Shown one piece after another: positions 1 to 64,000 of a stretch of DNA of 64,000 nucleotides (position 1 is the first letter of the stretch; each line of letters starts with the position of its first letter). Under the pieces are notes generated by a model. The model had not been told where the DNA came from. It saw only the letters and a list, made by a program, of their open reading frames with translations, and did no database searches. This DNA comes from Spirochaetales bacterium. GTDB taxonomy: Bacteria > Spirochaetota > Spirochaetia > SZUA-6 > RPPD01. The DNA lies in the NCBI GenBank assembly GCA_016934415.1, contig JAFGSW010000086.1, forward strand, positions 2,042 through 66,041, written 5' to 3'. The translations under genes and the position numbers were made by a program.

Positions 1-1698
1 GACGCCGATGGACCAGGCGTCCCGGTGGCCGTAGCTTGTCCCGGTCTTCCAGGCGATCCGCCGTGAGGAAGAGAATGAGCGCCAGTTGACGTCCTCGCCC
101 GGCCGCTCCACCTCGAGTATGGCCTCGAGGGTGAGCCAGGCCGCGGCCTGCGAAAAGACGCGGCCCGGGCGCAGATCCGTCCGGTTCGATTCCGGACGGT
201 CGCCCTCGAGGAAATACGGCTCAACCGCTGACGCGTCGCCGGACTCGCTCAAGGCGGCGCGGCCCAGCCCCGCGTACATTCCGGTGAGCTCCCAGAGCGT
301 CCCCTCGGCGCCGCCGAGGATGAGCGTGAGGCCGTACTCGCTCGCCGGGCGGAAGAGCGTCGACATGCCGAGCGACCTGAGCAATCCGTAGAACCGGTCG
401 AGCCCGAAATCCTTAAGCATGCGGACGGCGGGGACGTTCAAGGATTGAGCGAGGGCCGACCGGGCGGGCACCGCGCCCCGGAACGTCTGCGTATCGTTTT
501 CCGGCCGGAACCCGCCGTAGCGGGTGGGGATGTCGGGCACGAGTTCGGTGGGGAGGATCTCCCCCTCGTCGAGGAGGGCGGCGTAAAGGAAGGGCTTGAG
601 GAGACTCCCGGTGCTTCGGGGCGAGGTGAGGATGTCCACGTCCGGAGCGTGTTCCTCGTTGTCCTCTTCCGGAAGGACGTTGCCCACGTAGGCGAGGGTG
701 CGGCCGGTCGCTGTGTCGATGACGCAGGCCGCGGCGTTATGGATGCCGTTTTCGGAGAGCCGTTCGATGTGGCGCTCGAGTATCCGGCACACACCGATCT
801 GCAGGGTCCCGTCGAGCGTGCTGATTGCGCGGTAACGCCGGTTTTGCGGACGGCTCTCGGCGGCGTTGCGGGCGGCGACGCGCGCGAGAAGGTGCGGGGC
901 GTCTCTGGGGAGCGGGCGGGGCGATGCGGGCAGCGGCTCTTCCTTCGCCAGGCGGCAGTCGAGGTCCGCAATGACGCCCTTCCGCCGCAGCTTGTCGAGG
1001 AGCCGGTCGCGCTTCTCCTTGAGCCGCTCGCGATTGCGGCCGGGATGTATGAGGCCGGGGCTGTTCGGCAGGACGGCGAGCAGCGCGCTCTCGGCCCAGG
1101 AGAGACGCTCAGGGTTCCTTCCGTAATAGCGCCAGGCCGCGCTCTGCAGGCCGACGGTGTTGCCACCGAACGGGGCGTGGGAGGCGAAGAGGGCGAGGAT
1201 GTCGTCCTTGCCGTATTCCGTTTCCAGCCGCAGGGCGAGGAAAGCCTCGATGATCTTTTCCGGCACGCTCCTGTCGTTTCCGCGGCGCTGGAGCCGGATC
1301 ACCTGCATGGAGAGGGTGCTGCCGCCGCTCACCACTTCGCCGGCGGCGAGGTTCTGGACGAAGGCCCGGGCGAGCGAAAACGGGTCCACTCCGGGATGGA
1401 CGAAGAAACGGCCGTCCTCATAGGCTGTAAGGGCGGTCTTGAATTTTTCGGGAACGGAGGCGACGGGCGGGAAACGCCACTGTCCGTCCGCGGCAATGGA
1501 GGCGCCGAGGAGCCCGCCGTTCCGGTCGTAGAGGCTCAACGCATACGGGTCCGAGAAAAGCGGCCGGGGCAGGAGGAGACGCCAGATCCCGAGCGAGGCG
1601 AGCGCGGCGAAAAGCGCGAATCCCGCCGCCGGCAGTACTCGACGCAGTGCCCTCGAAGAGCGCCGCAGCGCCGGCGAAGACCGGAGGATCTGATTCAT
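1..1698 (-). CDS. pbpC: Penicillin-binding protein 1C (PbpC), N-terminal transglycosylase part; 3' end runs off the window
   Basis: Not in the ORF track because the stop lies before position 1. Manual reverse translation from the ATG at 1696-1698 gives MNQILRSSPALRR..., a TM anchor, then GT51 transglycosylase motifs (GGSTLSMQVIRL; EKIIEAFLALRLETEYGKDDILALFASHAPFGGNTVGLQSAAWRYYGR). It lies immediately downstream of the A2M gene, as in the yfhM-pbpC pair. The overlapping + strand ORFs 445..1728 and 86..391 are antisense artefacts. Confidence 0.8.
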   Translation of the reverse strand, partial: MNQILRSSPALRRSSRALRRVLPAAGFALFAALASLGIWRLLLPRPLFSDPYALSLYDRNGGLLGASIAADGQWRFPPVASVPEKFKTALTAYEDGRFFVHPGVDPFSLARAFVQNLAAGEVVSGGSTLSMQVIRLQRRGNDRSVPEKIIEAFLALRLETEYGKDDILALFASHAPFGGNTVGLQSAAWRYYGRNPERLSWAESALLAVLPNSPGLIHPGRNRERLKEKRDRLLDKLRRKGVIADLDCRLAKEEPLPASPRPLPRDAPHLLARVAARNAAESRPQNRRYRAISTLDGTLQIGVCRILERHIERLSENGIHNAAACVIDTATGRTLAYVGNVLPEEDNEEHAPDVDILTSPRSTGSLLKPFLYAALLDEGEILPTELVPDIPTRYGGFRPENDTQTFRGAVPARSALAQSLNVPAVRMLKDFGLDRFYGLLRSLGMSTLFRPASEYGLTLILGGAEGTLWELTGMYAGLGRAALSESGDASAVEPYFLEGDRPESNRTDLRPGRVFSQAAAWLTLEAILEVERPGEDVNWRSFSSSRRIAWKTGTSYGHRDAWSIGV

Positions 1699-2023
1699 CC
1701 TCCGTATTGCTTGAAGAACGTGCTTTAAAATCGGCGCAAGCGGCGACGGGCCCGGGCGGGCGGCCCGCTTCCGGGCCGGGCCGCCATCCGGCTTTCCGGT
1801 CCGGAAGAGGTATTCCCGCAATGTCAGGTCGAGCAGCATGCGAACGCCTATCAGGCTTTTAAATAAACCGTGTTTTCCGCTCCGCGGAAAACCAGCGGTA
1901 TTTTAAAAGCTTCCAAAAATGTAAACCAGAAATTGCCGGAATTCACTTTGTGAGATTTTTCAAGGTTTTTAGTCTGTTACTACTCAATTCCTTATCTCAA
2001 AATCGACTCCGGCAATTTCATGA

Positions 2024-2062
2024 GCAGGTTGTTGAACAAGCTCAACTTTTTCAGCAACCTGC
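2024..2062. repeat. Palindromic hairpin H1 (17 bp arms, loop CTCAA) immediately after the A2M TAG stop
   Basis: gcaggttgttgaacaag-ctcaa-ctttttcagcaacctgc. About 34/39 identical (87%) to the copy at 51836-51873. Confidence 0.7.
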
Positions 2063-5000
2063 TATTTGACCACCGTGACCCACTGACCGGGCAGGCGCGA
2101 TTGGATCGTGGCGTCGTACATCGCCTCCACGCTCTGTATGGGGAGGTAGAATTTTCCCAGGTAACTCGCGTTGAGCAGAACCTGGAAGGTCTTCGTCTCG
2201 TCCCGCGCCAGGTCGAAGAAAATATTGACCCGGTCGTCGCGCACATCGAGGTAATCGTAGGGCGAGTTGACCGCTCCGCCCGGTCCCTCCATGCGCAGGT
2301 TATGGATCTCCCAGCCGGAAGGGAAGAGAGCGGACAGGGCGAGCGTCTGCAGGGCCCGGCCGCTTGAGTTTCTCACCGTGATCACCGCCATGAGGTCGGT
2401 GCCCTGCTCAAGCGATTCGATCGACACCGCTTCTCCCTTGAGCCCCCGGTAGGAGACGTCGAGACTTAATCCGTTCGCCGACGGCTTCTCCCGCCCCGGC
2501 TCCGGCAACCCTTTGGCGAAGACGCGGACGAAGAGCGTCTGCCCGCCCGAGTTCGCCACCGTCACCCTCAGGTTGGCGCCGTTTCCGACCGGCAGAGGGA
2601 TCTGCATGACGGGCGCGCCGCTCTGTTTGGACGTCGGGGCGGCCGAGCCCGCGGCGTAGCTGAACTTCATGAGCCCGTCGCCCTGCCGCACGCCGGCGAA
2701 GCGCGCCATGGCCACCAGGCAGTAGGCCGTGGCCTGCGTGGAGAGCCAATCGTCCCGGCACAGGGCGTCGGATATCTCCTGAACGAGCTTGTCGGCCTGC
2801 GAGTAATTGTTCATGAGGGACATCGTTTCGAGGACGATCGCCTTGTCCCTGAGGTCCGAGCCGTAGGTGCCCGTGAGCTCGTGATAGACGCGGAAAACGA
2901 TGCGCTGGACGGCCGTGAGTTGGGAGGCGGCTTCTTTCTGGCCCGCGAGGGTGTAGGCGGCCGCCAGGTACCAGCGCGCGGTAACGGAGAGGTTTATCGA
3001 CTCGCGCAGCCGGTTCATGGATCCGATCTCGGGCGTGCCGTTCAAGGCCAGCCCGTAGAGGCGGTAGGCCTGGGTGAGCTGGCCGCTCTCGTCGCCGGGG
3101 CTCCAATTGAGGGCCCGGTTCTTCTGGTATTTCCGCCATTGGGAAAGCATCGCCTCGGGCACGTGGTAGGCGAGGCGCTTGGCCTCGAGCAGGAAGTGCC
3201 CGGCGTAGTTGCTCCCCCACTCATCGCTTTTACCGGCGCCGGGCCAGTAGCAGAATCCGCCGTCCGAATTCTGGAAAAACATGAGGCGGCTGATGCCGGC
3301 CTCGACGTTTCGCTGGACTGATTCCGCCTGCTGCGGGGAAAGCTCGAGGAGCTTGGGCAGGTAAAGCTGGGGGAAGACCGACGAGGTCGTCTGCTCGATG
3401 CAGCCGTAGGGGTAATGGATGAGGAAGTCGAGGCGCTTTCCCAGGTTGAGCGGCGGGATGCGCGAGACCTCGAGGGTCGCCTCGTTGGTGCCGGGGAGGC
3501 CCGGCAGCGCGACGTCCTTGACCGCCGTCTGGCCCGCGCCGACGGCCTGCGAGTGGACGTCCACCACGGGCAGGGCGGGCACCCGCACGTCGAATTCGAT
3601 CTTCTGGGAGATGCTCTCTCCCGCGCCGGACGCGTCGATGGCCACACTGGCGACGCCGGTCCGGTTCGCGGCCTTGAGCCGGAAGTTGAGCATCCCGTCT
3701 CCCGGTTCCTTGAAGGCGATGGTCTGGACGGCGGCCCCGTCGATCGAAACCGGTCCCTGGACGCTCACCTTTACGTTGACGTTTTTCAGCTTCGCCTCGG
3801 TGGCGAAAACGGCCACCGGCAGCGCGAACTCCTCGCCGACGGCGACGCTGCGCGGCAGGGTGCCCTGCACCATGAGGGGTTTCTTCACCGTGACCGTTTT
3901 TTCCGCGGCGCCGAAAGCCCGGCCATTGCCGGCCACGACCATCACCCGCACCGCGCCCACGTACAGCGGGATGTCGACGGTGTGGGTGCGTTTGACGCCG
4001 GCGGCCAGCGTGAACGGGCCGTAGAAGCGCACCAGGGGCGGGAAGCGTTCGGCCTTGCGGCCCTTGTCCGGCAGGAGGTCACCTTCGCCTCCGCCGATGG
4101 CGAGCAGCTGTTCGAGCTTGCCGCCGTAGGCAGCGGCGACGTAATCGTAGAGGTCCCAGGTGCCCACAGCGATCGCCTGTCGCTTGAAGAACAGGTCCCA
4201 CGGATCGGGCGTGGCGTAGCGGGTGAGTCCGAGCAGGCCCTCGTCAACCACGGCCAAGGTGTACGTCATGGCTGCGCCCTGCCGCTCGCTCACCGTGACC
4301 GCCGCCTTCGATTCCGGCTTAAAGACGTCGGTGCAGGCGATGGCGGGCTTCAAGTGCGTCGCCGGATTTTCCACCATCACCGGCAGGAATCCGTAGAGGC
4401 GGATGGGCATGTCGTTGCCCGTGCGCATGTGCGGCTGGAGGTAGGTGACGTGTGCGTAGATATTGGGCGCCATCTCGGCCGCGGCCGTGAACGAATAACG
4501 GTAGGTTTGATCGCTGGCCGCCGGCGTGAAATATTCGGTGGAGAGGATCTTTCCGCCGGCTTCGATGCACACCACGCCCCGGCCCTGCGGGGCGACCGGG
4601 ATGTTGAGGGTGATCTTGTCGCCGACGGCGTACTTTTCCTTGTCGGCGGAGAAGGTGAGCATGTTCGCGCCCGGCGAACCTTCAGCCTGGGCCCGGCCGG
4701 CCCAGCCCGGCCAGTCGATGTAAACGATTTTACCGGTGTTGTGGTTGCCCTCGAGGTCGCTCACATGGACGAAGAACCGGCCCCACTGGGGGTATTTGAC
4801 CTCGAACCGCCACGAGCCGCGGCCGTTTTTAAGCTCCACTACGTCGCTGTCCATCGGCTGGTAATCGGAGGTGCCGACGTAATTCGCCAGGTCTTCCTCT
4901 TCTTTCTCCCACCACCAGCGCCAGCGGATCTTGTACAGCTCGACCTTGACCCGCGCATTTTTAACCGGTTTCCCGTCCTGGTCGACGGCCATCAGGTCCA

Positions 5001-7620
5001 CCGCGTGCTTTTTATCCGTGAGGAGCATGCCGCGGGTGACGTCGCCTTTGGGCAGGCGCACGCCGATGTAGCGGTTGTACGGATGGAAGGGGAGGCTATA
5101 GCGGTCGACGCTGAACGCGCCGCTCATTTCATAGACACGGGTGTTGAAATTGGCGGTGAGCATGCCCGGCGAGTTCCGGCTGCCCTCCAGGGAGGTTTGG
5201 ATGACGGCTTTGCCGTTTTCGTCCAGAGAGCCGTCGTAGATGTCCTCGACCGAGGGCGTGAAGGCGCGGCTCGGGTCGTCGAAGGTGAAGTCCGGGAAAC
5301 CTTTGAAGGCGGTGACGCGCGGAGCGAAACTCGCCTTGACCTCGGCCTTGAGGCCGCCGGCCGGCGCCCCGTGGAGCCAGGCCGCCGCCAGCTTCGCGGA
5401 CAGCACCCCGCTCGAGAGGTATTTCACGTTCGCCCCGAAATCGAGCGAGATCTTGAGGCGGTTGGGCATGATCGTCTCTATCTTCAGCGCCTTTTCAAAC
5501 GTCTCGCCCCCCACCATGATCCGGGCGAGCCAGTCGCCGGTGGGCGATTCGGGATCGGTCTGGAGCTTGAAGTGGTAGAAGCCGTTTTCGGATATCGTCT
5601 GGGTGACGGTTTTCGCCGTCTGGCCGCGCGGATTGATGAGCTTGAGTATGACGGGGTGGTTCGCCGGAAGCGTTTTCAGCGTGTCGAGGAGGATGAAGGT
5701 GAGGTAGATGGGATCTCCGGGCCGCCACACGCCTCGTTCGCCGTAGATGAAGCCCTTGAGACCCTTTCGGGAGGCTTCGCCCGCCACGTCGAACTGGCTC
5801 ACGGAGAGCGATGTGGCCGGGTCCAGGCGCAGGTAGCCTTTCTGGTCGTCCTTGGACGCGACGAGCAGGTAAGGAACGCCGTTGCAGGCGAGGGTCGAAA
5901 GGCCGTTCGCGTCGGTGCCGCCCTTGACCATGCTCTGCTTCTGATAGTTGAGGACGTCGAGCGAGACGCCGGAAAGCGGGGCGGCGGTTTTTATGTCCGT
6001 GGCGATGACGAGGAGTGTGTTGTCCGGGCCCTTCTTGGCGATGAGTCCGATGTCGGAAATGAGGACGTTGCGGGAGATCGAGACATTGTGATCGTTGTAT
6101 GGGAAATAATACGCGGGGTGGCAGGGATTTTTCCGTTGATTGTAGTAATCCCAATAGTTGTAATCGCCCGATTCATAATAGTCCCAGTAGCTTGAATCCT
6201 GCATGCCCTGTCCGAAGTCGTAGCCGCCGGTTCCCTCCTTCGACTCGGGGAACTCGGCGCCGGGCTGGCCGGCGCACGGGTAGTCGACCTGGTCGTGCGT
6301 GAAGGAGATCGTCAGCCGGTACAGGCCTTTCGGGTATTTGCGCGTGAGCTCGGTCAGGTCGAGCCCGGAGCGCACCCAGCGGTTGCGCTTGGCGGAGTCC
6401 CAGTTGAGGGACACGATCTGTTTCCAGACGGGCCGTCCGACGCGCGCCATTTCCCTCGTTTCGTAGTAGCGGTTGACCTGGAAAAACTGCTCCATGTTGT
6501 CCTCGTAGACGTAGACGGCTTCCACGGTCACGGCCTTGACGTTGCAGGACTCGATGGGCAGGGTGAGGCCGTTGGTGGTGGGCAGGATCGTCCCCTTGCC
6601 GAGGAACTTGACCTGCGGCTCGAGCATCTGGAACACCACTTTTTCGCTCGCGCCCTTGCGGAGCGGGTCGCCGAAGGTATTGGCGATGCCGGGCCGCACG
6701 GTGACGTTCACCTCGGCCGGCCAGTTGGAGAGATTGTAGATGCGGACGACGTTCGAGTCGATCTGGAAGCGCAGGTTCGGCTGGCCCGCGATCGAAATGA
6801 GGCCGCGCAGATCCTGGCCCGGTTTGACGGGGTCTGAGAACGTCACCTCGACGTATTGTTCATGGTCCTTGACCGGGGAGACGCCGAGCACCTCGAAATT
6901 CTTGATGGACGGCACGTCGACCGTGGTCGTGCCGTTTTTTTCGGCGCCGATGCTCCGGCCGTCGAAACTCACCGTCACCGCGGAAGCGGCGTCGCGGCGC
7001 GTCACCCCGGTAATGACGAATTCGTGCCGATTGTTGTTCGCGGCGTGAGTCCACTCGATGGCGAGGGATTTCCCCTCCTGGGCCGCGGCGATGATTTTTT
7101 CCACGTCCTCGCCCGCGGCGGCGTCGGCGGTCTGGATCGCGCCCGGCAGCACGAGGTTTTTGGTCTGGCGCCGGTCCGTGATGCGGAGGTTGTCGAGCGT
7201 GAGCTCGAAATTCTGTTCGATGACATTGACGATGAACCTGAACTCGCCGGCCGCCTCGTTCTTAAGCACTTTCCCGAGGAAGAGCCGGCAGAGATATTTC
7301 TGGCCGCTCTTCAGTTTCTGGTTGGGGCGGAATTCGAGGGTGTGCGTGTCCGACCAGGCGGTGACGCCGTCTATCCCGGGGTCAAAGGCGAAGTAGGAAT
7401 CTTTGACCGGGACATTGATCCGGTCGGCCGTCGCGATTTCGTTCACGAATCTGAAGACGATCGACGAGGAGGCCGAAACGACTCCCGTTGTGAACCCCGA
7501 TAGAATCGACGAGTCCGGCGTGGAAGGCTTGAACTCTTTCGGCGCGCACGAGGCGACTACAAGGATCGCGGCGGCGAACAACCCCGCCCGAATGAGAGCG
7601 TTACGCATCGTCTTTTTCAT
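2062..7620 (-). CDS. Bacterial alpha-2-macroglobulin family lipoprotein (thioester-containing)
   Basis: 1893-aa ORF. Real start is likely MKKTMRNALIRAGLFAAAILVVASC (lipoprotein signal) at 7620, with an AAGGAG RBS. Thioester motif GCIEQ within HYPYGCIEQTTS. Followed by pbpC. Confidence 0.9.
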   Translation of the reverse strand: MKKTMRNALIRAGLFAAAILVVASCAPKEFKPSTPDSSILSGFTTGVVSASSSIVFRFVNEIATADRINVPVKDSYFAFDPGIDGVTAWSDTHTLEFRPNQKLKSGQKYLCRLFLGKVLKNEAAGEFRFIVNVIEQNFELTLDNLRITDRRQTKNLVLPGAIQTADAAAGEDVEKIIAAAQEGKSLAIEWTHAANNNRHEFVITGVTRRDAASAVTVSFDGRSIGAEKNGTTTVDVPSIKNFEVLGVSPVKDHEQYVEVTFSDPVKPGQDLRGLISIAGQPNLRFQIDSNVVRIYNLSNWPAEVNVTVRPGIANTFGDPLRKGASEKVVFQMLEPQVKFLGKGTILPTTNGLTLPIESCNVKAVTVEAVYVYEDNMEQFFQVNRYYETREMARVGRPVWKQIVSLNWDSAKRNRWVRSGLDLTELTRKYPKGLYRLTISFTHDQVDYPCAGQPGAEFPESKEGTGGYDFGQGMQDSSYWDYYESGDYNYWDYYNQRKNPCHPAYYFPYNDHNVSISRNVLISDIGLIAKKGPDNTLLVIATDIKTAAPLSGVSLDVLNYQKQSMVKGGTDANGLSTLACNGVPYLLVASKDDQKGYLRLDPATSLSVSQFDVAGEASRKGLKGFIYGERGVWRPGDPIYLTFILLDTLKTLPANHPVILKLINPRGQTAKTVTQTISENGFYHFKLQTDPESPTGDWLARIMVGGETFEKALKIETIMPNRLKISLDFGANVKYLSSGVLSAKLAAAWLHGAPAGGLKAEVKASFAPRVTAFKGFPDFTFDDPSRAFTPSVEDIYDGSLDENGKAVIQTSLEGSRNSPGMLTANFNTRVYEMSGAFSVDRYSLPFHPYNRYIGVRLPKGDVTRGMLLTDKKHAVDLMAVDQDGKPVKNARVKVELYKIRWRWWWEKEEEDLANYVGTSDYQPMDSDVVELKNGRGSWRFEVKYPQWGRFFVHVSDLEGNHNTGKIVYIDWPGWAGRAQAEGSPGANMLTFSADKEKYAVGDKITLNIPVAPQGRGVVCIEAGGKILSTEYFTPAASDQTYRYSFTAAAEMAPNIYAHVTYLQPHMRTGNDMPIRLYGFLPVMVENPATHLKPAIACTDVFKPESKAAVTVSERQGAAMTYTLAVVDEGLLGLTRYATPDPWDLFFKRQAIAVGTWDLYDYVAAAYGGKLEQLLAIGGGEGDLLPDKGRKAERFPPLVRFYGPFTLAAGVKRTHTVDIPLYVGAVRVMVVAGNGRAFGAAEKTVTVKKPLMVQGTLPRSVAVGEEFALPVAVFATEAKLKNVNVKVSVQGPVSIDGAAVQTIAFKEPGDGMLNFRLKAANRTGVASVAIDASGAGESISQKIEFDVRVPALPVVDVHSQAVGAGQTAVKDVALPGLPGTNEATLEVSRIPPLNLGKRLDFLIHYPYGCIEQTTSSVFPQLYLPKLLELSPQQAESVQRNVEAGISRLMFFQNSDGGFCYWPGAGKSDEWGSNYAGHFLLEAKRLAYHVPEAMLSQWRKYQKNRALNWSPGDESGQLTQAYRLYGLALNGTPEIGSMNRLRESINLSVTARWYLAAAYTLAGQKEAASQLTAVQRIVFRVYHELTGTYGSDLRDKAIVLETMSLMNNYSQADKLVQEISDALCRDDWLSTQATAYCLVAMARFAGVRQGDGLMKFSYAAGSAAPTSKQSGAPVMQIPLPVGNGANLRVTVANSGGQTLFVRVFAKGLPEPGREKPSANGLSLDVSYRGLKGEAVSIESLEQGTDLMAVITVRNSSGRALQTLALSALFPSGWEIHNLRMEGPGGAVNSPYDYLDVRDDRVNIFFDLARDETKTFQVLLNASYLGKFYLPIQSVEAMYDATIQSRLPGQWVTVVK

Positions 7621-8039
7621 TTCAAACTCCTTTACGACCTCAGGTTGCGCCGACGGACTTAGAGCCGAACCGTCGTTGGCCCCGTCGGCGGAGAAAAGCT
7701 CACCGTCACCCTCGTCGGGGGAGGGAGGCGGGAAGTGCGGCATCTGGAAAATAGTTTACACCGGGGCGCGGGGTCTTTCGTGCCGTCGCCGCCGGATTGC
7801 AGCCGTGTGATGCGTCACCGGGAAAGGAATCGGGTTTGAGACGGCGGGGAGAAGGCGCCTTTTTGTGCTCGGCGCGGCAACGCCCTTTTTTTTCGGAGTC
7901 GGAAGGGAAAGACAAGGCCGACCTCTCGAACATCGACTATTCAGTGGAAAGCGAGGAGAGGTTATCTCCGCGTCTCCTCCGTCACTTCGATTCCACTATA
8001 GTACAACGATCGCGGCGGTGGCAAGGGGAAACCGGTCTT

Positions 8040-9773
8040 TTATCGCTCTTGGATTTTAAACACGGCGTGAACCGGGATCGATTTGGTGAGCGCGGCCGAA
8101 AAGGACGGCATGCGGTCGGGCTCCTCGCTCTTGACGCCGATGTAAAACGAGCGGCTTTCTCCGACGGCGAACATTTCCGGCACGGCTTCCGCCCGATAGG
8201 TTCCGAAGGGATTGATGCACACCGCTGCCGGCCGATGCGCGCCTTTTTTCCCACCCGGGACGACCCGGGCTTCAAGGAGGCCCACCGGTTCGGATTTATG
8301 CGCGACGTATCCGAACACAAGGCGCATTCCCGGGCGGGCGACCGAGAACACCGTACCCGCCAGCGTCGTCGAGACGTCCGCGCCGGTGAAAACGGTCTTT
8401 GCCGAGCTGCCGTCGGCGTAGAGACGGGTGATTTCGAGCGGTGCTTCCGGGGAGCACGCGCCGACCGGGATTTCAAGCGGCGCGACTGCGGCAATGCGTT
8501 CGAGCTGGGAAGAGGGACGGCCCAGGCACAAGCCGGAAATGAGGAGCCACGGGATCTCCCCCGAAAAGGCGTAACGAAGAGTGAAGGAATGCTCGTGTCC
8601 GGAACCGGGAAATAAAACGAAGGCCTCAAGACCCCGCAGATCGTTTTTCTCGAATGAGAAGACCCGGTCGAACGGAAGGGGCGCCTCCCTGCCTCCGAGC
8701 GCCGCCCAGGCGCGCGGCGCGCCCGAGGGCAGAAGGCTTGCCCCGCCCGTCCGTAGATCGGAAAGGCGGCCGCCCGAGAAAAAAGCGTCGAAACCGTTTC
8801 CGGGGAGGAGTATCTCTCCCGGCATGTTGGCGGTGTAGGCGGTGCCTTCGCGCGCGGCCGGCTTCGCCTTCAATTCCGACCGCGCCTTTTCGGCCTCGTG
8901 CGGTTCCCCGGCGGTGAGGAGGAGAAGGTCGCGCATCTCGCTGTCTTTCAGCTGCGTTTTGGCGCGCAGACGGGCGGCCTGGTCGCGAAGGCTGCGCAGG
9001 AGAGGGGTGTCGGCGATCGCGGCCGGAACGGACGGCGAGCGGGGCGCCCTTTCGCCCGCGGGCGGCGGCGTTTCGGCGGGGCTCTCGAACGCGGCGATGA
9101 CGAGGTCGCGCCGTTGACGCAGCGCCTCGATCAGGGAAATGAGCGCGGCCAGGGTTTCGGGACCGTCGGGGGCGACGAGGAGGAAGAGGCGATCGAGGTC
9201 GCGCGGGAAAAACGACCGGGCAAGGCGAGTCGGATCGGCGGTAACGCGCGGGTCCAAACACAAATAATGGAAGACCGTGATTCCGTCTCCGGACGCTTCA
9301 CCCCGGAAGCGGTAGACGGGTGAACCTTGAGGAAGCGGCGCTCCGAGAAAGCGGAAGCCCTGACGGCGGTACAATTCCACAACCTTTTCACGGTTGAAAT
9401 CGGCCCATGCCGGGATGAGGACATCGGGCTGCTTCCGGAACACGTCGTAGACGCCGCTTTTCCAGGGGTTGCGGATCGACCACTCCAATTCGCGGGAGAC
9501 CTCGTTCACGCCGAGGAGCGGGTGGGGAGCGCCGCCGTACCCCGCCGGGATGACGGTGTCGCCGATCCGGGCCAGGCGCGCCTTGATCTCCGCGACGAGC
9601 CGGTCGCGGCCGGCGCTCCGTTTTTCGAGGGCCGCACCCGACGCCAGCACCCAGTTGAGGGGACTCCGGTCGAAGGTTTCGAGAAACGACTCACAGACCG
9701 CGATCGGCTCCCGAACGCCGTCATTCCGGACGGCCAGCCCGATATGGAGATGCAATTCCCGCTTTTTCGCCAT
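8040..9773 (-). CDS. Hypothetical protein (577 aa), no confidently recognisable domain
   Basis: Long ORF with realistic composition. Its start is divergent from groEL. No motifs I can name with confidence; a GH57/polysaccharide-deacetylase-like fold was considered and dropped. Confidence 0.5.
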   Translation of the reverse strand: MAKKRELHLHIGLAVRNDGVREPIAVCESFLETFDRSPLNWVLASGAALEKRSAGRDRLVAEIKARLARIGDTVIPAGYGGAPHPLLGVNEVSRELEWSIRNPWKSGVYDVFRKQPDVLIPAWADFNREKVVELYRRQGFRFLGAPLPQGSPVYRFRGEASGDGITVFHYLCLDPRVTADPTRLARSFFPRDLDRLFLLVAPDGPETLAALISLIEALRQRRDLVIAAFESPAETPPPAGERAPRSPSVPAAIADTPLLRSLRDQAARLRAKTQLKDSEMRDLLLLTAGEPHEAEKARSELKAKPAAREGTAYTANMPGEILLPGNGFDAFFSGGRLSDLRTGGASLLPSGAPRAWAALGGREAPLPFDRVFSFEKNDLRGLEAFVLFPGSGHEHSFTLRYAFSGEIPWLLISGLCLGRPSSQLERIAAVAPLEIPVGACSPEAPLEITRLYADGSSAKTVFTGADVSTTLAGTVFSVARPGMRLVFGYVAHKSEPVGLLEARVVPGGKKGAHRPAAVCINPFGTYRAEAVPEMFAVGESRSFYIGVKSEEPDRMPSFSAALTKSIPVHAVFKIQER

Positions 9774-9923
9774 TCTCCTTTTTTGTCTGGGAAAAGGGCG
9801 AAAGTCAAGTGGGAAGTGGGGTGGGGCCTTGATTTTTTTTAAAAAAAATATTGATGAAAATTAAAAGAATCTGTATCTTAGTGTCAAACTATCACGTTGG
9901 TTTTTTGACTCTTTTGCCAATAA

Positions 9924-11606
<1,683 letters not shown>

Positions 11607-11627
11607 TCCGATAGCAAGTTAAGTTGA

Positions 11628-11661
11628 GGGCCGTCTCCCGCGAGGGGGACGGCCTTTTTTT
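11628..11661 (+). terminator. Rho-independent terminator of groEL
   Basis: gggccgtctccc-gcga-gggggacggcc followed by a T7 run. Confidence 0.6.
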
Positions 11662-11675
11662 CTCTTCTTGAAAAG

Positions 11676-11940
11676 GTCGATAAGGAAGCCAGGAACCCAG
11701 GAAAGGAGGAATGGGAAAGGAAGCGAGGAAACAGGAAAAGACAGAAGGGAGAAGGTGAATCAATTAAAATTTTTCAATTCTTGCTTTCAAAATTGTCAGA
11801 AACTTCGTCTGGCACTTTGCTTTTTCCTCTTACCAGCAGGGTGTTGTTCGTGTCATATGGGTTTTCTTCTTTGCCCTGCTCTTCTTTTTATTCGGTGTCC
11901 TCTTTTCCTCACCTGTCCTTCCTGGTTTCCTTATTGATCC
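11676..11940. mobile_element. MITE/Correia-like AT-rich intergenic element, copy E1 (~265 bp)
   Basis: Left end gtcgATAAGGAAGCCAGGAA, right end (revcomp) gatcaATAAGGAAACCAGGAAgg. Purine-rich left half and pyrimidine-rich right half, so the whole element is a long imperfect palindrome. The ORF 11668..11937 inside it is spurious. Confidence 0.6.
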
Positions 11941-11985
11941 TCCGGAATTGAACTCCCTTGCGAAAATTCCGGTTTTTCGGCACAA

Positions 11986-12327
11986 TTGGTCTATCTTCTA
12001 TTTTATAACAGTGAAGGGGAGGACGCGCAGTTGATCTCTCGCTTGGATTTCATGTTTTCCGTCGGGTTCGAGGGAAATTCCGCTCTTGTCGACGCTTCGG
12101 CCAAGCGGGCCAACGGCCGGCTTGCGCCCCGCGAGCTGGCTGGAAAAGGCCTGTTCAAGGCGGCGGTGTTCGGCGCGTATTATGATGAGGATGAACGGGA
12201 GCTCGAGGAAGTGCTCGCCGTATATAACTCGAAGGGAGAAGTGCGGCTGAATTCGGTCGATGCGCTCAAACGCACATTCGGCGTCCTCGAATCGTTCGAT
12301 GACATCAACCGGGTGATGTACGTCTAG
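11986..12327 (+). CDS. Hypothetical small protein. Start uncertain: TTG at 12031 with a GGGGAGG RBS is the better candidate.
   Basis: ORF lies in the same orientation, 34 bp upstream of the MerR-like gene. Acidic C-terminal half. No known domain. Confidence 0.4.
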   Translation: MVYLLFYNSEGEDAQLISRLDFMFSVGFEGNSALVDASAKRANGRLAPRELAGKGLFKAAVFGAYYDEDERELEEVLAVYNSKGEVRLNSVDALKRTFGVLESFDDINRVMYV

Positions 12328-12360
12328 ACACTCACGCCCCGGCGGCGGAAGAAGGTCGGA

Positions 12361-13032
12361 TTGAAATATTCGCTGAAGGAACTTGCGAAAAAACTCGACG
12401 TCTCGGCGGAAACGCTCACCGGCTGGCTGGAGAAGGAGCTTTTCGCCTCCTCGGTCGCGAATACCGATTATTTCAACGATGCCGCCGTGCGCGAGGGCGA
12501 GGCCATCAAGAAATTCTTGACCATGGGGTATACCCTTCCCGAAATCGCCAAAATCCGGAAAGAGATCGGGCTGCCGAGCAAGGACGGCGCCAAGGTGCAA
12601 ACCGCCCTCACCGACCGCCTGACGGTCGGCGAGCTCGCCGAAAGGGGGGGGGTGAACACCCGCACCATCAAGTTTTGGGAGGAAAAAGGCCTTATTCAGC
12701 CTTGCCAACGAAGCGAGGGCGGTTTTCGGTTGTTCATGGCTCAGGACGTGGAGATGGTCAAGTTCATCAAGGACCTCCAGACGTTCAACTACACCCTTTC
12801 CGAAATCGGGAACATCCTCAAGTTGACGGGCAAACCGCTCGGTTCGGCGGAGGGGCTGGAGGGGCAGCCGGCGAGCGAGCTGGAAAAAATCCATTCCGCG
12901 CTCGAATACCTCATTACCAGGATGCGGGAAACCCGGCAAGCCTCCTTAAGGGTGGAAGCGCTTTTCGCCAAGCGCCTTAAGTCCGTTGCGCGCCTCTACA
13001 AACCAGGAAAAAAGGGCGATGCGGTGCCTTAA
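12361..13032 (+). CDS. MerR-family transcriptional regulator with two tandem MerR-type HTH motifs
   Basis: YSLKELAKKLDVSAETLTGWLEKELF and LTVGELAERGGVNTRTIKFWEEKGLIQP. TTG start with a GGAAGAAGG RBS. The antisense ORF 11998..12939 is rejected. Confidence 0.75.
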   Translation: MKYSLKELAKKLDVSAETLTGWLEKELFASSVANTDYFNDAAVREGEAIKKFLTMGYTLPEIAKIRKEIGLPSKDGAKVQTALTDRLTVGELAERGGVNTRTIKFWEEKGLIQPCQRSEGGFRLFMAQDVEMVKFIKDLQTFNYTLSEIGNILKLTGKPLGSAEGLEGQPASELEKIHSALEYLITRMRETRQASLRVEALFAKRLKSVARLYKPGKKGDAVP

Positions 13033-13207
13033 ACGGTTTTCCTTCCTCCCCGTGCTTCGTATCCGCCTTCCCAAACACGAGGAGGGAGGGCCGACGAAGC
13101 GCGATCAAGCGCCATACCAGCGCTTGACTTTGGTATAGACTGTTCTTATTGTAAAGAAATCCGCCGCCTGCGACGGCGGTCGTTTATTATCATTACAGGG
13201 CTGTATC

Positions 13208-13236
13208 TTGACTTTTCATGTCAATATGACTATGAT
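13208..13236 (+). promoter_or_regulatory. Sigma70-like promoter for yajC-secDF (TTGACT-17-TATGAT)
   Basis: ttgact at 13208-13213, 17-nt spacer, tatgat at 13231-13236, about 140 bp upstream of yajC. Confidence 0.45.
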
Positions 13237-13373
13237 CGTCAAAATCTCGCTCGATAACGAACATTGGATCATACGTAGACGCGACCAGGTTCTCACGTTT
13301 TTCCAATATCGATCGTAAGTTTTGGTCGCATGAAGCTGCTGAAACTCAATCTTTAACGCACAGAGGTTTTAGT

Positions 13374-13733
13374 ATGTACGATTTTCTCTCTCGTTTGCCG
13401 TTTTTACAGGCGCCCGCTCCGGCCGGTGACGGAGGTTCCACCACGCAAATGCTCATGATGCTCGGTGTCGTCGCCGCGGTCATCCTCGTTTTTTACTTTC
13501 TTATCATCCGGCCGCAGAACAAGAAACAGAAGGCGCTTCAGAAAATGCTCAGCTCCCTGACGAAAGGCGACAAGGTCGTCACCATCGGCGGCATCCGGGG
13601 AACGGTGAGTTCGGTGAAGGAGCAGTCGGTGATCGTGAAAGTCGACGACGATGTGAAGCTCGAATTCAACAAAAACGCCGTCGCGCAGGTCTTGGAGCGC
13701 ACCGAAGCCGAAGTCACCGAGGAAAAAAAATAG
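13374..13733 (+). CDS. yajC: Preprotein translocase subunit YajC
   Basis: Single TM helix followed by IRPQNKKQKALQKMLSSLTKGDKVVTIGGIRGTV. Immediately upstream of secD. Confidence 0.85.
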   Translation: MYDFLSRLPFLQAPAPAGDGGSTTQMLMMLGVVAAVILVFYFLIIRPQNKKQKALQKMLSSLTKGDKVVTIGGIRGTVSSVKEQSVIVKVDDDVKLEFNKNAVAQVLERTEAEVTEEKK

Positions 13734-13880
13734 GCCGGCGGAGACCGGCCGCCCGCGGCCGGCATCTTTCGGTTGGAGCGCATTTTCGAGGAGTGTACGC
13801 ATCCCGTTCGGCGGCATGGCGACGCTCCCCAACCCTATCCTCGATCATTTTATCGATATGAAGAGAGCGGAGAGACGAAA

Positions 13881-15626
13881 ATGAGTATTCGCGCCAGAGT
13901 CATTATCCTGGTCATTCTTGTGGTTATGGGGATCATGTTTATTTCCCCGTCCGTTCAATGGTATTTCCTCCTCCCCGATGAAACGAAAAACATCGCCATG
14001 AGTTCGCTTCCGCAGATCAAGAATTATGCCCAAGACCAGGCACAGCGGGATTACACGACCATGAATGATTTCGTAAATAATCCGTCGTCGGGACTCGCGG
14101 CGGCGTTCGGCGGTTTTTTGACCAAGGTCTTCGAGGAAAAAGGCCAGGTCAATCCGGTCGCGTTCAGGTCGGCTGTGGAAGGACAGTACCGGGACGACAT
14201 CCTCAACATTAAGAACCTGAGGGACCTGACGCTGCAGCTCGGCCTCGACCTGCGGGGCGGCCTGTACGCCTCAATCGCCGCCGACTTCGGCGCGCTTGAG
14301 AAACAGATCGCCGAAAAAAACAAGGGGCAGGAGAACGCCGCCACCCTTCAAATCGACAAGGACAAGGTCCTCCAGGACGTTATGGAGCGGCTCCTGGCCC
14401 GCCTCGACGAGTTCGGTACCGTGGAACCCACCATCCGCCGGCAGATCGGCACCGACACCATCATCATCGAGCTTCCGGGCGCCGCAGACCCGGAACGCAT
14501 TAAGAAGGTCATCATGGGGAAAGGGAGGCTCAACTTCCACCTCGTGGACGAGGCCGGCTGGAATAAATTCAACGAATATTTTCAGCAGCATCCCGAATGG
14601 ACTCCGCAATTCAATACCGATTTTACCGTGGATGTGCCCGCCGCGGTCGGACTCGATCCGGGGTCGGAGGTGGTGGGGACCTACCAGAAAGACAAATACG
14701 GCATGGATGAGTTCGTGAAATACATCGTCATCAAGTCCAAACCGGAACTTTCCGGAGAGGCGATCACGGACGCGCGCGCCGAGCAGAATCCCCAGGACCG
14801 TTCGGCCGAGGTCACCTTTATCCTCGGCAATTACACCGACAAGGACGGCACCGTCGTCAACGGCCCGGACAAATTCGCCGACCTCACCGGTAAAAACATC
14901 GGCAAATATATCGCCGTCGTGCTCGACAACAAGGTCATGTCCTACGCCGGCATCAGAGAAAAAATCCCCAATGGCCAGGTGCGGGTCACCGGCCAGTTTT
15001 CAATGCAGGACGCCCAGGACCTGGCCAAAGTCCTGCGCAGCGGCGCGCTGCCCGTGCCCCTCGAGATCAGGGACGTTGCGGCGGTCGGCGCCAGCGCGGG
15101 CGAGGACACCATCGCCAAGGGGCTCAATGCCATGCTCATCGGCGCCGGGCTCGTCCTCCTCTTCATTCTCATCTATTACAAAGGGTCGGGGGTGTTCGCC
15201 GCCATCGCGCTCATTTTCAACATCTTCCTGCTTCTGGCCCTGCTCTCCGTCACCCGGTTCACGCTCTCGCTCACCAGCCTGGCCGGTATCGTTCTCACCA
15301 TCGGTATGGCGGTGGACGCCAACGTGCTTATTAATGAACGCATGAAGGAAGAGCTCCGTCTGGGCAAGAGCCCGAAGGCGGCCGTCAAAGCCGGGTTCGA
15401 TCGCGCCTTCTGGACGATCCTCGATTCCAACGTCACCACCTTCATCGCCGGCATCGTCCTGGCCATGTTCACGAAAGGGAGCGTGCAGGGATTCGCCTTC
15501 ACGCTCTGCATCGGGATCGTCACGTCGTTCTTCTCGGCGATCTTCGTGAGCAGAATCCTGTTCGATTTCACGACCGACGTCCTCAAGGTGAAAAAACTGA
15601 GTATCAGCTGGAGGCGCTTTCAATGA
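13881..15626 (+). CDS. secD: Protein-export membrane protein SecD
   Basis: Real start MSIRARVIILVILVV at 13881 with a GGAGAG RBS; the ORF-track start at 13773 is an upstream extension. Large periplasmic domain plus a C-terminal 6-TM bundle. Confidence 0.9.
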   Translation: MSIRARVIILVILVVMGIMFISPSVQWYFLLPDETKNIAMSSLPQIKNYAQDQAQRDYTTMNDFVNNPSSGLAAAFGGFLTKVFEEKGQVNPVAFRSAVEGQYRDDILNIKNLRDLTLQLGLDLRGGLYASIAADFGALEKQIAEKNKGQENAATLQIDKDKVLQDVMERLLARLDEFGTVEPTIRRQIGTDTIIIELPGAADPERIKKVIMGKGRLNFHLVDEAGWNKFNEYFQQHPEWTPQFNTDFTVDVPAAVGLDPGSEVVGTYQKDKYGMDEFVKYIVIKSKPELSGEAITDARAEQNPQDRSAEVTFILGNYTDKDGTVVNGPDKFADLTGKNIGKYIAVVLDNKVMSYAGIREKIPNGQVRVTGQFSMQDAQDLAKVLRSGALPVPLEIRDVAAVGASAGEDTIAKGLNAMLIGAGLVLLFILIYYKGSGVFAAIALIFNIFLLLALLSVTRFTLSLTSLAGIVLTIGMAVDANVLINERMKEELRLGKSPKAAVKAGFDRAFWTILDSNVTTFIAGIVLAMFTKGSVQGFAFTLCIGIVTSFFSAIFVSRILFDFTTDVLKVKKLSISWRRFQ

Positions 15627-17083
15627 GACGCATTCTTCCGTTCATCCGGTTCCGAAACGTCTGGTTCATTCTCTCGACCCTCATCATCGTCGGCGGAATC
15701 GGATCGACCTTCCTCCTCAAGGGGGGCTACAATATCGGCATCGATTTCAAGGGCGGTCTCTCCCAGCAGATCCGGATCGCGCCCTACGCCTTCACCGTCG
15801 CGAACGTCACGAACCGCGTCATCGATTTCGAAATCAACAACAATGAGATCAGCTATATCAAATCCGGGGAGAAAAAAATGGTCTTCCCGCGCGTCCCGGA
15901 CCTGACGCTCGCCGAAGTGGTCAAGGACCTGGAAAGCATGGGCGATCTGAAAGTCACCATGCCCGCGGGAACGGAATTCGACGTTTCGCTGTTGCTTCCG
16001 GACCAAAAAACACTTGAGCCGGGGCAGTCCACGACGGTCAACCACCTCCAACCGAACGGCGCTCCGCCGCAGGCGACGATCGCGACCGTTCGCGGCCAAC
16101 TCGAGGGGCTCCCGGGCGGGGTGAACATCCAGGAAGTGGGTGATCCGGTCGCCCAGACCTTCCTCATCAGAACCGATCCCACCGCCTTCACGCCTTCGGG
16201 CGACCGGGACGCCTCGGGAACGGCCGCCGCGGCCGTCATTTCCGCGCTCGAAAAAAAGTTCGGTCAGGGGTCCGTGATCCAGCAGTCGCAGGAATCGCTG
16301 GGACCGCAAATGGCGCAGGCGCTCGCCGCCGGCTCGTTCATCGCCATCGGGGTCGCCATGGCGCTCATGCTCGTCTACGCCTGGATCAGGTTCCGCCTCA
16401 GCTACGCCGCCGCCGCCATCATCGCTCTCGTCCACGACGTCCTCACCACCTTCGTATTCGTCGGCCTTTTCGGGGTGGAGCTCAATACCGCGGTGATCGC
16501 CGCCTTCCTCACCATCATCGGATTTTCCATAAACGACACGATCGTCGTCTACGACCGGATCAGGGAAAATGAAAAAATCATGAGGGGCCAGGATCTGATG
16601 TCGATCATGCAGTACAGCATATCCCAGACCCTGAACCGGACGATCATCACTTCGTTGACGGTTTTCATAGCCATTTTCCCGTTATTTCTATTCGGTACCG
16701 GCCCGGTGAAGGATTTCTCCTTCACCATGGTGTTCGGCATCATTACCGGGACCTACTCTACGATCTGCATCGCTTCGCCCATCGCTTTCGTTTGGGAGAA
16801 TGCGGTCATGCGCGCCAAACGCAGGAAAGAGATCAAGCTCTACGGGCAGGTGCAGACGCCGGCGCTTGAGGACGGATTGACACCGGCGCCCGCAGGCCAA
16901 GCGGGAAGCGATTCCTCAGCGACCGCGACGGACGGCAGCGTCCCGGAGGGCGCGCCCGGCGGCGTTACCGGCGATACGACTCAGGCGGGTGGATCTCCGC
17001 CGAACGCCCCGTACGCCGGAACGGGCGGCCCGGTCACCCGGGTGCAGCGCGTTCTCGATAAGAAGAAAAAACGCCGTCACTAG
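15623..17083 (+). CDS. secF: Protein-export membrane protein SecF with an unusually long Pro/Gly/Thr-rich C-terminal tail
   Basis: ATGA overlap with secD. MRRILPFIRFRNVWFILSTLIIVGG..GIDFKGG. 486 aa against the typical ~300 aa. Confidence 0.9.
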   Translation: MRRILPFIRFRNVWFILSTLIIVGGIGSTFLLKGGYNIGIDFKGGLSQQIRIAPYAFTVANVTNRVIDFEINNNEISYIKSGEKKMVFPRVPDLTLAEVVKDLESMGDLKVTMPAGTEFDVSLLLPDQKTLEPGQSTTVNHLQPNGAPPQATIATVRGQLEGLPGGVNIQEVGDPVAQTFLIRTDPTAFTPSGDRDASGTAAAAVISALEKKFGQGSVIQQSQESLGPQMAQALAAGSFIAIGVAMALMLVYAWIRFRLSYAAAAIIALVHDVLTTFVFVGLFGVELNTAVIAAFLTIIGFSINDTIVVYDRIRENEKIMRGQDLMSIMQYSISQTLNRTIITSLTVFIAIFPLFLFGTGPVKDFSFTMVFGIITGTYSTICIASPIAFVWENAVMRAKRRKEIKLYGQVQTPALEDGLTPAPAGQAGSDSSATATDGSVPEGAPGGVTGDTTQAGGSPPNAPYAGTGGPVTRVQRVLDKKKKRRH

Positions 17084-17098
17084 GAGTTTGTCGCGGCC

Positions 17099-17767
17099 AT
17101 GCGCTTCCTGGTGCTCGCCGACATCCACGGCCATCAACGGTTCCTCCGCGCGGTCGTAGAGGCGGAGCCCGCCTGGGATGCGGTCGTGATCGTCGGCGAT
17201 CTCACCCAACGCGGCGGGCACGATGACGCGGAAGCCGTCACGTCCGTATTGGGCGCGACCGGCCGCCCGATCCTGGCCGTGCCGGGAAACATGGACCGGC
17301 CCGATGTGCTCGGATTCCTGGAAGACTCCGGCCGATCCTTGCACGGTACGGGAACGGTGATCGGAGAGGTCGGTTTCTTCGGCGTGGGCGGCTCGAACCC
17401 CACCCCTTTCGGCACTCCCTTCGAGCTGTCCGAAGACGAGATCGGACGCCTGGCCCTGACCGGATTCGCGGCCGTTCGCGAGGCGGCGGTGAAGGTGCTG
17501 GTGAGCCACACTCCTCCGCACGGGTGCGCACTCGACCGAGCCGGGCTGGGGGTGCACGCCGGTTCGACCGCCGTGCGCCGGTTCCTGAATGCGCATCCCG
17601 TCGACCTGTGCCTCTGCGGACACATTCACGAGGCCTCGGGCGAGGAGACCGTCGAGGGCGTTCGCTGCTGCAATCCCGGCGCCGTCAGGAACGGCCGATA
17701 CGCAGTTCTGGAAATCGATCACGGCGCCATTGACGTGAAGAGGAGGAAGATTACTTCATGGACATGA
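17099..17767 (+). CDS. Metallophosphoesterase (calcineurin-like phosphoesterase, YfcE-like)
   Basis: LVLADIHGHQRFL ... VVIVGDLTQRG ... GNMD ... CGHIHE motifs. Confidence 0.75.
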   Translation: MRFLVLADIHGHQRFLRAVVEAEPAWDAVVIVGDLTQRGGHDDAEAVTSVLGATGRPILAVPGNMDRPDVLGFLEDSGRSLHGTGTVIGEVGFFGVGGSNPTPFGTPFELSEDEIGRLALTGFAAVREAAVKVLVSHTPPHGCALDRAGLGVHAGSTAVRRFLNAHPVDLCLCGHIHEASGEETVEGVRCCNPGAVRNGRYAVLEIDHGAIDVKRRKITSWT

Positions 17768-19743
17768 TGAAAGGCATCGAGAAGGCGGCCCTGACCGTCC
17801 GCCTCCTCACCATTGACGCGATTGAGAAGGCCGCCTCCGGGCACCCCGGTCTTCCACTCGGCCTGGCCGAATTGGGCGCCCTCCTGTACGGGGAAATCCT
17901 CAAGCACAACCCGGCCGCGCCCGATTGGATCGATCGCGACCGATTCGTGCTTTCGGCCGGTCACGGATCGATGTGGCTGTATTCGCTGCTCTTTCTGTCC
18001 GGCTACGGAACCACGCTCGACGACATCAAGAATTTCCGCCAGCTCGGCTCTCGGGCGGCCGGCCACCCCGAACGCGGGGAGATGCCGGGCATCGAGACCA
18101 CGACCGGTCCGCTCGGCCAGGGCATCGCCAATGCCGTGGGTCTGGCGATGGCGGAACGGTATCTCGCGGCGAAGTTCAACACGAGCGAGCATACGATCAT
18201 CGACCACTATACTTACGCGCTGGCCGGCGACGGCTGCATGATGGAAGGCGTCGCGAGTGAGGCGTGCTCGCTCGCCGGTCACCAGAAACTCGGCAAGCTC
18301 GTCATTTTCTACGACAGCAACAAGATCACGATCGACGGCTCGACCGACCTCGCCTTCATCGAGGACACTCAAAAACGTTTCGAGGCCTACGGCTTCAAGA
18401 CGTTCCGCGGTTCGGCGTACGACGTGCCCGGGATCCTCGAGCTCGTGAAGAAGGCCAAGGCCGACCAAAGCAAACCGACCCTCATCGTCCTTGAATCGCT
18501 CATCGGCAAGGGCTCGCCCAACAAACAGGGTACCGCCCATTGCCACGGCGCGCCCCTGGGCGAGGATGAGGTGAAGGCGACCAAACGCGCCCTCGGCGTT
18601 CCCGAGACGGAGATGTTCCGCGTCGAGCCCGAGGCGCTCCAGTACTTCGCGGACAAAATAGACGCCCGAACGAAGGCGTACGAGGAATGGCGGGCGAGGT
18701 TCGAGGCCTGGCGGAAAGCCAACCCCGAACTGGCCGCGCTCTGGAAGCGGCATTTCGAGGACGGACCGGACGCGATCGACAAGGCGGTCCTGCCCGAGTA
18801 CAAGACGGGAGACAAGCCGGCTACGCGCGACTCGAACGGCGCCATCCTCAATGCCGCCGCCAAGGCGCTCCCCGCGCTCATCGGCGGATCGGCCGACCTG
18901 GCCGCCTCGAACAAGACGCGGCTCAAGGACGAAAAAGACATGCAGGCGGCCACGCCCGCCGGCCGGAACATCAACTTCGGCGTGCGCGAGCACGGCATGG
19001 GCGCGATCGTGAACGGACTGGCCCTGCACGGCGGCCTGCGGCCCTTCTGCTCGACTTTCTTCGTCTTCGCCGATTACATGCGGCCCCCCATCCGTTTGGC
19101 GGCTCTCATGAAGCTGCCCGTGCTCTACGTGTTCACTCACGATTCCATTTACGTGGGCGAGGACGGCCCGACCCACGAGCCGGTGGAACACTACGCGAGC
19201 CTGCGGGCCATTCCCAACCTGGACGTCTGGCGTCCCGCCGACGCCGAGGAGAACGTCGAGATCTTCAAGATCATGTACAAGCGCAGCGACGGTCCCTCCA
19301 TGATCGGCCTTACCCGCCAGGGCCTGGCCGTCTTCCCCAAAGCGGACGTGGATTGGCGGAAGAACATCGCCCGCGGGGCCTACACGGCCAAGGAGTCGGA
19401 AGGCGCCCCGGCGGTGGTGATCGTCGCCACCGGCTCGGAAGTGGGCGCCGCCCTCGACGCCGTCGCCGAGCTCGGCCGGAAGGACGTGCGTATCGTCTCG
19501 ATGCCCTGCCGCGAACGCTTCCTGGCGCTCTCCGAGGCCGAACGCGACAAACTCATTCCCCCGGGCGCGAAACGCGTCGTGGTTGAAGCGGGGGTGTCCT
19601 TGGGCTGGGAATGCCTGGCCGGGGAGGACGGGCTTCTCGTCTGCATGAACGGCTTCGGTACGTCGGGGAATTACAAGGCCGTTTCCGACCACTTCGGTTT
19701 CAGCCCGAAAAAAATCGCGGAACGCATCAAGAACTGGAAATAG
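17758..19743 (+). CDS. tkt: Transketolase
   Basis: TIDAIEKAASGHPGLPLGLAEL ... GDGCMMEGV ... HDSIYVGEDGPTHEPVEH. GAGGAGG RBS. Overlaps the upstream gene by 10 nt. Confidence 0.95.
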   Translation: MDMMKGIEKAALTVRLLTIDAIEKAASGHPGLPLGLAELGALLYGEILKHNPAAPDWIDRDRFVLSAGHGSMWLYSLLFLSGYGTTLDDIKNFRQLGSRAAGHPERGEMPGIETTTGPLGQGIANAVGLAMAERYLAAKFNTSEHTIIDHYTYALAGDGCMMEGVASEACSLAGHQKLGKLVIFYDSNKITIDGSTDLAFIEDTQKRFEAYGFKTFRGSAYDVPGILELVKKAKADQSKPTLIVLESLIGKGSPNKQGTAHCHGAPLGEDEVKATKRALGVPETEMFRVEPEALQYFADKIDARTKAYEEWRARFEAWRKANPELAALWKRHFEDGPDAIDKAVLPEYKTGDKPATRDSNGAILNAAAKALPALIGGSADLAASNKTRLKDEKDMQAATPAGRNINFGVREHGMGAIVNGLALHGGLRPFCSTFFVFADYMRPPIRLAALMKLPVLYVFTHDSIYVGEDGPTHEPVEHYASLRAIPNLDVWRPADAEENVEIFKIMYKRSDGPSMIGLTRQGLAVFPKADVDWRKNIARGAYTAKESEGAPAVVIVATGSEVGAALDAVAELGRKDVRIVSMPCRERFLALSEAERDKLIPPGAKRVVVEAGVSLGWECLAGEDGLLVCMNGFGTSGNYKAVSDHFGFSPKKIAERIKNWK

Positions 19744-19762
19744 GGCGAGTAAACGCAAAAAT

Positions 19763-19802
19763 CGGACCGATCGGCCCCCGTGGTCAATCGGTCTTTTTTT
19801 TT
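19763..19802 (+). terminator. Rho-independent terminator of tkt
   Basis: Stem gaccgat ... atcggtc followed by a T9 run. Confidence 0.6.
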
Positions 19803-19851
19803 GGCCAGAAGGAGAACTACGGATAGCACGGATGAAACTGATGAGGAAGGG

Positions 19852-20023
19852 GAAGAATAAATAAGGAAACCAGGAAGCCGGGAGAATGGAAAAATACTAT
19901 AAGCATCTACTGAAGGCCGATCATCGATTTTGTGAAAAGAGCACATGCGAAGCAATACATAAAGATTTCCATAACAAGTCGCCTCTTTTTTCATAGTTTC
20001 CTGGCTTCCTTATTGACTTCTTC
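19852..20023. mobile_element. MITE-like element copy E2 (~170 bp)
   Basis: Left gaagaaTAAATAAGGAAACCAGGAAgcc, right (revcomp) gaagaagTCAATAAGGAAGCCAGGAAac. Lies about 55 bp upstream of the membrane-protein gene start. Confidence 0.6.
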
Positions 20024-20075
20024 CTCTCTGGCACAAGGAAAAGAAACGTGCTACATTGAAGCCCTTGGAGCGACT

Positions 20076-20816
20076 ATGGAAGAGCTGAAAAAAAAGATCA
20101 TGGCTGACAAGAATCCGCAGGACAGTTTCCTGTTTTGGAAAACCGGGTTCGTCGGAATCGTCCTCGTGCTCTGCGGGATCTTTTTCCTGCTCATGAACTT
20201 CAGGATCATCCCGGAGAGCGGCGATTTGAACAACCGCGTGCTCGGGGTGCTCCTGTTCATCACAGGGATCGTCTTCACCTTCTTTCAGGGCGGCGGCGGC
20301 GGGCTCTTCTGGTTCCTCATCCCGGCGGGCGTTTCCTTCACGGTCGGCATCATCACGCTGATCGTGGGTATCGACCAGCTTTTTTCGATCGTCAACCTCG
20401 GATTTTTCTGCCTCGGCCTGGCCGTCACCTTTCTGCTCATCTTCCTCCTGCGCAAGACCGCCTGGTGGGCTCTGCTCCCCGCCGGCGCGCTCGCCGGAAT
20501 CTGCGCCTGGATCATGCTCGCCCTTGTCCAGCCCGCGATCGGCTTCCATCCGCCGGCGCTCATTTTCTTCGTCGGGCTGTCCTTCCTCTCCGTCTACTTT
20601 TTCTCCGTGCAGAAGCACAAGATGCGCTTCGCCCTTTTCACGGGCCTGATCATCGTGACCGCGGCCATGCTCTACTATTTTATCGTCATCTTCTACGTCT
20701 TCACGCTTTTTTGGGCCATCCTGCTCGTGGCGGCCGGGATCGTATTTCCTTTCGCTATCCTGTTTTTTGAAAAACGGGCGAAACGCCATGAGTATTTTGA
20801 GAAGCCTCAGGCGTAA
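20076..20816 (+). CDS. Polytopic membrane protein, hypothetical
   Basis: Start MEELKKKIMADKN with a GGAG RBS; the ORF-track start at 19932 lies inside element E2. About 7 predicted TM helices and a GGGGG loop. Confidence 0.6.
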   Translation: MEELKKKIMADKNPQDSFLFWKTGFVGIVLVLCGIFFLLMNFRIIPESGDLNNRVLGVLLFITGIVFTFFQGGGGGLFWFLIPAGVSFTVGIITLIVGIDQLFSIVNLGFFCLGLAVTFLLIFLLRKTAWWALLPAGALAGICAWIMLALVQPAIGFHPPALIFFVGLSFLSVYFFSVQKHKMRFALFTGLIIVTAAMLYYFIVIFYVFTLFWAILLVAAGIVFPFAILFFEKRAKRHEYFEKPQA

Positions 20817-21111
20817 GCTTAAGGACAGCCGGAATCGTTGGGAAGACCTCTGTAAAAAGTGCGGTATCTGTTGCTACGCCAAGGACGGCGGGCTCCTCCG
20901 CACCGTGATTTACATGAACAAACCGTGCGAGTATTTCGACAAGCGCACGAAACTGTGCAAAGTCTACGAGGAGCGGTTCCGCGTCTGCCAATTCTGCGGC
21001 AAGGTACGGATCTACCACGCGCTCTTCTCCCGCTGCCTGCCCGACACCTGCGGATACGTGGAGCATTACCGGCGCTGGCGGCTTGTCCGCGGGGCGGAGA
21101 TAAAGAGATAA
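20788..21111 (+). CDS. YkgJ-family cysteine-cluster (CxxCxxCC) protein
   Basis: CKKCGICCYAKDGG...C..C motif typical of the UPF0153/YkgJ putative metal-binding family. An alternative TTG start lies at 20767. Confidence 0.6.
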   Translation: MSILRSLRRKLKDSRNRWEDLCKKCGICCYAKDGGLLRTVIYMNKPCEYFDKRTKLCKVYEERFRVCQFCGKVRIYHALFSRCLPDTCGYVEHYRRWRLVRGAEIKR

Positions 21112-21130
21112 AGTTCATCACGAAGAACAC

Positions 21131-21366
21131 GAAGAAGAAGAAAGGAAGCTCAGGAAACCAGGAAACCAGGAATAGAAGTGAAGAGAGAATGGAATAAAAC
21201 AAGGTGGAGCGTAGAATAATAGAGACATAAAACAGAAAATTTATTACTGGGGGGAGGTGATATGAAAAAAAACACATTCATGTTGTTTGTGTCCGTCTTG
21301 AACACTATAATTAGGTATAAACGAAAACAAGCAGGAAGAAAGAAGATGTGTTTTTCCTGACTACTT
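21131..21366. repeat. Probable degenerate MITE-like copy E4
   Basis: Left gaagaagaagAAAGGAAGCTCAGGAAACCAGGAAACCAGG. AT-rich body. Right end tttttcctgactacttg (revcomp caagtagtCAGGAAAAA) matches only weakly. Confidence 0.35.
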
Positions 21367-21530
21367 GTTTTGCATTCGAAGCTTGCTCCGGGCGTATTGT
21401 GCAACGTAGAATCCAGCACGCCGAGAGGTGTTCGGAGCCTGCCCTGAGCTGCTTTGGAGCATGTATGCTCCAAAGCAAGCCGAAGGGTGACCTTCGTGTC
21501 CTCTTTTGAAGGTCCATAAAGGAGAGTTCA

Positions 21531-21896
21531 ATGGTCGAGAGAAGAAAACACCGCCGTTTGTCCTGCCACATGAAAACCGTCGTCACACGAACACTCCCGG
21601 ACGGGAAAACGGTCGTCATGGAATTTTCACTCAGCAGTCTCTCCGCGGGCGGGGCCTTCATTTCCTCCGAAGACCTTACGATATTCGACCTGGACGAGGA
21701 AGTCTCGATTGTCGTCGAGGACGCCGAGGACCGGTTTTACGACGGCCGGGCCCGGGTGGTCCGATCGAGCCGCGTGTTCAATCCCGAGCACAAACTCACG
21801 CAAAGCGGGTTCGGCCTCATGTTCATCGACGCGCCGCCCGAGTACCTCGACCTCATCGACCGACATGTGGAAAAGTACAACCCCATCATTCTCTGA
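21531..21896 (+). CDS. PilZ-domain c-di-GMP-binding protein
   Basis: RRKHRR (RxxxR) followed by the DxSxxG-like segment SLSAGGAFI. AAGGAGAG RBS. Confidence 0.8.
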   Translation: MVERRKHRRLSCHMKTVVTRTLPDGKTVVMEFSLSSLSAGGAFISSEDLTIFDLDEEVSIVVEDAEDRFYDGRARVVRSSRVFNPEHKLTQSGFGLMFIDAPPEYLDLIDRHVEKYNPIIL

Positions 21897-21907
21897 CCCC
21901 GTGAAGC

Positions 21908-23443
21908 CTATTTGTCCGTCCGGAAGGGACGCGCCGGCAAGCCTTCTTCATTGTAGAGATTCGGCGCGGGGGTGTCGTCCGCGGCGGCGGCCTTTGTGGT
22001 CCAGGCGTAGCGGACAGCGGCCGGTTTTTCCACATCGTCACTCGTCACCACGACCGTGGCGCCCCGAATGACGGCTTTGGCCGGATGGAATTCCCGGTCC
22101 TCGCCCGCGATCGTGAACCAGGAGAGCTCCTGGCCGTCGGGCACCGTCAATCCCTTCGCCGCGAAATCGAACGACAGAATGGCCTCGTTCTTCGCCACCT
22201 TCAGGCTTTTATAGACCGGCCCGGAATAGGCGACTCTCTTCTTATACGTTTTGGCGAGGGCGATCAGCTCGAGCCGCTCTCCCACTTCTCTTTTCCTCTT
22301 GGGGTGGATGTCCTTGAGGTCGCCCAGATCGGCGGTGACGGCCAGCCCGGTGCCCGGCACATCAAGGCAGGAGTACTGCTGCTCCCAAAAGCGGGGCAAG
22401 GTCGTATCGCCGCCGTAGCCATAAGGCGGTATCTGCACATAATAGAACGCCAGATCGTTTTGGCCGAAGGCCCGGCGCCAGCTTGAGATGAGGGCCTTCT
22501 GTTTTTTGGCGTAATCGGTCTGGCCCATGTTGGACTCCCCCTGGTACCAGAGGAACCCGCGGACGGCGAACGGGGCAAGGGGATAAATCATGGCGTTATA
22601 TGCCGTGGTTACGTCCAAGTGGTTTGCACTGCCCACGCCTTGGAGGGGGTGTCTGGCCTCGGGATCGGTTTGAAGCGCCTCGGCGTACCTGGCGTTCGCC
22701 TTGATCACCCGCTGGTAATAGAAATTGAGGGCGATGTTTTCCTTCAGACCCTCGAGGGGAATGAACGGTTCGATGCCCGCGCCGCCATAGGCGGCCTGGA
22801 TGACGCCCACCGGGACATTGAGGTCGTGACTGAGCTTTTTCGCGAAATAATACCCGACGGCCGAAAAACCGCTCCACCCGCCCGTGGTAAGTCCTTCCTC
22901 ATTGCAAAGCCGCCACGGGCCGCCGGGCGTCTTGTTGTGCCGGAAGGGCGAGGTCTTTTCGTTAACCAGGAAAAGACGAATAAGAGGGTTTTCGGGCAGG
23001 TTGAGCTCGCCTTGCCCCCCCAGGGAGTTTTTTACGCTCAAGGCCATGTTGGACTGACCCGAGCAGAGCCAGACTTCTCCGATGAGCACATTGGAGATGG
23101 TGACCTTGGCGCTATCGTGGTCGGAGGGAACGTAGTCGATGACCAGCGCGTGCGGCTCGGCGGAGGCCTTGAGCGGATCGAGGACGACTTTCCAGTTGCC
23201 TTCCGTGTCGACCTTCGCGCGCTTGGTTCGCCCGGCGAACGTCACCGTCACGATGCGGTCCGCCTGGGCAGTGCCCCAGACCGGCACTTTTTTCTCCCGC
23301 TGCAGGACCATGTTGTCGGTGAAAATGCCGGCGGGCGCGATCGCGGCCGCGCCCGAGTTCTGGGCGGAAAGCGGAGACAGGACGGCGACCAAGAACAACG
23401 CCGGGATAAGCCGAATCAAAATCGATCTGAAAATAATGCGCAT
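21908..23443 (-). CDS. Secreted sialate O-acetylesterase-like carbohydrate esterase (SASA/DUF303 family)
   Basis: Signal peptide, then CSGQSNM (GDS-like catalytic serine motif) and a second QGESNM block. Confidence 0.8.
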   Translation of the reverse strand: MRIIFRSILIRLIPALFLVAVLSPLSAQNSGAAAIAPAGIFTDNMVLQREKKVPVWGTAQADRIVTVTFAGRTKRAKVDTEGNWKVVLDPLKASAEPHALVIDYVPSDHDSAKVTISNVLIGEVWLCSGQSNMALSVKNSLGGQGELNLPENPLIRLFLVNEKTSPFRHNKTPGGPWRLCNEEGLTTGGWSGFSAVGYYFAKKLSHDLNVPVGVIQAAYGGAGIEPFIPLEGLKENIALNFYYQRVIKANARYAEALQTDPEARHPLQGVGSANHLDVTTAYNAMIYPLAPFAVRGFLWYQGESNMGQTDYAKKQKALISSWRRAFGQNDLAFYYVQIPPYGYGGDTTLPRFWEQQYSCLDVPGTGLAVTADLGDLKDIHPKRKREVGERLELIALAKTYKKRVAYSGPVYKSLKVAKNEAILSFDFAAKGLTVPDGQELSWFTIAGEDREFHPAKAVIRGATVVVTSDDVEKPAAVRYAWTTKAAAADDTPAPNLYNEEGLPARPFRTDK

Positions 23444-23501
23444 CGGAGTAGCCCCCTTCGTGACAAGTGTATGAGTATCGTATACTTTTCCTGAGATAGG
23501 G

Positions 23502-25160
23502 TTAATACGAGAACGCGCTCTGCCCGATGAACTCGCGGAGGATCGACTTGTCCGGGATGAAGGTGGACGGGAACGAGATGACGTTGTTGAGAAAGGCGAG
23601 GAGGCGGCGCGACTCGGAGTACTCCTCGACGTCGGGTTTGATGGTTTTGAGGAGTCGCTCGACGTAGACTTTCAGCACGGCGAGCTCGTAGTCGAGGCTT
23701 GAGTTGAAGGCGGTGTCGGCGTTGTTCTGGAAGGGGAAGATGTTGCGGTCTTCGCCCCGGCGCACCGAGGGCCACATGCGCAGGGTATCGAGCGCCCGGT
23801 AGCCGCGGAAACTGTAGTCGCGCACCAACCGTCGGATGAGGCGTACGTCGGTGGTGGGGATGCGGTTATGATCGTCCAGGTTAAGCTGGGTGAGCGCCGA
23901 AACGTAGATCTTGTATTTCCGGTCGGCGGGAATCCCCGAGGTCAGCTCGTCGTTCAGACCGTGAATGCCCTCGAGAATGAAGAGCGAGTGGGGCGTCGGC
24001 CGGACCTCGACCCCCCCGGGTTTGGGCGCGCCTGTCACGAAATCGTAGATCGGGGTGACCGTCGCCTTGCCCGCGAGGAGCCGGGCCAGGTTGCGGTTGA
24101 GCCGCTCCAGGTTGAGCGCGCGCAAGCTCTCGAAGTCGGGCTTGCCTTCCTCGTCCAGGGGTGTCGCGGAGCGAGGCAGATAGTAATTGTCGAGCGAGAG
24201 GGCGACCGGGTCCAGGCCGAGGACCTTGAGCTGGATGGCGAGCTTTTTGGAGAAGGTGGTCTTGCCGGACGAGGATGGTCCGGCGATGAGCACGGCGCCG
24301 GCGCGGTCGAAGCGCTTGCGGATGCGATCGGCGATCTCGGCGATTTTCTTGTCGTGGAGCGCCTCGGCGACGTCGATGAATTCCCTGATCTGGCCCGTCT
24401 CGATCTGGCGGTTCAACCGGCCGATGCAGTTGATGTTGAGAATCTTCCCCCAGCTCTTGTACTCGCGGTAGACGCCGAAGAGGATCGGGTTGTCCTCGAA
24501 CACGGCGAGCCCCTCCGGCGCGGCGAGGGGCGGGTAGCGGAGGATGAAGCCGGGCGGGTAGGGCTTGAGGCCGAACGAGGTGAGCGCGCCAGTGCAGGGG
24601 ACGAGGGGGGCGTGAAAAATGTCGATGAACCCGTCGCAGACATTCACCGCGATCTTGGCTTCATTGCGGTACTGGAGGAGGAGGACGGTGTCGGGTTGGT
24701 TCGCTTCCTTAAAGTGGCGGACGGCGTCGTCGTAGGAGAGGTTGATCCGCTCGATGGGAAGGTCGGCGGCCACGAGTTCGACCATGGCCCGGGCGAGCTT
24801 CTTGAGGTCCTCCTCCGGCACTCCCGCCATGCCGTCGTATTCGTAGAAATACCCCTTGCCGAGGGAGTGGCCGATGACGAGGCGGCGCTCGCGAAACACG
24901 CGCCGCGAGGCGCAGGCGAGGAGGTAGCAGAGCGACCGGCGGTAGAGATTCATGCCTTCCCGCGACTGCAGGGTAATCGGCGCGACCCGGCTCGTGATGT
25001 CCACCTTGTAAGAGCGGCTCGTGATCTCGTTGTTGACGACCGCGGCGATGGGCGGAGGGGAGGTGAAGGCGTCCGGCCGGCTTTTAAAAATCTCGTCGAC
25101 CGTTGTCCAGCGGGGAAACTGCCGCGTCGCCCCGTCGGGAAAAGTGACGGTGATGTCCAT
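23502..25160 (-). CDS. TGS-domain plus uridine kinase/PRK-family nucleoside kinase fusion
   Basis: Real start MDITVTFPDGATRQFP (TGS-like fold). Central GPSSSGKTTFSKKLA P-loop and LSLDNYY of the Udk/PRK family. The ORF-track start at 25328 is an upstream extension. Confidence 0.75.
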   Translation of the reverse strand: MDITVTFPDGATRQFPRWTTVDEIFKSRPDAFTSPPPIAAVVNNEITSRSYKVDITSRVAPITLQSREGMNLYRRSLCYLLACASRRVFRERRLVIGHSLGKGYFYEYDGMAGVPEEDLKKLARAMVELVAADLPIERINLSYDDAVRHFKEANQPDTVLLLQYRNEAKIAVNVCDGFIDIFHAPLVPCTGALTSFGLKPYPPGFILRYPPLAAPEGLAVFEDNPILFGVYREYKSWGKILNINCIGRLNRQIETGQIREFIDVAEALHDKKIAEIADRIRKRFDRAGAVLIAGPSSSGKTTFSKKLAIQLKVLGLDPVALSLDNYYLPRSATPLDEEGKPDFESLRALNLERLNRNLARLLAGKATVTPIYDFVTGAPKPGGVEVRPTPHSLFILEGIHGLNDELTSGIPADRKYKIYVSALTQLNLDDHNRIPTTDVRLIRRLVRDYSFRGYRALDTLRMWPSVRRGEDRNIFPFQNNADTAFNSSLDYELAVLKVYVERLLKTIKPDVEEYSESRRLLAFLNNVISFPSTFIPDKSILREFIGQSAFSY

Positions 25161-25502
25161 ACCCGTTTTCAGTCTAAGCGATGCCCCGCGGTTATGCAAG
25201 GGCGGCGATGGAAGAAGACGATGGATGGCGGAAGAAGGCGCCGCCCGATCGGACGATTGATTTATTTGAAATGCGTCGGTACTCGGCTTATGATTTATTT
25301 CAATGCGGAAACATCGTCCGGGATACAATGACCTGGACGCCCGGCGCTTCTCCTCCCGGGCGGGCGGGACGGGGCGCGGACGAAGAAGCTTCCTGAAGAC
25401 CGGGGTAGCGCGATCAATCCGGCTGTCCGAGGACGGATGAAACAGGAATCACGGTGTTAAGAGCGGTCGGCCCAGGAGAACTCATAGGGAGATTGGATCA
25501 CA

Positions 25503-27884
25503 ATGCCGGTCATTACATTTCTTGTCAGCGTATTTTTCACCTTCACCCTTTTCCTAGCCGGGTACATTTATTTCAAAAATCCCCGAGGAAAAGCCAACCG
25601 CCTTTTCGTCCTTTTCTCCCTACCCACCGCCGTCTGGCGCCTGGGATTCATTTTTATGACAAACGCGGCGGACGAAACCGTTGCCCGCGGCTGGTTTCGC
25701 TTCATGGTCTCCGGCTGGTACCTGTTCGTGCCTTTGCTGCTGCATTTGATCCTTATCCTTGCCGGTTACAATCCGGCCGGAAGGCGCCGGTGGCTCCTGC
25801 TTTTGATGTACCTTCCGGCTCTTCCCTTCACCTGCGCGTACACGACGGCGCTGACGCCCATCAGCGGTTTCGAACGCACGAATCTCGGTTGGGTGTACGT
25901 TTATAATCCGGATTCCCTTTGGCTGGACATCGGAGCGGCCTTTGTCATGATCTACGTTCTCACCGGTCTGGCCCAACTCGTTCGATCATATTTGCGTACC
26001 CCCAGGCTGATCCAGAAGCGACAAAGCCGGGTGCTCATCATCACGATGTTTTTCAGTTTCTTGATGAACATGTTCACGACCTTCGCGCCGTTATTCGGGC
26101 GGATATACTTTCTCCCCCATCTTGAAATTACAATCTCTGCGATCTGGGAGCTCGGCGTATCGTACGCCATCCTCCGATACGGCTTGATGCTCGTCTCGCC
26201 CGCATCGGCCGCGTCGAGCATCTTGAGCACCATGGCCGACGGCCTGCTTCTGACGGACGTCGACGGGAAAATCATCGGAGGGAACCGGGCTCTTTCGGAA
26301 ATTTTGGAGATCGAGGAAAAGGCCGTCGTCGGGAGGCCGGTGCGGGAATTGTTGCCGGCGACCTCCGCCGAGCATGATCTATTGAAAAGGCTGTCGAAGG
26401 AAACCGCGGTCCGCGACATGGAAACGGTCTTTGCGGCTTCCGGAGGACGCGAAATCAGCCTTTCCCTGGCGGCTTCGCCGGTGACGGACAAGATCGGCCA
26501 AAAGGCAGGCTACGTCGTCCTGTTGCGGGATATATCTGAGAGAAAGCGCACGGAAAAACAGCTTCAGCACCTGGCCACGCACGATATGCTCACCAACCTG
26601 CCCAACCGCACGGTTTTGAACGACCGCCTGCGCAATGCCCTGGCCCGGGCCAAACGGCACGGCCAGCAGGTGGGAATAATGCTGGTGGACGTCGATCATT
26701 TCAAGGAGGTCAACGACTTGTTCGGACACGATTGCGGCGATATGTTCCTCAGGGGAATCGCCGATCGGTTGCTTTCCGGCGTCCGCGATTACGACACCGT
26801 CGCCCGCATGGGGGGCGACGAATTCGCCGTCGTTCTTCCCGATCTCCCGGGGTCGGACGATTGTCTGACCGTCATCAAACGGATCCGTGAGTCGCTTTCC
26901 CGGCCGCTCACGGTCGGAAAGCGCCAGATCACGGCCGGTGTGAGCATGGGCGTAAGCTTTTACCCGCTTCACGCCGAGAACGTCGAGGATCTCTTCAAAT
27001 ACGCGGATTTGGCGCTTTACCGCGTGAAAGCCTCAGGACGCGGCAATTACCTTTTTTACTCGCCCGAAATCGACGCCGCCGCCCGCAAGCACATCAAGCT
27101 GGAACAGGAGTTACTCGAAGCTATCGGTGGGAATCAGTTCGAGCTTCATTACCAGCCTATATACGACACCGATACGAGAAAATTGATGTCCCTGGAAGCT
27201 CTCATCCGCTGGAACCATCCGGAGTTCGGACTCATAAGCCCAATGAGTTTCATTCCCCTCGCGGAAAGATCCGGGGCGATCATCCCGTTGGGGAATTGGG
27301 TGCTTGAAAGCATCTGCCGCCAGCAAAAGATTTGGGAGGGCCGGGGATTCTCCCCGGTCCCCGTCACCGTCAATATTTCGGCCCGGCAATTCCAGGACCA
27401 AACGCTCCTCGAAAAAATTATCGGGCTCCTGCGCGATCACCGGCTCGAACCGCGCCTTTTGGAATTGGAATTGACCGAGAGCACCGCGATGATCGAGATT
27501 GAAAGGACCATAAATACCGTGCGGCGCCTGAAAGAGATAGGCATCGCGATCATCATCGACGATTTCGGTTCCGGGTATTCGTCGATGGCTTGGCTGAAGC
27601 AACTAAGCGTTCGAGCGATTAAAATCGACCGATTTTTCATCCAAAATATAGCCCACGATCCGCATGACGCGGCTATAGTAAAGGCGATCGTCTCCATGGC
27701 CCACAGCATGGGCATCCGGGTCGTGGCCGAAGGCGTCGAGACCGAGGAGCAGCTCGCGAGCCTGCGCTCCATGCGTTGGGAAGTCAGCACGGAACTGATG
27801 TGCGATTCGGTTCAGGGTTATTTGTTCAGCAAGCCGCTTACCTCCGCCGATGTCGCCGGCCTGCTCGAGCGGGAGGCCCGTTGA
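25503..27884 (+). CDS. Membrane-anchored PAS-GGDEF-EAL protein (diguanylate cyclase/phosphodiesterase)
   Basis: N-terminal multi-TM sensor, PAS, RMGGDEFAV (GGDEF), SLEALIRW...ELELTES (EAL). Confidence 0.9.
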   Translation: MPVITFLVSVFFTFTLFLAGYIYFKNPRGKANRLFVLFSLPTAVWRLGFIFMTNAADETVARGWFRFMVSGWYLFVPLLLHLILILAGYNPAGRRRWLLLLMYLPALPFTCAYTTALTPISGFERTNLGWVYVYNPDSLWLDIGAAFVMIYVLTGLAQLVRSYLRTPRLIQKRQSRVLIITMFFSFLMNMFTTFAPLFGRIYFLPHLEITISAIWELGVSYAILRYGLMLVSPASAASSILSTMADGLLLTDVDGKIIGGNRALSEILEIEEKAVVGRPVRELLPATSAEHDLLKRLSKETAVRDMETVFAASGGREISLSLAASPVTDKIGQKAGYVVLLRDISERKRTEKQLQHLATHDMLTNLPNRTVLNDRLRNALARAKRHGQQVGIMLVDVDHFKEVNDLFGHDCGDMFLRGIADRLLSGVRDYDTVARMGGDEFAVVLPDLPGSDDCLTVIKRIRESLSRPLTVGKRQITAGVSMGVSFYPLHAENVEDLFKYADLALYRVKASGRGNYLFYSPEIDAAARKHIKLEQELLEAIGGNQFELHYQPIYDTDTRKLMSLEALIRWNHPEFGLISPMSFIPLAERSGAIIPLGNWVLESICRQQKIWEGRGFSPVPVTVNISARQFQDQTLLEKIIGLLRDHRLEPRLLELELTESTAMIEIERTINTVRRLKEIGIAIIIDDFGSGYSSMAWLKQLSVRAIKIDRFFIQNIAHDPHDAAIVKAIVSMAHSMGIRVVAEGVETEEQLASLRSMRWEVSTELMCDSVQGYLFSKPLTSADVAGLLEREAR

Positions 27885-28037
27885 AACGCTCCCGCATCAA
27901 CTGCGCGACGACGAGGTCGCGCGGGCGGTCGCCGGATGCGGAATGAGGATGGTTCAGACTGGCTGCGGTTGTTTTCCCACTTGCAGGTGATGTATGCGGG
28001 GAGAGTGCTGTTATGGCAGCGGGGAGGGGACGACGGT

Positions 28038-28706
28038 TTAGTTGGGGAAAATCCGGGGCACGCGCCCGGCGTACTCCCGGTACTCGTTTCCGAAATGTTT
28101 GGCCAGCTCGCGGTCTTCGATGATCGAGAGCACCCAGAGGGAGACGGTGAACATCACCCAATTGGCGAACGTTTCGGTCATGATCCAGGTTTGACCGGCG
28201 CCCGTTCCCCATTGTCCCGCCGGAAACAGCACGGCGGAGAAGAACGTGACGCCGACGGCCGAGAGGAATTGCGGATGGCGGACGATGGCGTACGGCCCGC
28301 GCGTGAAAAGCCGGTCGTCCGTCCGGCGGAACAGAAAAGACCGCCGGACGCCGAGAGCCTTGACGGCCCAGATGCCGAAAGCGAAGGAGGCGAGTATGCC
28401 GAGCAGGGTGAGTAGGTTGATCCAGAACATGATTTGCGGGCCCGAGTGAGCGTCCCAGCCGAAATAAAAAAGGAGCGTTTCCGCGTTCAGGTCCGGTACG
28501 CCGAACGCCGGTTGGACCGCGTCGACCGCCAGCCACCCGAAAAAAATGAGAAGCACGCCGACCGGCCGTATAGCGGAGGAGAAAAGGTAATACCAGATCT
28601 TGCCCCGTCCAGCCAGCTGATGGGTGAAGCGCGTCAGTCCCAAACATATAACGCCCGCCAGCCAGATGAGCGGGGCGTACGGGTGAACGGGCGCGAGCCA
28701 TGGCAT
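28038..28706 (-). CDS. Isoprenylcysteine carboxyl methyltransferase (ICMT/PEMT) family membrane protein
   Basis: RGPYAIVRHPQF ... EDRELAKHFGNEYREYAGRVPR C-terminal signature. Multiple TM helices. Confidence 0.8.
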   Translation of the reverse strand: MPWLAPVHPYAPLIWLAGVICLGLTRFTHQLAGRGKIWYYLFSSAIRPVGVLLIFFGWLAVDAVQPAFGVPDLNAETLLFYFGWDAHSGPQIMFWINLLTLLGILASFAFGIWAVKALGVRRSFLFRRTDDRLFTRGPYAIVRHPQFLSAVGVTFFSAVLFPAGQWGTGAGQTWIMTETFANWVMFTVSLWVLSIIEDRELAKHFGNEYREYAGRVPRIFPN

Positions 28707-28830
28707 GTAAACGGGGATAAGCGGTAAAATACGATTCTCCTCTCTTCCGTGACGCCGCCAGTATATGCAAGGAACGGTCTTTTTTCAAGCCCGCGCCTGG
28801 CGCTTGCGCCGCGACTTGCCTTCAATTATC

Positions 28831-29751
28831 ATGACCATGATGCACGGGACCACCGGCAAACGGAAACGACGCGCGAAGCGCGCAGCCCTGCCCTTATATC
28901 TCCTCCTGGCCTCGGCGGCGGTCTGCGCTCCCGGCGACAAGCGGGAACCGGCCGAGCCCCCTCCCGCTGCCGCCTGCCTGGGGACGGCGGTGCTCGAGCG
29001 GGTTGACGATCTCCTCGCCGGGAAAACCTTCGAATTGCACTATCTCATAATCCGCGGGGAACGGGTGCTCTCCGTCTGGCTGGTCGTACCGGAGCTCGAC
29101 GATGTCGCCGCGGGCCCCGCTTTCGAAAATGCGCGGCGTTTGTCACTGCTCACCGGCGCTCGGCTCGGTCACCGGCTGGTCGCGGAGATTCCCTGCGTGC
29201 GGATCTTGTTCGACGCCTTCAATCCGATGATCGTCGACTCCCGCTTCAATTGCTGGTATCGTGACATCGTCCCGCTCGCGAATCTGCTGCCCGACCGGCG
29301 GCCAGCGGATGAGGAGCTTATCCGCTCGGTCCTGGCGCGCGACTTGAAGTACTCCTACCGGCGCAGCCTGCCGCCGCGCGCCGACCGGATCGATGCCGTC
29401 TCCTCGCTCGACGAGTGGCGTTCGCTGCGCCGGGCCCTCCGGCCGATCATCAGCCCCGGCGCGGGGCGCCGCAACGCCGCCGCGTATCCTATGTTCGTGA
29501 ACGACTACTGCATCGTGCAGGCGACCTGGCCGGCCGAATCTTCCGCCGATATCGAGGACGAGGCCGTCTCGGGGCGGATGCTCGCCGCGGCCCGCCTGAT
29601 GGGCCGGATCGGCCTTCGGACCGGACGCCTGGATATGACGATTACCGACAGGTTCGGCCGGCTGCGCGCCTACGGCAAGGTCGACGGCGCCATGCTCGGC
29701 CCGGGCAAGGCTCTTTCCGATGAGAACATCATTTATTACAGATTGCCTTGA
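28831..29751 (+). CDS. Hypothetical secreted protein
   Basis: Start MTMMHGTTGKRKRRAKRAALPLYLLLASAAVCAPG (signal peptide). No recognisable domain. Confidence 0.5.
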   Translation: MTMMHGTTGKRKRRAKRAALPLYLLLASAAVCAPGDKREPAEPPPAAACLGTAVLERVDDLLAGKTFELHYLIIRGERVLSVWLVVPELDDVAAGPAFENARRLSLLTGARLGHRLVAEIPCVRILFDAFNPMIVDSRFNCWYRDIVPLANLLPDRRPADEELIRSVLARDLKYSYRRSLPPRADRIDAVSSLDEWRSLRRALRPIISPGAGRRNAAAYPMFVNDYCIVQATWPAESSADIEDEAVSGRMLAAARLMGRIGLRTGRLDMTITDRFGRLRAYGKVDGAMLGPGKALSDENIIYYRLP

Positions 29752-29775
29752 TGGAGAGTGATACTCCATATCAAA

Positions 29776-29841
29776 TGGTTTTCTATTTCCTAAGTCATCG
29801 GCTTGCGATAGACTGTGAGGGCATAAGGAAACAGAAAACCA
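29776..29841. repeat. 66-bp inverted repeat resembling a miniature copy of the MITE termini
   Basis: ggttttctatttcctaag, 29-nt spacer, cataaggaaacagaaaacc. Shares the ATAAGGAAAC core. Confidence 0.4.
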
Positions 29842-29853
29842 TTAAAATCGATA

Positions 29854-29881
29854 ATGCTGAAAAGTATTTGCTTTTCAGCAT
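29854..29881. repeat. Palindromic hairpin H2 (GAAAAG/CTTTTC-core family)
   Basis: atgctgaaaag-tatttg-cttttcagcat, a perfect 11-bp stem, between convergent genes. Confidence 0.5.
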
Positions 29882-29938
29882 AGTACTCCCCAGATTGTGC
29901 AGGACAAAACACGCCGCCCCCCGCCGGAAGGCCGGCCG

Positions 29939-31093
29939 CTATTTTCCGGTGATCTGGATTTTTTCGCCTTCCTCCAGGACGCGGAAAATGCTCGTGCCCG
30001 CCTGATCCGAAGTTTGGATGAGAACGGGCTCGGCGAGCTGTACGCCGTTTTTGTCCACCAGGATTTTGACGACCGGGCATTTCGGGTTCTGGGGGTTGGT
30101 CTTGACGACCACGCCCTTGGCCTTGTTGGTGAGGAGCACGTAGGTGCCCACCGGGTAGAGCGAAATGGAGAAGATGAGCGCCTTCAGGACGTTCTCGTCG
30201 TACCGGTTCCTGTTGTTCTTGAGGAGGTCGATGATGCCGTGGTGGCCGTCGAGCGAGTCCTTGAACGGCCTCTCGGCGGTGATGCCGTCGAAGGAGCAGG
30301 CCACCGCCACGATGCGCGAGTAGAGCGAGATCTGCTCGCCTTTGAGGGCCCGCGGGTAGCCGGAGCCGTCGAGGCGTTCATGGTGTTCCATCGAGACGAG
30401 GGCGAGAGGCTCGGGGACGGAGAGGGCGCGCAGGCTCTTGTAGCCGGCGATGGTATGGGCCAGTATGTTCTTTTTCTCGGACTGGTCGAGCGGTTTCTCG
30501 CTCATGTACAGGGCCGGCGGCAGGCGGAGCATGCCGATGTCGTGCAGCAGGGCCGCGATCCCGAGCTCAATGAGCCGGTGAGGCGCCAGCTTGAGGATAT
30601 TCCCGATGGCGAGGGAGAGGAGCGCGGTGTTGACGCTGTGGTTGTACAGATAATTTTCGGTGGGAAACTTGAGCTCGGCGAAGCGCAGGATGAAGTCCTT
30701 GTGCTTCTTGACATGTTCAATGGTCGACTTGATCTTATCGGTGAGGAGAGGGACGTCGAGCTCGTTCTTGGACAGGAAATCTGTGAACAGCTCTTTGGTG
30801 AAGGTGAGCAGGTCGAAGTAGAATTTCCCGACCGCTTCCTGATCGTTTTTCTGCCGGATGTTCTCGTCGAGGGTGTATTCGATGGTGGGGGTGTCGTCGG
30901 TTTTAACGAATTCCGACCGGGTGACGGGGTTGCCGCCGGTATAAAGCTTGGTGTAGTTCCACTTTTTCAGCCGCTCGATCAAGCTCTCGTCCACCGCGAC
31001 GTCAGGGCTGAGCACGATGTATTTCTCGTCCAGAAACACGGATTCGGTGAAATTCATGTTGGGCATGAGACTGTCGACCCTGATCGCGTTCAT
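29939..31093 (-). CDS. HD-GYP domain c-di-GMP phosphodiesterase
   Basis: LLHDIGM ... HHERLDGSGYP signature. CAGGAG RBS. Confidence 0.85.
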   Translation of the reverse strand: MNAIRVDSLMPNMNFTESVFLDEKYIVLSPDVAVDESLIERLKKWNYTKLYTGGNPVTRSEFVKTDDTPTIEYTLDENIRQKNDQEAVGKFYFDLLTFTKELFTDFLSKNELDVPLLTDKIKSTIEHVKKHKDFILRFAELKFPTENYLYNHSVNTALLSLAIGNILKLAPHRLIELGIAALLHDIGMLRLPPALYMSEKPLDQSEKKNILAHTIAGYKSLRALSVPEPLALVSMEHHERLDGSGYPRALKGEQISLYSRIVAVACSFDGITAERPFKDSLDGHHGIIDLLKNNRNRYDENVLKALIFSISLYPVGTYVLLTNKAKGVVVKTNPQNPKCPVVKILVDKNGVQLAEPVLIQTSDQAGTSIFRVLEEGEKIQITGK

Positions 31094-31160
31094 CCCGGCA
31101 CTCCTGTTGACCTCACTACTAATATACTATACCATGCAACTTCGTCATAGGGGTCGTCCG

Positions 31161-31967
31161 ATGAAATTTAAAATCATTTTCATCATTTTTAATATCGTCA
31201 TCATCTCGTCGTTTTTATTCATCTTTCTTTCTCCCCTGTTCGTCATGGGGCCGGCCGGGTTTCTCTACCTGCTTCAGCAGAATTACGTCATCGCCGTCGT
31301 TTTTTTCGTCTTTTTAGCGGGATTCAATCTCTTTTTTTTCAAGAACTGGCGGTACTACTCCTACCTGGAGAACGAGGACTGGAATTCCCTGATCACCTAC
31401 CTCGAAGACAGCATTTATCGACGGCGCTCGACGCGCGTCGGATTCATCCGCACGCTCCTCAATGCCTACGTCGTCACCTCGAATATGGCGGGGATCTCGC
31501 GTCTTGAGAAGCATTTTTCCGAGCGTAAGCCGTCCGTTGTGGAGCGATTTTCACTGCAATTCGGCATTCCGTATCTTCTCGGCAATCAACCGCAGGCCGG
31601 GGAGGCGTTTTTCGCGAGTCTGCTCAATCAGCCGGGCACGCACCACCGCGAGTGGATGCGCTGGAATCTCGCCTTCAGCCTGCTCCAGCAGAACAAGATC
31701 GAGCCGGCCAAGCGCGAGCTCGTCGCCCTCCTCGATCACTCGGGCGATTTCGTGCTCACTCTCCTCGTGCTCTACCTTCTCGAGCCCTATTCCCAAAAAG
31801 ACCGGGAAACGGGTGAAAAGGTGTCTCGGGCCCTCGTCGCCTACAGGGGAAAAATCACCAAGCCCCGCTGGGAAGCCCTGTTCGAAGACGCCAAGAAGAA
31901 TATCGAGGTGCTCATGCTCACCCAGATCATCGGCGACGCGAGCAAGTGGTTCTTCCAGGAGGCATAG
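31161..31967 (+). CDS. Hypothetical polytopic membrane protein
   Basis: Start MKFKIIFIIFNIVIISSF. Three N-terminal TM helices then a soluble helical region. Divergent from the HD-GYP gene. Confidence 0.55.
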   Translation: MKFKIIFIIFNIVIISSFLFIFLSPLFVMGPAGFLYLLQQNYVIAVVFFVFLAGFNLFFFKNWRYYSYLENEDWNSLITYLEDSIYRRRSTRVGFIRTLLNAYVVTSNMAGISRLEKHFSERKPSVVERFSLQFGIPYLLGNQPQAGEAFFASLLNQPGTHHREWMRWNLAFSLLQQNKIEPAKRELVALLDHSGDFVLTLLVLYLLEPYSQKDRETGEKVSRALVAYRGKITKPRWEALFEDAKKNIEVLMLTQIIGDASKWFFQEA

Positions 31968-32007
31968 TCGCCGCTGCTTCACTCTGTAAACGCTCCTCCC
32001 TGAAGAG

Positions 32008-32150
32008 TTTATAAGGAAACCAGGAAACCAGGAGAAAACGAAGAAAATTGACGCATTCGATACAATAATTTCAGATTCAATAGTAATTTTGATGGCATAT
32101 TTTTTTACTATTTCTCTTTCGATTGCTTTTTCCTGGATTCCTTATTGACC
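32008..32150. mobile_element. MITE-like element copy E3 (~143 bp)
   Basis: Left tttATAAGGAAACCAGGAAACCAGG, right (revcomp) ggtcaATAAGGAATCCAGGAAAAAgc. Flanked on both sides by tgaagag (32001-32007 and 32154-32160). Confidence 0.6.
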
Positions 32151-32205
32151 TCTTGAAGAGGAGTCGCTGAAATGAGATTATAGTCAAAAGTCAGGTTATT
32201 ATATG

Positions 32206-32234
32206 TTGTCAATCGCCCGGGACGTGGTTACAAT
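32206..32234 (+). promoter_or_regulatory. Sigma70-like promoter (TTGTCA-17-TACAAT) predicted to yield a leaderless mRNA
   Basis: The -10 ends 6 nt before the ATG at 32241, so the TSS is predicted at or next to the start codon. No RBS is possible. Confidence 0.5.
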
Positions 32235-32240
32235 AGTGAC

Positions 32241-33221
32241 ATGGTAGAAGGCCTCTCCAAACGCATCGCCGGGGACTGGGTTGATCTCGGGCAGGCCGGC
32301 TTGTCGTTGACAGCGCTCGCCGAGTACTTCGCCTTTGAGCCCCCGGTGGTCGCCGCGATTTCCCAGAAACTCTCATCGTCCGTACTCCAGGGGGTCGTCG
32401 AATACAAGCAGGGCGTGCTCCAGCCGCTCTTCCAGGTGCTGGAGGACATGAAGTACAAATCAATCGCCTTTGATGCGCTGGCGCGGCAGAATGGCGAGAT
32501 CGGGAGGCTCGTGTTCGTCACCCTCATCCAGCGCCTGTTCGCCTCGGGCGGGCTCAAACCCGAGGGCGGTGAAGAGTCCTCGCCCGCCGCCTCGGAGAAA
32601 CCAGAGACCGACCTCAAGGCGATCCTTGCGGACGTGATGACGCGCGTGCGCGAAGAACCCGCGCTCAAGAACAACACGGCCGTCAAGCTCATCCTCACCC
32701 AGCTCGCCATTTATCAGCGCGAGCGGGAGGTCATGGAAAAACTGAAACCGAATATCAAGGACCGGGAGAAGGCCGTCTCCTTCCGGAAAAATTTCACGGC
32801 CACGTTCAAGAAAATATCCCAGAATATCCGGAAATACTACGGCGAATTCATGGAGTCGCAGCGGGCGGGCGCCGATCGGGACCGGCGGCCGTCGCTCGGC
32901 CGGTACCGGCTGCGCGAGTTGACGGGGCTTTTTACCAGGCAGGCCCGCGAATTTGCGCGCATCCGGTCCACCCTCGGCTTCGCCCTCGATCAGAAATACA
33001 AGGTGCGGGAAATTTGCGTCCACCTGTTCAACGAAAAGAAAGAGTTTATTACCCTTCTCGATCAGGAGACGACCGCGTGCCGCGCGCTCATCGACGATGG
33101 GCCGGGCGGCGGGAAGCGGAACGACGGCCACGAAGTCAGCGTGGCCTTCGCCTCCGAAATCGCCGCGCTGGTGGGAAAACTGGCAGCGCGGGAAGTCAAA
33201 AGCGACCGGGAGTCGGATTAG
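32241..33221 (+). CDS. Hypothetical protein (326 aa)
   Basis: Protein-like composition with charged helical segments. No known domain. Confidence 0.55.
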   Translation: MVEGLSKRIAGDWVDLGQAGLSLTALAEYFAFEPPVVAAISQKLSSSVLQGVVEYKQGVLQPLFQVLEDMKYKSIAFDALARQNGEIGRLVFVTLIQRLFASGGLKPEGGEESSPAASEKPETDLKAILADVMTRVREEPALKNNTAVKLILTQLAIYQREREVMEKLKPNIKDREKAVSFRKNFTATFKKISQNIRKYYGEFMESQRAGADRDRRPSLGRYRLRELTGLFTRQAREFARIRSTLGFALDQKYKVREICVHLFNEKKEFITLLDQETTACRALIDDGPGGGKRNDGHEVSVAFASEIAALVGKLAAREVKSDRESD

Positions 33222-33468
33222 AAATTCGCAGCCGACTTCCAAAAAAAGTTCGACTATTACTGACGTGCAAGGCGGCGAGGAAAGATCGCATAGTGTTTTG
33301 ATCATGGACTCGTTGATCGGCAAATGGAAAACCGGATGCGGTTTTCCATTTGCGGCCATAGATGTAAACAAGAAATTGCCGGGAGTCATGAGAAAGGCTT
33401 TCACGTACCTTAAGGCGATGAAATTATTCTATGCTCCACCCTTATGTGTTAACCGGCAATTTCATAGA

Positions 33469-33505
33469 CCAATGTGCGAAAAAGCTCGACTTTTTCGCAC
33501 ATTGG
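33469..33505. repeat. Palindromic hairpin H3 immediately after the TGA stop of the CBM48 gene
   Basis: ccaatgtgcgaaaaag-ctcga-ctttttcgcacattgg, a perfect 16-bp stem. The stop codon (revcomp of 33506-33508) directly abuts it. Confidence 0.65.
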
Positions 33506-34201
33506 TCAGGGGACCGTCACCACCGACAGCTGGTGCCGGTCGACATCGATGACCACTCGTTCATTGAGGGGGTCGATGAAGGAGACGCCGTCAAGAACGA
33601 AGTAATACAGGTGTCGGCCGGGGAGAAGCTTGATTTTGATGCTATATACTCCGGGCTGTGTTTCCGAAAGCCGGTGAGTGAAGGGATTATAGTTATTAAA
33701 ATCGCCGGCGATGGTGATGAGTTCTCCGGGTTGCCCCGCCACCGTGAATTCCACATACCCGTCCCCCAACAGTCGGGGGCTCTCAAGTGTGGGCTGATCG
33801 GTCTTCTGAACGGAGAAGAGCGAGAAAACGACGCCCCGTTCGTCGGTGACGCTTGCGGGATTGGCCGGATCCGCCATCCAGACGCCGTCGACCATGAAGC
33901 GATACCTGACGACCCCACCGGACGCGGGAAGCGGTAGCGACAACACGTACACGCCGTTTTCGTTTTTCCTGAAGGTATGAAAAATCTCGTATTTTTCGTG
34001 GCTGAAACGCGCCCCCACGATGAAAACGCGCGCCGCGGGACGGTAGCTGAAAATGACGAGGTCGTTGAAGACCTCCGGGGGACGGGCGTTTTCAAAAGCC
34101 TGCAGGTGCAGGTTTAAATCCACCGATTCGGCCGAGACCTGGATGAGGCTCAGCGTCAGGAACAGAACGGCCGCCGAGCTCGTCATACGAAACGATGTCA
34201 T
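33506..34201 (-). CDS. Secreted protein with CBM48/AMPK-beta glycogen-binding-like (E-set) domains
   Basis: Signal peptide. YRFMVDGVWMADPANP and YYFVLDGVSFIDPLN motifs typical of CBM48. Confidence 0.65.
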   Translation of the reverse strand: MTSFRMTSSAAVLFLTLSLIQVSAESVDLNLHLQAFENARPPEVFNDLVIFSYRPAARVFIVGARFSHEKYEIFHTFRKNENGVYVLSLPLPASGGVVRYRFMVDGVWMADPANPASVTDERGVVFSLFSVQKTDQPTLESPRLLGDGYVEFTVAGQPGELITIAGDFNNYNPFTHRLSETQPGVYSIKIKLLPGRHLYYFVLDGVSFIDPLNERVVIDVDRHQLSVVTVP

Positions 34202-34518
34202 GGTCTGCTTTCCTCCCCACCCGGCTCAGGCCGGGACGCGTCTGTGCCGTCGCCGAAGCTTCGGCGCAAGCGTCGCAGTTTCGACGCAAGCGTCGCAGTT
34301 GCCGGTACGGACCGCATCGTGTATACTTTATGGAGTGACGATCACTGTGACTGCCACTCTTCAGGCACGCGGAAATGATCCGCTCCTCGTATTATCAATC
34401 GGTATATTGATGATTTATCTTAACCCGCCCTCATTCCATGGCCGTTTTCGGCCGATTTACTATAATAAGCGCCGGACCGCGGGCCGGCGCGGGGAGCGTA
34501 CAGCGAGCGTGAACAGGC

Positions 34519-37500
34519 ATGCCTAAATTATCGGACATCGAAAAACTCAAGGATATCGTCGACGGTCTCGGCCAGGAGAGGGAAATCCGCGCCAAGCGCG
34601 GCGAGCAGGTCGAAGAAATCGCGCCGCCCGAGCAGGCGCTTTCCTCTGAGGACCTCGATTCCCTTCTCGGGACCGGAGAGTCCGAAGATGCTGCCGGTAC
34701 GCCCCGGCCGACCGAGGAGGTGATTGCCGACGCGCTGGAGGCGGTCGGCTCCGAGGACGCCCAGATAGACGACATTTCGCAGGCCCTGGAGGAAACGGGC
34801 GTCAGCGAGCCGTCTTCCGAGGATACCATGGGACTCGATGTACTCCCGGAAGCTTTCGGCGAGGAGCCGGGCCAAGCCCTGGAGGCTGCTTCGGGCGAAG
34901 AAAGACTAGGAACGGCGTTCGAGGAATTCGAGCTCCCCGATTTCGGCGGAGCCGAGGGCTCAGTGCTCGATGAGGCGGCCGCGGGAGCCGCCCTGGAAAC
35001 TGCCGCCGAACCGGTATCGGAAGCGGTCGAGGAGTTTTCCCTCCCGGAAGACCCCGGCGAAGCGCCCAAACCGACGGAGCCGACTACCGTACCGATTGAA
35101 GAGTTCTCCCTCCCGGAAGGCCTCGGCGAAGCGCCCGAACCGACGGAGCCGACTGCTGTGCCGGTCGAGGAGTTCTCCCTCCCGGAAGGCTTCGGCGAAA
35201 CGCCCGAGCCGGCGGAGCCGACAACCGTTTCGATTGAAGAGTTCTCTCTCCCCGGCGGCCTCGGCGAAGCGCCAGAACCGGCGGAGTCCGCGGCTGAGCC
35301 GGCACCGACTTTCGATCTCTCCGATTTCCAGATCTCCGAGTCTTTTGCCGGCGGTGAGAGCGATGCGGACAAACTTTTCGAATCGGTCCCTGAAACGCCG
35401 GCCGAACCCGCACCGGTGGAAGCCCAGGCCGAAGCGATGGAGGGCCTTCAGGAAATCGAAGCCGGAATCCCCGAAATAACCGGCGAGCCTTCGCCTTCGG
35501 CCCCGGAAACGGGAGGGTTCGAGTTCCCCGATCTGGGCGGCCTCGGCGGACCCGAAACCGAGCCGGGAGAGCCACTACCGTCTTTCGAAACCGAGATTCA
35601 GCCGCAGGCCGAGGAGGGCGAATTCGGCGGGGTGGAGGACAAGCTTTTCGACCTCCCCGAGGGGGAGGACTTCACCGCCGCACCCGCACCGTCGGGCGCT
35701 CCGCCGCCCGGCGCCGAACCGGAGGAGGCCGGAGCTTTCGCCGGCTTCGAAATGCCCGATCTGTCGGAGATCGGCGGCGCCTTGGAAGCGGAACCGCCGG
35801 CGCCCGGGGGGCAGGAGGAAGCCGGGGGGCCGCAGGACGAAGGGCTCGACATCATCGATACCGGTCAATTCGCGATGCCCGAGTTCGAGGGGCGGACGGC
35901 CCCTCAGGCGGCGGAAATACGCGAACTCGGGGAGTCGGGCGCTCCCGAAGAGCTGGCCGGCGCCGAAGACGACCTTCAATTCTCCCAGCACGACTTCGAC
36001 AACATCAAGGCCACCCTGGCCATCCTTCCCCTCAACCTGAAGATCGCCGTCGAGGACCTCATCGCGGATCATGGCCTGCAGGGCCCGAGACTGAGACGGC
36101 TCCTCGACGCGCTCATTGCCGGCGAATCCCCAAAGGCCGTCGCCGCCATCGTTTCCAGCATCACCGGCCGGAAAATCGTTCTGCCCAAAAGCTTCGAAAA
36201 GAGGTCCGGCATCGCCTTCGAGCGGGAGCGGGAAAGTTTCGCCTATTTCCTGCGCACCAAGGGCGCCCGGGCGGCTCTTTTCGCCGGCGCGGCGATCGTC
36301 ATCCTGTTCCTGCTCGCCTACGGGGCCTACGTGCTCGTGTTCCGCCCGCTTTCGGCCGTCGCCGTCTACGACAAGGGCTACGAGGCCATCCAGAAGGACC
36401 TGTACGAGGAGGCGCGGCGGAAATTCGACGAGGCCTCCCGCATCTGGGACTCGAAGGACCAGTATTACCGTTACGCCGAGGCCTTCGTCGCGAGCGCGGC
36501 GGGGAACTACCGCTACGCCGACCAGATGTACCGTATGCTCCTGCGGCGCTACCCCGGCGACGTGAAGGGCATGATCGATTACGCGCGCCTGGAGACGCTT
36601 CAGGGAAATTACGCCCACGCGGATTCGCTCCTCGAAGACGGGGTCCTCAAGCGCGAGCCGTACAATTACGACGCCCTGGCCGCCTGCGCGGACAATTACC
36701 TGACCTGGGCCGAGGAGGACGATTCGAAACTGAAGGACGCCCAGTACTATTACGCGACGCTCGCCGAACATTACCGGGAGCGGACCGCCGCCCACCTTAA
36801 ACGGATCGATTTCCTCATCCGCTCGGAGCGCATCGCGCGGAAGCAGGGCCTGTCCGACGTCGACAATACCAACCTCGTGATCGCCTATGCCGGTTTTCTC
36901 AAGAAAAAAGGCTGGGACCTCGTGGACCCGGCCGTGTACACCGAGATGGCCTCATACCTCATCGACAAGAACGAAACCGACCTCGTGCCCGAGCTTCTCG
37001 AAAAGACGCGAGCGGCCGACCCCGGGTACGCGCCGGCCTGGTACGAGACGGCCCGTAACGAGCGGTTGGCGGGGAAGACCGAAAACGAGCGGCGGGCGCT
37101 GGAAAAGGCCATCGATTTGTTTCGGAACTCCGAACAGGGGAACGCACGCGGCTTCCAGCTCGCCGCCGAGCGGCGGAACTCGCTGGACCGATCGGCCATG
37201 CTGGTGCTCGCGTTGAACCGCCTCGGAGAATACTGGATCGATCAGGGCAAGCCGGAACGCGCCGAAGACCTCCTGCTCGACGCGCAGCGGCTCTACGAGC
37301 AGTCCGCCTCCAGGCTGCAGACCACCCGCTTCGCCTCGGGCGGCGCGTTCGGGCGGCTCTATTACAACCTGGGGAACATCGCCCTCGGCGCCGGGAACGA
37401 CGAGCGCGCGCTCGCCATGTTCTCGGCCGCGGAAAAAAACGGGTTCACCAGCCCGGACCAAACGTACAAAAAGGGCTTTGTTCTCTACCGGCGGAAGGAT

Positions 37501-38103
37501 TTCGCGGGCGCCGCTCTCGAATTCCACCGGGCCGACGGCGAACTGCCCGACAACGAGGCGGTCCTCTTCGCCCTCGCCACCACCGAATACCGGCGATTCC
37601 AGTACCATGTCGCGCAGGGCTACTATCTGTACCTCATCGGGCGGTTGGGGAAAATAAAGGACTCGCTCCCGGCGATTAATGTGGAATCCAACCCGGCCGA
37701 TCGCGACCTCATTACCAACTTCTACATCGCCTACAACAATCTCGGCTGCACCTACTTCAAGATCTCCGGCGGGCGGGACGGCCGGGACATGACCGAGGCG
37801 ACGAATTACCTCCGCAAGGCGAGCGAGCTCTACGACGTCATGTCGCGCGATCCGGACACCCTGGCCCGCCTCGAGGAGACGACCATCGCCGCGCGCGTCG
37901 GAAAGAAGGAAGTCGTCAAGGGCAAGGGCGCTGCGGCCCGCTATCTCAAAGCGCCGGCCCCCTTCTACAACCTCGACGTGATCTTCCACGGCAAGGCCGA
38001 TACGATCGTGCTGGGTGAAAAAATCGACGTGCTCATCTACGACATCCTGCCGCGAAATCTGGAAAAGCCCGAGCTTCTCTCCACCCGCCTCACCTCCCAG
38101 TAA
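34519..38103 (+). CDS. Large membrane-anchored TPR-repeat protein with an acidic N-terminal repeat region
   Basis: Acidic Glu/Pro-rich N-terminus with 23-aa tandem repeats, one TM helix (ALFAGAAIVILFLLAYGAYVLVF), and a ~600-aa TPR-like C-terminal region. Confidence 0.8.
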   Translation: MPKLSDIEKLKDIVDGLGQEREIRAKRGEQVEEIAPPEQALSSEDLDSLLGTGESEDAAGTPRPTEEVIADALEAVGSEDAQIDDISQALEETGVSEPSSEDTMGLDVLPEAFGEEPGQALEAASGEERLGTAFEEFELPDFGGAEGSVLDEAAAGAALETAAEPVSEAVEEFSLPEDPGEAPKPTEPTTVPIEEFSLPEGLGEAPEPTEPTAVPVEEFSLPEGFGETPEPAEPTTVSIEEFSLPGGLGEAPEPAESAAEPAPTFDLSDFQISESFAGGESDADKLFESVPETPAEPAPVEAQAEAMEGLQEIEAGIPEITGEPSPSAPETGGFEFPDLGGLGGPETEPGEPLPSFETEIQPQAEEGEFGGVEDKLFDLPEGEDFTAAPAPSGAPPPGAEPEEAGAFAGFEMPDLSEIGGALEAEPPAPGGQEEAGGPQDEGLDIIDTGQFAMPEFEGRTAPQAAEIRELGESGAPEELAGAEDDLQFSQHDFDNIKATLAILPLNLKIAVEDLIADHGLQGPRLRRLLDALIAGESPKAVAAIVSSITGRKIVLPKSFEKRSGIAFERERESFAYFLRTKGARAALFAGAAIVILFLLAYGAYVLVFRPLSAVAVYDKGYEAIQKDLYEEARRKFDEASRIWDSKDQYYRYAEAFVASAAGNYRYADQMYRMLLRRYPGDVKGMIDYARLETLQGNYAHADSLLEDGVLKREPYNYDALAACADNYLTWAEEDDSKLKDAQYYYATLAEHYRERTAAHLKRIDFLIRSERIARKQGLSDVDNTNLVIAYAGFLKKKGWDLVDPAVYTEMASYLIDKNETDLVPELLEKTRAADPGYAPAWYETARNERLAGKTENERRALEKAIDLFRNSEQGNARGFQLAAERRNSLDRSAMLVLALNRLGEYWIDQGKPERAEDLLLDAQRLYEQSASRLQTTRFASGGAFGRLYYNLGNIALGAGNDERALAMFSAAEKNGFTSPDQTYKKGFVLYRRKDFAGAALEFHRADGELPDNEAVLFALATTEYRRFQYHVAQGYYLYLIGRLGKIKDSLPAINVESNPADRDLITNFYIAYNNLGCTYFKISGGRDGRDMTEATNYLRKASELYDVMSRDPDTLARLEETTIAARVGKKEVVKGKGAAARYLKAPAPFYNLDVIFHGKADTIVLGEKIDVLIYDILPRNLEKPELLSTRLTSQ
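35029..35304 (+). repeat. Four tandem 69-bp coding repeats (EEFSLPEGLGEAPEPTEPTxVPx)
   Basis: Units begin at 35029, 35098, 35167 and 35236, each near-identical. Confidence 0.8.
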
Positions 38104-38389
38104 CCGGCGCCGGTCTGAACGCTCAATCCTCCATCATGATCGCCTTGACGGCGAGGAATCCGCGCGCCAGTCTTCGCTCCCCCTCGAAATTGATGAGCGG
38201 TTCGGCCCGATCGCGGGAAATACTGCGGGTGAGGAACTTCCAGGCGGTATCGTCCGACAACGTCACGGTCGCTTTTTATAAATTCTTATCCGTGTTATCC
38301 GTTCTTCTCAGTGTCCTGAGCCTGCCCTGAGCGACCCCTCACTCAATTTTTTGAGTGAGGGGGAGTCGAAGGGTGGTTCCCTTTTCTCT

Positions 38390-39487
38390 TCACTTATCCA
38401 CGTCGAACATCCACTCGTACTTGTCGGGTTCCGCGCCGTACTGGATGCCCTTGAGGGTGTGCAGGAGCTCCCGGGTCGTGTCTCCCATCCTACCGCCGTT
38501 GAACCGGGCGGTTTTCCCCTTATGGGTGATGGATTCGAAGTAGGAGATGCCAGCCGCCGTGCCGGTGACGAAGACTTCCTTGGATTCGTCCATCGCCTCC
38601 TCGATGCTGATGCGGCGCTCCTCGGTGGTGATGCCCATATCAGCGGCGATGACAAGGATCGACTTGCGGGTGATGCCGGGGAGGATGGTGTCCCCGAGCT
38701 CGGGCGTGACGAGGACGCCGGACTTGAGGAGGAAGAAGATGTTGCAGGACGACCCCTCCTCCACGTATTTCCTGTCGCATGCGTCGAGGAAGATCGCCTC
38801 CATGTAGCCCGCCGCCTCGGCCCTTTTCTTCGCCAGGGTGGCGGCGACGTAGTTGGCGTCGCACTTGATGCAGCCCGTGCCCCCGGGCGTGGCGCGGATC
38901 ATGTCGGTGGTCACGGCCGAGGGTTTCTCCGATTCGAAGTACTTTCCGACGCAGGTGGCGGCGATGACCACCCAGGGGTGCTTGGATATGCCCAGGCCGA
39001 TGGCGCCCTCGGAGTAGCTGAAGGGCCTGACGTAGACGGAGTGCCCGTCGGCGAAATTGCCCTTCTCCCACTCGGGATCGTAGGCCGGGGCGAAGCCGAG
39101 TTTTTTATTCAGCGCCACGGTTTTCTTCACCGCGGCCGTGAAGAGGGCCGCCGGGTAGACCGGCATCATGAGCCCGGCCATGGAGCTCTCCATGCGCTTG
39201 GCGTTTTCGTCCGGCCGGAAAAGCTTGAGGCTGCCGTCCTTCTGGGGCAGGGCTTTCAGGCCCTCGAAGCAGCCCATGCCGTACTGGGTGGTGTAGTTGA
39301 CGAGCGGCAATTCGGGGAATGAATTCCGCTTGGCGAGAAGCTCCGTGAGCTCGCCGTTGTTGAGCGCCGCTTCTTCCTTCGGGGTGAGGTGGGGCTTTTC
39401 GACGTATTGTTCCCGCCATTCATTTCCCCCGGTGTGCTTCGCGAGGTAGACGAACGGATTGACTTCCAAGGTGAACCCTTTGGCCAT
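38390..39487 (-). CDS. ilvE: Branched-chain amino acid aminotransferase
   Basis: Real start MAKGFTLEVNP at 39487; the ORF-track start at 39607 is an extension. Typical class IV aminotransferase motifs (FEGLKA, PLP-binding TGTAA). Confidence 0.9.
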   Translation of the reverse strand: MAKGFTLEVNPFVYLAKHTGGNEWREQYVEKPHLTPKEEAALNNGELTELLAKRNSFPELPLVNYTTQYGMGCFEGLKALPQKDGSLKLFRPDENAKRMESSMAGLMMPVYPAALFTAAVKKTVALNKKLGFAPAYDPEWEKGNFADGHSVYVRPFSYSEGAIGLGISKHPWVVIAATCVGKYFESEKPSAVTTDMIRATPGGTGCIKCDANYVAATLAKKRAEAAGYMEAIFLDACDRKYVEEGSSCNIFFLLKSGVLVTPELGDTILPGITRKSILVIAADMGITTEERRISIEEAMDESKEVFVTGTAAGISYFESITHKGKTARFNGGRMGDTTRELLHTLKGIQYGAEPDKYEWMFDVDK

Positions 39488-39647
39488 GCTGTAATTCCTC
39501 CGAAAGTGATAAGGCCCGATGAAACGTGCGGTTATTATGCAAGGCGGCGTTTTCGGCGGTGTCCTTGATAGGGTGATTGTAGTGGACCCGGCAGGCGTCG
39601 TCAACAATATTTTTATTTCGCAAACTGAACGTATAGGGACAGGTTTT

Positions 39648-39686
39648 GCAGGCTGCTGACAGACTTGAGGTCTGTCAGCAGCCTGC
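39648..39686. repeat. Palindromic hairpin H5 (perfect 17-bp stem, loop TTGAG), same family as H1/H4
   Basis: gcaggctgctgacagac-ttgag-gtctgtcagcagcctgc. Shares GCAGGCTG...TTGAG...CAGCCTGC with the copies at 2024 and 51836. Confidence 0.65.
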
Positions 39687-39700
39687 TAGGCAATTGCTCG

Positions 39701-39786
39701 CCGACCACCCGCACACAGGTGGTCGGACTACGCAATTACATAAATGAAGGAAAGTGATGACAAACTCTCAATGAGTTTGTCATCAC
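39701..39786. repeat. Two further strong hairpins in the GH31-ilvE spacer
   Basis: ccgaccacc-cgcacaca-ggtggtcgg at 39701-39726, and gtgatgacaaactc-tcaat-gagtttgtcatcac at 39754-39786 with a perfect 14-bp stem. Confidence 0.55.
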
Positions 39787-39854
39787 CCTATTGATCGTGA
39801 TGCACCCGCATTCTGATAATTTTCCCCGCTTTCTCATTCTCATGCACGTGATCA

Positions 39855-42389
39855 TTACGCATGGATTTCCACCGTAATCGGCAGCCGGTCGACCGGCGGA
39901 TGGATGACGATCCAATCGCCTTCGGTCTTCACCCGCTCGCCCCGCAGCTCCTCGCCGTTCGCGGTCACGCGGCCGGGCGGAGCCGTGTTCCCGAAGCGGG
40001 CCAGGCGGAGCACGACCGAGGAGAACCGGCCGAGCGGCGCCGTCTTGAGGCCGTCGGTCTGCTCGATCAAAACCGACGTCCGCCCATCGGCTTCATGCCC
40101 GGAAACGCCGACCAGCGAGTATTGTTTTTCGGCATAGGCCAGGGTTTCGCCGTCGTCCAGGTAAAGCTCGCCGGAGAAGGAGGCCGCCGGGAAAACGTCG
40201 AGGGAGAGGGTTTGCTCGTATAGTTGGTCCGATGAGGTGAAGGCGCCGGGCTTGCTCGCGAGCAGCGGCAGCACCGCCCCCCGGCGTACGAACAGGAGCA
40301 GGCGAGCGAGCGGCACGTCGAAGGTTTCCTCCTTTCCGCCCTGGTGGATCTCGTGCGTCCGGTACTCCACCCATTCAGTGGAGGGCGCTTGAGGGGAACC
40401 CGGGAAATAAACGTCCCGGCCGAACCGGCCTTTCTCGAGCACCGGCGCGACGAGCAGGTCGCCGCCGCAGAGGTATTCCGTGTCCGCGACGCCGGGTCGC
40501 ACGCAACCGGGATCGCCGGGGAAGTCGTAGGCGAGCGGCCGGCAGACCGGATCGCCGGTCACCGTGCCCTCCCGGATCGCGGCGTAGAGGTAGAGCAGGA
40601 ACGCGTAGCGCAGCCGGATAAACTCGACGGAAATCGATTCGATTTCATCGCCGAAGGCCCACATCTCCTGCGGCGGCATCCCGTTCGCCGTGTGGTTGCG
40701 GTGGAAGGGAAGGAAGGTGGCCGCCTGGAGGAAGCGGACGAAGAGCTCGGGCGTGGGCGCGCCCCAGAACCCGCCGATATCGGGTCCGGTCATGATCTGG
40801 CCGGAAAGGCCGAGGTTCATCACCATGGGCAGGCTCATGCGCAGGTGCGACCATTCGCTCTTGATGTCGCCGGTCCAGGACGATGCGAACCGCTGGATCC
40901 CGGCGTAGGACGAGCGCGTGAAGAGAAACGTTCTTTTCCCCGGGCGGAGCCGGTCCAGCCCCGCGGCCGTCGCCCGGGCCATGAGAAAGCCGTAATAGTT
41001 GTGAAGGCTCGCGTGGTCGCGGCGGGCCAGCGTTCCGCCGGCCGCTGCCGGCTCGACCGTGTGGACGACCGCGTCGGGCAGGGTGCGGCGCGCGGTGAAG
41101 GCCGCCGGCTCGTTCATGTCGATCCAGAAGCCGTCGACGAGCTTGTCCGTATGCACTTTAAATTGTTCGCCCCACCATTGCGCCGCGGCGGGCGACCCGA
41201 AATCCGGAAACGCGGCCGGCCCGGGCCAGACGGGCGCCTGCGCGATCGCGCCGTCGGGGAAGGCGAGGAAACAATCTTTCGCCTTCCCCTCGCGGTACAC
41301 GTCCCACTCCTCGTCCGCTTTCAAGCCCGGATCGGTGATGAGGACGGGATGAATGCGCCGCTCGCGCAGGCCGCTCAAGAAACCGTCAGGATCGGGAAAT
41401 CGCTCCGGGTCCCAGGTGAAGCAGCGATAGCCGCGCATGGCGCCGATGTCGACGTGCAGCGCGTCCAGAGGGATGCCCCGCTCCCGGAAGCCGCGCGCGA
41501 TCCCCCCGAGCCTATCCGCGCTCTCGTTCGCCTCCCAACGGGAATGGTGGTGGCCGAGCGCCCAGAGGGGCGGCAGGCGGTAATATCCGGTGAGGGCCGA
41601 GAATTGCCGCACCACGTCGCGAAGGCGCGGACCGCCCAGCAGGTAGAACGCGAGCGGGCCCCGCGCTGCGCCATAGCGGAAAGTCCCCGGCCGGCCGCGC
41701 CGCGGCAGCCTGAACCGGGTGTAATGCGGGTTGTCGAAGAAAAGACCGAAGGCCGAGCCGTTCTCTTCCAAAACGATCGCCAGCGGGCAGGACTGGTAGA
41801 GCGGATCCGAGCCCGGGTACATGTCCGAGAAATCGGTGTTCCACATGACGTAGGTTTCGCCGTTTTTGAAAAGCCCGCCGGTCTTTTGGCCGAAGCCGAG
41901 GGAGCGCGCGGTCCGCGGCGGCCGAAACGCGAATTCGACCCAGTCGCCCGCCATGGCGGGCCGGCCCTCCCCGAAGAGCTCATCGTCGCGGCGGCGCGCC
42001 CCGAAAAGCCCGGCCTCGAGGTCGATGACGAGCTCCGGCCCTCCGCCTGATCCGGCCGCCGCGACCGAAAGGCGCCCGCCGTGTTCCCGAACCGCGAGCG
42101 GGAGCGGGATCTTGTCGACCACGGCGTAGGAAAAATATTCCCCGTCGTAAAAAGGTGTTGTCCGGACCCGCGCAAAGGAAACCACGATTTTCAATGCTCC
42201 CGCCTGAAGGGCGGATACGTCTACCCGGGCATTCGCGAATCGGGCGGTGAAAAGCGCGCCGCTTTCGTCGAGACCGTATTCGCGCAACCCGCCGAGCGTC
42301 CGGCGGGGCAGGCCGGGGAAGCGGCGGTTGAGCAGGGGCTGCAGCACGTGGGTGGCGAGCTTGACTTTTAAAAAGGTTGCGAGGTCCAC
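39855..42389 (-). CDS. Glycoside hydrolase family 31 alpha-glucosidase
   Basis: GFWIDMNEPA catalytic-nucleophile region and GH31 WTGD motif. GTG start with a GAGGA RBS. 844 aa. Confidence 0.9.
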   Translation of the reverse strand: MDLATFLKVKLATHVLQPLLNRRFPGLPRRTLGGLREYGLDESGALFTARFANARVDVSALQAGALKIVVSFARVRTTPFYDGEYFSYAVVDKIPLPLAVREHGGRLSVAAAGSGGGPELVIDLEAGLFGARRRDDELFGEGRPAMAGDWVEFAFRPPRTARSLGFGQKTGGLFKNGETYVMWNTDFSDMYPGSDPLYQSCPLAIVLEENGSAFGLFFDNPHYTRFRLPRRGRPGTFRYGAARGPLAFYLLGGPRLRDVVRQFSALTGYYRLPPLWALGHHHSRWEANESADRLGGIARGFRERGIPLDALHVDIGAMRGYRCFTWDPERFPDPDGFLSGLRERRIHPVLITDPGLKADEEWDVYREGKAKDCFLAFPDGAIAQAPVWPGPAAFPDFGSPAAAQWWGEQFKVHTDKLVDGFWIDMNEPAAFTARRTLPDAVVHTVEPAAAGGTLARRDHASLHNYYGFLMARATAAGLDRLRPGKRTFLFTRSSYAGIQRFASSWTGDIKSEWSHLRMSLPMVMNLGLSGQIMTGPDIGGFWGAPTPELFVRFLQAATFLPFHRNHTANGMPPQEMWAFGDEIESISVEFIRLRYAFLLYLYAAIREGTVTGDPVCRPLAYDFPGDPGCVRPGVADTEYLCGGDLLVAPVLEKGRFGRDVYFPGSPQAPSTEWVEYRTHEIHQGGKEETFDVPLARLLLFVRRGAVLPLLASKPGAFTSSDQLYEQTLSLDVFPAASFSGELYLDDGETLAYAEKQYSLVGVSGHEADGRTSVLIEQTDGLKTAPLGRFSSVVLRLARFGNTAPPGRVTANGEELRGERVKTEGDWIVIHPPVDRLPITVEIHA

Positions 42390-42396
42390 GTCGTCC

Positions 42397-44628
42397 TCAC
42401 TTTCTCTTTTTCCCCCGGTCCTGACCGCGCGCCTGAAACATCAGTCCGGCGATCGAGGCCAGCGACGCGAGCATGAGAAGAATCCGCACCGGCAGGGGAT
42501 TGGCGATCGACTCCGCACCTCCGTACAAAAGGCACATTGCGACGATGAGGGCGGCGATGAATCCCCCCGCCTTCGCCGAGAGGGCGGCGGCGAAGAACAT
42601 CGGGTCCCGTCGTTCATTTGTTTTATCTCGCGCGGTGGCGGCCGCGTCGGCGGTGAAGAGGAGGGACAAGGCGAGGAGCAGGGCGATGGGAAAGGCGAGG
42701 AGAATCAGGGCCGCCAGGCCCCAGATCCAGGGCAGGGGATACCGGTAGGTCGTTACGCGTCCCTGGGCGAGCTCCGTGACGCCGCTCGCGGTCACGAACC
42801 AGGTCGAGCCGTTACGCGCGAAGAGCACGTCCTCCACCTTGTCGGCGGCCAGCCCGTCGGCCCGCGTCAGGACGCGTTTCCCCGCCGGGCCGGAGATGAA
42901 GCAGCCTGAGTCGGTGGCGACGAACAGCCGGCCGTCGGGAGCGGTTCTGATCGCGCGGACTGCGTCGCTCGGCAGGCCGTCGGCGCTCGTCAGATAAGTC
43001 CAGGCGGTTCCGGAAAGGCGGGCCACGCCCCGGTACGTACCCAGGAAGACGACGCCGTCCTCGCCGATTTCCAAGGAAGTGATCGTATCATCCTTCAGGC
43101 CCTTTCCCGTTGTGTACTCGGTCCAGTCGGACCCGCTCAGGCGATAGGCGCCCCTTTCCGTGCCCACCCAGAGATCGCCCTCCGGGCTCAAGCCGAAGGC
43201 GGTGAGCGGCGCCGCGGGATCTTTCCCGCCGGGCCGCTTCGGCGCGAATTCCACCCAGCGCGAGTTCTCGCGGTCGAGGAGCGAGACGCCGACGGGCGTC
43301 AGGAACCAGACGGCGCCGCCGCGCTGCATCACGGCGATCACCCGGTTGTCGATCAATCCGGAGGCCTTGGAATAGTGGGTCCAGGCCGCGCCGTCGAAGA
43401 AGCTGGCGCCGCCTTCCGTGGCGAACCAGACGCCGCCGTCCCCGGCCGAGATCGAATTGATGCGGTCGTCGATCAGCCCCTCCCGCCGGGTGACCTGCGA
43501 CCAGGCGCCCGCTGCGAAGCGGGAGGCGCCGCGCTTGGTGCCGATCCAGACGCCGCCGTCGGGAGCCTGGGCCGCGGAGACGGCGCAGTTCCAGCGCAGG
43601 CCCGATTCGTCGGGCGCGAATCCGGTCGCGGCGAGGACGAGAAGTCCCGCGGCGAGCGCGGCCGATCCCGCCACGCCCAGCTTTCTCTTGTCCAGTTTCG
43701 CCGCAAGCGGCCGGAGGAACGGCGGGAAAATGAGCCCCGCCGCCAGGAAGGCGACGACGGAAAGGCGTGTGAATTCCGCGTCCACGAGCATCAGGTCCCG
43801 GCCGACGAAATAAAGCGACGCGGCCAGGGCGGCGAGCGCGAAGGATACGCACGCTTCGGCGCGCAGGAAGCGGGAGAAGGCGCGGTGTGACGCCGCCGTC
43901 CTCAATGCGCGCGCGGCGGCCGCGGGAAAAGACGCGTCGTGCCGCCGGGATGAATCTTTGGCCGGCTTCTCGCGCACGGTGAAGAAGGCGACGCTCACGA
44001 TGACGGCCGCCGGGAGTATCAGGAGAAAGACCGACCACTGGAACGAAGCGGTCGGGTCGAGGCCGGGGAACATGGTGAAGAAACCGGGGAGGAGGGCGAC
44101 CGGGAGGAGCGCGCCCGCGAACAGCAACGCGGTCTGGAGCGCCGCCAGGGACGCGCGATCCGCATCCACGGGCAGACTCGAGTAGCCCAGCGACAGGTAC
44201 GGAGCGAACGATACGGCCGCTCCGGCGCCCGCGGCCAGCGAAAAAAGGAACACCAGGACGAGGTTGACCGCGGCCGGACCGGCCGCGAACGGCAGAAAAA
44301 CCAGAAGCGAGGAAAGCGCGAGCAGCGGCAGGCCGGCGAGGAGAAACGCCCGGCGTCCGCCCAGAGCCGTGCGTGATCTGCCGGCTTGAAAGGCGGCGAG
44401 CGGCGAGACGACCGCGAAGGCGAGAAGCCCGAGGAGCGCGGCAAACCAGAGGGAGCGGATGTTGTCCGGGGGAAGTGCGGGCAGAAAGCGGGGCAGGCCG
44501 TCCTTGAGGCGTTCGAGCGGTGGTGAGAAAAACGCGGCGCCGCCCGCCGTCAGGGAGACGAGGATCAGGCCGTAGCCGGCGGTGGAGAACGCGTACAGAA
44601 AGAATCGTAGCCCGCGTAATCGTTTCAC
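42397..44628 (-). CDS. Polytopic membrane protein (MFS-like N-terminal ~9 TM) with a periplasmic beta-propeller of two-component-regulator-propeller-type repeats and 3 C-terminal TM helices
   Basis: Likely GTG start at 44628 with a GAGGAGG RBS; the ORF-track N-terminus MLYFILVYFIV is translated promoter DNA. Repeats DGGVWIGTKRGASRF / DGGVWFATEGGASFF / DLWVGTERGAYRL. Ends 8 bp before the GH31 start. Confidence 0.6.
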   Translation of the reverse strand: MKRLRGLRFFLYAFSTAGYGLILVSLTAGGAAFFSPPLERLKDGLPRFLPALPPDNIRSLWFAALLGLLAFAVVSPLAAFQAGRSRTALGGRRAFLLAGLPLLALSSLLVFLPFAAGPAAVNLVLVFLFSLAAGAGAAVSFAPYLSLGYSSLPVDADRASLAALQTALLFAGALLPVALLPGFFTMFPGLDPTASFQWSVFLLILPAAVIVSVAFFTVREKPAKDSSRRHDASFPAAAARALRTAASHRAFSRFLRAEACVSFALAALAASLYFVGRDLMLVDAEFTRLSVVAFLAAGLIFPPFLRPLAAKLDKRKLGVAGSAALAAGLLVLAATGFAPDESGLRWNCAVSAAQAPDGGVWIGTKRGASRFAAGAWSQVTRREGLIDDRINSISAGDGGVWFATEGGASFFDGAAWTHYSKASGLIDNRVIAVMQRGGAVWFLTPVGVSLLDRENSRWVEFAPKRPGGKDPAAPLTAFGLSPEGDLWVGTERGAYRLSGSDWTEYTTGKGLKDDTITSLEIGEDGVVFLGTYRGVARLSGTAWTYLTSADGLPSDAVRAIRTAPDGRLFVATDSGCFISGPAGKRVLTRADGLAADKVEDVLFARNGSTWFVTASGVTELAQGRVTTYRYPLPWIWGLAALILLAFPIALLLALSLLFTADAAATARDKTNERRDPMFFAAALSAKAGGFIAALIVAMCLLYGGAESIANPLPVRILLMLASLASIAGLMFQARGQDRGKKRK

Positions 44629-44871
44629 CGACGCCTCCTCGTTTTTTTTTATGCGGGCGCCGAAGCGCTCGACGACGGCCGGGGCGACCCGGTCCCGTCC
44701 GCTCCCCGGCCCGGAGTCAGAATAATCGGAAATGAAAAAAGAATCAACAAATCCGGGCTTGACAAGTACTATAAAATATACTAATATAAAATATAGCAAT
44801 ACGCGAAGGAGAGGGCGCTGCGTACTGGGGGGGCCCTCTCCTTTTCCATTGCGTCACCCGGGGGAGGGGCG

Positions 44872-45387
44872 GTGTCGTCGATTGATCTCGTGCTGCTGGG
44901 TCTTCTGGCCCGGCAGCGGCGGAGCGCCTACGATCTGGCCAAGGAAATAGCGCGGTACGAGCTTGACGGCGTCGTCCGCTTGAGCATCCCGGCCATCTAT
45001 AAAAACGTCAAACACCTGGAAGAGCGGCGCTACCTCGAGCGGCGCGAAACGCGCCGCGGCGAGATGCCGGAGAAGACGATCTACTCGCTCACCGCCCTCG
45101 GCCGCGAGCGGTTCCTCGCGCTCATGGAGCAATGCGCGGCGGAGAAGGTCCGCTATCGATTCGATTTCAATCCGGTCATCCTCAATCTGGACGGCGTGCC
45201 GAAACAGCGGCGCGGGAAGCTGCTTCGCCTCATGAAGGAGAGCCTGGCGGCGGGGAGAAAAGAGCTGGAGGAATCGCTTGAGGCGTGGAAGGAAAAATCG
45301 ACCACCGCCGGCCTCATTCTGGGACAGGTGGAGTCGGTGAGCCGGGCGCTGGGCGAATGGATCGACGACGCGTTGAAGAAAACGTGA
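44872..45387 (+). CDS. PadR-family transcriptional regulator
   Basis: LVLLGLLARQRRSAYDLAKEI ... IPAIYKNVKHLEERRYLERRE winged-helix signature. Confidence 0.8.
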   Translation: MSSIDLVLLGLLARQRRSAYDLAKEIARYELDGVVRLSIPAIYKNVKHLEERRYLERRETRRGEMPEKTIYSLTALGRERFLALMEQCAAEKVRYRFDFNPVILNLDGVPKQRRGKLLRLMKESLAAGRKELEESLEAWKEKSTTAGLILGQVESVSRALGEWIDDALKKT

Positions 45388-45393
45388 CGTATT

Positions 45394-45490
45394 GTAGAGA
45401 CGCGCGGCCGTGGGTTGCTACAATTTCAATCGCCCGTGTGGTTTTTCAAGTATAGATATAGCGTAGAGACGCACGGCCGTGCGTCTCTAC
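45394..45490. promoter_or_regulatory. Two copies of GTAGAGACGCRCGGCCGTG; the second is a perfect 28-bp palindrome
   Basis: Copy 1 at 45394-45421 is an imperfect palindrome. Copy 2 at 45463-45490 is gtagagacgcac-ggcc-gtgcgtctctac. Between the convergent PadR and HD-GYP genes. Confidence 0.5.
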
Positions 45491-45507
45491 GATTCAATCC
45501 CGCGTGA

Positions 45508-47883
45508 TCATTTTTTGAATGTATACCCTTTTTCAATGAATAACCGTAGACAGGCGTCCACCGCGGACGGCTCGTACAGCGTGTTCTTGTTCTGCACGAT
45601 CTCGGCAAGCGCCATTTCGATGCCCAGCGATTCCCGGTACGGCCGGTGCGAAGCCATCGCCTCGACGACGTCCGCCACGGAGAGGATGCGGGCCTCCAGG
45701 CTGATCTGATCGCCTGAGAGGCCGCGCGGGTAGCCGGAACCGTCGAGCCGCTCGTGGTGCTGATAGACGATCTCGGCGATCGGCCAGGGGAAATCCACGT
45801 TTTTCAGGATGTCGAACGCTACTTGCGGATGGCGCTTGATCATGCTGAACTCGATGTCGTCCAAAATGCCCGACCGGTTGAGGATTTCGGACGGCACGTA
45901 GATTTTTCCCAGGTCGTGGATGATGCCCGCCATGCGGATGCACTCGATCTGCGACGGGGAGAGCCCCATTTCCTGGGCGATGTTGCGCGCCAGGTCCGAG
46001 ACGCGGTGCTGGTGCCCGGCGGTGTACGGATCGCGCGTCTCCACGGTCAGCGACATGGTCTGGATGAAACCGGCCATGGCGTGGCGCAGGGTGTCCAGCG
46101 TGCGGCCGAGGTCGTTTTTCTGCACCTGGAGCTCCTTGTAATGGATGGCCGCCTCCATGGCGCCGCCGATGATGTCGCTCAAGAAGGTGATGAAGCGCAG
46201 GCGCTTCGGCTCGACCGGGAAGAGGACGAAACCGATCCGCTTGAGCGACTTGACGATGACGTGCCGGGGCTCCGCGTCGGAGAGAAAATCGTCGGGGACG
46301 AGGTCCCGCGCGGGATAGACGGCGCGCGCAGGGTCCGATTCGATCCGCGTCCCGTCCCTGAAGGCGAGGAGGGAGCGGGCCAGCGCGCGGTCCGAATCGT
46401 ACAGGGCGATATAGCAGTCCTTTAGCTCCACCTCGGGCAGGCGATAGGCGAGGATGCCCATCTGCCGCTCGATGTCGAGGGTGACGATGATCTCGCGGAT
46501 GAGCTGCAGGGAGCGGCTCTCCTGAAGGTAGCCCATGAGACGGTCCCGCTCGCTCTGAATGGCCTGCCGGCCCAGATCCATCACCGCCTTGAAGCACTCG
46601 TCGCGGATCTCGGCGGGCATGTGCCGGTCGCCGTCGGGCGAGGCGCGGTCCGGCCATAACCCGTACAGCAATTCCTGAAACACGGAAAAATCGAGACCTG
46701 ATACCGAGGACTGCCGCGCGATCTCGCCGCAGGTCCAGGCGAATCGTTTTTCATCCCCTGCCTCGAACCCGTGCCGGAGGGATTCGACGAGCGAGGAGGC
46801 CAGGGCGGAGACGCTGCGTCCGGCGGCTCCCCGCGCGTCCTTCGCTCCCCGGACAGGGTGCGGGGCATCCGCCCATACGGCGACGGCCGGCGGCGTCTCT
46901 ATTCTCTTGCCCGGGACGGGATCCGCCCTGCCGCCGGTGCATCCGCAGGAGCGCCTGATGACCGGGACGGTCGGCAGCAGGGTTCGAGAGGGAACCGGTT
47001 TTCCCGCGAGAACCTCGACGAGCAGGCGCGCCGCGTTCCAGCCTTTTTCCCACACCGGCTGGCGCACGGTGGTGAGCGGCGGCTCGCTGTAGCCGGCGAT
47101 TTCCAGGTCGTCGAAGCCGGTGATGCTCAAGCGGCCGATCCTCTCCGGATCGCGCCGGGACAAGGTTTCGAGCGCGCCCACGGCCATGCTGTCGTTGGCG
47201 GCCACGATCGCGTCCACGCCGTCCAGACCCCGGCTCAGGAAATAATCCATGGCGTCCCGGCCCGAATCGGGGGTGAAGGAGCCCTGGTAGACCAGCTCAG
47301 GATCGAGGGGCAGCGAATGGTCTCCCAGGGCCTCGACGAAGGTTTCGTACCGCTCGGCCGCGTCCGGGTTGCCGTCCGTTCCCCGGATGAAGGCGAAGCG
47401 GCGCGCCTGGTGGCGATCAATGAGGTGGTCGATGAGATCGCGGAATCCCTGACGGTTGTCGGTCATGATCGAGGGCATGGAGGAGAGCTCCGCGCCGACG
47501 CTCACGGCCGGCAGGCCGGCGAAGCGCCCGCAGAAATCGGCGAAGGAGGAAAGTCCGACGTAGCGCGAGAGAGGGGCGGAGAGGATCACGAGGCCGTCGA
47601 CGGTTTCGCTTCCGGCCAGGTCGTAGACGGCGTTGCGCTGCAATTCGTATTCGTCCTGCGCCTTGAGGGCGCCGCCTTCGAAGAAGACGCAATTCATCCC
47701 GTGCTCGTGGACGTAATCCAGTATCCCGTTCAGGAGCAGGAATTGATAGTTGTCCGTCGTCCAGTCGATGAAGATGCCGATGGTCGTTCTTTTTCTGCTC
47801 CGATCTCCCATGTCGCCTTCCCGGCCCCCTCCGTCGGATGACCGTTCATTGGAATTATACGAACATCCGGCGTCGCGATTCAA
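45508..47883 (-). CDS. LacI-type sugar-binding-domain sensor fused to an HD-GYP c-di-GMP phosphodiesterase
   Basis: N-terminal Peripla_BP-like domain (TTIGIFIDWTTDNYQF...DAIVAANDSMAVGALETL) with no signal peptide. C-terminal HD-GYP (HHERLDGSGYPRGLSGDQIS). An alternative start lies at 47811. Confidence 0.8.
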   Translation of the reverse strand: MNRDAGCSYNSNERSSDGGGREGDMGDRSRKRTTIGIFIDWTTDNYQFLLLNGILDYVHEHGMNCVFFEGGALKAQDEYELQRNAVYDLAGSETVDGLVILSAPLSRYVGLSSFADFCGRFAGLPAVSVGAELSSMPSIMTDNRQGFRDLIDHLIDRHQARRFAFIRGTDGNPDAAERYETFVEALGDHSLPLDPELVYQGSFTPDSGRDAMDYFLSRGLDGVDAIVAANDSMAVGALETLSRRDPERIGRLSITGFDDLEIAGYSEPPLTTVRQPVWEKGWNAARLLVEVLAGKPVPSRTLLPTVPVIRRSCGCTGGRADPVPGKRIETPPAVAVWADAPHPVRGAKDARGAAGRSVSALASSLVESLRHGFEAGDEKRFAWTCGEIARQSSVSGLDFSVFQELLYGLWPDRASPDGDRHMPAEIRDECFKAVMDLGRQAIQSERDRLMGYLQESRSLQLIREIIVTLDIERQMGILAYRLPEVELKDCYIALYDSDRALARSLLAFRDGTRIESDPARAVYPARDLVPDDFLSDAEPRHVIVKSLKRIGFVLFPVEPKRLRFITFLSDIIGGAMEAAIHYKELQVQKNDLGRTLDTLRHAMAGFIQTMSLTVETRDPYTAGHQHRVSDLARNIAQEMGLSPSQIECIRMAGIIHDLGKIYVPSEILNRSGILDDIEFSMIKRHPQVAFDILKNVDFPWPIAEIVYQHHERLDGSGYPRGLSGDQISLEARILSVADVVEAMASHRPYRESLGIEMALAEIVQNKNTLYEPSAVDACLRLFIEKGYTFKK

Positions 47884-47951
47884 ATGAATTCATCGCCGCA
47901 TCGCATCGAATTTCTGGACAGGAAAAAGAGTGATGTGTTAAGCTTCTGGGG

Positions 47952-50324
47952 ATGAATCGCATGAAAGGCATCGGCGCGCTGCTCAAGGCATTGACCCTGG
48001 AGGAAAAGGCCTCCCTCATCATCGGGGCCGGGAATTGGACCACGGCGGCCGTGCCCCGTCTCGGGATCCCGTCGCTCTTTCTGGCCGACGGGCCGCACGG
48101 CGTGCGCCGCGTCGTGGACGAGCAGGGGCTGGGCATTCCCGGGCTGCCGGCCACCTGCTTCCCCACCGCCTCCTGCCTGGCCTCGACCTGGGATACGGCC
48201 CTCGTCGAGGAGCTGGGCCGGGCCCTTGGCGGCGAGGCCAAAGCCCTGCGCGTCGACGTCCTGCTCGGGCCGGGCGTCAACGTACGGCGCACGCCGCTGG
48301 GCGGGCGCAATTTCGAGTATTTTTCGGAGGACCCGTGCCTGGCCGGGGAGCTCGCGGCGGCGTTCATCCGCGGGGTGCAGAGCCGGGGCGTGGGGACCTC
48401 GCTCAAGCACTACGCGGCCAACAACCAGGAGTACGAGCGCTTCACCGTCGACGCCGTCGTCGACGAGCGCGCGCTGCGCGAGATCTACCTCGCCGCTTTC
48501 GAGACCGCGGTGAAAAAAGGCGCGCCCCGCACCGTGATGGCGGCCTACAACCGGGTGAACGGCGTGCGCGCCTGCGAGCACGCCGCGCTCATCGACGGAG
48601 TGCTGCGGCGCGAGTGGGGTTTCGACGGGGTCGTCGTCTCCGATTGGGGCGCGGTCAAGGACCGGGTCGTCTCATTGAAAGCGGGCCTGGATCTGGAGAT
48701 GCCCGGCCCGCGAAAGGACCGTCGCCGCGCCGTGGTGAGGGCGGTCAAGTCGGGAGCGCTGCCTCCGCGCGTTCTCGACCGGGCCGTGAGGCGGGTTCTG
48801 CGCCTGGCGGCGGCCTGCGCCGCGACATCCAAGGGCGGCGCGACGGATTGGGAGGCCCATCACTCGCTCGCCCGCCGGATCGCCGGGGAGGGTTTCGTGC
48901 TGCTGAAGAACGAGGGCGTGCTGCCGCTCGGCGATCCCGTGCGCGTCGCCGTCATCGGCCGCTCCGCCCCCGAGCCGTACGTCCAGGGCGGCGGCAGCTC
49001 CCGCGTCGCCGCCCGCCGCGTCGACGTCCCCCTGGACGAGATTCGCGCCCGGGCGGGCGGGGCGGAAGTATCTTTCTGTGAAGGATACCCGGCGGGTCCG
49101 GTCATCGATCAAAGGCTCGTGGACGAGGCGGCCGAACTCGCCCGCCGCGCCGAGGTCGCTCTTGTCTTCATCGCCCTCGACGAATTCGTCGAGTCCGAGA
49201 GCTGCGACCGGACGACGACCGATCTCCCGGCGAACCGGGTCGCCCTCATCAAGGCCGTGTGCGCCGCCCAACCGCGGACGGCGGTCATCCTCGGGAACGG
49301 GGGTGTGGTGACGATGGAGGAGTGGATCGACGGGGCCCCGGCCGTGCTCGAGACCTGGATGGCGGGCGAGGCCGGGGCCGGGGCAATCGCCGACGCGCTC
49401 TGGGGGGACGTCAATCCCTCGGGGAAGCTCCCGGAAACCGTGCCGCTCCGCCTGGCCGACACGCCGGCCTTCATCAACTACCCCGGCGAGAACGGCCGGG
49501 TGCGCTACGGCGAGGGGTTATTCGTCGGATACCGCTATTACGATTACCGGGGCGCGCCGGTGCGGTTTCCCTTCGGTCACGGCCTCTCCTATACGACCTT
49601 CGAGTACGGCCGGCTTTCATTCTCGGAGACGTCGTTCAAGGACGCTGACGGCCTCACCGTTTCGTTCGAGATCGCCAACACCGGAACGCGGGCGGGGAGA
49701 GAAACGGCGCAGGTGTACGTCCGCGACGTCCGCGCCTCGCTCGCGCGGCCGGTTAAGGAGCTCAAGGCCTTCGTCAAGACGGCGCTCGAGCCGGGCGAGC
49801 GGAAGGCGATCTCGGTTCATCTCGATTTCCGCGCCTTCGCCTTCTACCATCCGGGACTCGGCCGCTGGGTCGCCGAGAGCGGCGAGTTCGAGATCCTCGT
49901 CGGCTCCTCGGCCGCCGACATCCGCCTGCGGGGCGCGGTGCGGCTGCGCTCGACCGCAGGCGAACCGAGTTTGCTCGCCCCCGGATCGTCGGTGCGCCTG
50001 TGGCTGGACGACGAGCGCGGCGGTCCGCTCGTGCGGCCGCTCGTGGAGAAAATCGAGGCCGCGCTCTCGAAGGAGGGTGGCGGCGGGATGCTGGGATTTA
50101 TCCTGGAATCGCCGCTCGAGCGCCTCCTCCGCCAGTGGGAGGAGCCGCTCGCCCTCAACGCCGACGAGACAATGGCGGATATCATGCGGCGACTTCACGG
50201 GAAGTTTTCCGCGCCAAAACAGCCACGGAGACCCGGAGGACACGGAGGAGGAAAAGGAAACAATAAGGAAGCCAGGAAACCAGGAAAAAGGAATCTAGGA
50301 AAAGGGATCCAGGAAAAGAAATAG
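47952..50324 (+). CDS. Glycoside hydrolase family 3 beta-glucosidase whose last ~20 codons and stop are supplied by a MITE-like element
   Basis: GH3 motifs (GFDGVVVSDWGAV; KHYAANNQE). The tail ...NNKEARKPGKRNLGKGIQEKK* is encoded by aataaggaagccaggaaaccaggaaaaagg... Confidence 0.9.
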   Translation: MNRMKGIGALLKALTLEEKASLIIGAGNWTTAAVPRLGIPSLFLADGPHGVRRVVDEQGLGIPGLPATCFPTASCLASTWDTALVEELGRALGGEAKALRVDVLLGPGVNVRRTPLGGRNFEYFSEDPCLAGELAAAFIRGVQSRGVGTSLKHYAANNQEYERFTVDAVVDERALREIYLAAFETAVKKGAPRTVMAAYNRVNGVRACEHAALIDGVLRREWGFDGVVVSDWGAVKDRVVSLKAGLDLEMPGPRKDRRRAVVRAVKSGALPPRVLDRAVRRVLRLAAACAATSKGGATDWEAHHSLARRIAGEGFVLLKNEGVLPLGDPVRVAVIGRSAPEPYVQGGGSSRVAARRVDVPLDEIRARAGGAEVSFCEGYPAGPVIDQRLVDEAAELARRAEVALVFIALDEFVESESCDRTTTDLPANRVALIKAVCAAQPRTAVILGNGGVVTMEEWIDGAPAVLETWMAGEAGAGAIADALWGDVNPSGKLPETVPLRLADTPAFINYPGENGRVRYGEGLFVGYRYYDYRGAPVRFPFGHGLSYTTFEYGRLSFSETSFKDADGLTVSFEIANTGTRAGRETAQVYVRDVRASLARPVKELKAFVKTALEPGERKAISVHLDFRAFAFYHPGLGRWVAESGEFEILVGSSAADIRLRGAVRLRSTAGEPSLLAPGSSVRLWLDDERGGPLVRPLVEKIEAALSKEGGGGMLGFILESPLERLLRQWEEPLALNADETMADIMRRLHGKFSAPKQPRRPGGHGGGKGNNKEARKPGKRNLGKGIQEKK
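50262..50300. repeat. Left terminus of a partial or truncated MITE-like element copy E5 overlapping the GH3 3' end
   Basis: AATAAGGAAGCCAGGAAACCAGGAAAAAGG. No convincing right terminus found downstream. Confidence 0.4.
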
Positions 50325-50645
50325 GGAAACTGAAAAGGGGAATGAAGGAAATAGATATGCTTATCGCTTTTTTACCGAAATCCTTCCCTGATTTTTCCAA
50401 AACTCTTCCTTTTTTTTTCAAGTTCCGATTATAGGTACGAGTGTATGGTGATTCGCATTCTCCAGACCGGATTATCTTTTCCATTTTTCTTCTTCTTTAT
50501 CCGTGTCATCCGTTCCTATCCGTGGTTCCCTCCCTCGTTGAATGAATGCCGCGAATTGTGTTCCCCCGCAAAATGCTATATAATGATGGCATCAACCGTC
50601 GGCATGAGCCGGACACCCGCACTTCCACCGGAGAAAGGAACGACG

Positions 50646-51836
50646 ATGATGACTGCTTTTTCCGCAACCAGGAAATACTTCTGCCTCGTCCTTGCGGCGG
50701 CGCTGTTTTTGGGCGCCGCGGGGGGGGCGTACGCCCAGGGGAAGGCCGTGAAGATCGGCTTCGTGAAGATCGAGAACTCGAGCGAAGACCCGCGCTACGA
50801 CTACCTCGAGGGTATCGTGAGCGGCACCCTGCTCTACGACCTGTCCAACGCCCCGGGACTCGTCGTCGTGGATCGGGCCTTGCTTGACAACATCCTCAAG
50901 GAGCAGGAGCTTATTTTAAGCGACCTGGTCAAGGCCGACAACGCCGTCCGCGTCGGGAAGATTCTCGGCGCCGACTACCTCCTCAAGGGCGATTACGTTT
51001 TCCTCGGAAACGAAATCCGGCTGAACGTCTCCATCATCAACGTGGAATCGGCCAAGACCATGACCTTCAAGGAGACCGGCTCCACGGAAAACCTGGTGCA
51101 CGCCGTGTGCGAGCGGATCATCGAGCGCCTCACGGGCAACCAGGTCGCCCTGCGCTCGGACGAGCACGACCGGTCGATCATCTCGCTCAAGGACGAGAAG
51201 CCCGGTTCGATCGGCCTGTTCTGCAACCTCATCGACGCCGAAATTTTCGTGGACGACCAGTTCGTCTGCTACTCCACGGGCAAGGCCAACGTGCCGAGCG
51301 AGCTCACCGGTCTGAAGCCGGGCAAGCACACGGTGCGCGTCCGCCTGACGGGCTTCGGCGTGGTCAAGGCGCCGGAGATCACCTTCTCCGACTGGCAGCA
51401 GGCGGTGGACGTGAAGCCGGGACAGCGGCAGGTGGTCCGCGCGCAGATAACACTTTTCACCTACCAGCTCTACGACCTGCAGAAGCTCCTCTCCGACCAC
51501 GTCCGGATCGAAGCCGCGGATTTCGGCAAGCCCTTCTCCAAGGAAATGGAATTCGAATACGTCGACCGCGCAAGCAAAAAGCACAAAGGAAATCTGAAGC
51601 TCTCGCTCGCCGCCGCGGAAGCGCAGGCCGAGCTCAAGGCCGAGCTCACTCTCGACGGAAAGAAACGTTCGTACTCGCTCACATGCCCGGCCAAGAAAAG
51701 GACGAAGAGCGATGAAACCTTCGGCAAGGTGGATATTAAACTTGAGTTGGACTACTACTATCCCGACCGTTATTGCCGAATAGAATATCGCGTCACGCGG
51801 AACGACATCAGCCAGGACATGTGGCACAAGGAATAG
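50646..51836 (+). CDS. Secreted protein with an N-terminal CsgG-like domain
   Basis: Start MMTAFSATRKYFCLVLAAALFLGAAGGAYAQG (signal peptide) with a GGAGAAAGGAA RBS; the ORF-track start at 50445 is an extension. Pattern VKIGFVKIEN...DRALLDNILKEQELILSDL...VGKILGADYLLKG...IRLNVSIINVESAKTM resembles the CsgG fold. Confidence 0.65.
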   Translation: MMTAFSATRKYFCLVLAAALFLGAAGGAYAQGKAVKIGFVKIENSSEDPRYDYLEGIVSGTLLYDLSNAPGLVVVDRALLDNILKEQELILSDLVKADNAVRVGKILGADYLLKGDYVFLGNEIRLNVSIINVESAKTMTFKETGSTENLVHAVCERIIERLTGNQVALRSDEHDRSIISLKDEKPGSIGLFCNLIDAEIFVDDQFVCYSTGKANVPSELTGLKPGKHTVRVRLTGFGVVKAPEITFSDWQQAVDVKPGQRQVVRAQITLFTYQLYDLQKLLSDHVRIEAADFGKPFSKEMEFEYVDRASKKHKGNLKLSLAAAEAQAELKAELTLDGKKRSYSLTCPAKKRTKSDETFGKVDIKLELDYYYPDRYCRIEYRVTRNDISQDMWHKE

Positions 51837-51873
51837 CAGGCTGTTGAAAAAGTTGAGCTTTTTCAACAGCCTG
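51836..51873. repeat. Palindromic hairpin H4 overlapping the last base of the TAG stop of the CsgG-like gene
   Basis: gcaggctgttgaaaaag-ttgag-ctttttcaacagcctg. 16-bp stem, no trailing T-run. Confidence 0.7.
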
Positions 51874-51900
51874 ATGGAACGATATATTGTCGCGTTCAAG

Positions 51901-51932
51901 GCCCGCCGCGAAACGTGCGGGCTTTTTTTTTT
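51901..51932 (+). terminator. Rho-independent terminator
   Basis: gcccgc-cgcgaaacgt-gcgggc followed by a T10 run. Confidence 0.7.
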
Positions 51933-51942
51933 ATGAAAATAC

Positions 51943-51975
51943 TATAAGGAATCCAGGAGATAAGGAAGCCAGGGA
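51943..51975. repeat. Solo duplicated MITE-terminus motif E6
   Basis: ctATAAGGAATCCAGGAgATAAGGAAGCCAGGGaaaaaa. Confidence 0.35.
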
Positions 51976-52546
51976 AAAAAGACCGAAAAAAGCCGATTCC
52001 CGTCAGTCATAAAACTTCTCAGTTGGTGTATTATTTCTGAATAAAATAAAAATGTACGGGAAGCGCGCTGAAACTGCGGGTGTGAAAAACGGCACGACAG
52101 TGGCATTGCAGTTTTCGAAACGGAGAGACCGGACCTATGTTTTTTCGCGACTGCCGCGCCGGAGCTTGTGGGATTTTCCCCGTCGCGTTGTGCAGTTGAT
52201 CGGACAAGGATCGCACCCCGGTCCGAAAATTGATGACCCGACCGTCCCTCGGCGGGTTAATATACCAGGCACCGGTCGGGGCCCCGTCTTCCGGGGCACC
52301 CCGTCCCTGAGGGATCCCGTCCCCGGTTCCCCGGCCGGTTTTTTTTCACCGCCTTGACGAACACCGTTATTTCCCTCCACTATTGAACCGCGCCGTCTTG
52401 AATCGTTGTGTGCGTCGGTCGGGTTCGGGGCGGTGCAATGCCGTCCGGAACCCGGTGCCGGCCGGAAACGGCGGATTGACAGGTGAGGGGAAATTCATTA
52501 GTTTCATTCCCTGATCCGTCGCAGCGAAAGCCTCCATGGAGCATGT

Positions 52547-53290
52547 ATGCACAAGAAAGAACTCGACACGACGCTCGTCTTGATAAAACCCGACGCGCTC
52601 AAGAACTCGCTCACGGGCTACATCCTCTCCCAGCTCTCGGAATTCAACACCGGGCTGCGCTTCGCCGGCATGAAGGTCGTGCAGGTCAACAGGATTCTCG
52701 CCGAGGAGCATTACGCCGAGCACCGCGGCAAGGTGTTCTACCCGCCGCTCATCGACTACATCATGGGCCTGGCCCATTATCCGAATACTCCGGACCGGCG
52801 CCGCGTCATCGCCATCGTCTACCAGGGGCCGAACGCGGTCCCGAAAATCAGGCAGATCGTCGGCTCCACCGATCCGCATTGCGCGCGCGAAGGCCAGCCC
52901 GGTTCGATTCGGGCCCTGGGCATGATCGTCCACCTGCGCAATGAAAAAGGCGAGGTGATCGGCCAGCGGATGGACAACCTCATCCACGCCTCGGCCAATG
53001 CCGCGGACGCCGAGCGCGAGATCAAGCTCTGGTTCAAGCCCAACGATATCCCCCCCCGCCTCCATCCCTTCCCCACCCGGCAAAGCGAAAAACATTATTA
53101 TTACAAAGTGAAGCGTCTTTTTACCTGTTACGAGCCGGAGAGCGTCTGTATTTTCGCGCCGGGCGACGAGGCCTGGGAATCGGATCTCGATGTGCTCGAA
53201 AAAATCGATCGCGGCAAAAAACCGGCCTATCCGCTCGAGACCGTGGTCGCCAAGTACCTGAGCAACGAAGCGCGGGGCATGAATCTCTAG
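52547..53290 (+). CDS. ndk: Nucleoside diphosphate kinase with a ~100-aa C-terminal extension
   Basis: TLVLIKPDA ... NLIHASANAADAEREIKLWF (NxxHxSD active-site histidine region). 247 aa against the typical ~140-150 aa. Confidence 0.9.
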   Translation: MHKKELDTTLVLIKPDALKNSLTGYILSQLSEFNTGLRFAGMKVVQVNRILAEEHYAEHRGKVFYPPLIDYIMGLAHYPNTPDRRRVIAIVYQGPNAVPKIRQIVGSTDPHCAREGQPGSIRALGMIVHLRNEKGEVIGQRMDNLIHASANAADAEREIKLWFKPNDIPPRLHPFPTRQSEKHYYYKVKRLFTCYEPESVCIFAPGDEAWESDLDVLEKIDRGKKPAYPLETVVAKYLSNEARGMNL

Positions 53291-53472
53291 TCCTTGACGA
53301 AGCGCCGGCGAATGATTACATTATTGTTTCGAATTTGAACTGATTAATCCCGGAAAATATCATTTTCCTGATTTTTACTTTCGGAGCAACGACCGGACCC
53401 TTCATGTGCGAGACGGGAGCTCGGCGGGTGTCCGATAAAACGCCCATGAAAGACGAATAGAGCGGCAGACAC

Positions 53473-55545
53473 ATGAACATCTCACGCATGAGGAACATAG
53501 GCGTCAGCGCCCACATCGACTCGGGCAAGACCACCTTAAGCGAGCGTATCCTCTATTACTGCAAAAAGATCCACGCCATTCACGAGGTGAAGGGCAAAGA
53601 CGGCGTCGGCGCCACCATGGATTCCATGGATCTGGAGCGGGAACGCGGCATCACCATCGCCTCCGCCGCCACCAATGTGGAATGGAAAGGGCACTCCATC
53701 AACATCATCGACACGCCCGGCCACGTCGATTTCACCATCGAGGTGGAACGGGCCCTCCGCGTTCTGGACGGCGCCGTGCTCGTCCTGTGCGCGGTGGGCG
53801 GAGTGCAGTCGCAGTCCATCACGGTCGACCGGCAGCTCAAGCGCTATTCGGTGCCGCGACTCGCCTTCGTGAACAAGTGCGACCGGGTCGGCGCCGATCC
53901 CTACAAGGTCCGCGACCAGCTCGAGGAGAAACTCGGCCTGAACGCGGTCATGCTGCAGCTTCCCATCGGTCTGGAAGACAAGCTCTGCGGTATCGTCGAC
54001 CTCGTGCGCATGAAGGCCGTCTATTTCGAAGGGCCGCACGGCAACGACCTTCGGGAAGACGATATTCCGGCGGACATGGCGAAACTGGCCGCGGAGAAGC
54101 GCGAGGAGCTCATCGACAAGGCGTCGCTGTTTTCCGACGAGTTGGCCGCGAGCTACCTGGAGGGAACGGTCACCGAGGCGCAGCTCAAGGCGGCGGTGCG
54201 CAAGGGCACGCTCTCGCTCAAACTCGTGCCGGTCTTCATGGGCTCCGCTTACAAGAATGTCGCAGTCCAGCCCCTTATTGACGCGGTCATCGACTTTCTC
54301 CCCGCGCCCGACGAGATCCCGGCCGAAGCCCTCGATCTCGACAAGAACGAGGCGACGGTGACGCTGGCCGCCGTCAACGACCGCGAGCCCGTCGCCCTCG
54401 CCTTCAAGCTTGAGGACGGCCAGTTCGGCCAGCTCACCTATATCCGCATCTACCAAGGCTCCATCGGCAAGGGCACCGAGCTTTATAATACGCGCTCCCG
54501 GCGCAAGGTCCGGGTCGGGCGTCTCGTGCGCCTGCACGCGGACAGCATGGAGGATATTGAGCGCGCCGAAGCGGGCGACATCGTCGCCCTGTTCGGCATC
54601 GACTGCCACTCGGGAGACACGTTCACCGGCGGGAATCTCAACTACGCGTTGAGCTCCATGTTCGTGCCCGAGCCGGTCATTTCCCTCGCGGTCAAGCCCA
54701 AGGACAAGAAAGCCGAGGAGAACATGTCCAAGGCCCTCAATCGCTTCTCCAAGGAGGATCCCACCTTCCGCACTTTCGTCGATCCCGAATCGAACGAAAC
54801 CATCATCAAGGGCATGGGGGAGCTCCACCTCGACGTCTATCTCGAGCGCATGCGCCGCGAGTACAAGGTCGAGCTTGAGACCGGCGCGCCGCAGGTCGCC
54901 TACCGGGAGACGATCGCCCGGAAGGCCGAGTTCGACTACACCCACAAGAAGCAGACCGGCGGTTCGGGACAGTACGGCAGGGTGGCCGGATTCATCGAGC
55001 CGAACACCGAATCCGATTACGAGTTCGTGGACGAGATCAAGGGCGGCGCCATCCCGCGCGAGTTCATACCCTCCTGCGACAAGGGCTTCCGGAAGTGCCT
55101 CAACCGGGGAAGCCTCATCGGTTTTCCCATCGTCGGCGTCAAGGTGACGATCAACGACGGCAGCGCCCACGCCGTCGACTCCTCGGACATCGCGTTCCAG
55201 CAGGCCGCCATCGGCGCCTTCCGCGCCGCCTACTCCAAGGCCAAGCCGGAGATCCTCGAGCCCATCATGCGCGTCACGGTGGAGACGCCGGTCGACTACC
55301 AGGGCAATGTTTTCTCGAGCATCAACCAGCGCCGGGGCATCATCCTTGCCACCACCGAGGACGTCCGCTTCTCCAAGATCGAGGCGGACGTGCCGTTGAG
55401 CGCCATGTTCGGCTACGCCACCGTGCTCCGCTCCCTGTCCCAGGGGAAGGCGGAATTCACGATGGAGTTTCTGAAGTACGGCAAGGTGCCGGCGAGCATC
55501 CGCGAAGAGCTCATTGAGACCTTCGCGTCTCGGAAAAAATCATAG
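53473..55545 (+). CDS. fusA: Elongation factor G (stand-alone copy, not in an rpsL-rpsG-fusA-tuf context)
   Basis: [22 protein letters not shown] ... DTPGHVDF ... NKCDR. 690 aa. Confidence 0.95.
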
Positions 55546-55564
55546 AGGCAGAGGGGAGGGCGGT

Positions 55565-56272
55565 ATGCTCAAAAACGAACTGATCAAAAACAGCCCGTTG
55601 CGGATTCTCGAGAAATCGGTCCACGGCGGGGTAGGGCGGGGCAACATCGGCGTCCTGGCGGCGCGCCAGGGGGTGGGGAAAACCGCCTGTCTGGTCCACA
55701 TCGCCACCGACAAGCTGTTCCAGGGCAAGCACGTCATCCACGTTTCCTTCGCCGCCTCGCCGTCTCACATCATCTCCTGGTACGAGGACATCTTCGAGGA
55801 ACTGTCCCGCAGGCTCAACCTGGAAAACGCCATGGATGTCCACGACGAGCTCGTGAAGAATCGCGTCATCATGAACTTCAACCAGGAAGGCGTACCGATC
55901 GAGAAAGTGGCCGCCTCGCTGCGCTCGATGATCAAGGACGGGGGATTTTCCACCGACTGCCTTATCATTGACGGATATGATTTCGAAAGGGGCTCACCGG
56001 CGGACTTCCTCGTCCTTAAGCAACTCGCCGCCGACCTGGAGCTCGAGATATGGTTTTCCGCGTCCTTGCGGGAAAAAGAAGTCTCCTTCGACGCGCAGGG
56101 CTTTCCCGCCCTTCTCACGCCCTACGTGGAGCATATCGCCGTGTTCATTTACCTGAAATCGGAGGAAGGCGTCATCCGGCTGGAGTTGAAGAAGGACCAC
56201 GAGCACATCCCCCAGGCCGACCTGCATTTGAAGCTCGACCCCAAGATTCTTCTGATCATGGATGACAAGTAG
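55565..56272 (+). CDS. RecA-superfamily (KaiC/RadA-like) single-domain ATPase, hypothetical
   Basis: Start MLKNELIK with a GGGGAGGG RBS; overlaps the fusA stop region. Walker A VLAARQGVGKTACLVHIA and Walker B DCLIIDG. Confidence 0.55.
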   Translation: MLKNELIKNSPLRILEKSVHGGVGRGNIGVLAARQGVGKTACLVHIATDKLFQGKHVIHVSFAASPSHIISWYEDIFEELSRRLNLENAMDVHDELVKNRVIMNFNQEGVPIEKVAASLRSMIKDGGFSTDCLIIDGYDFERGSPADFLVLKQLAADLELEIWFSASLREKEVSFDAQGFPALLTPYVEHIAVFIYLKSEEGVIRLELKKDHEHIPQADLHLKLDPKILLIMDDK

Positions 56273-56337
56273 GCGAACGCTTCCGTTTTTCCCAAAAATC
56301 AGATACATTTGAGTTGCCGGAAGCTTTCGGAGGCGCT

Positions 56338-56670
56338 ATGAAATCTTCGCGGAGGCACAAGTCATTTTCATTGCGCGAAGACGCGGTTAAACAGGGCCGG
56401 GCGATGGTGAGGGTGATATCTCTGGCGACGCGGGAGCCGGCCACCATCGGCGTGTGCCCGGCGTGCTTCAATCTCAAAAAAAGGCGGGAGGTCCTTCTCG
56501 CCAGGCTTTTAAAAATGGGATATGAGGTCGTGCACCCGTCCGACCGGCTTGACGGAATCTACCGCCCGGGACGGGGCCATGCCCCGGGCTGCCGGTCCGG
56601 CTGCCTGGGCGGCGACGACTGGGAAGAGTTCGCCCGGGCGTTGGGAAGGTCGAAGAAGAGGCCGGGCTGA
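56338..56670 (+). CDS. Small hypothetical protein with a CxxC ... CxxxC putative zinc ribbon
   Basis: GGAGG RBS then MKSSRRHK... Contains GVCPAC and PGCRSGC. Confidence 0.4.
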   Translation: MKSSRRHKSFSLREDAVKQGRAMVRVISLATREPATIGVCPACFNLKKRREVLLARLLKMGYEVVHPSDRLDGIYRPGRGHAPGCRSGCLGGDDWEEFARALGRSKKRPG

Positions 56671-56718
56671 CGAGCGGAGACCGCCGGGCATTCGTGATGT
56701 GGGAAGCGGGGATCGGTC

Positions 56719-57396
56719 ATGAGAGGTTGGTCGCTCCTTGAGCGGATCGTCAGAGCTTTCTTCCCGAGGATCGCTTTCCACTCGCGGTCTGACAATTTCG
56801 CCAGGCCCGCCATTTTCGTCGCCAACCACGAAAACGCCTTCGGTCCCATCGCTACCTACTTGTATTTTCCCGTCCGGGTCCATCCCTGGGTGATGTTCGA
56901 GCTCACCGAAAAAGGCGCCTGCGCCGCGTATCTGGCGAGGGAATTCTTCCAGAGAGAGCTTCGTCTCCGGCTGCCCTGTTCCCGTCTCCTCGCGCGCCTC
57001 ATCGAGCCCGTGTGCATCGCCCTGTTCCGCCGCATCGGGGCCGTGCCCGTGTACCACAACAGCCGCCGGATCATCGAAACGGTATCCCGGAGCATCGTCC
57101 TGCTCGAAGAGGGCGAGCACCTCATCGTTTTCCCGGAAATACCGGAAGCCGCCCTGAACCGCTACATCAACCGGTTCAACACCGGCTTCCTGGAGATCGT
57201 GAAATCGGCCGACCGCGACGGGGGGAGCCATATCCCCATCTACCCGGTCTGCATCGACCGGCGGCGCCGTCTCATCCGGGTGGGCGCGCCGCTGCAGTTC
57301 GATTATTCCCGTAATTTCGTTTTGGAAAAACAGCGGATGAAGCGGGAGATCGAGAGGGCGATTACGCTCATGAAGGCGAAGCTCGGCGGGGAGTAA
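56719..57396 (+). CDS. Divergent lysophospholipid (PlsC-like) acyltransferase-family protein
   Basis: FVANHENAFGP (NHx4-like block lacking the usual Asp), VFPEIPEA (FPEGTR-like), IPIYPVCI blocks. Confidence 0.5.
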   Translation: MRGWSLLERIVRAFFPRIAFHSRSDNFARPAIFVANHENAFGPIATYLYFPVRVHPWVMFELTEKGACAAYLAREFFQRELRLRLPCSRLLARLIEPVCIALFRRIGAVPVYHNSRRIIETVSRSIVLLEEGEHLIVFPEIPEAALNRYINRFNTGFLEIVKSADRDGGSHIPIYPVCIDRRRRLIRVGAPLQFDYSRNFVLEKQRMKREIERAITLMKAKLGGE

Positions 57397-57466
57397 GGCG
57401 TTGTCAATTTATGTTAAGCCATCGTGTGAGTATCAATCAATTACGAAAGAGGACACGCAACAAAAA

Positions 57467-57802
57467 TCAGGCGGGGGGAGATCCGGAGGCGGCCTCGTCC
57501 TTGCCTTGGCGGTTCTGGCCCGAGGCTTTTCCCCACCTGAAGACCGCCAGGGCGATGACGGCGCAAAGACCCAGGCCGATGATGATTTTTTCCGGAGAGA
57601 AAGGATTGTCTCCGACCGTTTGGGGGCCGGCGGCGGGAGGCTGCGCCGCGGCGGCGGCTACGGGACGGGGGTTCGATACAAGGGGTGCGGCGTCGGGTTT
57701 TTGAGCGCTGACGCCCGTCTTTTCTTCCGCGCGCAGGGACGCCAGGCTGAAGGCGGAAACGACCGCCAGCGACAGGACGACGACCAACACCGATTTCATC
57801 AT
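57467..57802 (-). CDS. Small exported/membrane protein (signal peptide plus C-terminal TM), divergent from the two-component operon
   Basis: MMKSVLVVVLSLAVVSAFSLASL ... IIIGLGLCAVIALAVF. GAGGAGG RBS 5 nt upstream. Confidence 0.45.
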   Translation of the reverse strand: MMKSVLVVVLSLAVVSAFSLASLRAEEKTGVSAQKPDAAPLVSNPRPVAAAAAQPPAAGPQTVGDNPFSPEKIIIGLGLCAVIALAVFRWGKASGQNRQGKDEAASGSPPA

Positions 57803-57931
57803 AGCGTCTTCCTCCTCGGGAAACGGTAAACATCGTCATTTAGAGTGTCACAAATATTGTGGAATTGTGGCGGAAATAAGGAAAATTGCCCCCCTTGGAG
57901 AACGGTTTCCAAATGTGCTACACTGGGAGCC

Positions 57932-58639
57932 ATGAATAAAGGCGCCGGTCCGTTCGTGGCCATCGTCGATGACGAGAAGAACATCCAGGAGACCGTCTCC
58001 TACGCCCTAAAAAAGGAAGGCTTTCGGCCGCTCGCGTACTCCAATGGACAAGAGGCGTGGGACAGCTTCCAGAAAAAACTCCCGGACCTGGTCATCCTCG
58101 ACATTCTCATGCCCATGATGGACGGACTGGAGCTTTGCCGCAAGCTGCGCGGGCTCAAGGACGGGCTCCCCATCATTTTTCTCACTTCAAAGGACGAAGA
58201 GTTCGACCGGGTGCTGGGGCTGGAGATGGGCGCGGACGACTACCTTTGCAAACCCTTCTCCATGCGTGAGCTCATGACACGGGTCAAGGTGCTCTTCCGC
58301 CGTATAAACCACCCGGCCGGCGGTCAGGAGGAAGGCGAGGCGCTCACCGTCTTCGACCTGGAGCTTGATCTCAAACGGTACACCGCCAAGTGGAAGGGCC
58401 TGAAATTGCCGCTTACCATCACGGAGTTCATGCTTCTCCTCTCTCTCGGCCGACAGCCGGGGATCGTCAAGACGCGGGAGAAACTGATGGAAGAAGCGTA
58501 TCCCGACAATACCTTCGTGAGCGACCGGACCATCGACAGCCATATCAAGCGGCTGCGCAGGAAGTTCCTGCAGGTCGATCCGGATTTCACCCTCATCGAG
58601 ACCGTGTACGGCCTGGGGTACAGATTCAAGGCCGAATGA
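57932..58639 (+). CDS. OmpR/PhoB-family response regulator
   Basis: Start MNKGAGPFVAIVDDE. Receiver-domain Asp in LVILDILMP. C-terminal winged helix ending TVYGLGYRF. Confidence 0.9.
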   Translation: MNKGAGPFVAIVDDEKNIQETVSYALKKEGFRPLAYSNGQEAWDSFQKKLPDLVILDILMPMMDGLELCRKLRGLKDGLPIIFLTSKDEEFDRVLGLEMGADDYLCKPFSMRELMTRVKVLFRRINHPAGGQEEGEALTVFDLELDLKRYTAKWKGLKLPLTITEFMLLLSLGRQPGIVKTREKLMEEAYPDNTFVSDRTIDSHIKRLRRKFLQVDPDFTLIETVYGLGYRFKAE

Positions 58640-58706
58640 GCGGGGCAGGATTTCTCCGGGCGCCGCGCCTTCCCGCCGGGGCGGATGGCGGAGCGGACTC
58701 GAACCG

Positions 58707-60344
58707 ATGAAAAGATTTTTCTCCCGCCTGAAAACGTTTCTTTTTCGCATCTCCTTCAGACTGCTGGCCTTCAATATCCTGCTCGTTATTTTGCCCTGGG
58801 CCGGCTTTCTGTTTCTTGACACGTACGAAAAACAGCTGCTCGCCTCCCAGGAAGACTCGATGGTCCAGCAGGGCCGCCTTCTCTCCGCCGCGCTGGCGGA
58901 GCAGGGCCCTCTCGACGAGGCGAAAGCGACAACCCTCCTGACGCGGCTTCGGGGCCGCACCGTGGCGCGGCTGCGGGTCGTGGACCGGGAAGGCCGCCTG
59001 CTGGCCGATTCAAGCGTGCTGCCGGTCGGCGGCGACCGGGAAGAGGAATCATCGCCGGCTTCGGCGAGGGGAGGAGAGAATACCCGCGCCGAGGACCGGG
59101 CGGAAAGCCGGGCGTCGGATACGATAGAGCCGGCCGGGGATTGGCTGTACGGCCTGTTCACCGGGATTGCGCGCCTTTTCCGCGAAGTCACCGGCATGCC
59201 CAAGCCGGATCTGGCGAGCGCCGATTTTTATTCCAAGGACAAGCCGCTCATGGGGCCGGAAATCAAGGCTGCGCTCGACGGCCGTTACGGGGCCACCACG
59301 CGCTATTCCATCGGCGAACAGCGCCAGTCGATCATCATCTATTCGGCCATCCCGGTGCGCAGCGCGGAGAAGGTGGTGGGCGTCGTTTTAGTGAGTCAAT
59401 CGACCTACCGCCTCCTCCTCGATCTGTACGAGGTGCGCATGGGAACCCTCAAGGTATTCCTCTTCTGCATGGTCTTCGCCGTGGTATTGAGCTTGTTCCT
59501 CTCAAGCACCATCGGCCGGCCTCTCCGCCGCCTGCGCGATGAGGCGGAGGCGGTGCTCGACAAGCGGGGCCGGCTCCTGCGACCCTTCCGGCCCACCCGG
59601 CGCCTCGACGAAATCGGGGATCTCGGACGCACCCTGCGCGCCCTCACCGAGCGCCTCGAGACGCACATGCAGTTCATCGAATCGTTCGCGGCCGACCTGT
59701 CCCACGAATTCAAGAACCCGCTCGCCTCGATCCGCTCGGCGGCCGAGATCGCGCTGGAGGCGGGGGAGAAGAAGGAACGGGCGAAGTTCCTGGACATGGC
59801 GATCCGGGACGTGGCGCGCATGGAGCGCCTTCTCTCGGGCGCGCGTGAGATCAGCCGCCTCGACGTCGGGCTCGCCATGGAGCCCCGCGAGGAGGTGAGA
59901 CTCGACCCGCTCGTCGAGCACATCGTGGCCGGGGCCGCCCTGCGCGAAAAATCCCTCGATTTCCGGTACCGGCCCCCGGAGAAGCCGGTCTCGGTGGCGG
60001 GACGGGAGGAACGGCTCGCCCAGGTGCTCGAAAACGTCCTCGACAACGCCTGCGGTTTTTCGCCCGAGGGGGGACGAATCGACGTCGTCCTGTCGGCGGC
60101 CGACGGCCACGCCGTCATTACGGTCGCGGACGAGGGGCCGGGAATCCCGGAGGAGCACCGCGAAAAGATTTTCGGGCGGTTTTTCACCTTTCGTCCCGGG
60201 GCGGGCGACAATACGCTTCATACCGGGCTGGGCCTCTCTGTCGTCAAGGTCATTGTTCAGGGCTATGACGGTACGGTCGCCGCCCGGAACCGGGAGTCCG
60301 GGGGAGCGGCCTTCGAGATCAGGTTGCCTTTGTTCGCGGAATAA
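58707..60344 (+). CDS. Sensor histidine kinase (two TM, HAMP, HisKA, HATPase_c)
   Basis: H-box LSHEFKNPLASIRSAAE. N/G boxes (VLDNACGFSPEGG; GLGLSVVKVI). Confidence 0.9.
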   Translation: MKRFFSRLKTFLFRISFRLLAFNILLVILPWAGFLFLDTYEKQLLASQEDSMVQQGRLLSAALAEQGPLDEAKATTLLTRLRGRTVARLRVVDREGRLLADSSVLPVGGDREEESSPASARGGENTRAEDRAESRASDTIEPAGDWLYGLFTGIARLFREVTGMPKPDLASADFYSKDKPLMGPEIKAALDGRYGATTRYSIGEQRQSIIIYSAIPVRSAEKVVGVVLVSQSTYRLLLDLYEVRMGTLKVFLFCMVFAVVLSLFLSSTIGRPLRRLRDEAEAVLDKRGRLLRPFRPTRRLDEIGDLGRTLRALTERLETHMQFIESFAADLSHEFKNPLASIRSAAEIALEAGEKKERAKFLDMAIRDVARMERLLSGAREISRLDVGLAMEPREEVRLDPLVEHIVAGAALREKSLDFRYRPPEKPVSVAGREERLAQVLENVLDNACGFSPEGGRIDVVLSAADGHAVITVADEGPGIPEEHREKIFGRFFTFRPGAGDNTLHTGLGLSVVKVIVQGYDGTVAARNRESGGAAFEIRLPLFAE

Positions 60345-60513
60345 CGATAAAAGAGAACGTTTTCGGGGGACGGACCTCTCGTCCCCCGCTTTACCATATC
60401 CGCGTTGATTGCTAAAGTGAAATTATTCGGGAATAATCTTCCGAGTAAAAAGATCGATTCCGGTGAGGCCTGCGCCCATGCCGAATGGAGCGGACGGGCC
60501 GGAGGAGTTGTGT

Positions 60514-61260
60514 ATGAAAAAGACGATCGGAGCCGTCATCGCCGCCGCGCTGTTTCTCGTATTTTTTTCCTGCGCCACGGAAAAGCCGAAGGACACCAAG
60601 CGATTCCTCGACTTCGATCGGCTCATGAGCGCCGAGGAGAGCACCTATCTGCCGTTCGTCGTCGATGACAGGCGCATTCAGGAAATCAAGGAATTGTTCG
60701 TGAAGGACAATCTTCCGATGCGGCCGTACCGGATTGATTTCTCGGCCAAGATAACGATCCCGAAGGACGTGAAATACAGGGAGGCGTCCGCCGCGCTCAA
60801 CCAAAAGATCGTCGCCGACTTCTTCAATGCCCTGAAACCGCCGGTAAGACTCGCGGCCATTCAGGAAAACAAGTATTTCATCTGCGGCGCCTACCTGACC
60901 GCGCTTCTCAAAAAAAGCGGTTTACTCTCCCAATTGAATTATACAAAAGTCATCGGCCCGTTCAATTACTTCAAGCGGCAGGACGTTTTGCTGGAATGCA
61001 CGATTCGCGAGGATTCGATACCGAGAATTTTCAGCCTTCTCCGCAACCTCCTTTATTCGGACGGTGCGATTACGGTGAGGAAATTGACCGCCCAGGAGCT
61101 CGATTGGTATTGGGTGTCCAGCAGTTACGATATCGAAGAGCCCATTTTCGTGTTCGAGAACAGCCGGCACAAAATCATGATCCATTTCACGCCGGAAGGC
61201 CAGATATTCTTTTTGGAGCTCTTCGATACTTTAAATTGGAAGGTCCGAAACGCCAATTGA
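60514..61260 (+). CDS. Hypothetical lipoprotein
   Basis: GGAGG RBS. MKKTIGAVIAAALFLVFFSC lipobox. No known domain. Confidence 0.6.
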   Translation: MKKTIGAVIAAALFLVFFSCATEKPKDTKRFLDFDRLMSAEESTYLPFVVDDRRIQEIKELFVKDNLPMRPYRIDFSAKITIPKDVKYREASAALNQKIVADFFNALKPPVRLAAIQENKYFICGAYLTALLKKSGLLSQLNYTKVIGPFNYFKRQDVLLECTIREDSIPRIFSLLRNLLYSDGAITVRKLTAQELDWYWVSSSYDIEEPIFVFENSRHKIMIHFTPEGQIFFLELFDTLNWKVRNAN

Positions 61261-61475
61261 GCGGGATTCCTGCACTCCCCAATCCCGCCCGGCTTAAACC
61301 GGCGGCCAGTCCGCCGTGTTACCTTTCGGAAATCGGATTGATTTTGTATTGTTCTTTCCCGCGATAAGGGCCTTAATTGTATTATGCCGGTTTCGTGGGT
61401 ATATTATGGCGGAAAGGCCCTCATTCCTGAACAGCGGCGCACTGAATGTCGAAACACGCGTCGAGGAGGTTTCAC

Positions 61476-63008
61476 ATGAATAAAAGAAAGAGCGTTTTCT
61501 ATTCGAAGAAATTCTTGATTTTCAATATCGCCCTGGCGTCCATGATCGTCGGCTTTGTCCTCTCCACCGTTCTCATCTACACGTTTTCCGGGAACGGCCG
61601 CGTCGAGTTGCCCCGGGCTTACGCCCAGGATTCCGACCAGGTGGAGAAGGGATACCAGGCCCTGGAGAGCATCCAGAGCTCGTTCCGCAATGTCGCGAAA
61701 ACGGCTTTGCCGGTCGTCGTGGAGATCAAGGTGATCCAGGCGGCGAGGCAGGGCGGATCGCAGCCGGATTCCCCGTGGCGATTTTTCTTCGGACCGCCCG
61801 ATTCCGAGGGCGGCAACGGCCCCGGCCGGGAATTCGAGTACCGCCGTCCGGGCGGCTTGGGCTCGGGCGTGATCGTCACGCGCGACGGCGACAAGGTCTT
61901 CGTGATCACCAACAACCACGTGGTGGGCGACGCGGTCGAGATGAGTGTCCAGCTCCATGACGGCCGGACGTATCCCGGTAAAATAGTGGCCAAGGACGAG
62001 CGCGTCGATCTGGCCATGATTTCCTTTGAAACCCGCGACCAGGTGTCCGTCGCCAGGCTCGGCGATTCGGACGTGCTCGAAGTCGGCGACTGGGCCATCG
62101 CCGTCGGCAACCCCTTCGGGCTCGAGTCCTCGCTCACGGTCGGCGTGGTGAGCGCTCTGGGCCGGAACGCGGTTCGCGGCTCGAACATCTCCAACTACAA
62201 CGAATACATTCAGACCGACGCCCAGATCAACCCCGGCAATTCGGGAGGGGCGCTCCTCAATCTGCGGGGCGAGGTCATCGGCATTAATACCTGGATCGCC
62301 TCCTCCACCGGCGTGAGTCAGGGGGTGGGCTTCGCCATTCCCATCAATGGCGTGAAAAAGGTTATGAGCGATTTCCTCACCAAGGGGAAAGTCGAATACG
62401 GCTGGCTGGGCGTGGGGATCGACGACCCCGAGGAGCAGTCGTTTCCCGGCGTGGCCGAAGACCTGAAGCTCAAGGGAATGAAGGGCGCGCTGGTGGTGAG
62501 CGTGTTCAAGGGCTCTCCCGCAGAGAAGAGCGGAATTCTCCCCGGCGACTATATCACCATGGCGGACGGCAGGACCGTTTCCGACGCCAATACCCTCACC
62601 CGCATCGTCGGGGGCCTGCCCCCCGACCGCGTCGTTGATTTTGTTCTCAGGCGTTATGGACAAGAGCGGCGGCTGAAAGTGACGCTCAAGGTCCGCGAAT
62701 CCGAAGACAAGCTGCGCGCCACTACCGCGATCTGGCCCGGATTGAACGCGATCAGGTTGACCGACGACTTCCGAAGGCAGCTGAAGGCCCCCTCTTCGGT
62801 CAAGGGCCTGCTTGTAAGCTCCGTCTCTCCGGGAACCGAAGCACAGAGTACGGGCTTTAAAATCGGCGACGTGATCGTGAAAATGAACGACCATGCGGTG
62901 ACCTCGGTCATGGATTTTTACCGATTTCTCAATGATAAGTCAAAAAATAAAATCAGTTTCAGAATCTGGCGCAACGAGAAGGAGTCCGTCATCGACCTCT
63001 CACGATAG
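61476..63008 (+). CDS. htrA: HtrA/DegP-family periplasmic serine protease with two PDZ domains
   Basis: Catalytic triad context HVVGDA ... DLAMISF ... GNSGGALLN. Two PDZ-like C-terminal domains. An alternative start lies at 61446. Confidence 0.9.
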   Translation: MNKRKSVFYSKKFLIFNIALASMIVGFVLSTVLIYTFSGNGRVELPRAYAQDSDQVEKGYQALESIQSSFRNVAKTALPVVVEIKVIQAARQGGSQPDSPWRFFFGPPDSEGGNGPGREFEYRRPGGLGSGVIVTRDGDKVFVITNNHVVGDAVEMSVQLHDGRTYPGKIVAKDERVDLAMISFETRDQVSVARLGDSDVLEVGDWAIAVGNPFGLESSLTVGVVSALGRNAVRGSNISNYNEYIQTDAQINPGNSGGALLNLRGEVIGINTWIASSTGVSQGVGFAIPINGVKKVMSDFLTKGKVEYGWLGVGIDDPEEQSFPGVAEDLKLKGMKGALVVSVFKGSPAEKSGILPGDYITMADGRTVSDANTLTRIVGGLPPDRVVDFVLRRYGQERRLKVTLKVRESEDKLRATTAIWPGLNAIRLTDDFRRQLKAPSSVKGLLVSSVSPGTEAQSTGFKIGDVIVKMNDHAVTSVMDFYRFLNDKSKNKISFRIWRNEKESVIDLSR

Positions 63009-63069
63009 GCGTTTTCAGGTGTTGAAGGAAGACGGGAATACCCGTCGTTGACTGATTAATGCTGATGAT

Positions 63070-63104
63070 AAAAGGCGGCCCCCCAAGGCCGCCTTTTATT
63101 TTTA
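63070..63104 (+). terminator. Rho-independent terminator of htrA
   Basis: aaaaggcggcc-ccccaa-ggccgcctttt followed by a T-run. Confidence 0.7.
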
Positions 63105-63127
63105 ATAATTTTCGCCATAAAATTGAA

Positions 63128-63156
63128 TTGAAAAACCGAAAAAATAACCATATAAT
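63128..63156 (+). promoter_or_regulatory. Sigma70-like promoter (TTGAAA-17-TATAAT) for the FN3 lipoprotein gene
   Basis: ttgaaa at 63128-63133, 17-nt spacer, tataat at 63151-63156, about 60 nt upstream of the ATG. Confidence 0.5.
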
Positions 63157-63218
63157 AGTTACATTGAAGAATTTAGATTTTTTCTCTTAAGTATAATCTA
63201 TTGCCAGAGGAGTCGGGT

Positions 63219-64000
63219 ATGAAGAAGACGGACGCGATTTCGGTTACTAGATCGTCCATACCTATTCTAATATCAATATTTCTCATACTTTTTACCGTCG
63301 GTTGCGATTTGCCGACGACAACGCGAGCGGTCTCCCCGGTCGCTCCCGCGGCTCCGAGCCTGACCCCCGGTACCGGACAGATCACGGTGACCTGGACGGC
63401 GGTGGATAAGGCGACCTCCTATGAAGTCTGGTGGAATACGGTCAACGACACGGCCACTGCCGCCCAATACGGCAGCGATTGTGTATTGACGGTGACCGTC
63501 ATCAACGGCGTGCCGGACGGTTTCACCTATTGGGTGTGGATCAAAGCGAAAAACCGCTTCGGCACGAGCGGCTTCAGCCCCGCGGCGAGCGTCGCCATGG
63601 GCGTTCCGACCGTGCCGCCTTCCGCGCCGAACGCGCCGACTCTCACACCGGCCGATTCGGCCCTGGTCGTGAGCTGGGGCGCCGTTGCCGGCGCTTCGGC
63701 GTACGAGGTCTGGTACAACACCGTCGACGTCTCCGCCAGCGCCACGCAGTTCGGCGGCGACATTACAATACTAGGCACGACCATTACCGGACTCACGAAT
63801 GGAACCACGTACTACGTGTGGGTACTCGCGAAGAACGCTATCGGTTCGAGTCCCTTCTCCCCCTCCTCGAACGCCGTGCCGCAGATCGGTCCGCCGGCGG
63901 CGCCCGGAGCGCCGGTGTTGACGCCCGGCGATACGCAGATCGACGCGAACTGGGGCGCGGTAGGCGGAGCCACGCAGTATCGCGTATATATCAATACCAT
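63219..64000 (+). CDS. Lipoprotein with tandem fibronectin-type-III-like ~95-aa modules (partial, runs off the window)
   Basis: Not in the ORF track because no stop falls in the window. GAGGAG RBS. MKKTDAISV...LFTVGC lipobox. Three repeats of PxLTPGxxQI..W.AV..A..YEVW.NTV.D.A.A.Q.G.D......I.GL.NGTTY.VW..AKN..GSS.FSP. Confidence 0.7.
   Translation, partial: MKKTDAISVTRSSIPILISIFLILFTVGCDLPTTTRAVSPVAPAAPSLTPGTGQITVTWTAVDKATSYEVWWNTVNDTATAAQYGSDCVLTVTVINGVPDGFTYWVWIKAKNRFGTSGFSPAASVAMGVPTVPPSAPNAPTLTPADSALVVSWGAVAGASAYEVWYNTVDVSASATQFGGDITILGTTITGLTNGTTYYVWVLAKNAIGSSPFSPSSNAVPQIGPPAAPGAPVLTPGDTQIDANWGAVGGATQYRVYINT

What the first reader, a model, noticed from the sequence alone, without database searches (positions are those of the whole stretch)
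11676..11940. Apparently undescribed MITE/Correia-like repeat family with AATAAGGAARCCAGGAA terminal inverted repeats
Three complete copies sit in intergenic DNA, all with the same left-to-right polarity. E1 is 11676-11940 (~265 bp), E2 is 19852-20023 (~170 bp), E3 is 32008-32150 (~143 bp). A probable fourth copy lies at 21131-21366, with a good left end but a weak right end; a left-end-only copy lies at 50262-50300; a solo duplicated terminus lies at 51943-51975; and a 66-bp mini-hairpin using the same core lies at 29776-29841. Each complete copy is an AT-rich island in a 62% GC genome. Each is bounded by ~20 bp imperfect inverted repeats, for example E2 left gaagaaTAAATAAGGAAACCAGGAA against right (revcomp) gaagaagTCAATAAGGAAGCCAGGAA. 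The body runs purine-rich then pyrimidine-rich, so the whole element can fold into one long hairpin. That is the architecture of Correia, ERIC and other non-autonomous mini transposable elements. E3 is flanked by the direct repeat tgaagag on both sides, which may be a target-site duplication. I see no equivalent duplication around E1, and the matching gaagaa beside E2 is arranged as an inverted extension of the TIR rather than a direct repeat.
Basis: seen in the sequence. Interest (0 to 1): 0.8.

Follow-up and report, generated by a model that had tools for sequence, protein, structure and literature searches.

The report
Palindromic repeats from GxxExxY gene cassettes
The repeats are real: they are gene-less hairpin "shells" of a small selfish DNA cassette found in many bacterial phyla, whose complete form carries one tiny nuclease-like gene and which, as far as I could find, has not been described.

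Summary
AATAAGGAARCCAGGAA occurs 9 times in the window against 0 expected. It forms three inward-facing pairs (E1 11679-11935, E2 19860-20014, E3 32010-32146) plus four solo arms. Each pair encloses AT-rich DNA (31-42% GC against 61%) that folds into a long hairpin.

It is not a classical MITE. The interiors are unrelated, 64 family members show no target-site duplication, and no transposase is linked to it.

The arms are a 24-nt block of three 8-nt units (ATAAGGAA-nCCAGGAA-nnCAGGAA). The same inverted pair occurs in MAGs of at least 7 other phyla. The 420-520-bp versions enclose a ~125-aa GxxExxY (PF13366, PD-(D/E)XK fold) gene. Versions of 130-240 bp keep fragments of that gene. Most copies are 50-110-bp hairpins.

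In a metagenome sample of GxxExxY genes, 57 of 80 are bracketed by such triple-octamer inverted arms. The arms come in several "dialects" (CCAGGAA, CACGAA, CACAGAG and others). Relatives of this spirochaete carry different dialects at the same intergenic slots, and one relative has empty slots.

Best reading: these are decayed, ORF-less members of an IVS-like selfish cassette family. How the family spreads is unknown.

The parts
11679..11935 (.). E1: complete ORF-less element. The left arm is 11679-11703 (GATAAGGAA GCCAGGAA CCCAGGAA, followed by more xxAGGAA units to about 11745). The right arm is 11912-11935.
   Evidence: arms; hairpin -94.8 kcal/mol, z -3.4; GC 0.42; right arm and right flank ~97% identical in L117, interior not alignable
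11626..11665 (+). Context: the intrinsic terminator of groEL (stem plus T-run). E1 starts about 15 nt after it.
   Evidence: conserved in L117, L119 and L120
19815..19845 (+). Remnant left arm of an older CACGGAT-dialect palindrome (ctacggatagcacggatgaaactgatg). E2 lies inside it.
   Evidence: L117 keeps the full CACGGAT/ATCCGTG palindrome at this site
19860..20014 (.). E2: complete ORF-less element. The arms are 19860-19884 and 19991-20014. It is absent as such from L117.
   Evidence: (-54.4 kcal/mol, z -3.9)
21118..21436 (+). E4: truncated composite element. The left arm has CACGAAG units (21118-21135) followed by CCAGGAA units (21150-21173). The right arm is missing in the window.
   Evidence: the L117 orthologue has the same left arm and a CTTCGTG-type right arm directly before cggagcctgccc
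32010..32146 (.). E3: complete ORF-less element. The arms are 32010-32034 and 32123-32146. It has an orthologue in L202.
   Evidence: (81-87% identical to L202, core included)
50223..50525 (.). E5: composite palindrome. The outer arms are of the CACGGAG dialect (50223-50250 and 50497-50525). An inner CCAGGAA-dialect left arm lies at 50262-50316, and its right partner has decayed.
   Evidence: (I7)
51944..51975 (+). E6: two tandem solo left-arm heads (ATAAGGAATCCAGGAG and ATAAGGAAGCCAGGGA). They lie 11 nt after the terminator at 51900-51932.
38285..38309 (+). Solo pyrimidine (right-type) arm of the CACGGAT dialect: cttatccgtgttatccgttcttctc.
29774..29843 (.). It is probably not a family member: it shares only ATAAGGAAAC and its arms are in the opposite order. 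It lies in an AT-rich insert that is absent from L202.
   Evidence: (I23); no hit with the arm HMM

Best explanation
What it is. E1 (11679-11935) and its sisters are ORF-less, decaying members of a widespread family of small palindromic cassettes.

Structure of a complete cassette (shown): a left arm of about three tandem 8-nt units with almost no T (here ATAAGGAA-nCCAGGAA-nnCAGGAA); a ~125-aa gene for a GxxExxY protein (TIGR04256 / PF13366, PD-(D/E)XK nuclease fold); and the reverse complement of the arm. The left arm carries Shine-Dalgarno-like sequence just 5' of the start codon, and in some copies it holds the start codon itself. Deletions leave arms around gene fragments, and in the end arms around a short loop. 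Such short forms make up most copies.

In this Spirochaetales MAG (shown): the elements lie in the dead space between an upstream terminator or stop codon and the next promoter, between co-directional genes. They have been gained, nested into older elements of other arm 'dialects', rearranged or lost since this genome split from its relatives.

What is shown and what is inferred. Shown: the anatomy, the link to the gene, the decay series, the distribution across phyla and the turnover at orthologous sites. Inferred: (i) the cassettes are selfish and spread, within and between genomes, by a process that leaves no target duplication and favours T-rich or terminator-proximal DNA and the ends or loops of existing copies, possibly helped in trans by the encoded nuclease acting on hairpin or cruciform arms; (ii) when read through from the upstream gene, the arms pair into a long stem that would be an RNase III substrate, as in 23S rRNA intervening sequences, which would make insertion nearly harmless; (iii) the window copies have no dedicated host function.
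For: Arms are real and specific:
- 9 hits against 0 expected.
- An HMM built from arms found outside the window picks out the same 10 arms in the window.

Same arm pair elsewhere:
- 53 of 116 genome hits have an inverted partner with at most 3 mismatches within 1.5 kb. My own calculation gives about 2 expected by chance. The hits come from Verrucomicrobiota, Planctomycetota, Chloroflexota, Thermodesulfobacteriota/Syntrophaceae, Latescibacterota, Lindowbacteria and Armatimonadota.
- Conservation stops sharply at the outer A of ATAAGG.

Cargo and decay series:
- L058 and L052 pairs enclose GxxExxY genes (TIGR04256, E = 2e-38 and 7e-40; PF13366, E = 5e-37).
- L011 and L030 (two copies) keep only the 5' and 3' ends of the ORF, with different breakpoints.
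- Among the 42 motif-found genome elements, 33 are at most 112 bp, 7 are 131-237 bp and 2 carry the gene.

Reciprocal test starting from the gene:
- Of 13 metagenomic GxxExxY genes at least 60% identical to the query, 11 have both CCAGGAA arms with at most 2 mismatches.
- 57 of 80 genes have upstream/downstream inverted arms scoring at least 16, against a shuffle maximum of 12-14.
- The arms are triple octamers in dialects that match on both sides and track protein similarity: CCAGGAA, CACGAAA, CACAGAG/CACGGAG, CGCCAAGA, CGCAGAG, CACGGATTA.
- The CACGAAG and CACGGAT dialects are the ones seen at the E1, E2 and E3 slots in relatives.

Turnover at orthologous sites:
- L120 has empty slots after groEL and after tkt.
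- L121 has flanks 92% identical to L120 but carries an insert of ~130 nt.
- The E2 module is absent from L117.
- L129/L130 have two extra hairpins at a junction where L052, L125 and L123 have none.

Other:
- Predicted hairpins and low GC.
- GxxExxY genes are co-oriented with both neighbours, 45:7 upstream and 46:8 downstream. All six window sites are +/+ intergenic.
- The AF2 model (pLDDT 92.6) has a PD-(D/E)XK fold, nearest to Cas4, lambda exonuclease and RecB-type nucleases. D69 and K81 of the D...ExK signature are invariant.
- The architecture parallels the Coxiella and Leptospira 23S IVS: a 28-bp terminal stem, a small decaying ORF, low GC and RNase III excision (PMC4990558).
Against: - No GxxExxY gene or detectable remnant lies in this window or in the ~90 kb fetched from relatives. 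The link to the window copies therefore rests on arm identity alone.
- Interiors are unrelated, even between hairpins of one MAG. Simple copy-and-paste of whole units does not explain this.
- No clean filled-versus-empty junction could be read. L121's left junction is N-masked, and L120 is too diverged from the window.
- No target-site duplication and no known recombinase or transposase were found, so mobility is inferred from distribution and polymorphism only.
- Mismatches in the arms show no bias towards G-U pairs on the sense strand (77 against 71). An RNA-level role is therefore not supported by covariation.
- E3 is as conserved as the flanking genes between the window and L202, which hints at constraint.
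- The slot is occupied in nearly all relatives, which could also mean host function.
Confidence: 0.6

Rival explanations
1. Classical MITE. These are internally deleted derivatives of a DDE-transposase insertion sequence. They are mobilised in trans by cut-and-paste through the terminal inverted repeats and generate target-site duplications, as Correia elements do.
For: Terminal inverted repeats, small size, AT-richness, multiple copies and intergenic location. Presence/absence differences between relatives. Short forms far outnumber coding forms.
Against: Flanking direct repeats of 2-6 nt occur no more often than in shuffled pairings across 64 elements. E3's 'tgaagag' is not conserved in its orthologue. 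Interiors are unrelated. No transposase ORF was found between arms in about 270 loci; the only recurrent cargo is GxxExxY. The ends read AT..AT, so a 2-bp palindromic duplication cannot be excluded.
Confidence: 0.1
2. Host-selected structural or regulatory element that is not mobile. Paired arms would be kept between terminators and promoters as insulators, RNase III processing sites, mRNA-stabilising stems or protein-binding arrays. The purine arms look like Shine-Dalgarno or CsrA-type GGA motifs. GxxExxY genes would simply use the same regulatory stem.
For: The same slot is filled in the window, L117/L202, L119/L203, L204 and L121. E3 is conserved at the level of coding DNA. Arms are conserved while loops are free. 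Arms carry SD-like UAAGGA/AGGA sequence, with anti-SD-like sequence opposite. Solo arms have a consistent orientation relative to transcription.
Against: Identical 24-nt arms in at least 8 phyla travel together with one small gene. Arm dialects differ between close relatives at the same slot, and cores are unrelated. L120 does without them. Copies pile up end to end. GC is far below the host's. Other dialects (CACAGAG, CGCCAAGA) lack GGA motifs. There is no G-U strand bias.
Confidence: 0.15
3. Gene-cassette system. The arms or short hairpins would be recombination sites, functionally like integron attC hairpins, for a site-specific recombinase encoded elsewhere. The recombinase would insert promoter-less single-gene cassettes in arrays.
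For: Single promoter-less ORFs are bracketed by imperfect inverted repeats and co-oriented with their neighbours. Units abut with 1-nt spacers in arrays (L129, L137). Hairpins of 50-110 bp are in the attC size range. There is no target duplication. A different cargo, an M15-peptidase-like ORF, follows an arm in L255.
Against: No integrase was seen next to any array. Here the two arms pair across the gene, rather than each cassette carrying one self-paired site. Cargo is almost always the same family. attC sequence and structure signatures (R/L boxes, extrahelical bases) were not found or tested.
Confidence: 0.07

Closest known systems
23S rRNA intervening sequences (IVS) of Coxiella, Leptospira and Salmonella, some carrying an S23p / four-helix-bundle ORF (PMC4990558)
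   Same: A 0.1-0.5-kb insert bounded by complementary termini that form a long stem (28 bp in Coxiella). A small ORF of unknown function sits in the loop and is decaying. GC is lower than the host's. Distribution is sporadic and points to horizontal transfer. The mechanism of mobility is unknown. ORF-less versions exist.
   Different: IVSs sit in helix 25 or 45 of 23S rRNA and are shown to be excised by RNase III. The elements here lie between protein genes. Their cargo is a PD-(D/E)XK (GxxExxY) protein, not PF05635. Their arms are triple 8-nt repeats. Transcription and processing have not been tested.
Correia elements and other bacterial MITEs (my own knowledge: Neisseria, ~100-155 bp, 26-bp inverted repeats, TA duplication, IHF site, RNase III processing, outward promoters)
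   Same: Short, non-coding, inverted-repeat-bounded intergenic repeats that fold into hairpins. Many copies. Polymorphic between strains. The right arm here ends in ..CCTTATTGAC, which could supply an outward -35 box.
   Different: No target duplication. Interiors are not homologous. Arms are made of tandem octamers. The family is not clade-restricted. The coding relative has a nuclease-fold gene, not a transposase.
REP/BIME elements with RAYT transposases (PMC3733652)
   Same: Extragenic palindromes, often clustered in arrays. Found at orthologous intergenic slots with lineage-specific sequence. Linked to one small gene family scattered among them. No target duplication.
   Different: REPs are 20-40 bp with a GTAG or CGTC head (abstract of PMC3733652), and the partner gene is an HUH/Y1 transposase. 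Here the head is ATAAGG (or other dialects), the arms flank the gene itself, and the gene has a PD-(D/E)XK fold.
Integron attC gene cassettes (my own knowledge)
   Same: Promoter-less single-gene units with imperfect palindromic boundaries. Tandem arrays. Same orientation as the surrounding transcription.
   Different: No integrase or attI was seen. The arms pair across the gene. Cargo is nearly uniform.

Membership tests
MITE (non-autonomous DNA transposon) | Terminal inverted repeats | tested here: met
   17-24-nt arms in inverted orientation at E1, E2 and E3
MITE (non-autonomous DNA transposon) | Target-site duplication flanking each copy | tested here: not met
   Across 64 elements, flank matches for k = 2-6 equal the shuffle expectation. 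The E3 candidate is not conserved in L202. A 2-bp AT..AT duplication hidden inside the arm cannot be excluded.
MITE (non-autonomous DNA transposon) | Copies homologous over their whole length | tested here: not met
   Interiors of E1-E4 do not align. Among 75 elements, only orthologues or tandem duplicates share interiors.
MITE (non-autonomous DNA transposon) | Autonomous parent encoding a transposase with the same inverted repeats | tested here: not met
   The only recurrent ORF between these arms is GxxExxY / PF13366. No transposase was seen.
MITE (non-autonomous DNA transposon) | Insertion polymorphism between related genomes | tested here: met
   L120 empty against L121 filled, with flanks 92% identical. 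E2 module absent from L117. Extra hairpins in L129/L130.
Correia element | Neisseria-type 26-bp inverted-repeat sequence, TA duplication, IHF site | tested here: not met
   Arm sequence is unrelated. No duplication. IHF site not examined.
REP/BIME-RAYT | 20-40-bp palindrome with a GTAG or CGTC head; associated Y1 (RAYT) transposase | tested here: not met
   Arms start with ATAAGG. The associated gene has a PD-(D/E)XK fold.
23S rRNA intervening sequence | Located in 23S rRNA helix 25 or 45 | tested here: not met
   All window copies lie between protein-coding genes. Rfam finds no rRNA in the window.
23S rRNA intervening sequence | Terminal complementary stem enclosing a small or decayed ORF | tested here: met
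   Folds. ORF-bearing and ORF-remnant relatives.
23S rRNA intervening sequence | Excision of the stem-loop from the transcript by RNase III | not testable with these tools
   Needs RNA-seq, RACE or in-vitro cleavage.
GxxExxY-cassette family (defined here) | Arms of about three tandem 8-nt units, T-poor on the left, in inverted orientation | tested here: met
   E1-E3 arms match an HMM of 141 external arms (E from 3e-7 to 1e-3). Unit structure shown.
GxxExxY-cassette family (defined here) | GxxExxY ORF, or a recognisable remnant, between the arms | tested here: not met
   tblastn against E1-E6 and against the whole window gave nothing above noise. The window copies are assigned through their arms only.
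Integron gene cassette | attC site with R''/L''/L'/R' boxes and a nearby intI/attI | not tested
   No integrase was noticed in the loci. attC structure was not modelled.

The most novel reading that the evidence does not exclude
The triple-octamer arms plus the GxxExxY gene may form a previously unrecognised class of autonomous mobile element. In this reading, a minimal PD-(D/E)XK nuclease recognises the hairpin or cruciform formed by its own arms. Each arm 'dialect' would co-evolve with its protein. The nuclease would drive insertion without target duplication, next to terminators and into existing hairpins. The element would have seeded thousands of ORF-less hairpins across at least 8 bacterial phyla. 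The same logic may explain the origin of ORF-bearing rRNA intervening sequences.
Probability: 0.3. Interest if true: 0.85.

Novelty: new variant of a known kind. Interest (0 to 1): 0.65.

Why it matters
- GxxExxY/PF13366 is a very large family: at least 7,900 clusters at 90% identity matched one query. The only survey I found that classifies it lists its function as 'unknown' (PMC3424549).
- These genes sit in a stereotyped inverted-repeat cassette that decays into hairpins. That gives the family a testable biology as selfish DNA with a nuclease and a hairpin substrate.
- It explains a class of AT-rich palindromes that litter the intergenic DNA of many uncultured lineages.
- It offers a free-living analogue of the long-unexplained rRNA intervening sequences.
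- It has a practical side. The stop-free arms extend ORF calls (for example 47952-50324 here), and the palindromes coincide with assembly breaks.

Tried and rejected
- Rfam: the whole window at gathering thresholds, then E1 and 8 related loci at relaxed E-values. Only sub-threshold miRNA or sRNA-like noise came back.
- GxxExxY remnants in the window elements: nothing above noise.
- Exact look-up of the window's GroEL: not on record. The source was identified through a homologue search instead.
- Target-site duplication test: negative.
- G-U against A-C mismatch asymmetry, to tell RNA pairing from DNA pairing: 77 against 71, uninformative.
- Viral contigs: 63 motif hits, only 9 of them paired and none with GxxExxY, so phages are not an obvious vector.
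- GxxExxY against PDB sequences, PADLOC and PHROGs: no hits. Fold search gave only generic PD-(D/E)XK neighbours.
- A general search for other cargo between T-poor inverted repeats was swamped by GC-rich coding noise.
- Literature: searches for the motif, for other arm dialects, and for GxxExxY, PDDEXK_3, PF13366 and the TIGR identifiers found no description of the flanking repeats. Subscription-only papers were not searchable.
- A sigma-54 reading of 'tggcac' after E2 was considered and dropped, because the spacing is wrong. It fits a conserved -35/-10 pair instead.

Full report
OBSERVATION

The 17-mer AATAAGGAARCCAGGAA has 9 matches with at most 2 mismatches in the window, against 0 in 100 shuffles. 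The matches are at 11679+, 11919-, 19860+, 19998-, 21156+, 32010+, 32130-, 50262+ and 51959+. Reading the DNA confirms three inward-facing pairs (E1, E2, E3) and several solo plus-strand arms.

The pairs enclose AT-rich DNA: GC is 0.42, 0.39 and 0.31 against 0.61 for the window. They fold into single long hairpins: -94.8, -54.4 and -39.1 kcal/mol, with z-scores of -3.4, -3.9 and -2.3.

A profile built only from 141 arms collected outside the window finds the same arms and nothing else. In particular it does not find the 29776-29841 'mini-hairpin'.

The interiors of E1-E4 do not align; only the ends do. 'Same polarity' is automatic for a palindromic pair.

CONTEXT

GC3-based gene calls and Pfam place every copy between co-directional plus-strand genes:
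- groEL -> E1 -> small ORF/merR
- tkt -> E2 -> hypothetical gene
- hypothetical gene -> E4 -> pilZ
- hypothetical gene -> E3 -> hypothetical gene
- GH3 -> E5 -> csgG-like gene
- csgG-like gene -> E6

E1, E2 and E6 begin 10-60 nt after an intrinsic terminator. Each element ends upstream of a promoter-like region that is conserved in relatives, for example TTGTCA-17-TACAAT after E3.

SOURCE AND RELATIVES

GroEL is 100% identical to a protein of a 'Spirochaetales bacterium' MAG on a 67,487-bp contig. I fetched syntenic contigs with GroEL identities of 96% (L117/L118/L202), 95% (L119/L203), 92% (L120) and 91% (L121), plus L204 and L205. DNA identity to the window is about 87% for L117/L202 and about 80% for L119/L203.

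At the groEL-downstream slot:
- The window and L117 share the terminator, the right arm and the right flank at ~97% identity. Their interiors cannot be aligned.
- L119 has a palindrome with CACGAAG arms.
- L121 has an insert ending in ..cccttcgtgg.
- L120 goes straight from the terminator to the shared downstream sequence. Its flanks are 91-92% identical to those of L121.

At the tkt-downstream slot:
- L117 has a complete CACGGAT/ATCCGTG palindrome.
- The window keeps that left arm but then carries the CCAGGAA module E2, and it lacks the ATCCGTG right arm.
- L119 has yet another composite.
- L120 is empty.

At the E3 slot:
- L202 has an orthologue 81-87% identical, core included.
- L203, L204 and L205 carry CACGAAG-armed elements with unrelated cores.

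So the slots turn over, and three arm 'dialects' coexist in this clade. The 50262 'left-end-only' copy lies inside a ~300-bp composite palindrome with outer CACGGAG/ATCCGTG arms.

BEYOND THE CLADE

Single hits are expected by chance; my estimate is roughly 1,000 in 596 Gb. But 53 of the 116 have an inverted partner with at most 3 mismatches within 1.5 kb, where I calculate about 2 by chance.

With at most 2 mismatches per arm, the loci held at that point gave 62 distinct elements in all, counting the metagenome and window copies. The genome-scan members come from Verrucomicrobiota, Planctomycetota, Chloroflexota, Thermodesulfobacteriota/Syntrophaceae, Latescibacterota, Lindowbacteria, Armatimonadota and unclassified MAGs.

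The conserved block is ATAAGGAA-nCCAGGAA-nnCAGGAA, and conservation stops abruptly at the outer A. Outside it there is only a weak T-rich (left) and A-rich (right) bias. Of the 42 motif-found genome elements, 33 are 52-112 bp, 7 are 131-237 bp and 2 are 420-444 bp.

CARGO

The two long elements (L058, L052) each hold one ORF of 124-127 aa that matches TIGR04256 'GxxExxY protein' (E = 2e-38 and 7e-40) and PF13366 PDDEXK_3 (E = 5e-37). L011 and two tandem copies in L030 keep only the first ~15-30 and last ~15-30 codons of such an ORF, with different breakpoints. That gives a decay series from gene-bearing cassette to hairpin.

The left arm lies immediately 5' of the start and contains AGGA/AGGAG. 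In L125 and L137 the start codon is inside the arm (ATAAGGAAGCC-ATG-AAACCAGGA).

RECIPROCAL TEST

I fetched 80 metagenomic GxxExxY loci.
- Of the 13 at least 60% identical to the query, 11 have both CCAGGAA arms with at most 2 mismatches. One has a near dialect (GCAGGAA) and one has only the right arm.
- Overall, 57 of 80 have an upstream/downstream inverted repeat scoring at least 16, against a shuffle maximum of 12-14.
- The arms are almost always about three tandem 8-nt units, with the same dialect on both sides: CCAGGAA, CACGAAA, CACAGAG/CACGGAG, CGCCAAGA, CGCAGAG, CACGGATTA. The dialect follows protein similarity.
- The CACGAA and CACGGA dialects are the ones seen in the spirochaete relatives.
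- The genes are co-oriented with their neighbours: 45:7 upstream and 46:8 downstream.
- Units often abut with a 1-nt spacer. L129/L130 carry two extra hairpins at a junction where L052, L125 and L123 have none.

THE PROTEIN

At least 7,938 clusters at 90% identity match at E <= 1e-10. The AF2 model (pLDDT 92.6) has an alpha-alpha-beta-beta-beta-alpha-beta-beta layout. Its best PDB neighbours are Cas4, lambda exonuclease and RecB-type PD-(D/E)XK nucleases, at weak E-values of about 3e-3. D69 and K81 of the D...ExK signature are invariant.

There was no PDB sequence hit, no PADLOC hit and no PHROG hit. The PD-(D/E)XK survey lists PDDEXK_3 as function 'unknown' with 'multiple transfers' (PMC3424549).

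TESTS OF THE MITE MODEL

- No target-site duplication. For 64 elements, direct flank matches at k = 2, 3 and 4 are 5, 3 and 1, against shuffle means of 4.8, 1.6 and 0.4.
- E3's 'tgaagag' reads tgaagaa / tcaagaa in its orthologue.
- Interiors are shared only by orthologues or tandem duplicates.
- No transposase was found.

So the elements behave like MITEs in that they are small, bounded by inverted repeats, polymorphic and more numerous than the coding form. They fail three defining features.

RNA OR DNA?

Mismatches between arms of 57 oriented cassettes are G-U-compatible on the sense strand 77 times and on the antisense strand 71 times. Covariation therefore does not favour an RNA stem over symmetric DNA sites. 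The co-orientation of the genes and the position after terminators are compatible with read-through transcription.

The closest documented analogue is the 23S rRNA intervening sequence: a 28-bp terminal stem, a small decaying ORF, low GC, RNase III excision and an unknown means of mobility (PMC4990558).

KNOWN OR NEW?

Rfam 15 has nothing. Full-text searches for the motif, for other dialects, and for GxxExxY, PDDEXK_3, PF13366, TIGR04256 and TIGR02436 returned no description of these flanking repeats. Subscription-only literature could not be searched, so 'undescribed' is provisional.

VERDICT

The window holds decayed, ORF-less members (E1, E2, E3; truncated or composite E4, E5, E6) of a cross-phylum family of palindromic single-gene cassettes with triple-octamer arms.

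Shown: the anatomy, the gene link, the decay series and the turnover. Inferred: selfish spread without target duplication, possibly driven by the nuclease, and an IVS-like neutralising stem.

Open points:
- Interiors are unrelated between copies.
- The same slot is occupied again and again.
- E3 is unexpectedly well conserved.
- No GxxExxY gene was found in the sequence available for this clade.

Noticed in passing
window 21437-21500 and 38311-38385 (also the end of L117, about 21640): A second repeat family: GAGCCTGCCCTGAGC, then a variable GC-rich hairpin, then AGYCGAAGGGTG. Both window copies lie downstream of an octamer-armed element: the 38311 copy directly 3' of the solo pyrimidine arm at 38285-38309, the 21437 copy at the right edge of E4, where the window has lost the right arm that L117 keeps.
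   Followed up: no
window 2025-2066 and 51832-51873: A 42-nt palindromic, terminator-like repeat, 90% identical between the two copies (AATAGCAGGCTGTTGAAAAAGTTGAGCTTTTTCAACAGCCTG). It overlaps the stop codons of two unrelated genes on opposite strands (I1).
   Followed up: no
window 47952-50324 and 50445-51836: The T-free and A-free arms contain no stop codons. As a result the GH3 ORF runs about 100 nt into E5, and the mechanical start of the csgG-like ORF falls inside E5's right arm. The true start is probably near 50606, after a TATAAT-like box.
   Followed up: partly
window 21264-21362: The E4 core has a strong SD (GGAGGTGAT) followed by a 32-aa hydrophobic and basic ORF (MKKNTFMLFVSVLNTIIRYKRKQAGRKKMCFS). 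It looks like a small toxin but is not conserved in L117.
   Followed up: partly
window 32206-32241 (and L202-L205): The conserved promoter TTGTCA-17-TACAAT ends 6 nt before the ATG of the 326-aa gene. This suggests a leaderless mRNA.
   Followed up: no
window 29758-29926: An AT-rich stretch of about 130 nt within a 169-nt gap in the alignment to L202, holding the 18-bp-stem hairpin. The closest relative, L202, has only 46 nt here. It does not match the arm HMM.
   Followed up: partly
window 32010-32146 against L202 9769-9905: E3, including its core, is 81-87% identical between two genomes whose other intergenic DNA is mostly unalignable. This points to possible constraint or recent exchange.
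   Followed up: partly
L066 ~1850-1950, L117 ~19860-19960, L121 ~11656-11755: Runs of N begin at or next to these palindromic elements in three MAG contigs. This suggests the elements break or confuse assemblies. It also hid the left junction of L121.
   Followed up: no
L255 1537-2017 (viral contig): A CCAGGAA arm directly follows a terminator and supplies the RBS for an M15-peptidase-like 140-aa ORF, judged by eye from the H..D..H motif. A 50-bp hairpin of the family follows the ORF. This is a possible non-GxxExxY cargo.
   Followed up: partly
L052 6400-6410, L125 ~586-600: The upstream host gene reads into the left arm and stops at the TGA of ..CCATGA... That TGA overlaps the ATG of the GxxExxY gene, an arrangement that suggests translational coupling.
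   Followed up: no
window 34955-35299: Four to five 69-bp tandem repeats inside the 1194-aa ORF (D1 and D5).
   Followed up: no
L103 3717-4298: An IS200/RAYT-like Y1 transposase ORF (..LPDHLHTIW..) lies between its own inverted repeats. It is unrelated to the family studied here.
   Followed up: no

Follow-up and report, generated by a model that had tools for sequence, protein, structure and literature searches.

The usual picture of a bacterial MFS transporter is a protein of 12 helices that stands alone. In Lactobacillus pentosus, the GPH-family glycoside transporter XylP is followed by XylQ, a cytoplasmic GH31 glycosidase. A comparable pair in E. coli consists of YicJ, a plain 460-residue protein with 12 transmembrane (TM) helices, and the α-xylosidase YicI, the yicJ stop and the yicI start being 9 nt apart. 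MelB is the prototype of the GPH family (PDB 7L16, 7L17, and others), and its D59C variant, which has lost all cation coupling, still binds and translocates sugar and is a uniporter (PMC8329300). The known fusions of bacterial MFS proteins mostly involve C-terminal cytoplasmic domains, according to the account in PMC8154325, which cites Willson et al. 2019. β-Propellers built from Reg_prop repeats are found in the Bacteroides hybrid two-component sensors BT4663, BT3049, and BT4673, which carry two tandem periplasmic propellers together with Y_Y_Y, are dimeric, and drive a cytoplasmic kinase/regulator. In BT4663, disaccharides (glycan fragments) bind at the propellers' entry faces (PMC5121618).

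The locus described here brings together elements of these systems in a single polypeptide. It lies within a window (the whole stretch of DNA analyzed) of 64,000 nt and comprises the following features.

39751-39789, minus strand: terminator-like hairpin with a 17-bp stem, closing a two-gene operon
39855-42389, minus strand: GH31 glycosidase of 844 residues, α-glucosidase clade, with the nucleophile motif WIDMNE and no signal peptide
42397-44628, minus strand: whole gene, from GTG to TGA, for a 743-residue GPH/MFS_2 transporter carrying the propeller insert
42397-42741, minus strand: TM10-TM12 and a basic C-tail, residues 630-743 plus stop, from the MFS_2 match after propeller deletion and MelB helices X-XII
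42742-43608, minus strand: seven-bladed Reg_prop β-propeller, residues 341-629, in periplasmic loop 9-10, from Pfam, AlphaFold, Foldseek, and PDB sequence matches
43609-44628, minus strand: TM1-TM9 of the MFS core, residues 1-340, from Pfam MFS_2, AlphaFold helices, hydropathy, and the MelB/YicJ alignment
44634-44640, minus strand: ribosome-binding site GAGGAGG, with a 5-nt spacer to the GTG
44719-44747, minus strand: probable promoter of the transporter-GH31 operon (TTGATT, 17 nt, TATTCT), in a block conserved in six related loci
44758-44796, no strand assigned: conserved AT-rich block with a tandem 15-nt repeat, a probable PadR operator
44872-45387, plus strand: divergent PadR-family regulator of 171 residues

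The minus-strand ORF, as listed mechanically, runs over 42397-44799 as a single uninterrupted reading frame. The first-pass annotation had placed the likely start at the GTG at 44628, and this is borne out by the spacing of the ribosome-binding site and by the 743-residue product, which is identical to the public protein P0001 (“MAG: MFS transporter [Spirochaetales bacterium]”). It is the right start because all close homologues begin at the same MK.LRG. The GAGGAGG site is conserved among six aligned loci of the window's own clade of homologues (clade A), with GAGGGGG in one.

The architecture of the protein is established by several lines of evidence. Hydropathy and two AlphaFold models place TM1-TM9 at residues ~6-335, 28 β-strands at 349-628, and TM10-TM12 at 632-733, and AlphaFold (105 sequences) gives a pLDDT of 91.6 and a pTM of 0.90 for a fold of 12 TM helices plus 28 strands. 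Pfam MFS_2 (PF13347) matches residues 68-332 over profile positions 43-306 of 427 (1.5e-18, 67 bits, cut-off 27), and Reg_prop (PF07494) matches the full-length protein at 8.8e-16 (56.4 bits, cut-off 20.4). About nine N-terminal MFS-like helices, followed by Reg_prop-type repeats and then three more helices, are what the first-pass annotation had described, and both the MFS and the propeller signals that it called for lie above their cut-offs. Lysine and arginine residues together number 4 in the N-tail, 4, 9, 4, and 4 in loops 2-3, 6-7, 8-9, and 10-11, and 6 in the C-tail, with none in the short predicted outward loops 5-6 and 11-12 and 4 in the longer outward loop 1-2. By the positive-inside rule, both termini are therefore cytoplasmic and the propeller is outside, and its predicted location in the periplasm rather than the cytoplasm agrees with the earlier proposal. 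The longest cytoplasmic segment is loop 6-7, of about 35 residues, and a domain search of the 743-residue protein found no signalling output domain on the cytoplasmic side, whether histidine kinase, GGDEF, AraC, or the like. A transporter or sensor in which a periplasmic ligand-binding propeller is coupled with a transmembrane channel, as originally envisaged, is consistent with the evidence; a classical sensor role appears unlikely because the protein has no cytoplasmic output domain.

The point at which the propeller enters the transporter is precisely defined. When residues 341-629 were deleted in silico, the MFS_2 match lengthened from profile positions 43-306 to 43-386 and its score rose from 67 to 73.6 bits. 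Propeller-less sequences are colinear with E. coli MelB and YicJ, and the insert corresponds to MelB loop 9-10. With the propeller-deleted window protein as query, only P0001 and P0002 were returned, its Ala/Leu/Gly-rich sequence swamping the word index; insert-less relatives were retrieved instead with a propeller-deleted low-GC homologue, P0028. These are spirochaete GPH proteins of ~450 residues that share 50-62% identity with the query over 97-100% of its length. Their junction reads simply TGL-LPVNP-xWGL, with a loop of 5 residues (LPVNP in P0177), whereas both clades of fused proteins have TGxxxNPxGLxxN[CY], some 290 residues of insert, and then YxxxxP-xIW[GA]L. Downstream of one insert-less relative, P0183, there is likewise a GH31 gene. 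As judged from these alignments, a propeller domain has been cleanly inserted into an ordinary GPH transporter of spirochaetes whose gene already had GH31 as its partner.

A search for orthologues with the same insertion found 17 fused protein clusters at 90% identity, from independent samples, and all clusters for which an organism is named belong to genomes of uncultured Spirochaetota. The fused loci fall into two GC regimes, 38-42% and 57-68%, the second fused clade (clade B) having a low-GC genomic context. In a neighbor-joining tree of the TM core rooted on MelB/YicJ, clade A together with P0023 and P0032 is recovered in 43 of 60 bootstraps, clade B in 40 of 60, and monophyly of all fused proteins in 7 of 60, with the window's clade forming a long branch. 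BLAST of the excised propellers scores those of each clade equally against consensus-like sensor-kinase propellers and against those of the other clade. Because the residue-level insertion point and the repeat phase are identical in both clades, one insertion event would be more parsimonious than two. Some metagenome and genome loci gave tblastn matches that apparently reached the flanking helices and were considered as further MFS fusions; they proved to encode ordinary sensors, each having 0-2 TM segments. Literature searches brought up no account of an MFS protein fused to a propeller or to Reg_prop, and the survey of bacterial MFS fusions by Willson et al. 2019 may list one.

The inserted domain resembles the glycan sensors of Bacteroides. 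Excised, it matches Reg_prop at 4.7e-19 (66.5 bits, cut-off 20.4), and its 28 strands form 7 blades of 4, with pLDDT >90 in the AlphaFold model. BT4663, BT3049, and BT4673 are its best sequence and structure matches and share with it Reg_prop repeats, seven blades, and periplasmic location. In sequence, PDB entries 3v9f (1e-29) and 4a2l (3e-27) are matched; in Foldseek, the sensor propellers of BT4663 and BT3049 are found with E-values from 1e-12 to 1e-10, the best match being to BT4663 (E 1.6e-12, rmsd about 4 Å over about 300 columns). Y_Y_Y (PF07495) gave no match in either the full-length protein or the excised insert, which is one propeller of 289 residues and not two in tandem, whereas the non-fused homologues returned by the searches carry PF07495 and are all of histidine-kinase or GGDEF sensor type. 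The window protein thus differs from the Bacteroides sensors in having one propeller, no Y_Y_Y or output domain, and a transporter around it. A single propeller lacking Y_Y_Y departs from the ligand-binding sensors used as the analogy, and this counts against the explanation that we favor below.

The membrane core has the fold of MelB (Foldseek TM-score on MelB 0.60, within a range of 0.56-0.61, rmsd about 4 Å), with all 12 helices colinear, although MelB has nothing equivalent to the 289-residue propeller in loop 9-10. Common to both are the loop 2-3 motif and the columns of Arg141 and Asp351; the window protein does not conserve the equivalents of MelB Arg52, Asp55, Asp59, Asp124, and Asp354. 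The columns of Arg52, Asp55, and Asp59 are R/D/D in ≥99% of cases among 90 insert-less relatives, and the TM2 aspartates are kept in YicJ. Eight of the nine clade-B proteins retain R/D/D, the ninth keeping the Asp59 column alone, with His at that of Asp55. The window protein has Leu, Phe71, and Ser75 at these three positions, with similar non-acidic residues across clade A, no member of which has an acidic residue at the Asp55 or Asp59 column. More generally, where a column is at least 90% conserved in the insert-less relatives, clade B keeps 106 of 109 and the window's clade 53, further polar or charged intramembrane losses in the latter being D23, Y125, T138, Y140, N266, R269, and D666. With these losses, the core may have taken on another function or ceased to transport. 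With respect to the GPH family (TC 2.A.2), the protein has the MFS_2 score, the modelled 12-helix MelB-like fold, and the basic loop 2-3 motif, and it lacks the acidic TM2 cation-site residues; its score against NCBIfam TIGR00792 (gph) is 37.9 bits, below the cut-off of 231.35, and the core is very divergent.

Other features indicate that this core continues to be maintained. The loop 2-3 motif, GRSRTALGGRR at residues 83-93, has R84, S85, G90, R92, and R93 invariant in clade A, and besides the pattern GRSRxxxGxRR the core retains Arg158 (the MelB Arg141 column), the Asp351 column, and a K/R beside the Lys377 column. A turn with D278 and D283 is also invariant. In the TM core, dN/dS is 0.39-0.47, less than 1, from which it appears that the core is still under constraint. 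Within clade A, conservation is higher in the propeller than in the core (identities of 81/66/61/55/49% versus 73/53/47/43/33%; dN of 0.12 versus 0.18), and in clade B the relationship is reversed, with 77-84% identity in the core and 46-56% in the propeller. Between clades A and B, identity is 28% for the core and about 41% for GH31. Transport in the window's clade is probably no longer cation-coupled, that is, uniport, because the TM2 aspartates that bind the coupling cation of MelB are gone. The MelB D59C uniporter may be a better functional analogue than wild-type MelB.

The genetic context is that of a sugar transporter and its hydrolase. The transporter TGA occupies 42399-42397 and the GH31 GTG is at 42389, so that the tight spacing reported in the first-pass annotation stands; its gap of 8 bp does not, 7 nt being counted between the two genes. 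A GAGGA lies within the end of the transporter gene, and the 7-nt gap suggests translational coupling. In every fused locus with a readable downstream gene, in clades A and B alike, GH31 follows at 4-12 nt, and the same holds for the insert-less P0183. The GH31 proteins of clade A, clade B, and P0183 share 40-45% identity, keep W[IVN]DMNE, and have no signal peptide. That of the window groups with α-glucosidases, as initially assigned, and not with α-xylosidases (MGAM 8e-119, 5djw 2e-98, versus YicI 7e-42). Compared with YicJ-YicI, then, the family (Pfam MFS_2), the gene order, the tight spacing (9 nt there, 7 nt here), and the logic of import followed by cytoplasmic hydrolysis are the same, whereas YicJ has no periplasmic domain and YicI is an α-xylosidase.

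On the other side of the fused gene, a PadR gene is present upstream in 7 of the 7 clade-A loci examined (the window, five close homologues, and P0032), a link that extends within this clade down to 27% identity; it is absent from the clade-B loci examined. The conserved AT-rich block overlaps a putative PadR promoter on the plus strand (TTGACA, 17 nt, TAATAT), and PadR probably controls the operon. PadR proteins are not typical regulators of sugar operons, and this too weighs against our preferred explanation. There is no sign of a riboswitch, since the folding of the transporter mRNA leader is not unusual (z +1.4) and no Rfam family was found within the 64,000-nt window. Upstream of P0183, an unannotated protein of 641 residues was considered as a free-standing propeller and rejected, as it is a multi-TM protein with no Pfam match.

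Taking these observations together, we regard the protein, with a probability of about one half in our estimation, as an α-glucoside importer with a built-in periplasmic glycan-binding module that is probably no longer coupled to cations; the analysis shows how the protein is built and folded, where the insert lies and on which side of the membrane, how the operon is conserved, and which residues have been lost, and we infer from this that the propeller binds a ligand, which sugar is carried and in which direction, that coupling has been lost, and that PadR is the regulator. The propeller would sit over the C-terminal bundle of six helices, on its periplasmic side, where it would capture or select an α-glucoside oligosaccharide at the mouth of the transporter. 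The 12-helix core would then carry the sugar across the membrane by alternating access, and the co-transcribed cytoplasmic GH31 α-glucosidase would hydrolyze it. In the window's clade, this would amount to uniport, the flux being drawn inward by capture in the periplasm and hydrolysis in the cytoplasm, and the divergent PadR would regulate the operon. The logic proposed here, capture followed by presentation, is also that of ABC importers to which substrate-binding domains are fused (OpuA, GlnPQ) and of the secondary transporters TRAP and TTT, which depend on substrate-binding proteins, as these are outlined in PMC8276074. The binding modules of all these systems are Venus-flytrap binding proteins, and neither part is homologous to the window protein, so that the likeness is functional and hypothetical only.

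Other accounts of the same protein deserve consideration. The propeller might act as a regulatory lid that responds to a signal in the periplasm, for example a polymeric glycan or some other metabolite, and allosterically gates the transporter, with no substrate handed over and no signal sent onward. Reg_prop propellers are known as the sensor domains of histidine kinases and GGDEF proteins, the type to which all the non-fused matches belong, and the insert is joined on both sides by short, strongly conserved linkers (GLRWN..., ...P.IWGL), which together with the whole-chain pTM suggests a fixed geometry able to pass a conformational change to TM9/TM10. Nothing in the evidence separates such gating from substrate capture, but an operon consisting of a transporter and a hydrolase only, and the lack of a precedent in the literature found, lead us to consider it unlikely. 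Distinctly improbable, in our judgment, is an account in which the core of the window's clade is a non-transporting scaffold or transducer for a glycan-binding propeller, possibly informing PadR, while the GH31 substrate enters the cell by another route. The conserved columns and polar core residues lost from clade A, including the Arg52/Asp55/Asp59 equivalents, the better conservation of its propeller than of its core (the opposite of clade B), the greater divergence between the clades in the core than in GH31, and the linkage of PadR to the fused gene in clade A alone would all fit a receptor. Against it stand the short cytoplasmic loops with no output domain, the retention of the loop 2-3 MFS gating motif and other residues of the fold cycle, a core dN/dS well below 1, and the tight operon with an intact cytoplasmic GH31 in every readable clade-A locus.

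The propeller could alternatively serve as a docking platform for a protein partner, such as a porin or an enzyme that degrades glycans in the periplasm or at the outer membrane, coupling the production and uptake of oligosaccharides in space. The mammalian transporters PepT1 and PepT2 (SLC15) and the OATPs also carry a folded extracellular domain between TM9 and TM10; PepT2/PepT1 are found in the whole-chain Foldseek alignment, and trypsin binding by the domain of PepT1 has been proposed to serve such a coupling (PMC8154325). β-Propellers are, moreover, common scaffolds for protein interaction, and PorZ, a structural neighbor, works within a protein complex. However, no conserved candidate gene for a partner lies beside the operon in both clades, and the nearest relatives of the propeller domain are glycan sensors, so that we attach very little probability to this role. 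The SLC15 and OATP proteins are eukaryotic members of other MFS subfamilies (PTR2 or OATP, as opposed to MFS_2) with Ig-like or Kazal-like inserts, and the use of loop 9-10 in the window protein is independent and convergent. That the fusion is an artefact, a chimeric assembly or a gene-calling fusion of transporter and sensor genes, might be suspected of a metagenome-assembled genome, but is scarcely credible given the single open frame, the 17 clusters from independent samples in two GC regimes, and an insert that falls precisely in an MFS loop of a 12-helix fold requiring both halves.

Returning to the α-glucoside importer, a bolder form of this reading, which we put forward tentatively and consider rather doubtful, is that the protein would be the first MFS transporter to work with an extracytoplasmic binding domain that is part of its own chain, so that one polypeptide would parallel binding-protein-dependent uptake, with capture and GH31 hydrolysis replacing ion coupling in the window's lineage. 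Whatever its mode of operation, a bacterial lineage has independently mounted a glycan-sensor propeller on a sugar transporter by way of loop 9-10. The practical value of this is modest and concerns annotation, which now reads only “MFS transporter,” and glycan uptake in uncultured spirochaetes. The locus and its relatives also provide natural controls, namely insert-less relatives (at least one with a GH31 partner), a fused clade with an intact cation site, and a fused clade without one. Such a three-way comparison opens the questions of how an external domain couples to the rocker-switch mechanism, whether a binding domain can stand in for ion coupling, and what Reg_prop propellers recognize outside two-component systems. 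If capture and GH31 hydrolysis have indeed taken the place of coupling, this would explain how cation-site aspartates that are otherwise nearly invariant could disappear as the propeller came to be the most conserved part of the protein.

The gene for the window protein (P0001) is a frame of 743 codons on the minus strand, running from a GTG at 44628, with GAGGAGG ahead of it, to a TGA at 42399–42397. The first-pass annotation had favored this GTG and regarded the N terminus of a longer, TTG-started open reading frame as probably spurious, as is borne out by the MK.LRG start common to five close homologues (39–75% identity). The identical public protein is annotated solely as 'MAG: MFS transporter [Spirochaetales bacterium]'. 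A series of about nine transmembrane helices, a periplasmic propeller, and three further helices had also been described, and each element stands. Pfam recognizes MFS_2 (1.5e-18, residues 68–332, profile positions 43–306 of 427) and Reg_prop (8.8e-16), the GPH model of NCBIfam is matched weakly, and hydropathy gives nine hydrophobic helices ahead of residue 336 and three beyond residue 639. Basic residues cluster in the N-terminal tail, in loops 2-3, 6-7, 8-9, and 10-11, and in the C-terminal tail, the canonical N-in/C-in MFS topology; loop 9-10 is then periplasmic, and the insert with it.

The predicted structure has the same order. AlphaFold supplied with six sequences gave confidence limited to the propeller; with 105 sequences, both fused (transporter plus propeller) and insert-less, the entire chain was modeled at a pLDDT of 91.6 and a pTM of 0.90. 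Besides 12 long helices, this model contains a short cytoplasmic helix in loop 6-7 and seven blades of four strands each, 28 strands in all. Since its linkers are short and invariant and the pTM of the whole chain is high, the propeller is probably fixed in place rather than loosely tethered. Foldseek places the propeller closest to BT4663 (E = 1.6e-12), followed by BT3049, BT4673, and PorZ, the three BT proteins being periplasmic sensor domains of Bacteroides hybrid two-component systems, and the core closest to MelB (TM-score 0.56–0.61 on the target) and MFSD2A; a PDB sequence search agrees (3v9f, 1e-29; 4a2l, 3e-27; plant SUC1, 1.5e-4). Proteins of the BT4663 type combine two propellers with a Y_Y_Y domain, and disaccharides are bound at the entry faces of these propellers (PMC5121618), whereas the window protein has a single propeller, no Y_Y_Y domain, and no cytoplasmic output domain. 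As a whole, the chain can be aligned with mammalian PepT2/PepT1, in which an extracellular domain occupies the TM9-TM10 loop (PMC4597091, PMC8154325); the same loop is used, although the inserted domains are unrelated.

On sequence grounds, the propeller is a clean domain insertion into an MFS transporter. When residues 341–629 are removed in silico, the MFS_2 match continues past the junction as far as profile position 386, its score rising from 67 to 73.6 bits, and the excised piece by itself matches Reg_prop at 4.7e-19. A search with the low-GC homologue P0028, its propeller deleted, returned, among the matches listed, about 100 ordinary GPH proteins of 445–475 residues, mostly from Spirochaetota genomes, with 40–62% identity over 97–100% of the query, so that they read straight across the deletion point. 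At the junction these have TGL-LPVNP-xWGL and nothing more, whereas fused proteins have TGxxxNPxGLxxN[CY], some 290 residues, and then YxxxxP-xIW[GA]L. Family sequences without the propeller are colinear with MelB and YicJ of E. coli over all twelve helices, and the insert position corresponds to MelB loop 9-10, with MelB Trp342, Asp351, Arg363, and Lys377 in register.

The same insertion is found in at least 17 clusters at 90% identity, which fall into two groups: clade A (the window protein, P0002–P0006, P0023, and P0032) and the low-GC clade B (P0028, P0170–P0176, and P0179). When 1.84 billion representative proteins were searched with a profile, full-length fused P0004–P0006, P0028, and P0032 and the N-truncated P0023 came out at the top, all others in the best 150 being multi-propeller sensor proteins, and the P0028 search added P0170–P0176 and P0179. 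At least two fused loci, both in uncultured Spirochaetaceae, occur among 185,579 GTDB species representatives, and the matches listed from a metagenome scan held no fused members beyond those already known; the scans were pattern-based, and these family counts are lower bounds. The architecture is rare and so far confined to uncultured Spirochaetota, and its members are publicly annotated as 'MFS transporter' or 'GPH family symporter'. The transmembrane-core tree leaves one versus two insertions undecided, and BLAST scores of the propellers mainly reflect the repeat consensus. In both clades the insert enters at exactly the same residue and in the same repeat phase, which favors a single insertion event. 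The two component families are well known, and the operon follows a classical logic; in the literature consulted, whose coverage of surveys of bacterial MFS fusions is incomplete, no Reg_prop or other β-propeller was found inside an MFS transporter.

A GH31 glycosidase gene (39855–42389, minus strand, in the window) lies 4–12 nt downstream of the fused gene in clade A (L001, L002, L003, and L007) and in clade B (L048, L127/L128, and L129/L130) alike. Outside this tally are L006 (P0005), which has a cut downstream fragment of 149 residues without a Pfam match, and P0032, whose contig ends at the gene. In the window, a hairpin with a 17-bp stem 3' of GH31 closes the operon. Clade B genomes are 38–42% GC compared with 61% for the window, and their neighboring genes differ, encoding radical SAM and cNMP-binding proteins and integrases. 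Insert-less P0183 is likewise followed by GH31, 12 nt downstream; other insert-less relatives adjoin GH4 or unrelated genes. Over their full length, the GH31 proteins of the two clades and of P0183 are 40–45% identical; all lack a signal peptide, and their nucleophile motif is W[IVN]DMNE, which reads WIDMNE in the window. They are nearest to α-glucosidases (MGAM, 8e-119; 5djw, 2e-98; Ro-alphaG1; glucosidase II), with the α-xylosidase YicI far behind (7e-42). It follows from the recurrence of this pairing that the GPH-then-GH31 operon, of the same type as E. coli yicJ-yicI, is ancestral and that the propeller joined afterwards. Clade B P0173 (L128) and P0183 (L132) come from separate contigs of one run, SRR13394437, each with its own GH31, and fused and insert-less versions thus coexist in one community. 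Directly upstream of the insert-less P0183-GH31 pair (L131, 4198–6123; L132, 490–2334) is a protein of 614–641 residues with at least seven hydrophobic segments and no Pfam match.

A divergent PadR gene (44872–45387, plus strand) is present at every clade A locus examined, including that of the 27%-identical P0032, and absent from the clade B loci examined. The region between it and the transporter has strongly conserved blocks resembling an operator and two divergent promoters, and a hairpin:

44719–44747, minus strand: conserved promoter-like site, TTGATT-17-TATTCT
44758–44796: AT-rich island with a tandem 15-nt repeat (TACTATAAAATATAC / TAATATAAAATATAG, plus strand) in a context of 61–68% GC
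Adjoining the island, plus strand: conserved promoter-like site, TTGACA-17-TAATAT
44806–44843, plus strand: 12-bp hairpin AAGGAGAGGGC...GCCCTCTCCTT in the PadR gene leader

The island and promoter-like sites are almost invariant over six loci, and the AT-rich block is a probable PadR operator. The leader hairpin, conserved in 6/6 clade A loci, has an invariant loop segment, ACTGGGGGG, is followed by TTTTCC, and shows compensatory changes in six of 20 predicted pairs (e.g. AU/GC 3:3, GC/AU 4:2). It has no Rfam match and could be an attenuator, a terminator-like element, or a protein-binding site.

Other genes in the window are as follows:

25503–27884, plus strand: protein with a 7TM receptor-like N terminus (HisKA_7TM), PAS, GGDEF, and EAL
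28765–33221, plus strand: four consecutive ORFs of 316–417 residues, without Pfam matches at E ≤ 1e-4
34519–38103, plus strand: 1194-residue protein with only weak TPR signals
45508–47883, minus strand: protein of about 790 residues with a LacI-type sugar-binding domain (Peripla_BP_3/1/4), an unassigned stretch of about 300 residues, and HD-GYP-type HD_5
47952–50324, plus strand: GH3 glycosidase; best NCBIfam model, exo-alpha-(1->6)-L-arabinopyranosidase/beta-glucosidase type, below cut-off
50445–51836, plus strand: CsgG-like protein

The 45508–47883 product, whose listed TTG start is probably too far upstream, lacks a transmembrane segment and, in its LacI-type part, an HTH; it is possibly a c-di-GMP phosphodiesterase that works in the cytoplasm and responds to sugar. 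The gene keeps its place next to the PadR-transporter-GH31 unit in L001, L006, and L007. Taken with the GGDEF/EAL protein, its product points to an extensive c-di-GMP network in this genome. The GH3/CsgG-like pair also flanks the locus in L001, which may be mere synteny of related genomes. L001 also encodes, at a position roughly corresponding to 34519–38103, a large protein with only faint TPR matches.

The two clades differ in what has become of the transporter core. In 90 insert-less relatives, 109 alignment columns are conserved at 90% or more; of these, 106 are kept in clade B but just 53 in clade A. The columns of MelB Arg52, Asp55, and Asp59 are Leu68, Phe71, and Ser75 in the window protein, and D23, Y125, T138, Y140, N266, R269, and D666 are further polar core positions lost in clade A. 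Low-GC P0032 likewise lacks the aspartates, which rules out GC pressure as the cause. Clade A retains the loop 2-3 gating motif GRSRxxxGxRR, Arg158 (MelB Arg141 column), the Asp351 column, and a K/R one position off the Lys377 column, where the alignment is ambiguous by one residue. Evolutionary rates follow the same pattern: within clade A, identity to P0001 is higher for the propeller (81/66/61/55/49%) than for the core (73/53/47/43/33%), with dN of 0.12 versus 0.18 in the closest pair; clade B shows the reverse, with a core 77–84% identical and a propeller just 46–56%. Between the clades the core is more diverged than GH31 (28 versus 41% identity), whereas between clade B and P0183 it is less so (58 versus about 45%). 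The clade A core is still under purifying selection, with dN/dS of 0.39–0.47 (propeller, 0.33–0.39; GH31, 0.23–0.29), dS probably being underestimated in these GC-rich genes.

Functional readings of the fused transporter are based on homology, context, and conservation. The conservative reading is of a glycoside importer that would feed a cytoplasmic α-glucosidase and to which a periplasmic module for glycan binding has been added. Judging from BT4663, the ligand that the propeller holds at the transporter entrance is most likely the oligosaccharide itself or a larger glycan bearing it. It is rather unlikely that the propeller serves instead as a lid that regulates the transporter, and quite improbable that it docks a protein partner, a role proposed for the PepT1 extracellular domain (PMC8154325). 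The extent of core remodeling could also mean that clade A proteins have ceased to transport and act as receptors, but they lack an output domain, and we consider this improbable.

In MelB, D59C abolishes cation coupling entirely while sugar binding and translocation are kept (PMC8329300), a phenotype matched by the loss of the Asp55/Asp59 equivalents, and we propose, by this analogy, that clade A carries out cation-independent uniport. The propeller would capture oligosaccharide at the transporter mouth, GH31 would hydrolyze the imported glycoside inside, and uncoupled transport would be pulled by the two together. The mechanistic interest of the family is that nature may thus offer insert-less, coupled, and uncoupled versions side by side.

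Follow-up and report, generated by a model that had tools for sequence, protein, structure and literature searches.

A predicted cytoplasmic LacI/GalR-type sensor joined to an HD-GYP domain in a Spirochaetales bacterium, an uncommon output type within a large sensor family

Does a gene lying among glycoside hydrolase genes of a Spirochaetales bacterium encode a single protein in which the binding of a sugar controls the breakdown of c-di-GMP? This was the original prediction for a locus within a 64,000-nucleotide stretch of DNA (the whole of which is called the window here), made from an open reading frame at 45508..47883 on the minus strand. The reading frame exists, and an identical protein is present in NCBI nr under the name 'MAG: substrate-binding domain-containing protein [Spirochaetales bacterium]'; its start, however, had been placed at TTG 47883. 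This codon is ruled out, as it coincides with the -35 box of a putative promoter of the gene itself. Because this promoter overlaps the upstream TTG and the orthologues begin at the same methionine, the true start is almost certainly ATG 47811, as judged from the sequence. The promoter (consensus score 10/12; 4 sites found compared to 0.6 expected from shuffled sequences) lies within a 140-bp divergent region common to the target gene and a gene coding for a GH3 glycosidase. Since the target gene is divergent from the GH3 gene and convergent with a PadR gene, it is predicted to be monocistronic and outside any operon with the hydrolases.

45508..47811, minus strand: coding sequence of the putative sensor-phosphodiesterase, 767 aa (stop 45508-45510, start ATG 47809-47811; orthologues share the Met)
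47854..47883, minus strand: putative sigma-70-like promoter, a consensus match only (-35 TTGAAT 47883-47878, 18-nt spacer, -10 TATAAT ending at 47854)

The domain assignment expected for the protein was borne out by Pfam, in which Peripla_BP_1, Peripla_BP_3 and HD_5 were all matched. Between the parts covered by these models, residues ~293-593, more than one third of the protein, had been overlooked. The features of the protein, from its N-terminus to its C-terminus, are as follows.

46936..47790, minus strand: LacI/GalR-type effector-binding core, residues 8-292, type I periplasmic-binding-protein fold, no helix-turn-helix
46939..46956, minus strand: R-R-S-C-G-C motif where the core ends, residues 286-291; family hallmark R-x-S-C-G-C
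46822..46932, minus strand: variable linker, residues 294-330, pLDDT 27-48, variable in the alignment
46627..46812, minus strand: helical bundle, residues ~334-395, first half of the unnamed middle module, helices with pLDDT 60-85, no Pfam match
46207..46614, minus strand: GAF-like alpha/beta domain, residues ~400-535, a long helix, a second helix and five strands, pLDDT 90-97
46033..46209, minus strand: uninterrupted signalling helix between the GAF-like and HD-GYP domains, residues 535-593, a single helix in the models
45568..46053, minus strand: HD-GYP domain (Pfam HD_5), residues 587-748, HD_5 E 6.6e-40

The N-terminal domain matched sugar-binding folds. Peripla_BP_3 covered residues 127-289 (E 1.4e-24) and Peripla_BP_1 residues 60-280, and the predicted model of the core (pLDDT 90-98) was aligned by Foldseek with cores of the LacI family, including the CelR-cellobiose complex 5ysz, with a Foldseek TM-to-target score of 0.85-0.88 and 30-32% identity. 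The closest matches were sugar-binding members, namely a LacI ancestor with fucose, CelR with cellobiose, AscG and RbsR. Of the 'LacI/RbsB-type' label that the fold had been given, only the first half is kept: the core is of the LacI/GalR repressor type and not of the RbsB/MglB transport type, the N-terminus not being hydrophobic and the NCBIfam models of RbsB, MglB and XylF giving only weak, partial matches (E 1e-6 to 6e-2). A LacI-type helix-turn-helix had no Pfam match in the protein, and the NCBIfam alignments to CytR, RbsR and CcpA begin at model positions ~54-70, which shows it to be missing. Given the absence of this N-terminal domain, the target is predicted not to be a DNA-binding regulator. 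No hydrophobic 19-mer or signal peptide was found in the protein, and the opening strand of the core begins at residue 10, which leaves no room for one, so that the cytoplasmic location originally proposed is upheld.

The core retains the residues by which LacI holds its sugar. In the alignment, R197, N246, D274 and Q291 of LacI correspond to R154, N206, D234 and Q251 of the target, and the motif PPLTT(V/I)(R/K)Q is conserved between the target core and the LacI/GalR repressors. Among 81 members of the wider family described below, R154 and D234 of the pocket are invariant, and Y22, Q23, F179, D/E150 and Q251 are conserved in 81-96% of the family. Positions 19, 106, 117, 208, 251, 253 and 256 vary, even among three tandem paralogues, and the clade of the target departs from the family consensus at four of the variable positions (T19, T117, V253 and K256). 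A fixed anchor surrounded by variable positions is the pattern expected of a sugar anchor with specificity positions. The cores of LacI-family proteins also bind purines (PurR), nucleosides (CytR) and HPr-Ser-P together with sugar phosphates (CcpA), and the anchor positions are identical in family members from unrelated genomic contexts, suggesting that the ligand could be some general metabolite and need not arise from this locus.

The claim that the sensor acts directly on the enzyme did not hold, since a conserved module of ~290 residues lies between the two, made up of the CxC motif, the helical bundle, the GAF-like domain and the signalling helix. Residues 285-590 had no Pfam match even at E <= 10, GAF profiles included, and no Pfam or NCBIfam model covers the middle region. 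At the junction, R286, S288, C289 and C291 do not vary among 81 sequences, and CxC is present in 250 of the 263 family members, most of the remainder being N-terminal fragments; the motif is not known from canonical LacI repressors, which end in R-x-S. In the models, the low-confidence linker of ~35 residues between core and transmitter would make mechanical coupling hard to define. The GAF-like domain carries the conserved motifs LPxLGI, FPxxxLVP and GF as well as an invariant G527 (81 sequences), and its Foldseek matches were the GAF domains 3oov, 3lfv, 5w10, 3ci6 and 3k2n (E 3e-4 to 3e-3, TM-to-target score ~0.5). The signalling helix was continuous in the full model (H535-593) and in a sub-model (H211-268).

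A profile of the middle module had ~4,461 matches and reached at least 3,350 clusters (50% identity), most of them joined to histidine kinases. The first ~565 residues of the target are homologous over their full length to members of this family (E 1e-84 to 1e-60, identity 27-35%), and the target has the homology from residue 5 to ~565, the CxC at the C-terminus of the core and a middle module whose start falls ~330-370 residues in. In 125 of the 150 best profile matches the module begins at positions 290-390, the exceptions looking like N-terminal fragments; LacI core and middle module form a near-obligate pair. Among the 263 members, the output was a histidine kinase in 123 and an HD-GYP domain in only 9 (~3%), and others had PP2C, GGDEF, STAS or no output. 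Such varied outputs are as expected of a true input module, and the target is one of the few HD-GYP versions within a large sensor family found in many contexts, not a one-off fusion inside a glycan cluster. The members with a named source came from Spirochaetales and Polyangiaceae, and the family belongs largely to uncultured or little-studied lineages; no characterised member was found in the literature on Peripla_BP_3 with HD-GYP or GGDEF, and on LacI-like domains with RsbU. A genome scan with HD-GYP-specific peptide patterns returned mostly unrelated HD-GYP proteins, full-length relatives accounting for only 3 of the 80 loci kept. Every orthologue found came from a metagenome-assembled genome.

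The neighbouring genes were as described in the original prediction, with a GH31 gene, an MFS_2/Reg_prop membrane protein gene and a PadR gene on one side and a GH3 gene on the other, according to gene positions and domain matches.

47952..50324, plus strand: GH3 glycosidase, divergent from the target, without signal peptide, cytoplasmic, syntenic
44872..45387, plus strand: PadR-family regulator, transcribed towards the target and away from the transporter-GH31 pair, syntenic
42397..44799, minus strand: GPH/MFS_2-type transporter with a Reg_prop beta-propeller between transmembrane helices, start codon uncertain, syntenic
39855..42389, minus strand: GH31 glycosidase, without signal peptide, cytoplasmic, syntenic

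While the GH31 and GH3 family assignments stand, the labels 'alpha-glucosidase' and 'beta-glucosidase' were family-level guesses whose specificity is not borne out, as the scores fall below the NCBIfam equivalog thresholds: GH31 scored 374 bits with the alpha-glucosidase MalA model (cut-off 800) and 218 with alpha-xylosidase, and GH3 scored 729 bits with an arabinopyranosidase model (cut-off 1300) and 514 with a beta-glucosidase model. A xyloglucan/isoprimeverose reading, by analogy with yicI-yicJ of E. coli, was not favoured by these scores. No signal peptide or hydrophobic segment was detected in the target, GH3 or GH31, and sensor, hydrolases and imported sugar would therefore share one compartment. 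Orthologues of 52-58% identity retain the gene order GH3, target, PadR, MFS-Reg_prop, GH31, and a distant, 38%-identical Spirochaetales orthologue (L016) is flanked by a GH31 gene and a GGDEF gene. No glycoside hydrolase gene is adjacent in five of the nine other HD-GYP-form orthologous loci examined (L001, L006, L003, L014 and L015), those of L001 and L006 adjoining mraZ. The link to a glycan cluster thus applies to the close clade and to one distant orthologue, and fails at five other loci. In two further loci (L008 and L013), the sensor module carries PP2C and histidine kinase outputs, lies beside GH48, GH9 and GH94 genes and is followed by REC-GGDEF genes, contexts which appear to support a link between glycans and c-di-GMP at the level of the family.

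The loss of hydrolase synteny in these five loci is in line with an explanation in which the neighbours are incidental and the LacI-type core serves mainly as a dimerisation scaffold or as a binder of a general metabolite, the true input being redox state or a metal at the CxC motif (four cysteines per dimer), or else a small molecule bound by the GAF-like domain. That C289 and C291 are invariant, and that CxC is near-universal in the family and lacking in canonical LacI repressors, fits such a role, as does the GAF-like fold, of a class in which the binding of small ligands is common. A pure scaffold, however, would have no need of the equally invariant sugar anchors R154 and D234, nor would it be expected to differ between tandem paralogues at the positions round them. 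Moreover, no further conserved Cys or His that could act as metal partners was seen in the family-wide alignment, and the GAF-like domain is small, with conserved residues that look structural. We therefore regard this explanation as unlikely and favour a core that reads a sugar-type ligand.

The HD-GYP domain, which could have been degenerate, is intact. It scored 137.1 bits with HD_5 (cut-off 27.2) over profile positions 4-168 of 170, and all seven ligands of a binuclear metal site are present (H600, H632-D633, H661, H685-H686 and D714) together with G693-Y694-P695. These ligands align with those of 4mcw and 5z7c, 4r8z also being aligned; the ligands, the GYP motif and Y596 are invariant in 8 orthologues, and the motifs persist in 12. 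In the full model, the pLDDT of the HD-GYP part was low owing to a shallow alignment. Tyr596 (in D-P-Y-T-A-G-H) occupies the position of the third-metal Glu of PmGH, which we take to be E185 in PmGH numbering (the offset fits the alignment). Owing to this substitution, the metal site is expected to be of the binuclear type, and the tyrosine is compatible with membership of the wider HD-GYP family. The best solved relatives were active HD-GYP enzymes, namely V-cGAP3 (5z7c, E 2.4e-39), PmGH (4mcw, 9e-31) and PA4781 (4r8z, 1e-19), and the target probably breaks down c-di-GMP. The PilZ receptor, the GGDEF-EAL protein and the second HD-GYP that had been noted in the window were all located, the PilZ gene by listing small open reading frames.

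21531-21896, plus strand: PilZ protein (E 4.9e-9)
25503-27884, plus strand: 7TM-PAS-GGDEF-EAL protein, from the domain search
29939-31093, minus strand: second HD-GYP, from the domain search

A plus-strand open reading frame at 29897-31150 had no family match and was rejected, the real gene there being the second HD-GYP on the minus strand.

The substrate might also be 3'3'-cGAMP or linear pGpG or pApG, in which case the protein would tune a nucleotide pool other than c-di-GMP. The best solved match, V-cGAP3 of V. cholerae, is annotated as a 3'3'-cGAMP-specific phosphodiesterase and has, like the target, a Tyr at the third-metal Glu position, and binuclear HD-GYPs such as PA4781 reportedly prefer pGpG. 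Substrate choice of HD-GYP domains, however, is not readable from these motifs, and the GGDEF-EAL and PilZ proteins of the window indicate that c-di-GMP is in use in the organism. With no cGAMP synthase of the DncV/CD-NTase type among the window open reading frames scanned, and a GGDEF gene adjoining one distant orthologue, we consider another substrate quite improbable and retain c-di-GMP. We can largely discount a third explanation, in which the core would act as in CcpA, recognising another protein or a phosphorylated signal of carbon status (in CcpA, HPr-Ser-P with fructose-1,6-bisphosphate or glucose-6-phosphate), and would report global carbon flux and not one particular free sugar. In its favour, the core has good matches to CcpA structures and models, family members from unrelated contexts share the anchor residues, and phosphofructokinase genes adjoin the members in L008 and L013, with a PfkB kinase gene close to the one in L012. 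However, the closest core matches are sugar-binding members and not CcpA, and no HPr or HPr kinase gene was present among the window open reading frames scanned.

We propose that the target is a soluble, probably dimeric, one-component enzyme in which a sugar-type ligand controls c-di-GMP hydrolysis through the transmitter module, a reading to which we give an even chance. A small polar ligand, most likely a sugar or a sugar-derived metabolite that is cytoplasmic once the GPH transporter, GH3 and GH31 have worked, would bind the cleft of the LacI/GalR-type core. The resulting change in the core would be passed, presumably within a dimer, from the invariant CxC junction to the helical bundle, the GAF-like domain and the long signalling helix, which would set the activity of the binuclear-type HD-GYP domain, upward or downward, and with it the hydrolysis of c-di-GMP. 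In this way, carbohydrate status would be coupled to the c-di-GMP network of the cell, to which the GGDEF-EAL, the second HD-GYP and the PilZ protein of the window would belong.

Each half of this architecture has known counterparts. PmGH, PA4781 and V-cGAP3 have the same catalytic domain (ligands H, HD, H, HH and D plus GYP); their N-terminal inputs are REC, GAF-like or tandem HD-GYP regions, in no case a core of the LacI type. The LacI/GalR repressors (LacI, CelR 5ysz, AscG 3brq, RbsR 9ny7 and CcpA) share the effector-binding core and are cytoplasmic, but carry their output N-terminal of the core, whereas the target has no helix-turn-helix and has its output at the C-terminus of the core; they also lack the invariant CxC motif and the 290-residue transmitter. 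The proteins of the unnamed family of LacI core, CxC, helical bundle and GAF-like domain share the CxC, LPxLGI, FPxxxLVP and GF motifs with the target and differ in output domain. RmcA of Pseudomonas aeruginosa (SBP_bac_3 sensor, PAS, GGDEF-EAL) likewise combines a binding-protein-fold sensor and a c-di-GMP enzyme in one polypeptide, but it is a membrane protein that senses L-arginine by a periplasmic type II binding-protein domain, whereas the target is predicted to be soluble, with a type I LacI-type core and an HD-GYP output. In a 2022 census (PMC8846402), RmcA is the only PBP-clan sensor given as studied in c-di-GMP networks, and a LacI-like binding-protein domain is placed among the sensor domains of c-di-GMP enzymes without known function.

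The inputs of most c-di-GMP enzymes are unknown. The target, being soluble and free of the membrane and having a pocket of a well-understood type, would serve as a test case, with the transporter, GH3 and GH31 genes beside it pointing to a short list of candidate ligands. The wider gain would lie in the sensor module, which is common, is joined to at least five kinds of output and is without a Pfam or NCBIfam model, so that the ligand of one member would inform thousands of signalling proteins. Tentatively, and with rather more doubt than confidence, we suggest that LacI-type core, CxC junction, helical bundle and GAF-like domain constitute a widespread cytoplasmic module that reads a sugar or sugar metabolite, possibly also redox state or a metal at a site of four cysteines formed across the dimer, and feeds histidine kinases, PP2C partner-switching phosphatases, diguanylate cyclases and HD-GYP domains, the gene in the window being a one-protein route from carbohydrate to c-di-GMP breakdown in a spirochaete.

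A minor observation concerns the 3' flank of the gene.

45391..45491, no strand assigned: a pair of related palindromes, located between the stop codons of the converging target and PadR genes

One of them (45391-45424) has 17-nt arms that are 76% complementary and the other (45462-45491) has perfect 15-nt arms, with no T-run 3' of either. A candidate third copy, at 31252, was rejected, being inside a coding sequence and not palindromic. The pair may form hairpin terminators for the target and PadR genes, or may be an operator.

The predicted open reading frame at 45508–47883 on the minus strand is a real gene, and its start was placed at the ATG at 47811 (767 residues, 45508–47811) because a purine-rich stretch lies immediately 5′ of this codon, a sigma-70-like promoter (minus strand, 47883–47854: TTGAAT, 18 nt, TATAAT) overlaps the upstream TTG, and the same starting methionine is found in eight orthologues. 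An identical protein from a Spirochaetales metagenome-assembled genome is recorded as 'substrate-binding domain-containing protein'. Both domains of the original prediction, a sugar-binding fold and an HD-GYP domain, were recovered by Pfam (Peripla_BP_3 at residues 127–289, E 1.4e-24, with further matches to Peripla_BP_1 and Peripla_BP_4; HD_5 at residues 587–748, E 6.6e-40), but the region between them (~293–593), where no Pfam family matched even at E ≤ 10, had been overlooked. AlphaFold2 models of the whole protein (81-sequence alignment, mean pLDDT 77) and of residues 325–600 (mean pLDDT 86) gave an architecture of which we are nearly certain; confidence in the HD-GYP part is low in the full model because the alignment there holds eight sequences only.

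Domain order in the AlphaFold2 models
Residues 8–292, LacI-type core, pLDDT 90–98
Residues 294–330, linker, pLDDT 27–48
Residues 334–395, helical bundle, pLDDT 60–85
Residues ~400–535, GAF-like domain (long helix, second helix, five strands), pLDDT 90–97
Residues 535–593, single unbroken helix (signalling helix)
Residues 595–760, HD-GYP, low confidence in the full model

The protein is soluble: with no hydrophobic 19-mer and a first core strand starting at residue 10, it has no signal peptide, in line with the original prediction, and no membrane anchor. The lack of a signal peptide sets it apart from periplasmic binding proteins, and for want of a helix-turn-helix it is no LacI-family regulator either. 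Residues 4–290 aligned to the NCBIfam models of CytR, LacI, RbsR, GalR, PurR and CcpA, beginning at model positions ~55–70, past the helix-turn-helix, and a Foldseek search with the full model matched LacI-family cores (TM to the target 0.85–0.88, 30–32% identity), among them a LacI ancestor with fucose, the CelR–cellobiose complex, AscG, RbsR with ribose, and CcpA. The proposed LacI/RbsB-type fold is therefore of the repressor type and not that of a transport binding protein. In an alignment to the E. coli LacI sequence (with known residues checked against their known numbers), LacI R197, N246, D274 and Q291 corresponded to R154, N206, D234 and Q251, and the PPLTT(V/I)(R/K)Q motif was kept. 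The pocket thus aligned retains the family's sugar anchor: in the 81-sequence family alignment R154 and D234 were invariant, followed by F/Y179 (96%), D/E150 (96%), Y22 (94%), Q251 (91%) and Q23 (81%), whereas positions 19, 106, 117, 208, 253 and 256 were variable and differed between three tandem paralogues of one genome. The tandem paralogues of locus L003 (three copies of the full architecture at 10001–17417; mutually 45–57% identical) kept the anchor residues and differed at positions 78, 117, 208, 251 and 256. A constant polar anchor amid variable positions has the look of a ligand pocket with diverging specificity, a pattern that does not by itself name the ligand; a carbohydrate-type ligand is predicted with evenly balanced confidence.

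The core ends in an R-x-S-C-G-C motif (CxC; residues 286–291, window 46939–46956, minus strand), common to all 81 aligned family members and present in 250 of the 263 members gathered; 9 of the 13 members without it also lack the core and resemble N-terminal fragments. The motif presumably lies directly after the last hinge-crossing strand of the core (LacI residues ~320–330), where LacI has K-R-K-T and no cysteines. In a dimer it would bring four cysteines together and could form a metal or redox site. An unlikely alternative to sensing by the core is that this site is the true input, as the invariance of the motif might suggest, or that the GAF-like domain binds the ligand; the conserved pocket anchor points to the core.

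A homology search with the protein returned only eight full-length relatives (38–100% identity), together with more than 100 proteins whose similarity covers residues 5 to ~565, after which come different outputs (HisKA/HATPase_c, SpoIIE-type PP2C, GGDEF, STAS), extra GAF or PAS domains or a LuxR helix-turn-helix; some family members of 555–660 aa end without any output. When a profile built from the middle module alone (~290 residues) was run against 1.84 billion representative proteins, 4,461 matched at E ≤ 1e-3, 3,350 at E ≤ 1e-10 and 1,576 at E ≤ 1e-30, and in 125 of the 150 best matches the module began at residue 290–390, right after a core-sized N-terminus, so that core and module form a near-obligate pair.

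Outputs of 263 family sequences, sorted with ad hoc C-terminal-region profiles (three with two outputs counted twice)
Histidine kinase, 123
PP2C, 22
GGDEF, 16
STAS, 10
HD-GYP, 9
None of these, <700 aa, 39
None of these, ≥700 aa, 47

Outputs of the HD-GYP type are thus rare. A scan with HD-GYP-specific patterns, taking one genome for each of 185,579 species, found three full-length relatives only, every one from metagenome-assembled genomes. No paper on a LacI-core/HD-GYP architecture was found in a literature search, nor any characterised member of the sensor family. A 2022 census of c-di-GMP sensors counts the LacI-like binding-protein domain as one of the sensor domains whose function is unknown and gives SBP_bac_3 (RmcA, arginine) as the only sensor studied in the PBP clan (PMC8846402). 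Given the modularity of signalling domains, specialists would not be surprised by the fusion as such; the novelty is in the input, where a LacI-type core is coupled via an unnamed module with CxC as its hallmark. The interest lies in the size and uniformity of an unrecognised multi-output sensor family, in this hallmark, and in a tractable soluble test case.

By every sequence criterion that could be tested, the protein is a member of the HD-GYP family. A check for degeneracy by alignment to 4mcw (PmGH), 5z7c (V-cGAP3) and 4r8z (PA4781) found the domain intact, with a complete binuclear ligand set: H600, H632-D633, H661, H685-H686, D714 and G693-Y694-P695 are all in place, and ligands and GYP motif are invariant across orthologues. 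The third-metal glutamate of PmGH, which we take to be E185 (three ligands agree on an offset of 6), is replaced by Tyr596, likewise a tyrosine in V-cGAP3, so that a binuclear site would be expected. The domain alone is 48–66% identical to HD-GYPs of Desulfobacterota, Syntrophia, Anaerolineae, Aminicenantes and a Legionella (loci L017–L093), above the 38–43% of the full-length orthologues in L014–L016, and thus belongs to a tightly conserved catalytic subfamily marked by D-P-Y-T-A-G-H-Q. We predict with good confidence that the protein is an active phosphodiesterase, and c-di-GMP is probably its main substrate; activity on 3′3′-cGAMP or pGpG, with which the tyrosine shared with V-cGAP3 might be consistent, is improbable.

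Like other one-component c-di-GMP phosphodiesterases, the protein holds sensor, transmitter and catalytic domain in one chain, and its conserved transmitter ends in a continuous helix. LacI/GalR cores are obligate dimers with lobes that close around the effector, and GAF and signalling-helix transmitters are parallel dimers that signal by helix rotation or register shift. From this established behaviour we infer that effector binding would alter the geometry of the core dimer, that the CxC junction and helical bundle would relay the change to the GAF-like dimer, and that the signalling helix would then set HD-GYP activity.

The gene is monocistronic, divergent from a GH3 gene (140 bp between starts) and convergent with padR (120 bp between stops). 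The neighbours named in the original prediction of a glycan-utilisation cluster are all present, and two palindromes lie in the gap before padR:

39855–42389, minus, GH31, no signal peptide
42397–44799, minus, membrane protein with MFS_2 and Reg_prop matches (GPH/MFS_2-type transporter)
44872–45387, plus, PadR
45391–45424, palindrome 1, between target and PadR stops, no T-run after
45462–45491, palindrome 2, perfect, 30 bp, between target and PadR stops, no T-run after
47952–50324, plus, GH3, no signal peptide

The two palindromes are related (consensus GTAGAGACGCnCGG / CCGnGCGTCTCTAC). In the transporter, the Reg_prop beta-propeller (residues ~400–680) has hydrophobic segments on one side at 113–373 and on the other at 687, 734 and 765, which places it inside the transporter and not at an end; the fusion is kept in the orthologous locus L005. 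Reg_prop propellers are known sugar-sensing domains of Bacteroides hybrid two-component systems. NCBIfam models did not settle the specificities of the GH3 and GH31 hydrolases. The likeliest ligand class would be a sugar or sugar metabolite that the transporter, GH3 and GH31 together supply to the cytoplasm, and a tie of the ligand to the hydrolases of this locus is a tentative prediction. That the core instead senses overall carbon status via sugar phosphates or HPr-Ser-P in the manner of CcpA, as its match to that protein might suggest, is very improbable, the closest matches being sugar-binding members.

Contexts of the orthologous loci of the HD-GYP form:

L004, L005, L007, 58%, 56% and 52% identity, order GH3, target, PadR, MFS-Reg_prop, GH31 kept as far as contigs go
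L001, L006, 44–46% identity, adjoin mraZ, without hydrolase
L014, L015, 43% and 39% identity, glycan genes absent from the flanks scanned
L003, 38% identity, first of three tandem paralogues
L016, 38% identity, followed by a GGDEF gene and a GH31 gene

A link to carbohydrates thus exists in some lineages without being universal. In L016 (3177–10421, another Spirochaetales metagenome-assembled genome) the orthologue is followed by DnaJ-domain, GGDEF and GH31 genes, and a cNMP-binding metallo-beta-lactamase-fold protein is encoded upstream. Among family members with other outputs, the contexts of L009, L010, L011 and L012 were uninformative, and L008 (1–16490) and L013 (1–12705), from a lineage for which Polyangiaceae are the nearest source-named relatives, share a conserved cluster with GH48, GH9 and GH94 (cellulose and cellobiose enzymes), an RsbW-like HATPase_c_2 kinase, a sensor-PP2C, a phosphofructokinase, a sensor-histidine kinase and one or two REC-DUF3369-GGDEF genes. 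The sensor module is used twice per locus there and, judged from gene content, leads to c-di-GMP synthesis via a two-component route; a route from sensor module to c-di-GMP turnover appears at least twice, differently wired.

Several long open reading frames in the window (265–577 aa, some in overlapping pairs) matched no Pfam family at E ≤ 1e-3 or 1e-4 (445–1728, 8040–9773, 27838–28788, 28765–29751, 31017–31967, 32241–33221, 60463–61260). The other c-di-GMP genes that had been predicted (PilZ, GGDEF-EAL and a second HD-GYP) all exist, within 25 kb. Two more carbohydrate-related genes, at 21908–23443 and 33506–34201, lie outside the five-gene island, and an alpha-2-macroglobulin gene is also present:

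2062–7743, minus, bacterial alpha-2-macroglobulin, 1,893 aa, full MG, bait-region and thioester-domain matches
21531–21896, plus, single-domain PilZ
21908–23443, minus, SASA-family carbohydrate esterase
25503–27884, plus, 7TM (HisKA_7TM)-PAS-GGDEF-EAL
29939–31093, minus, second HD-GYP, 384 aa, N-terminal 145 residues without family match
33506–34201, minus, small protein with two glycogen-binding modules (AMPK1_CBM/CBM48)
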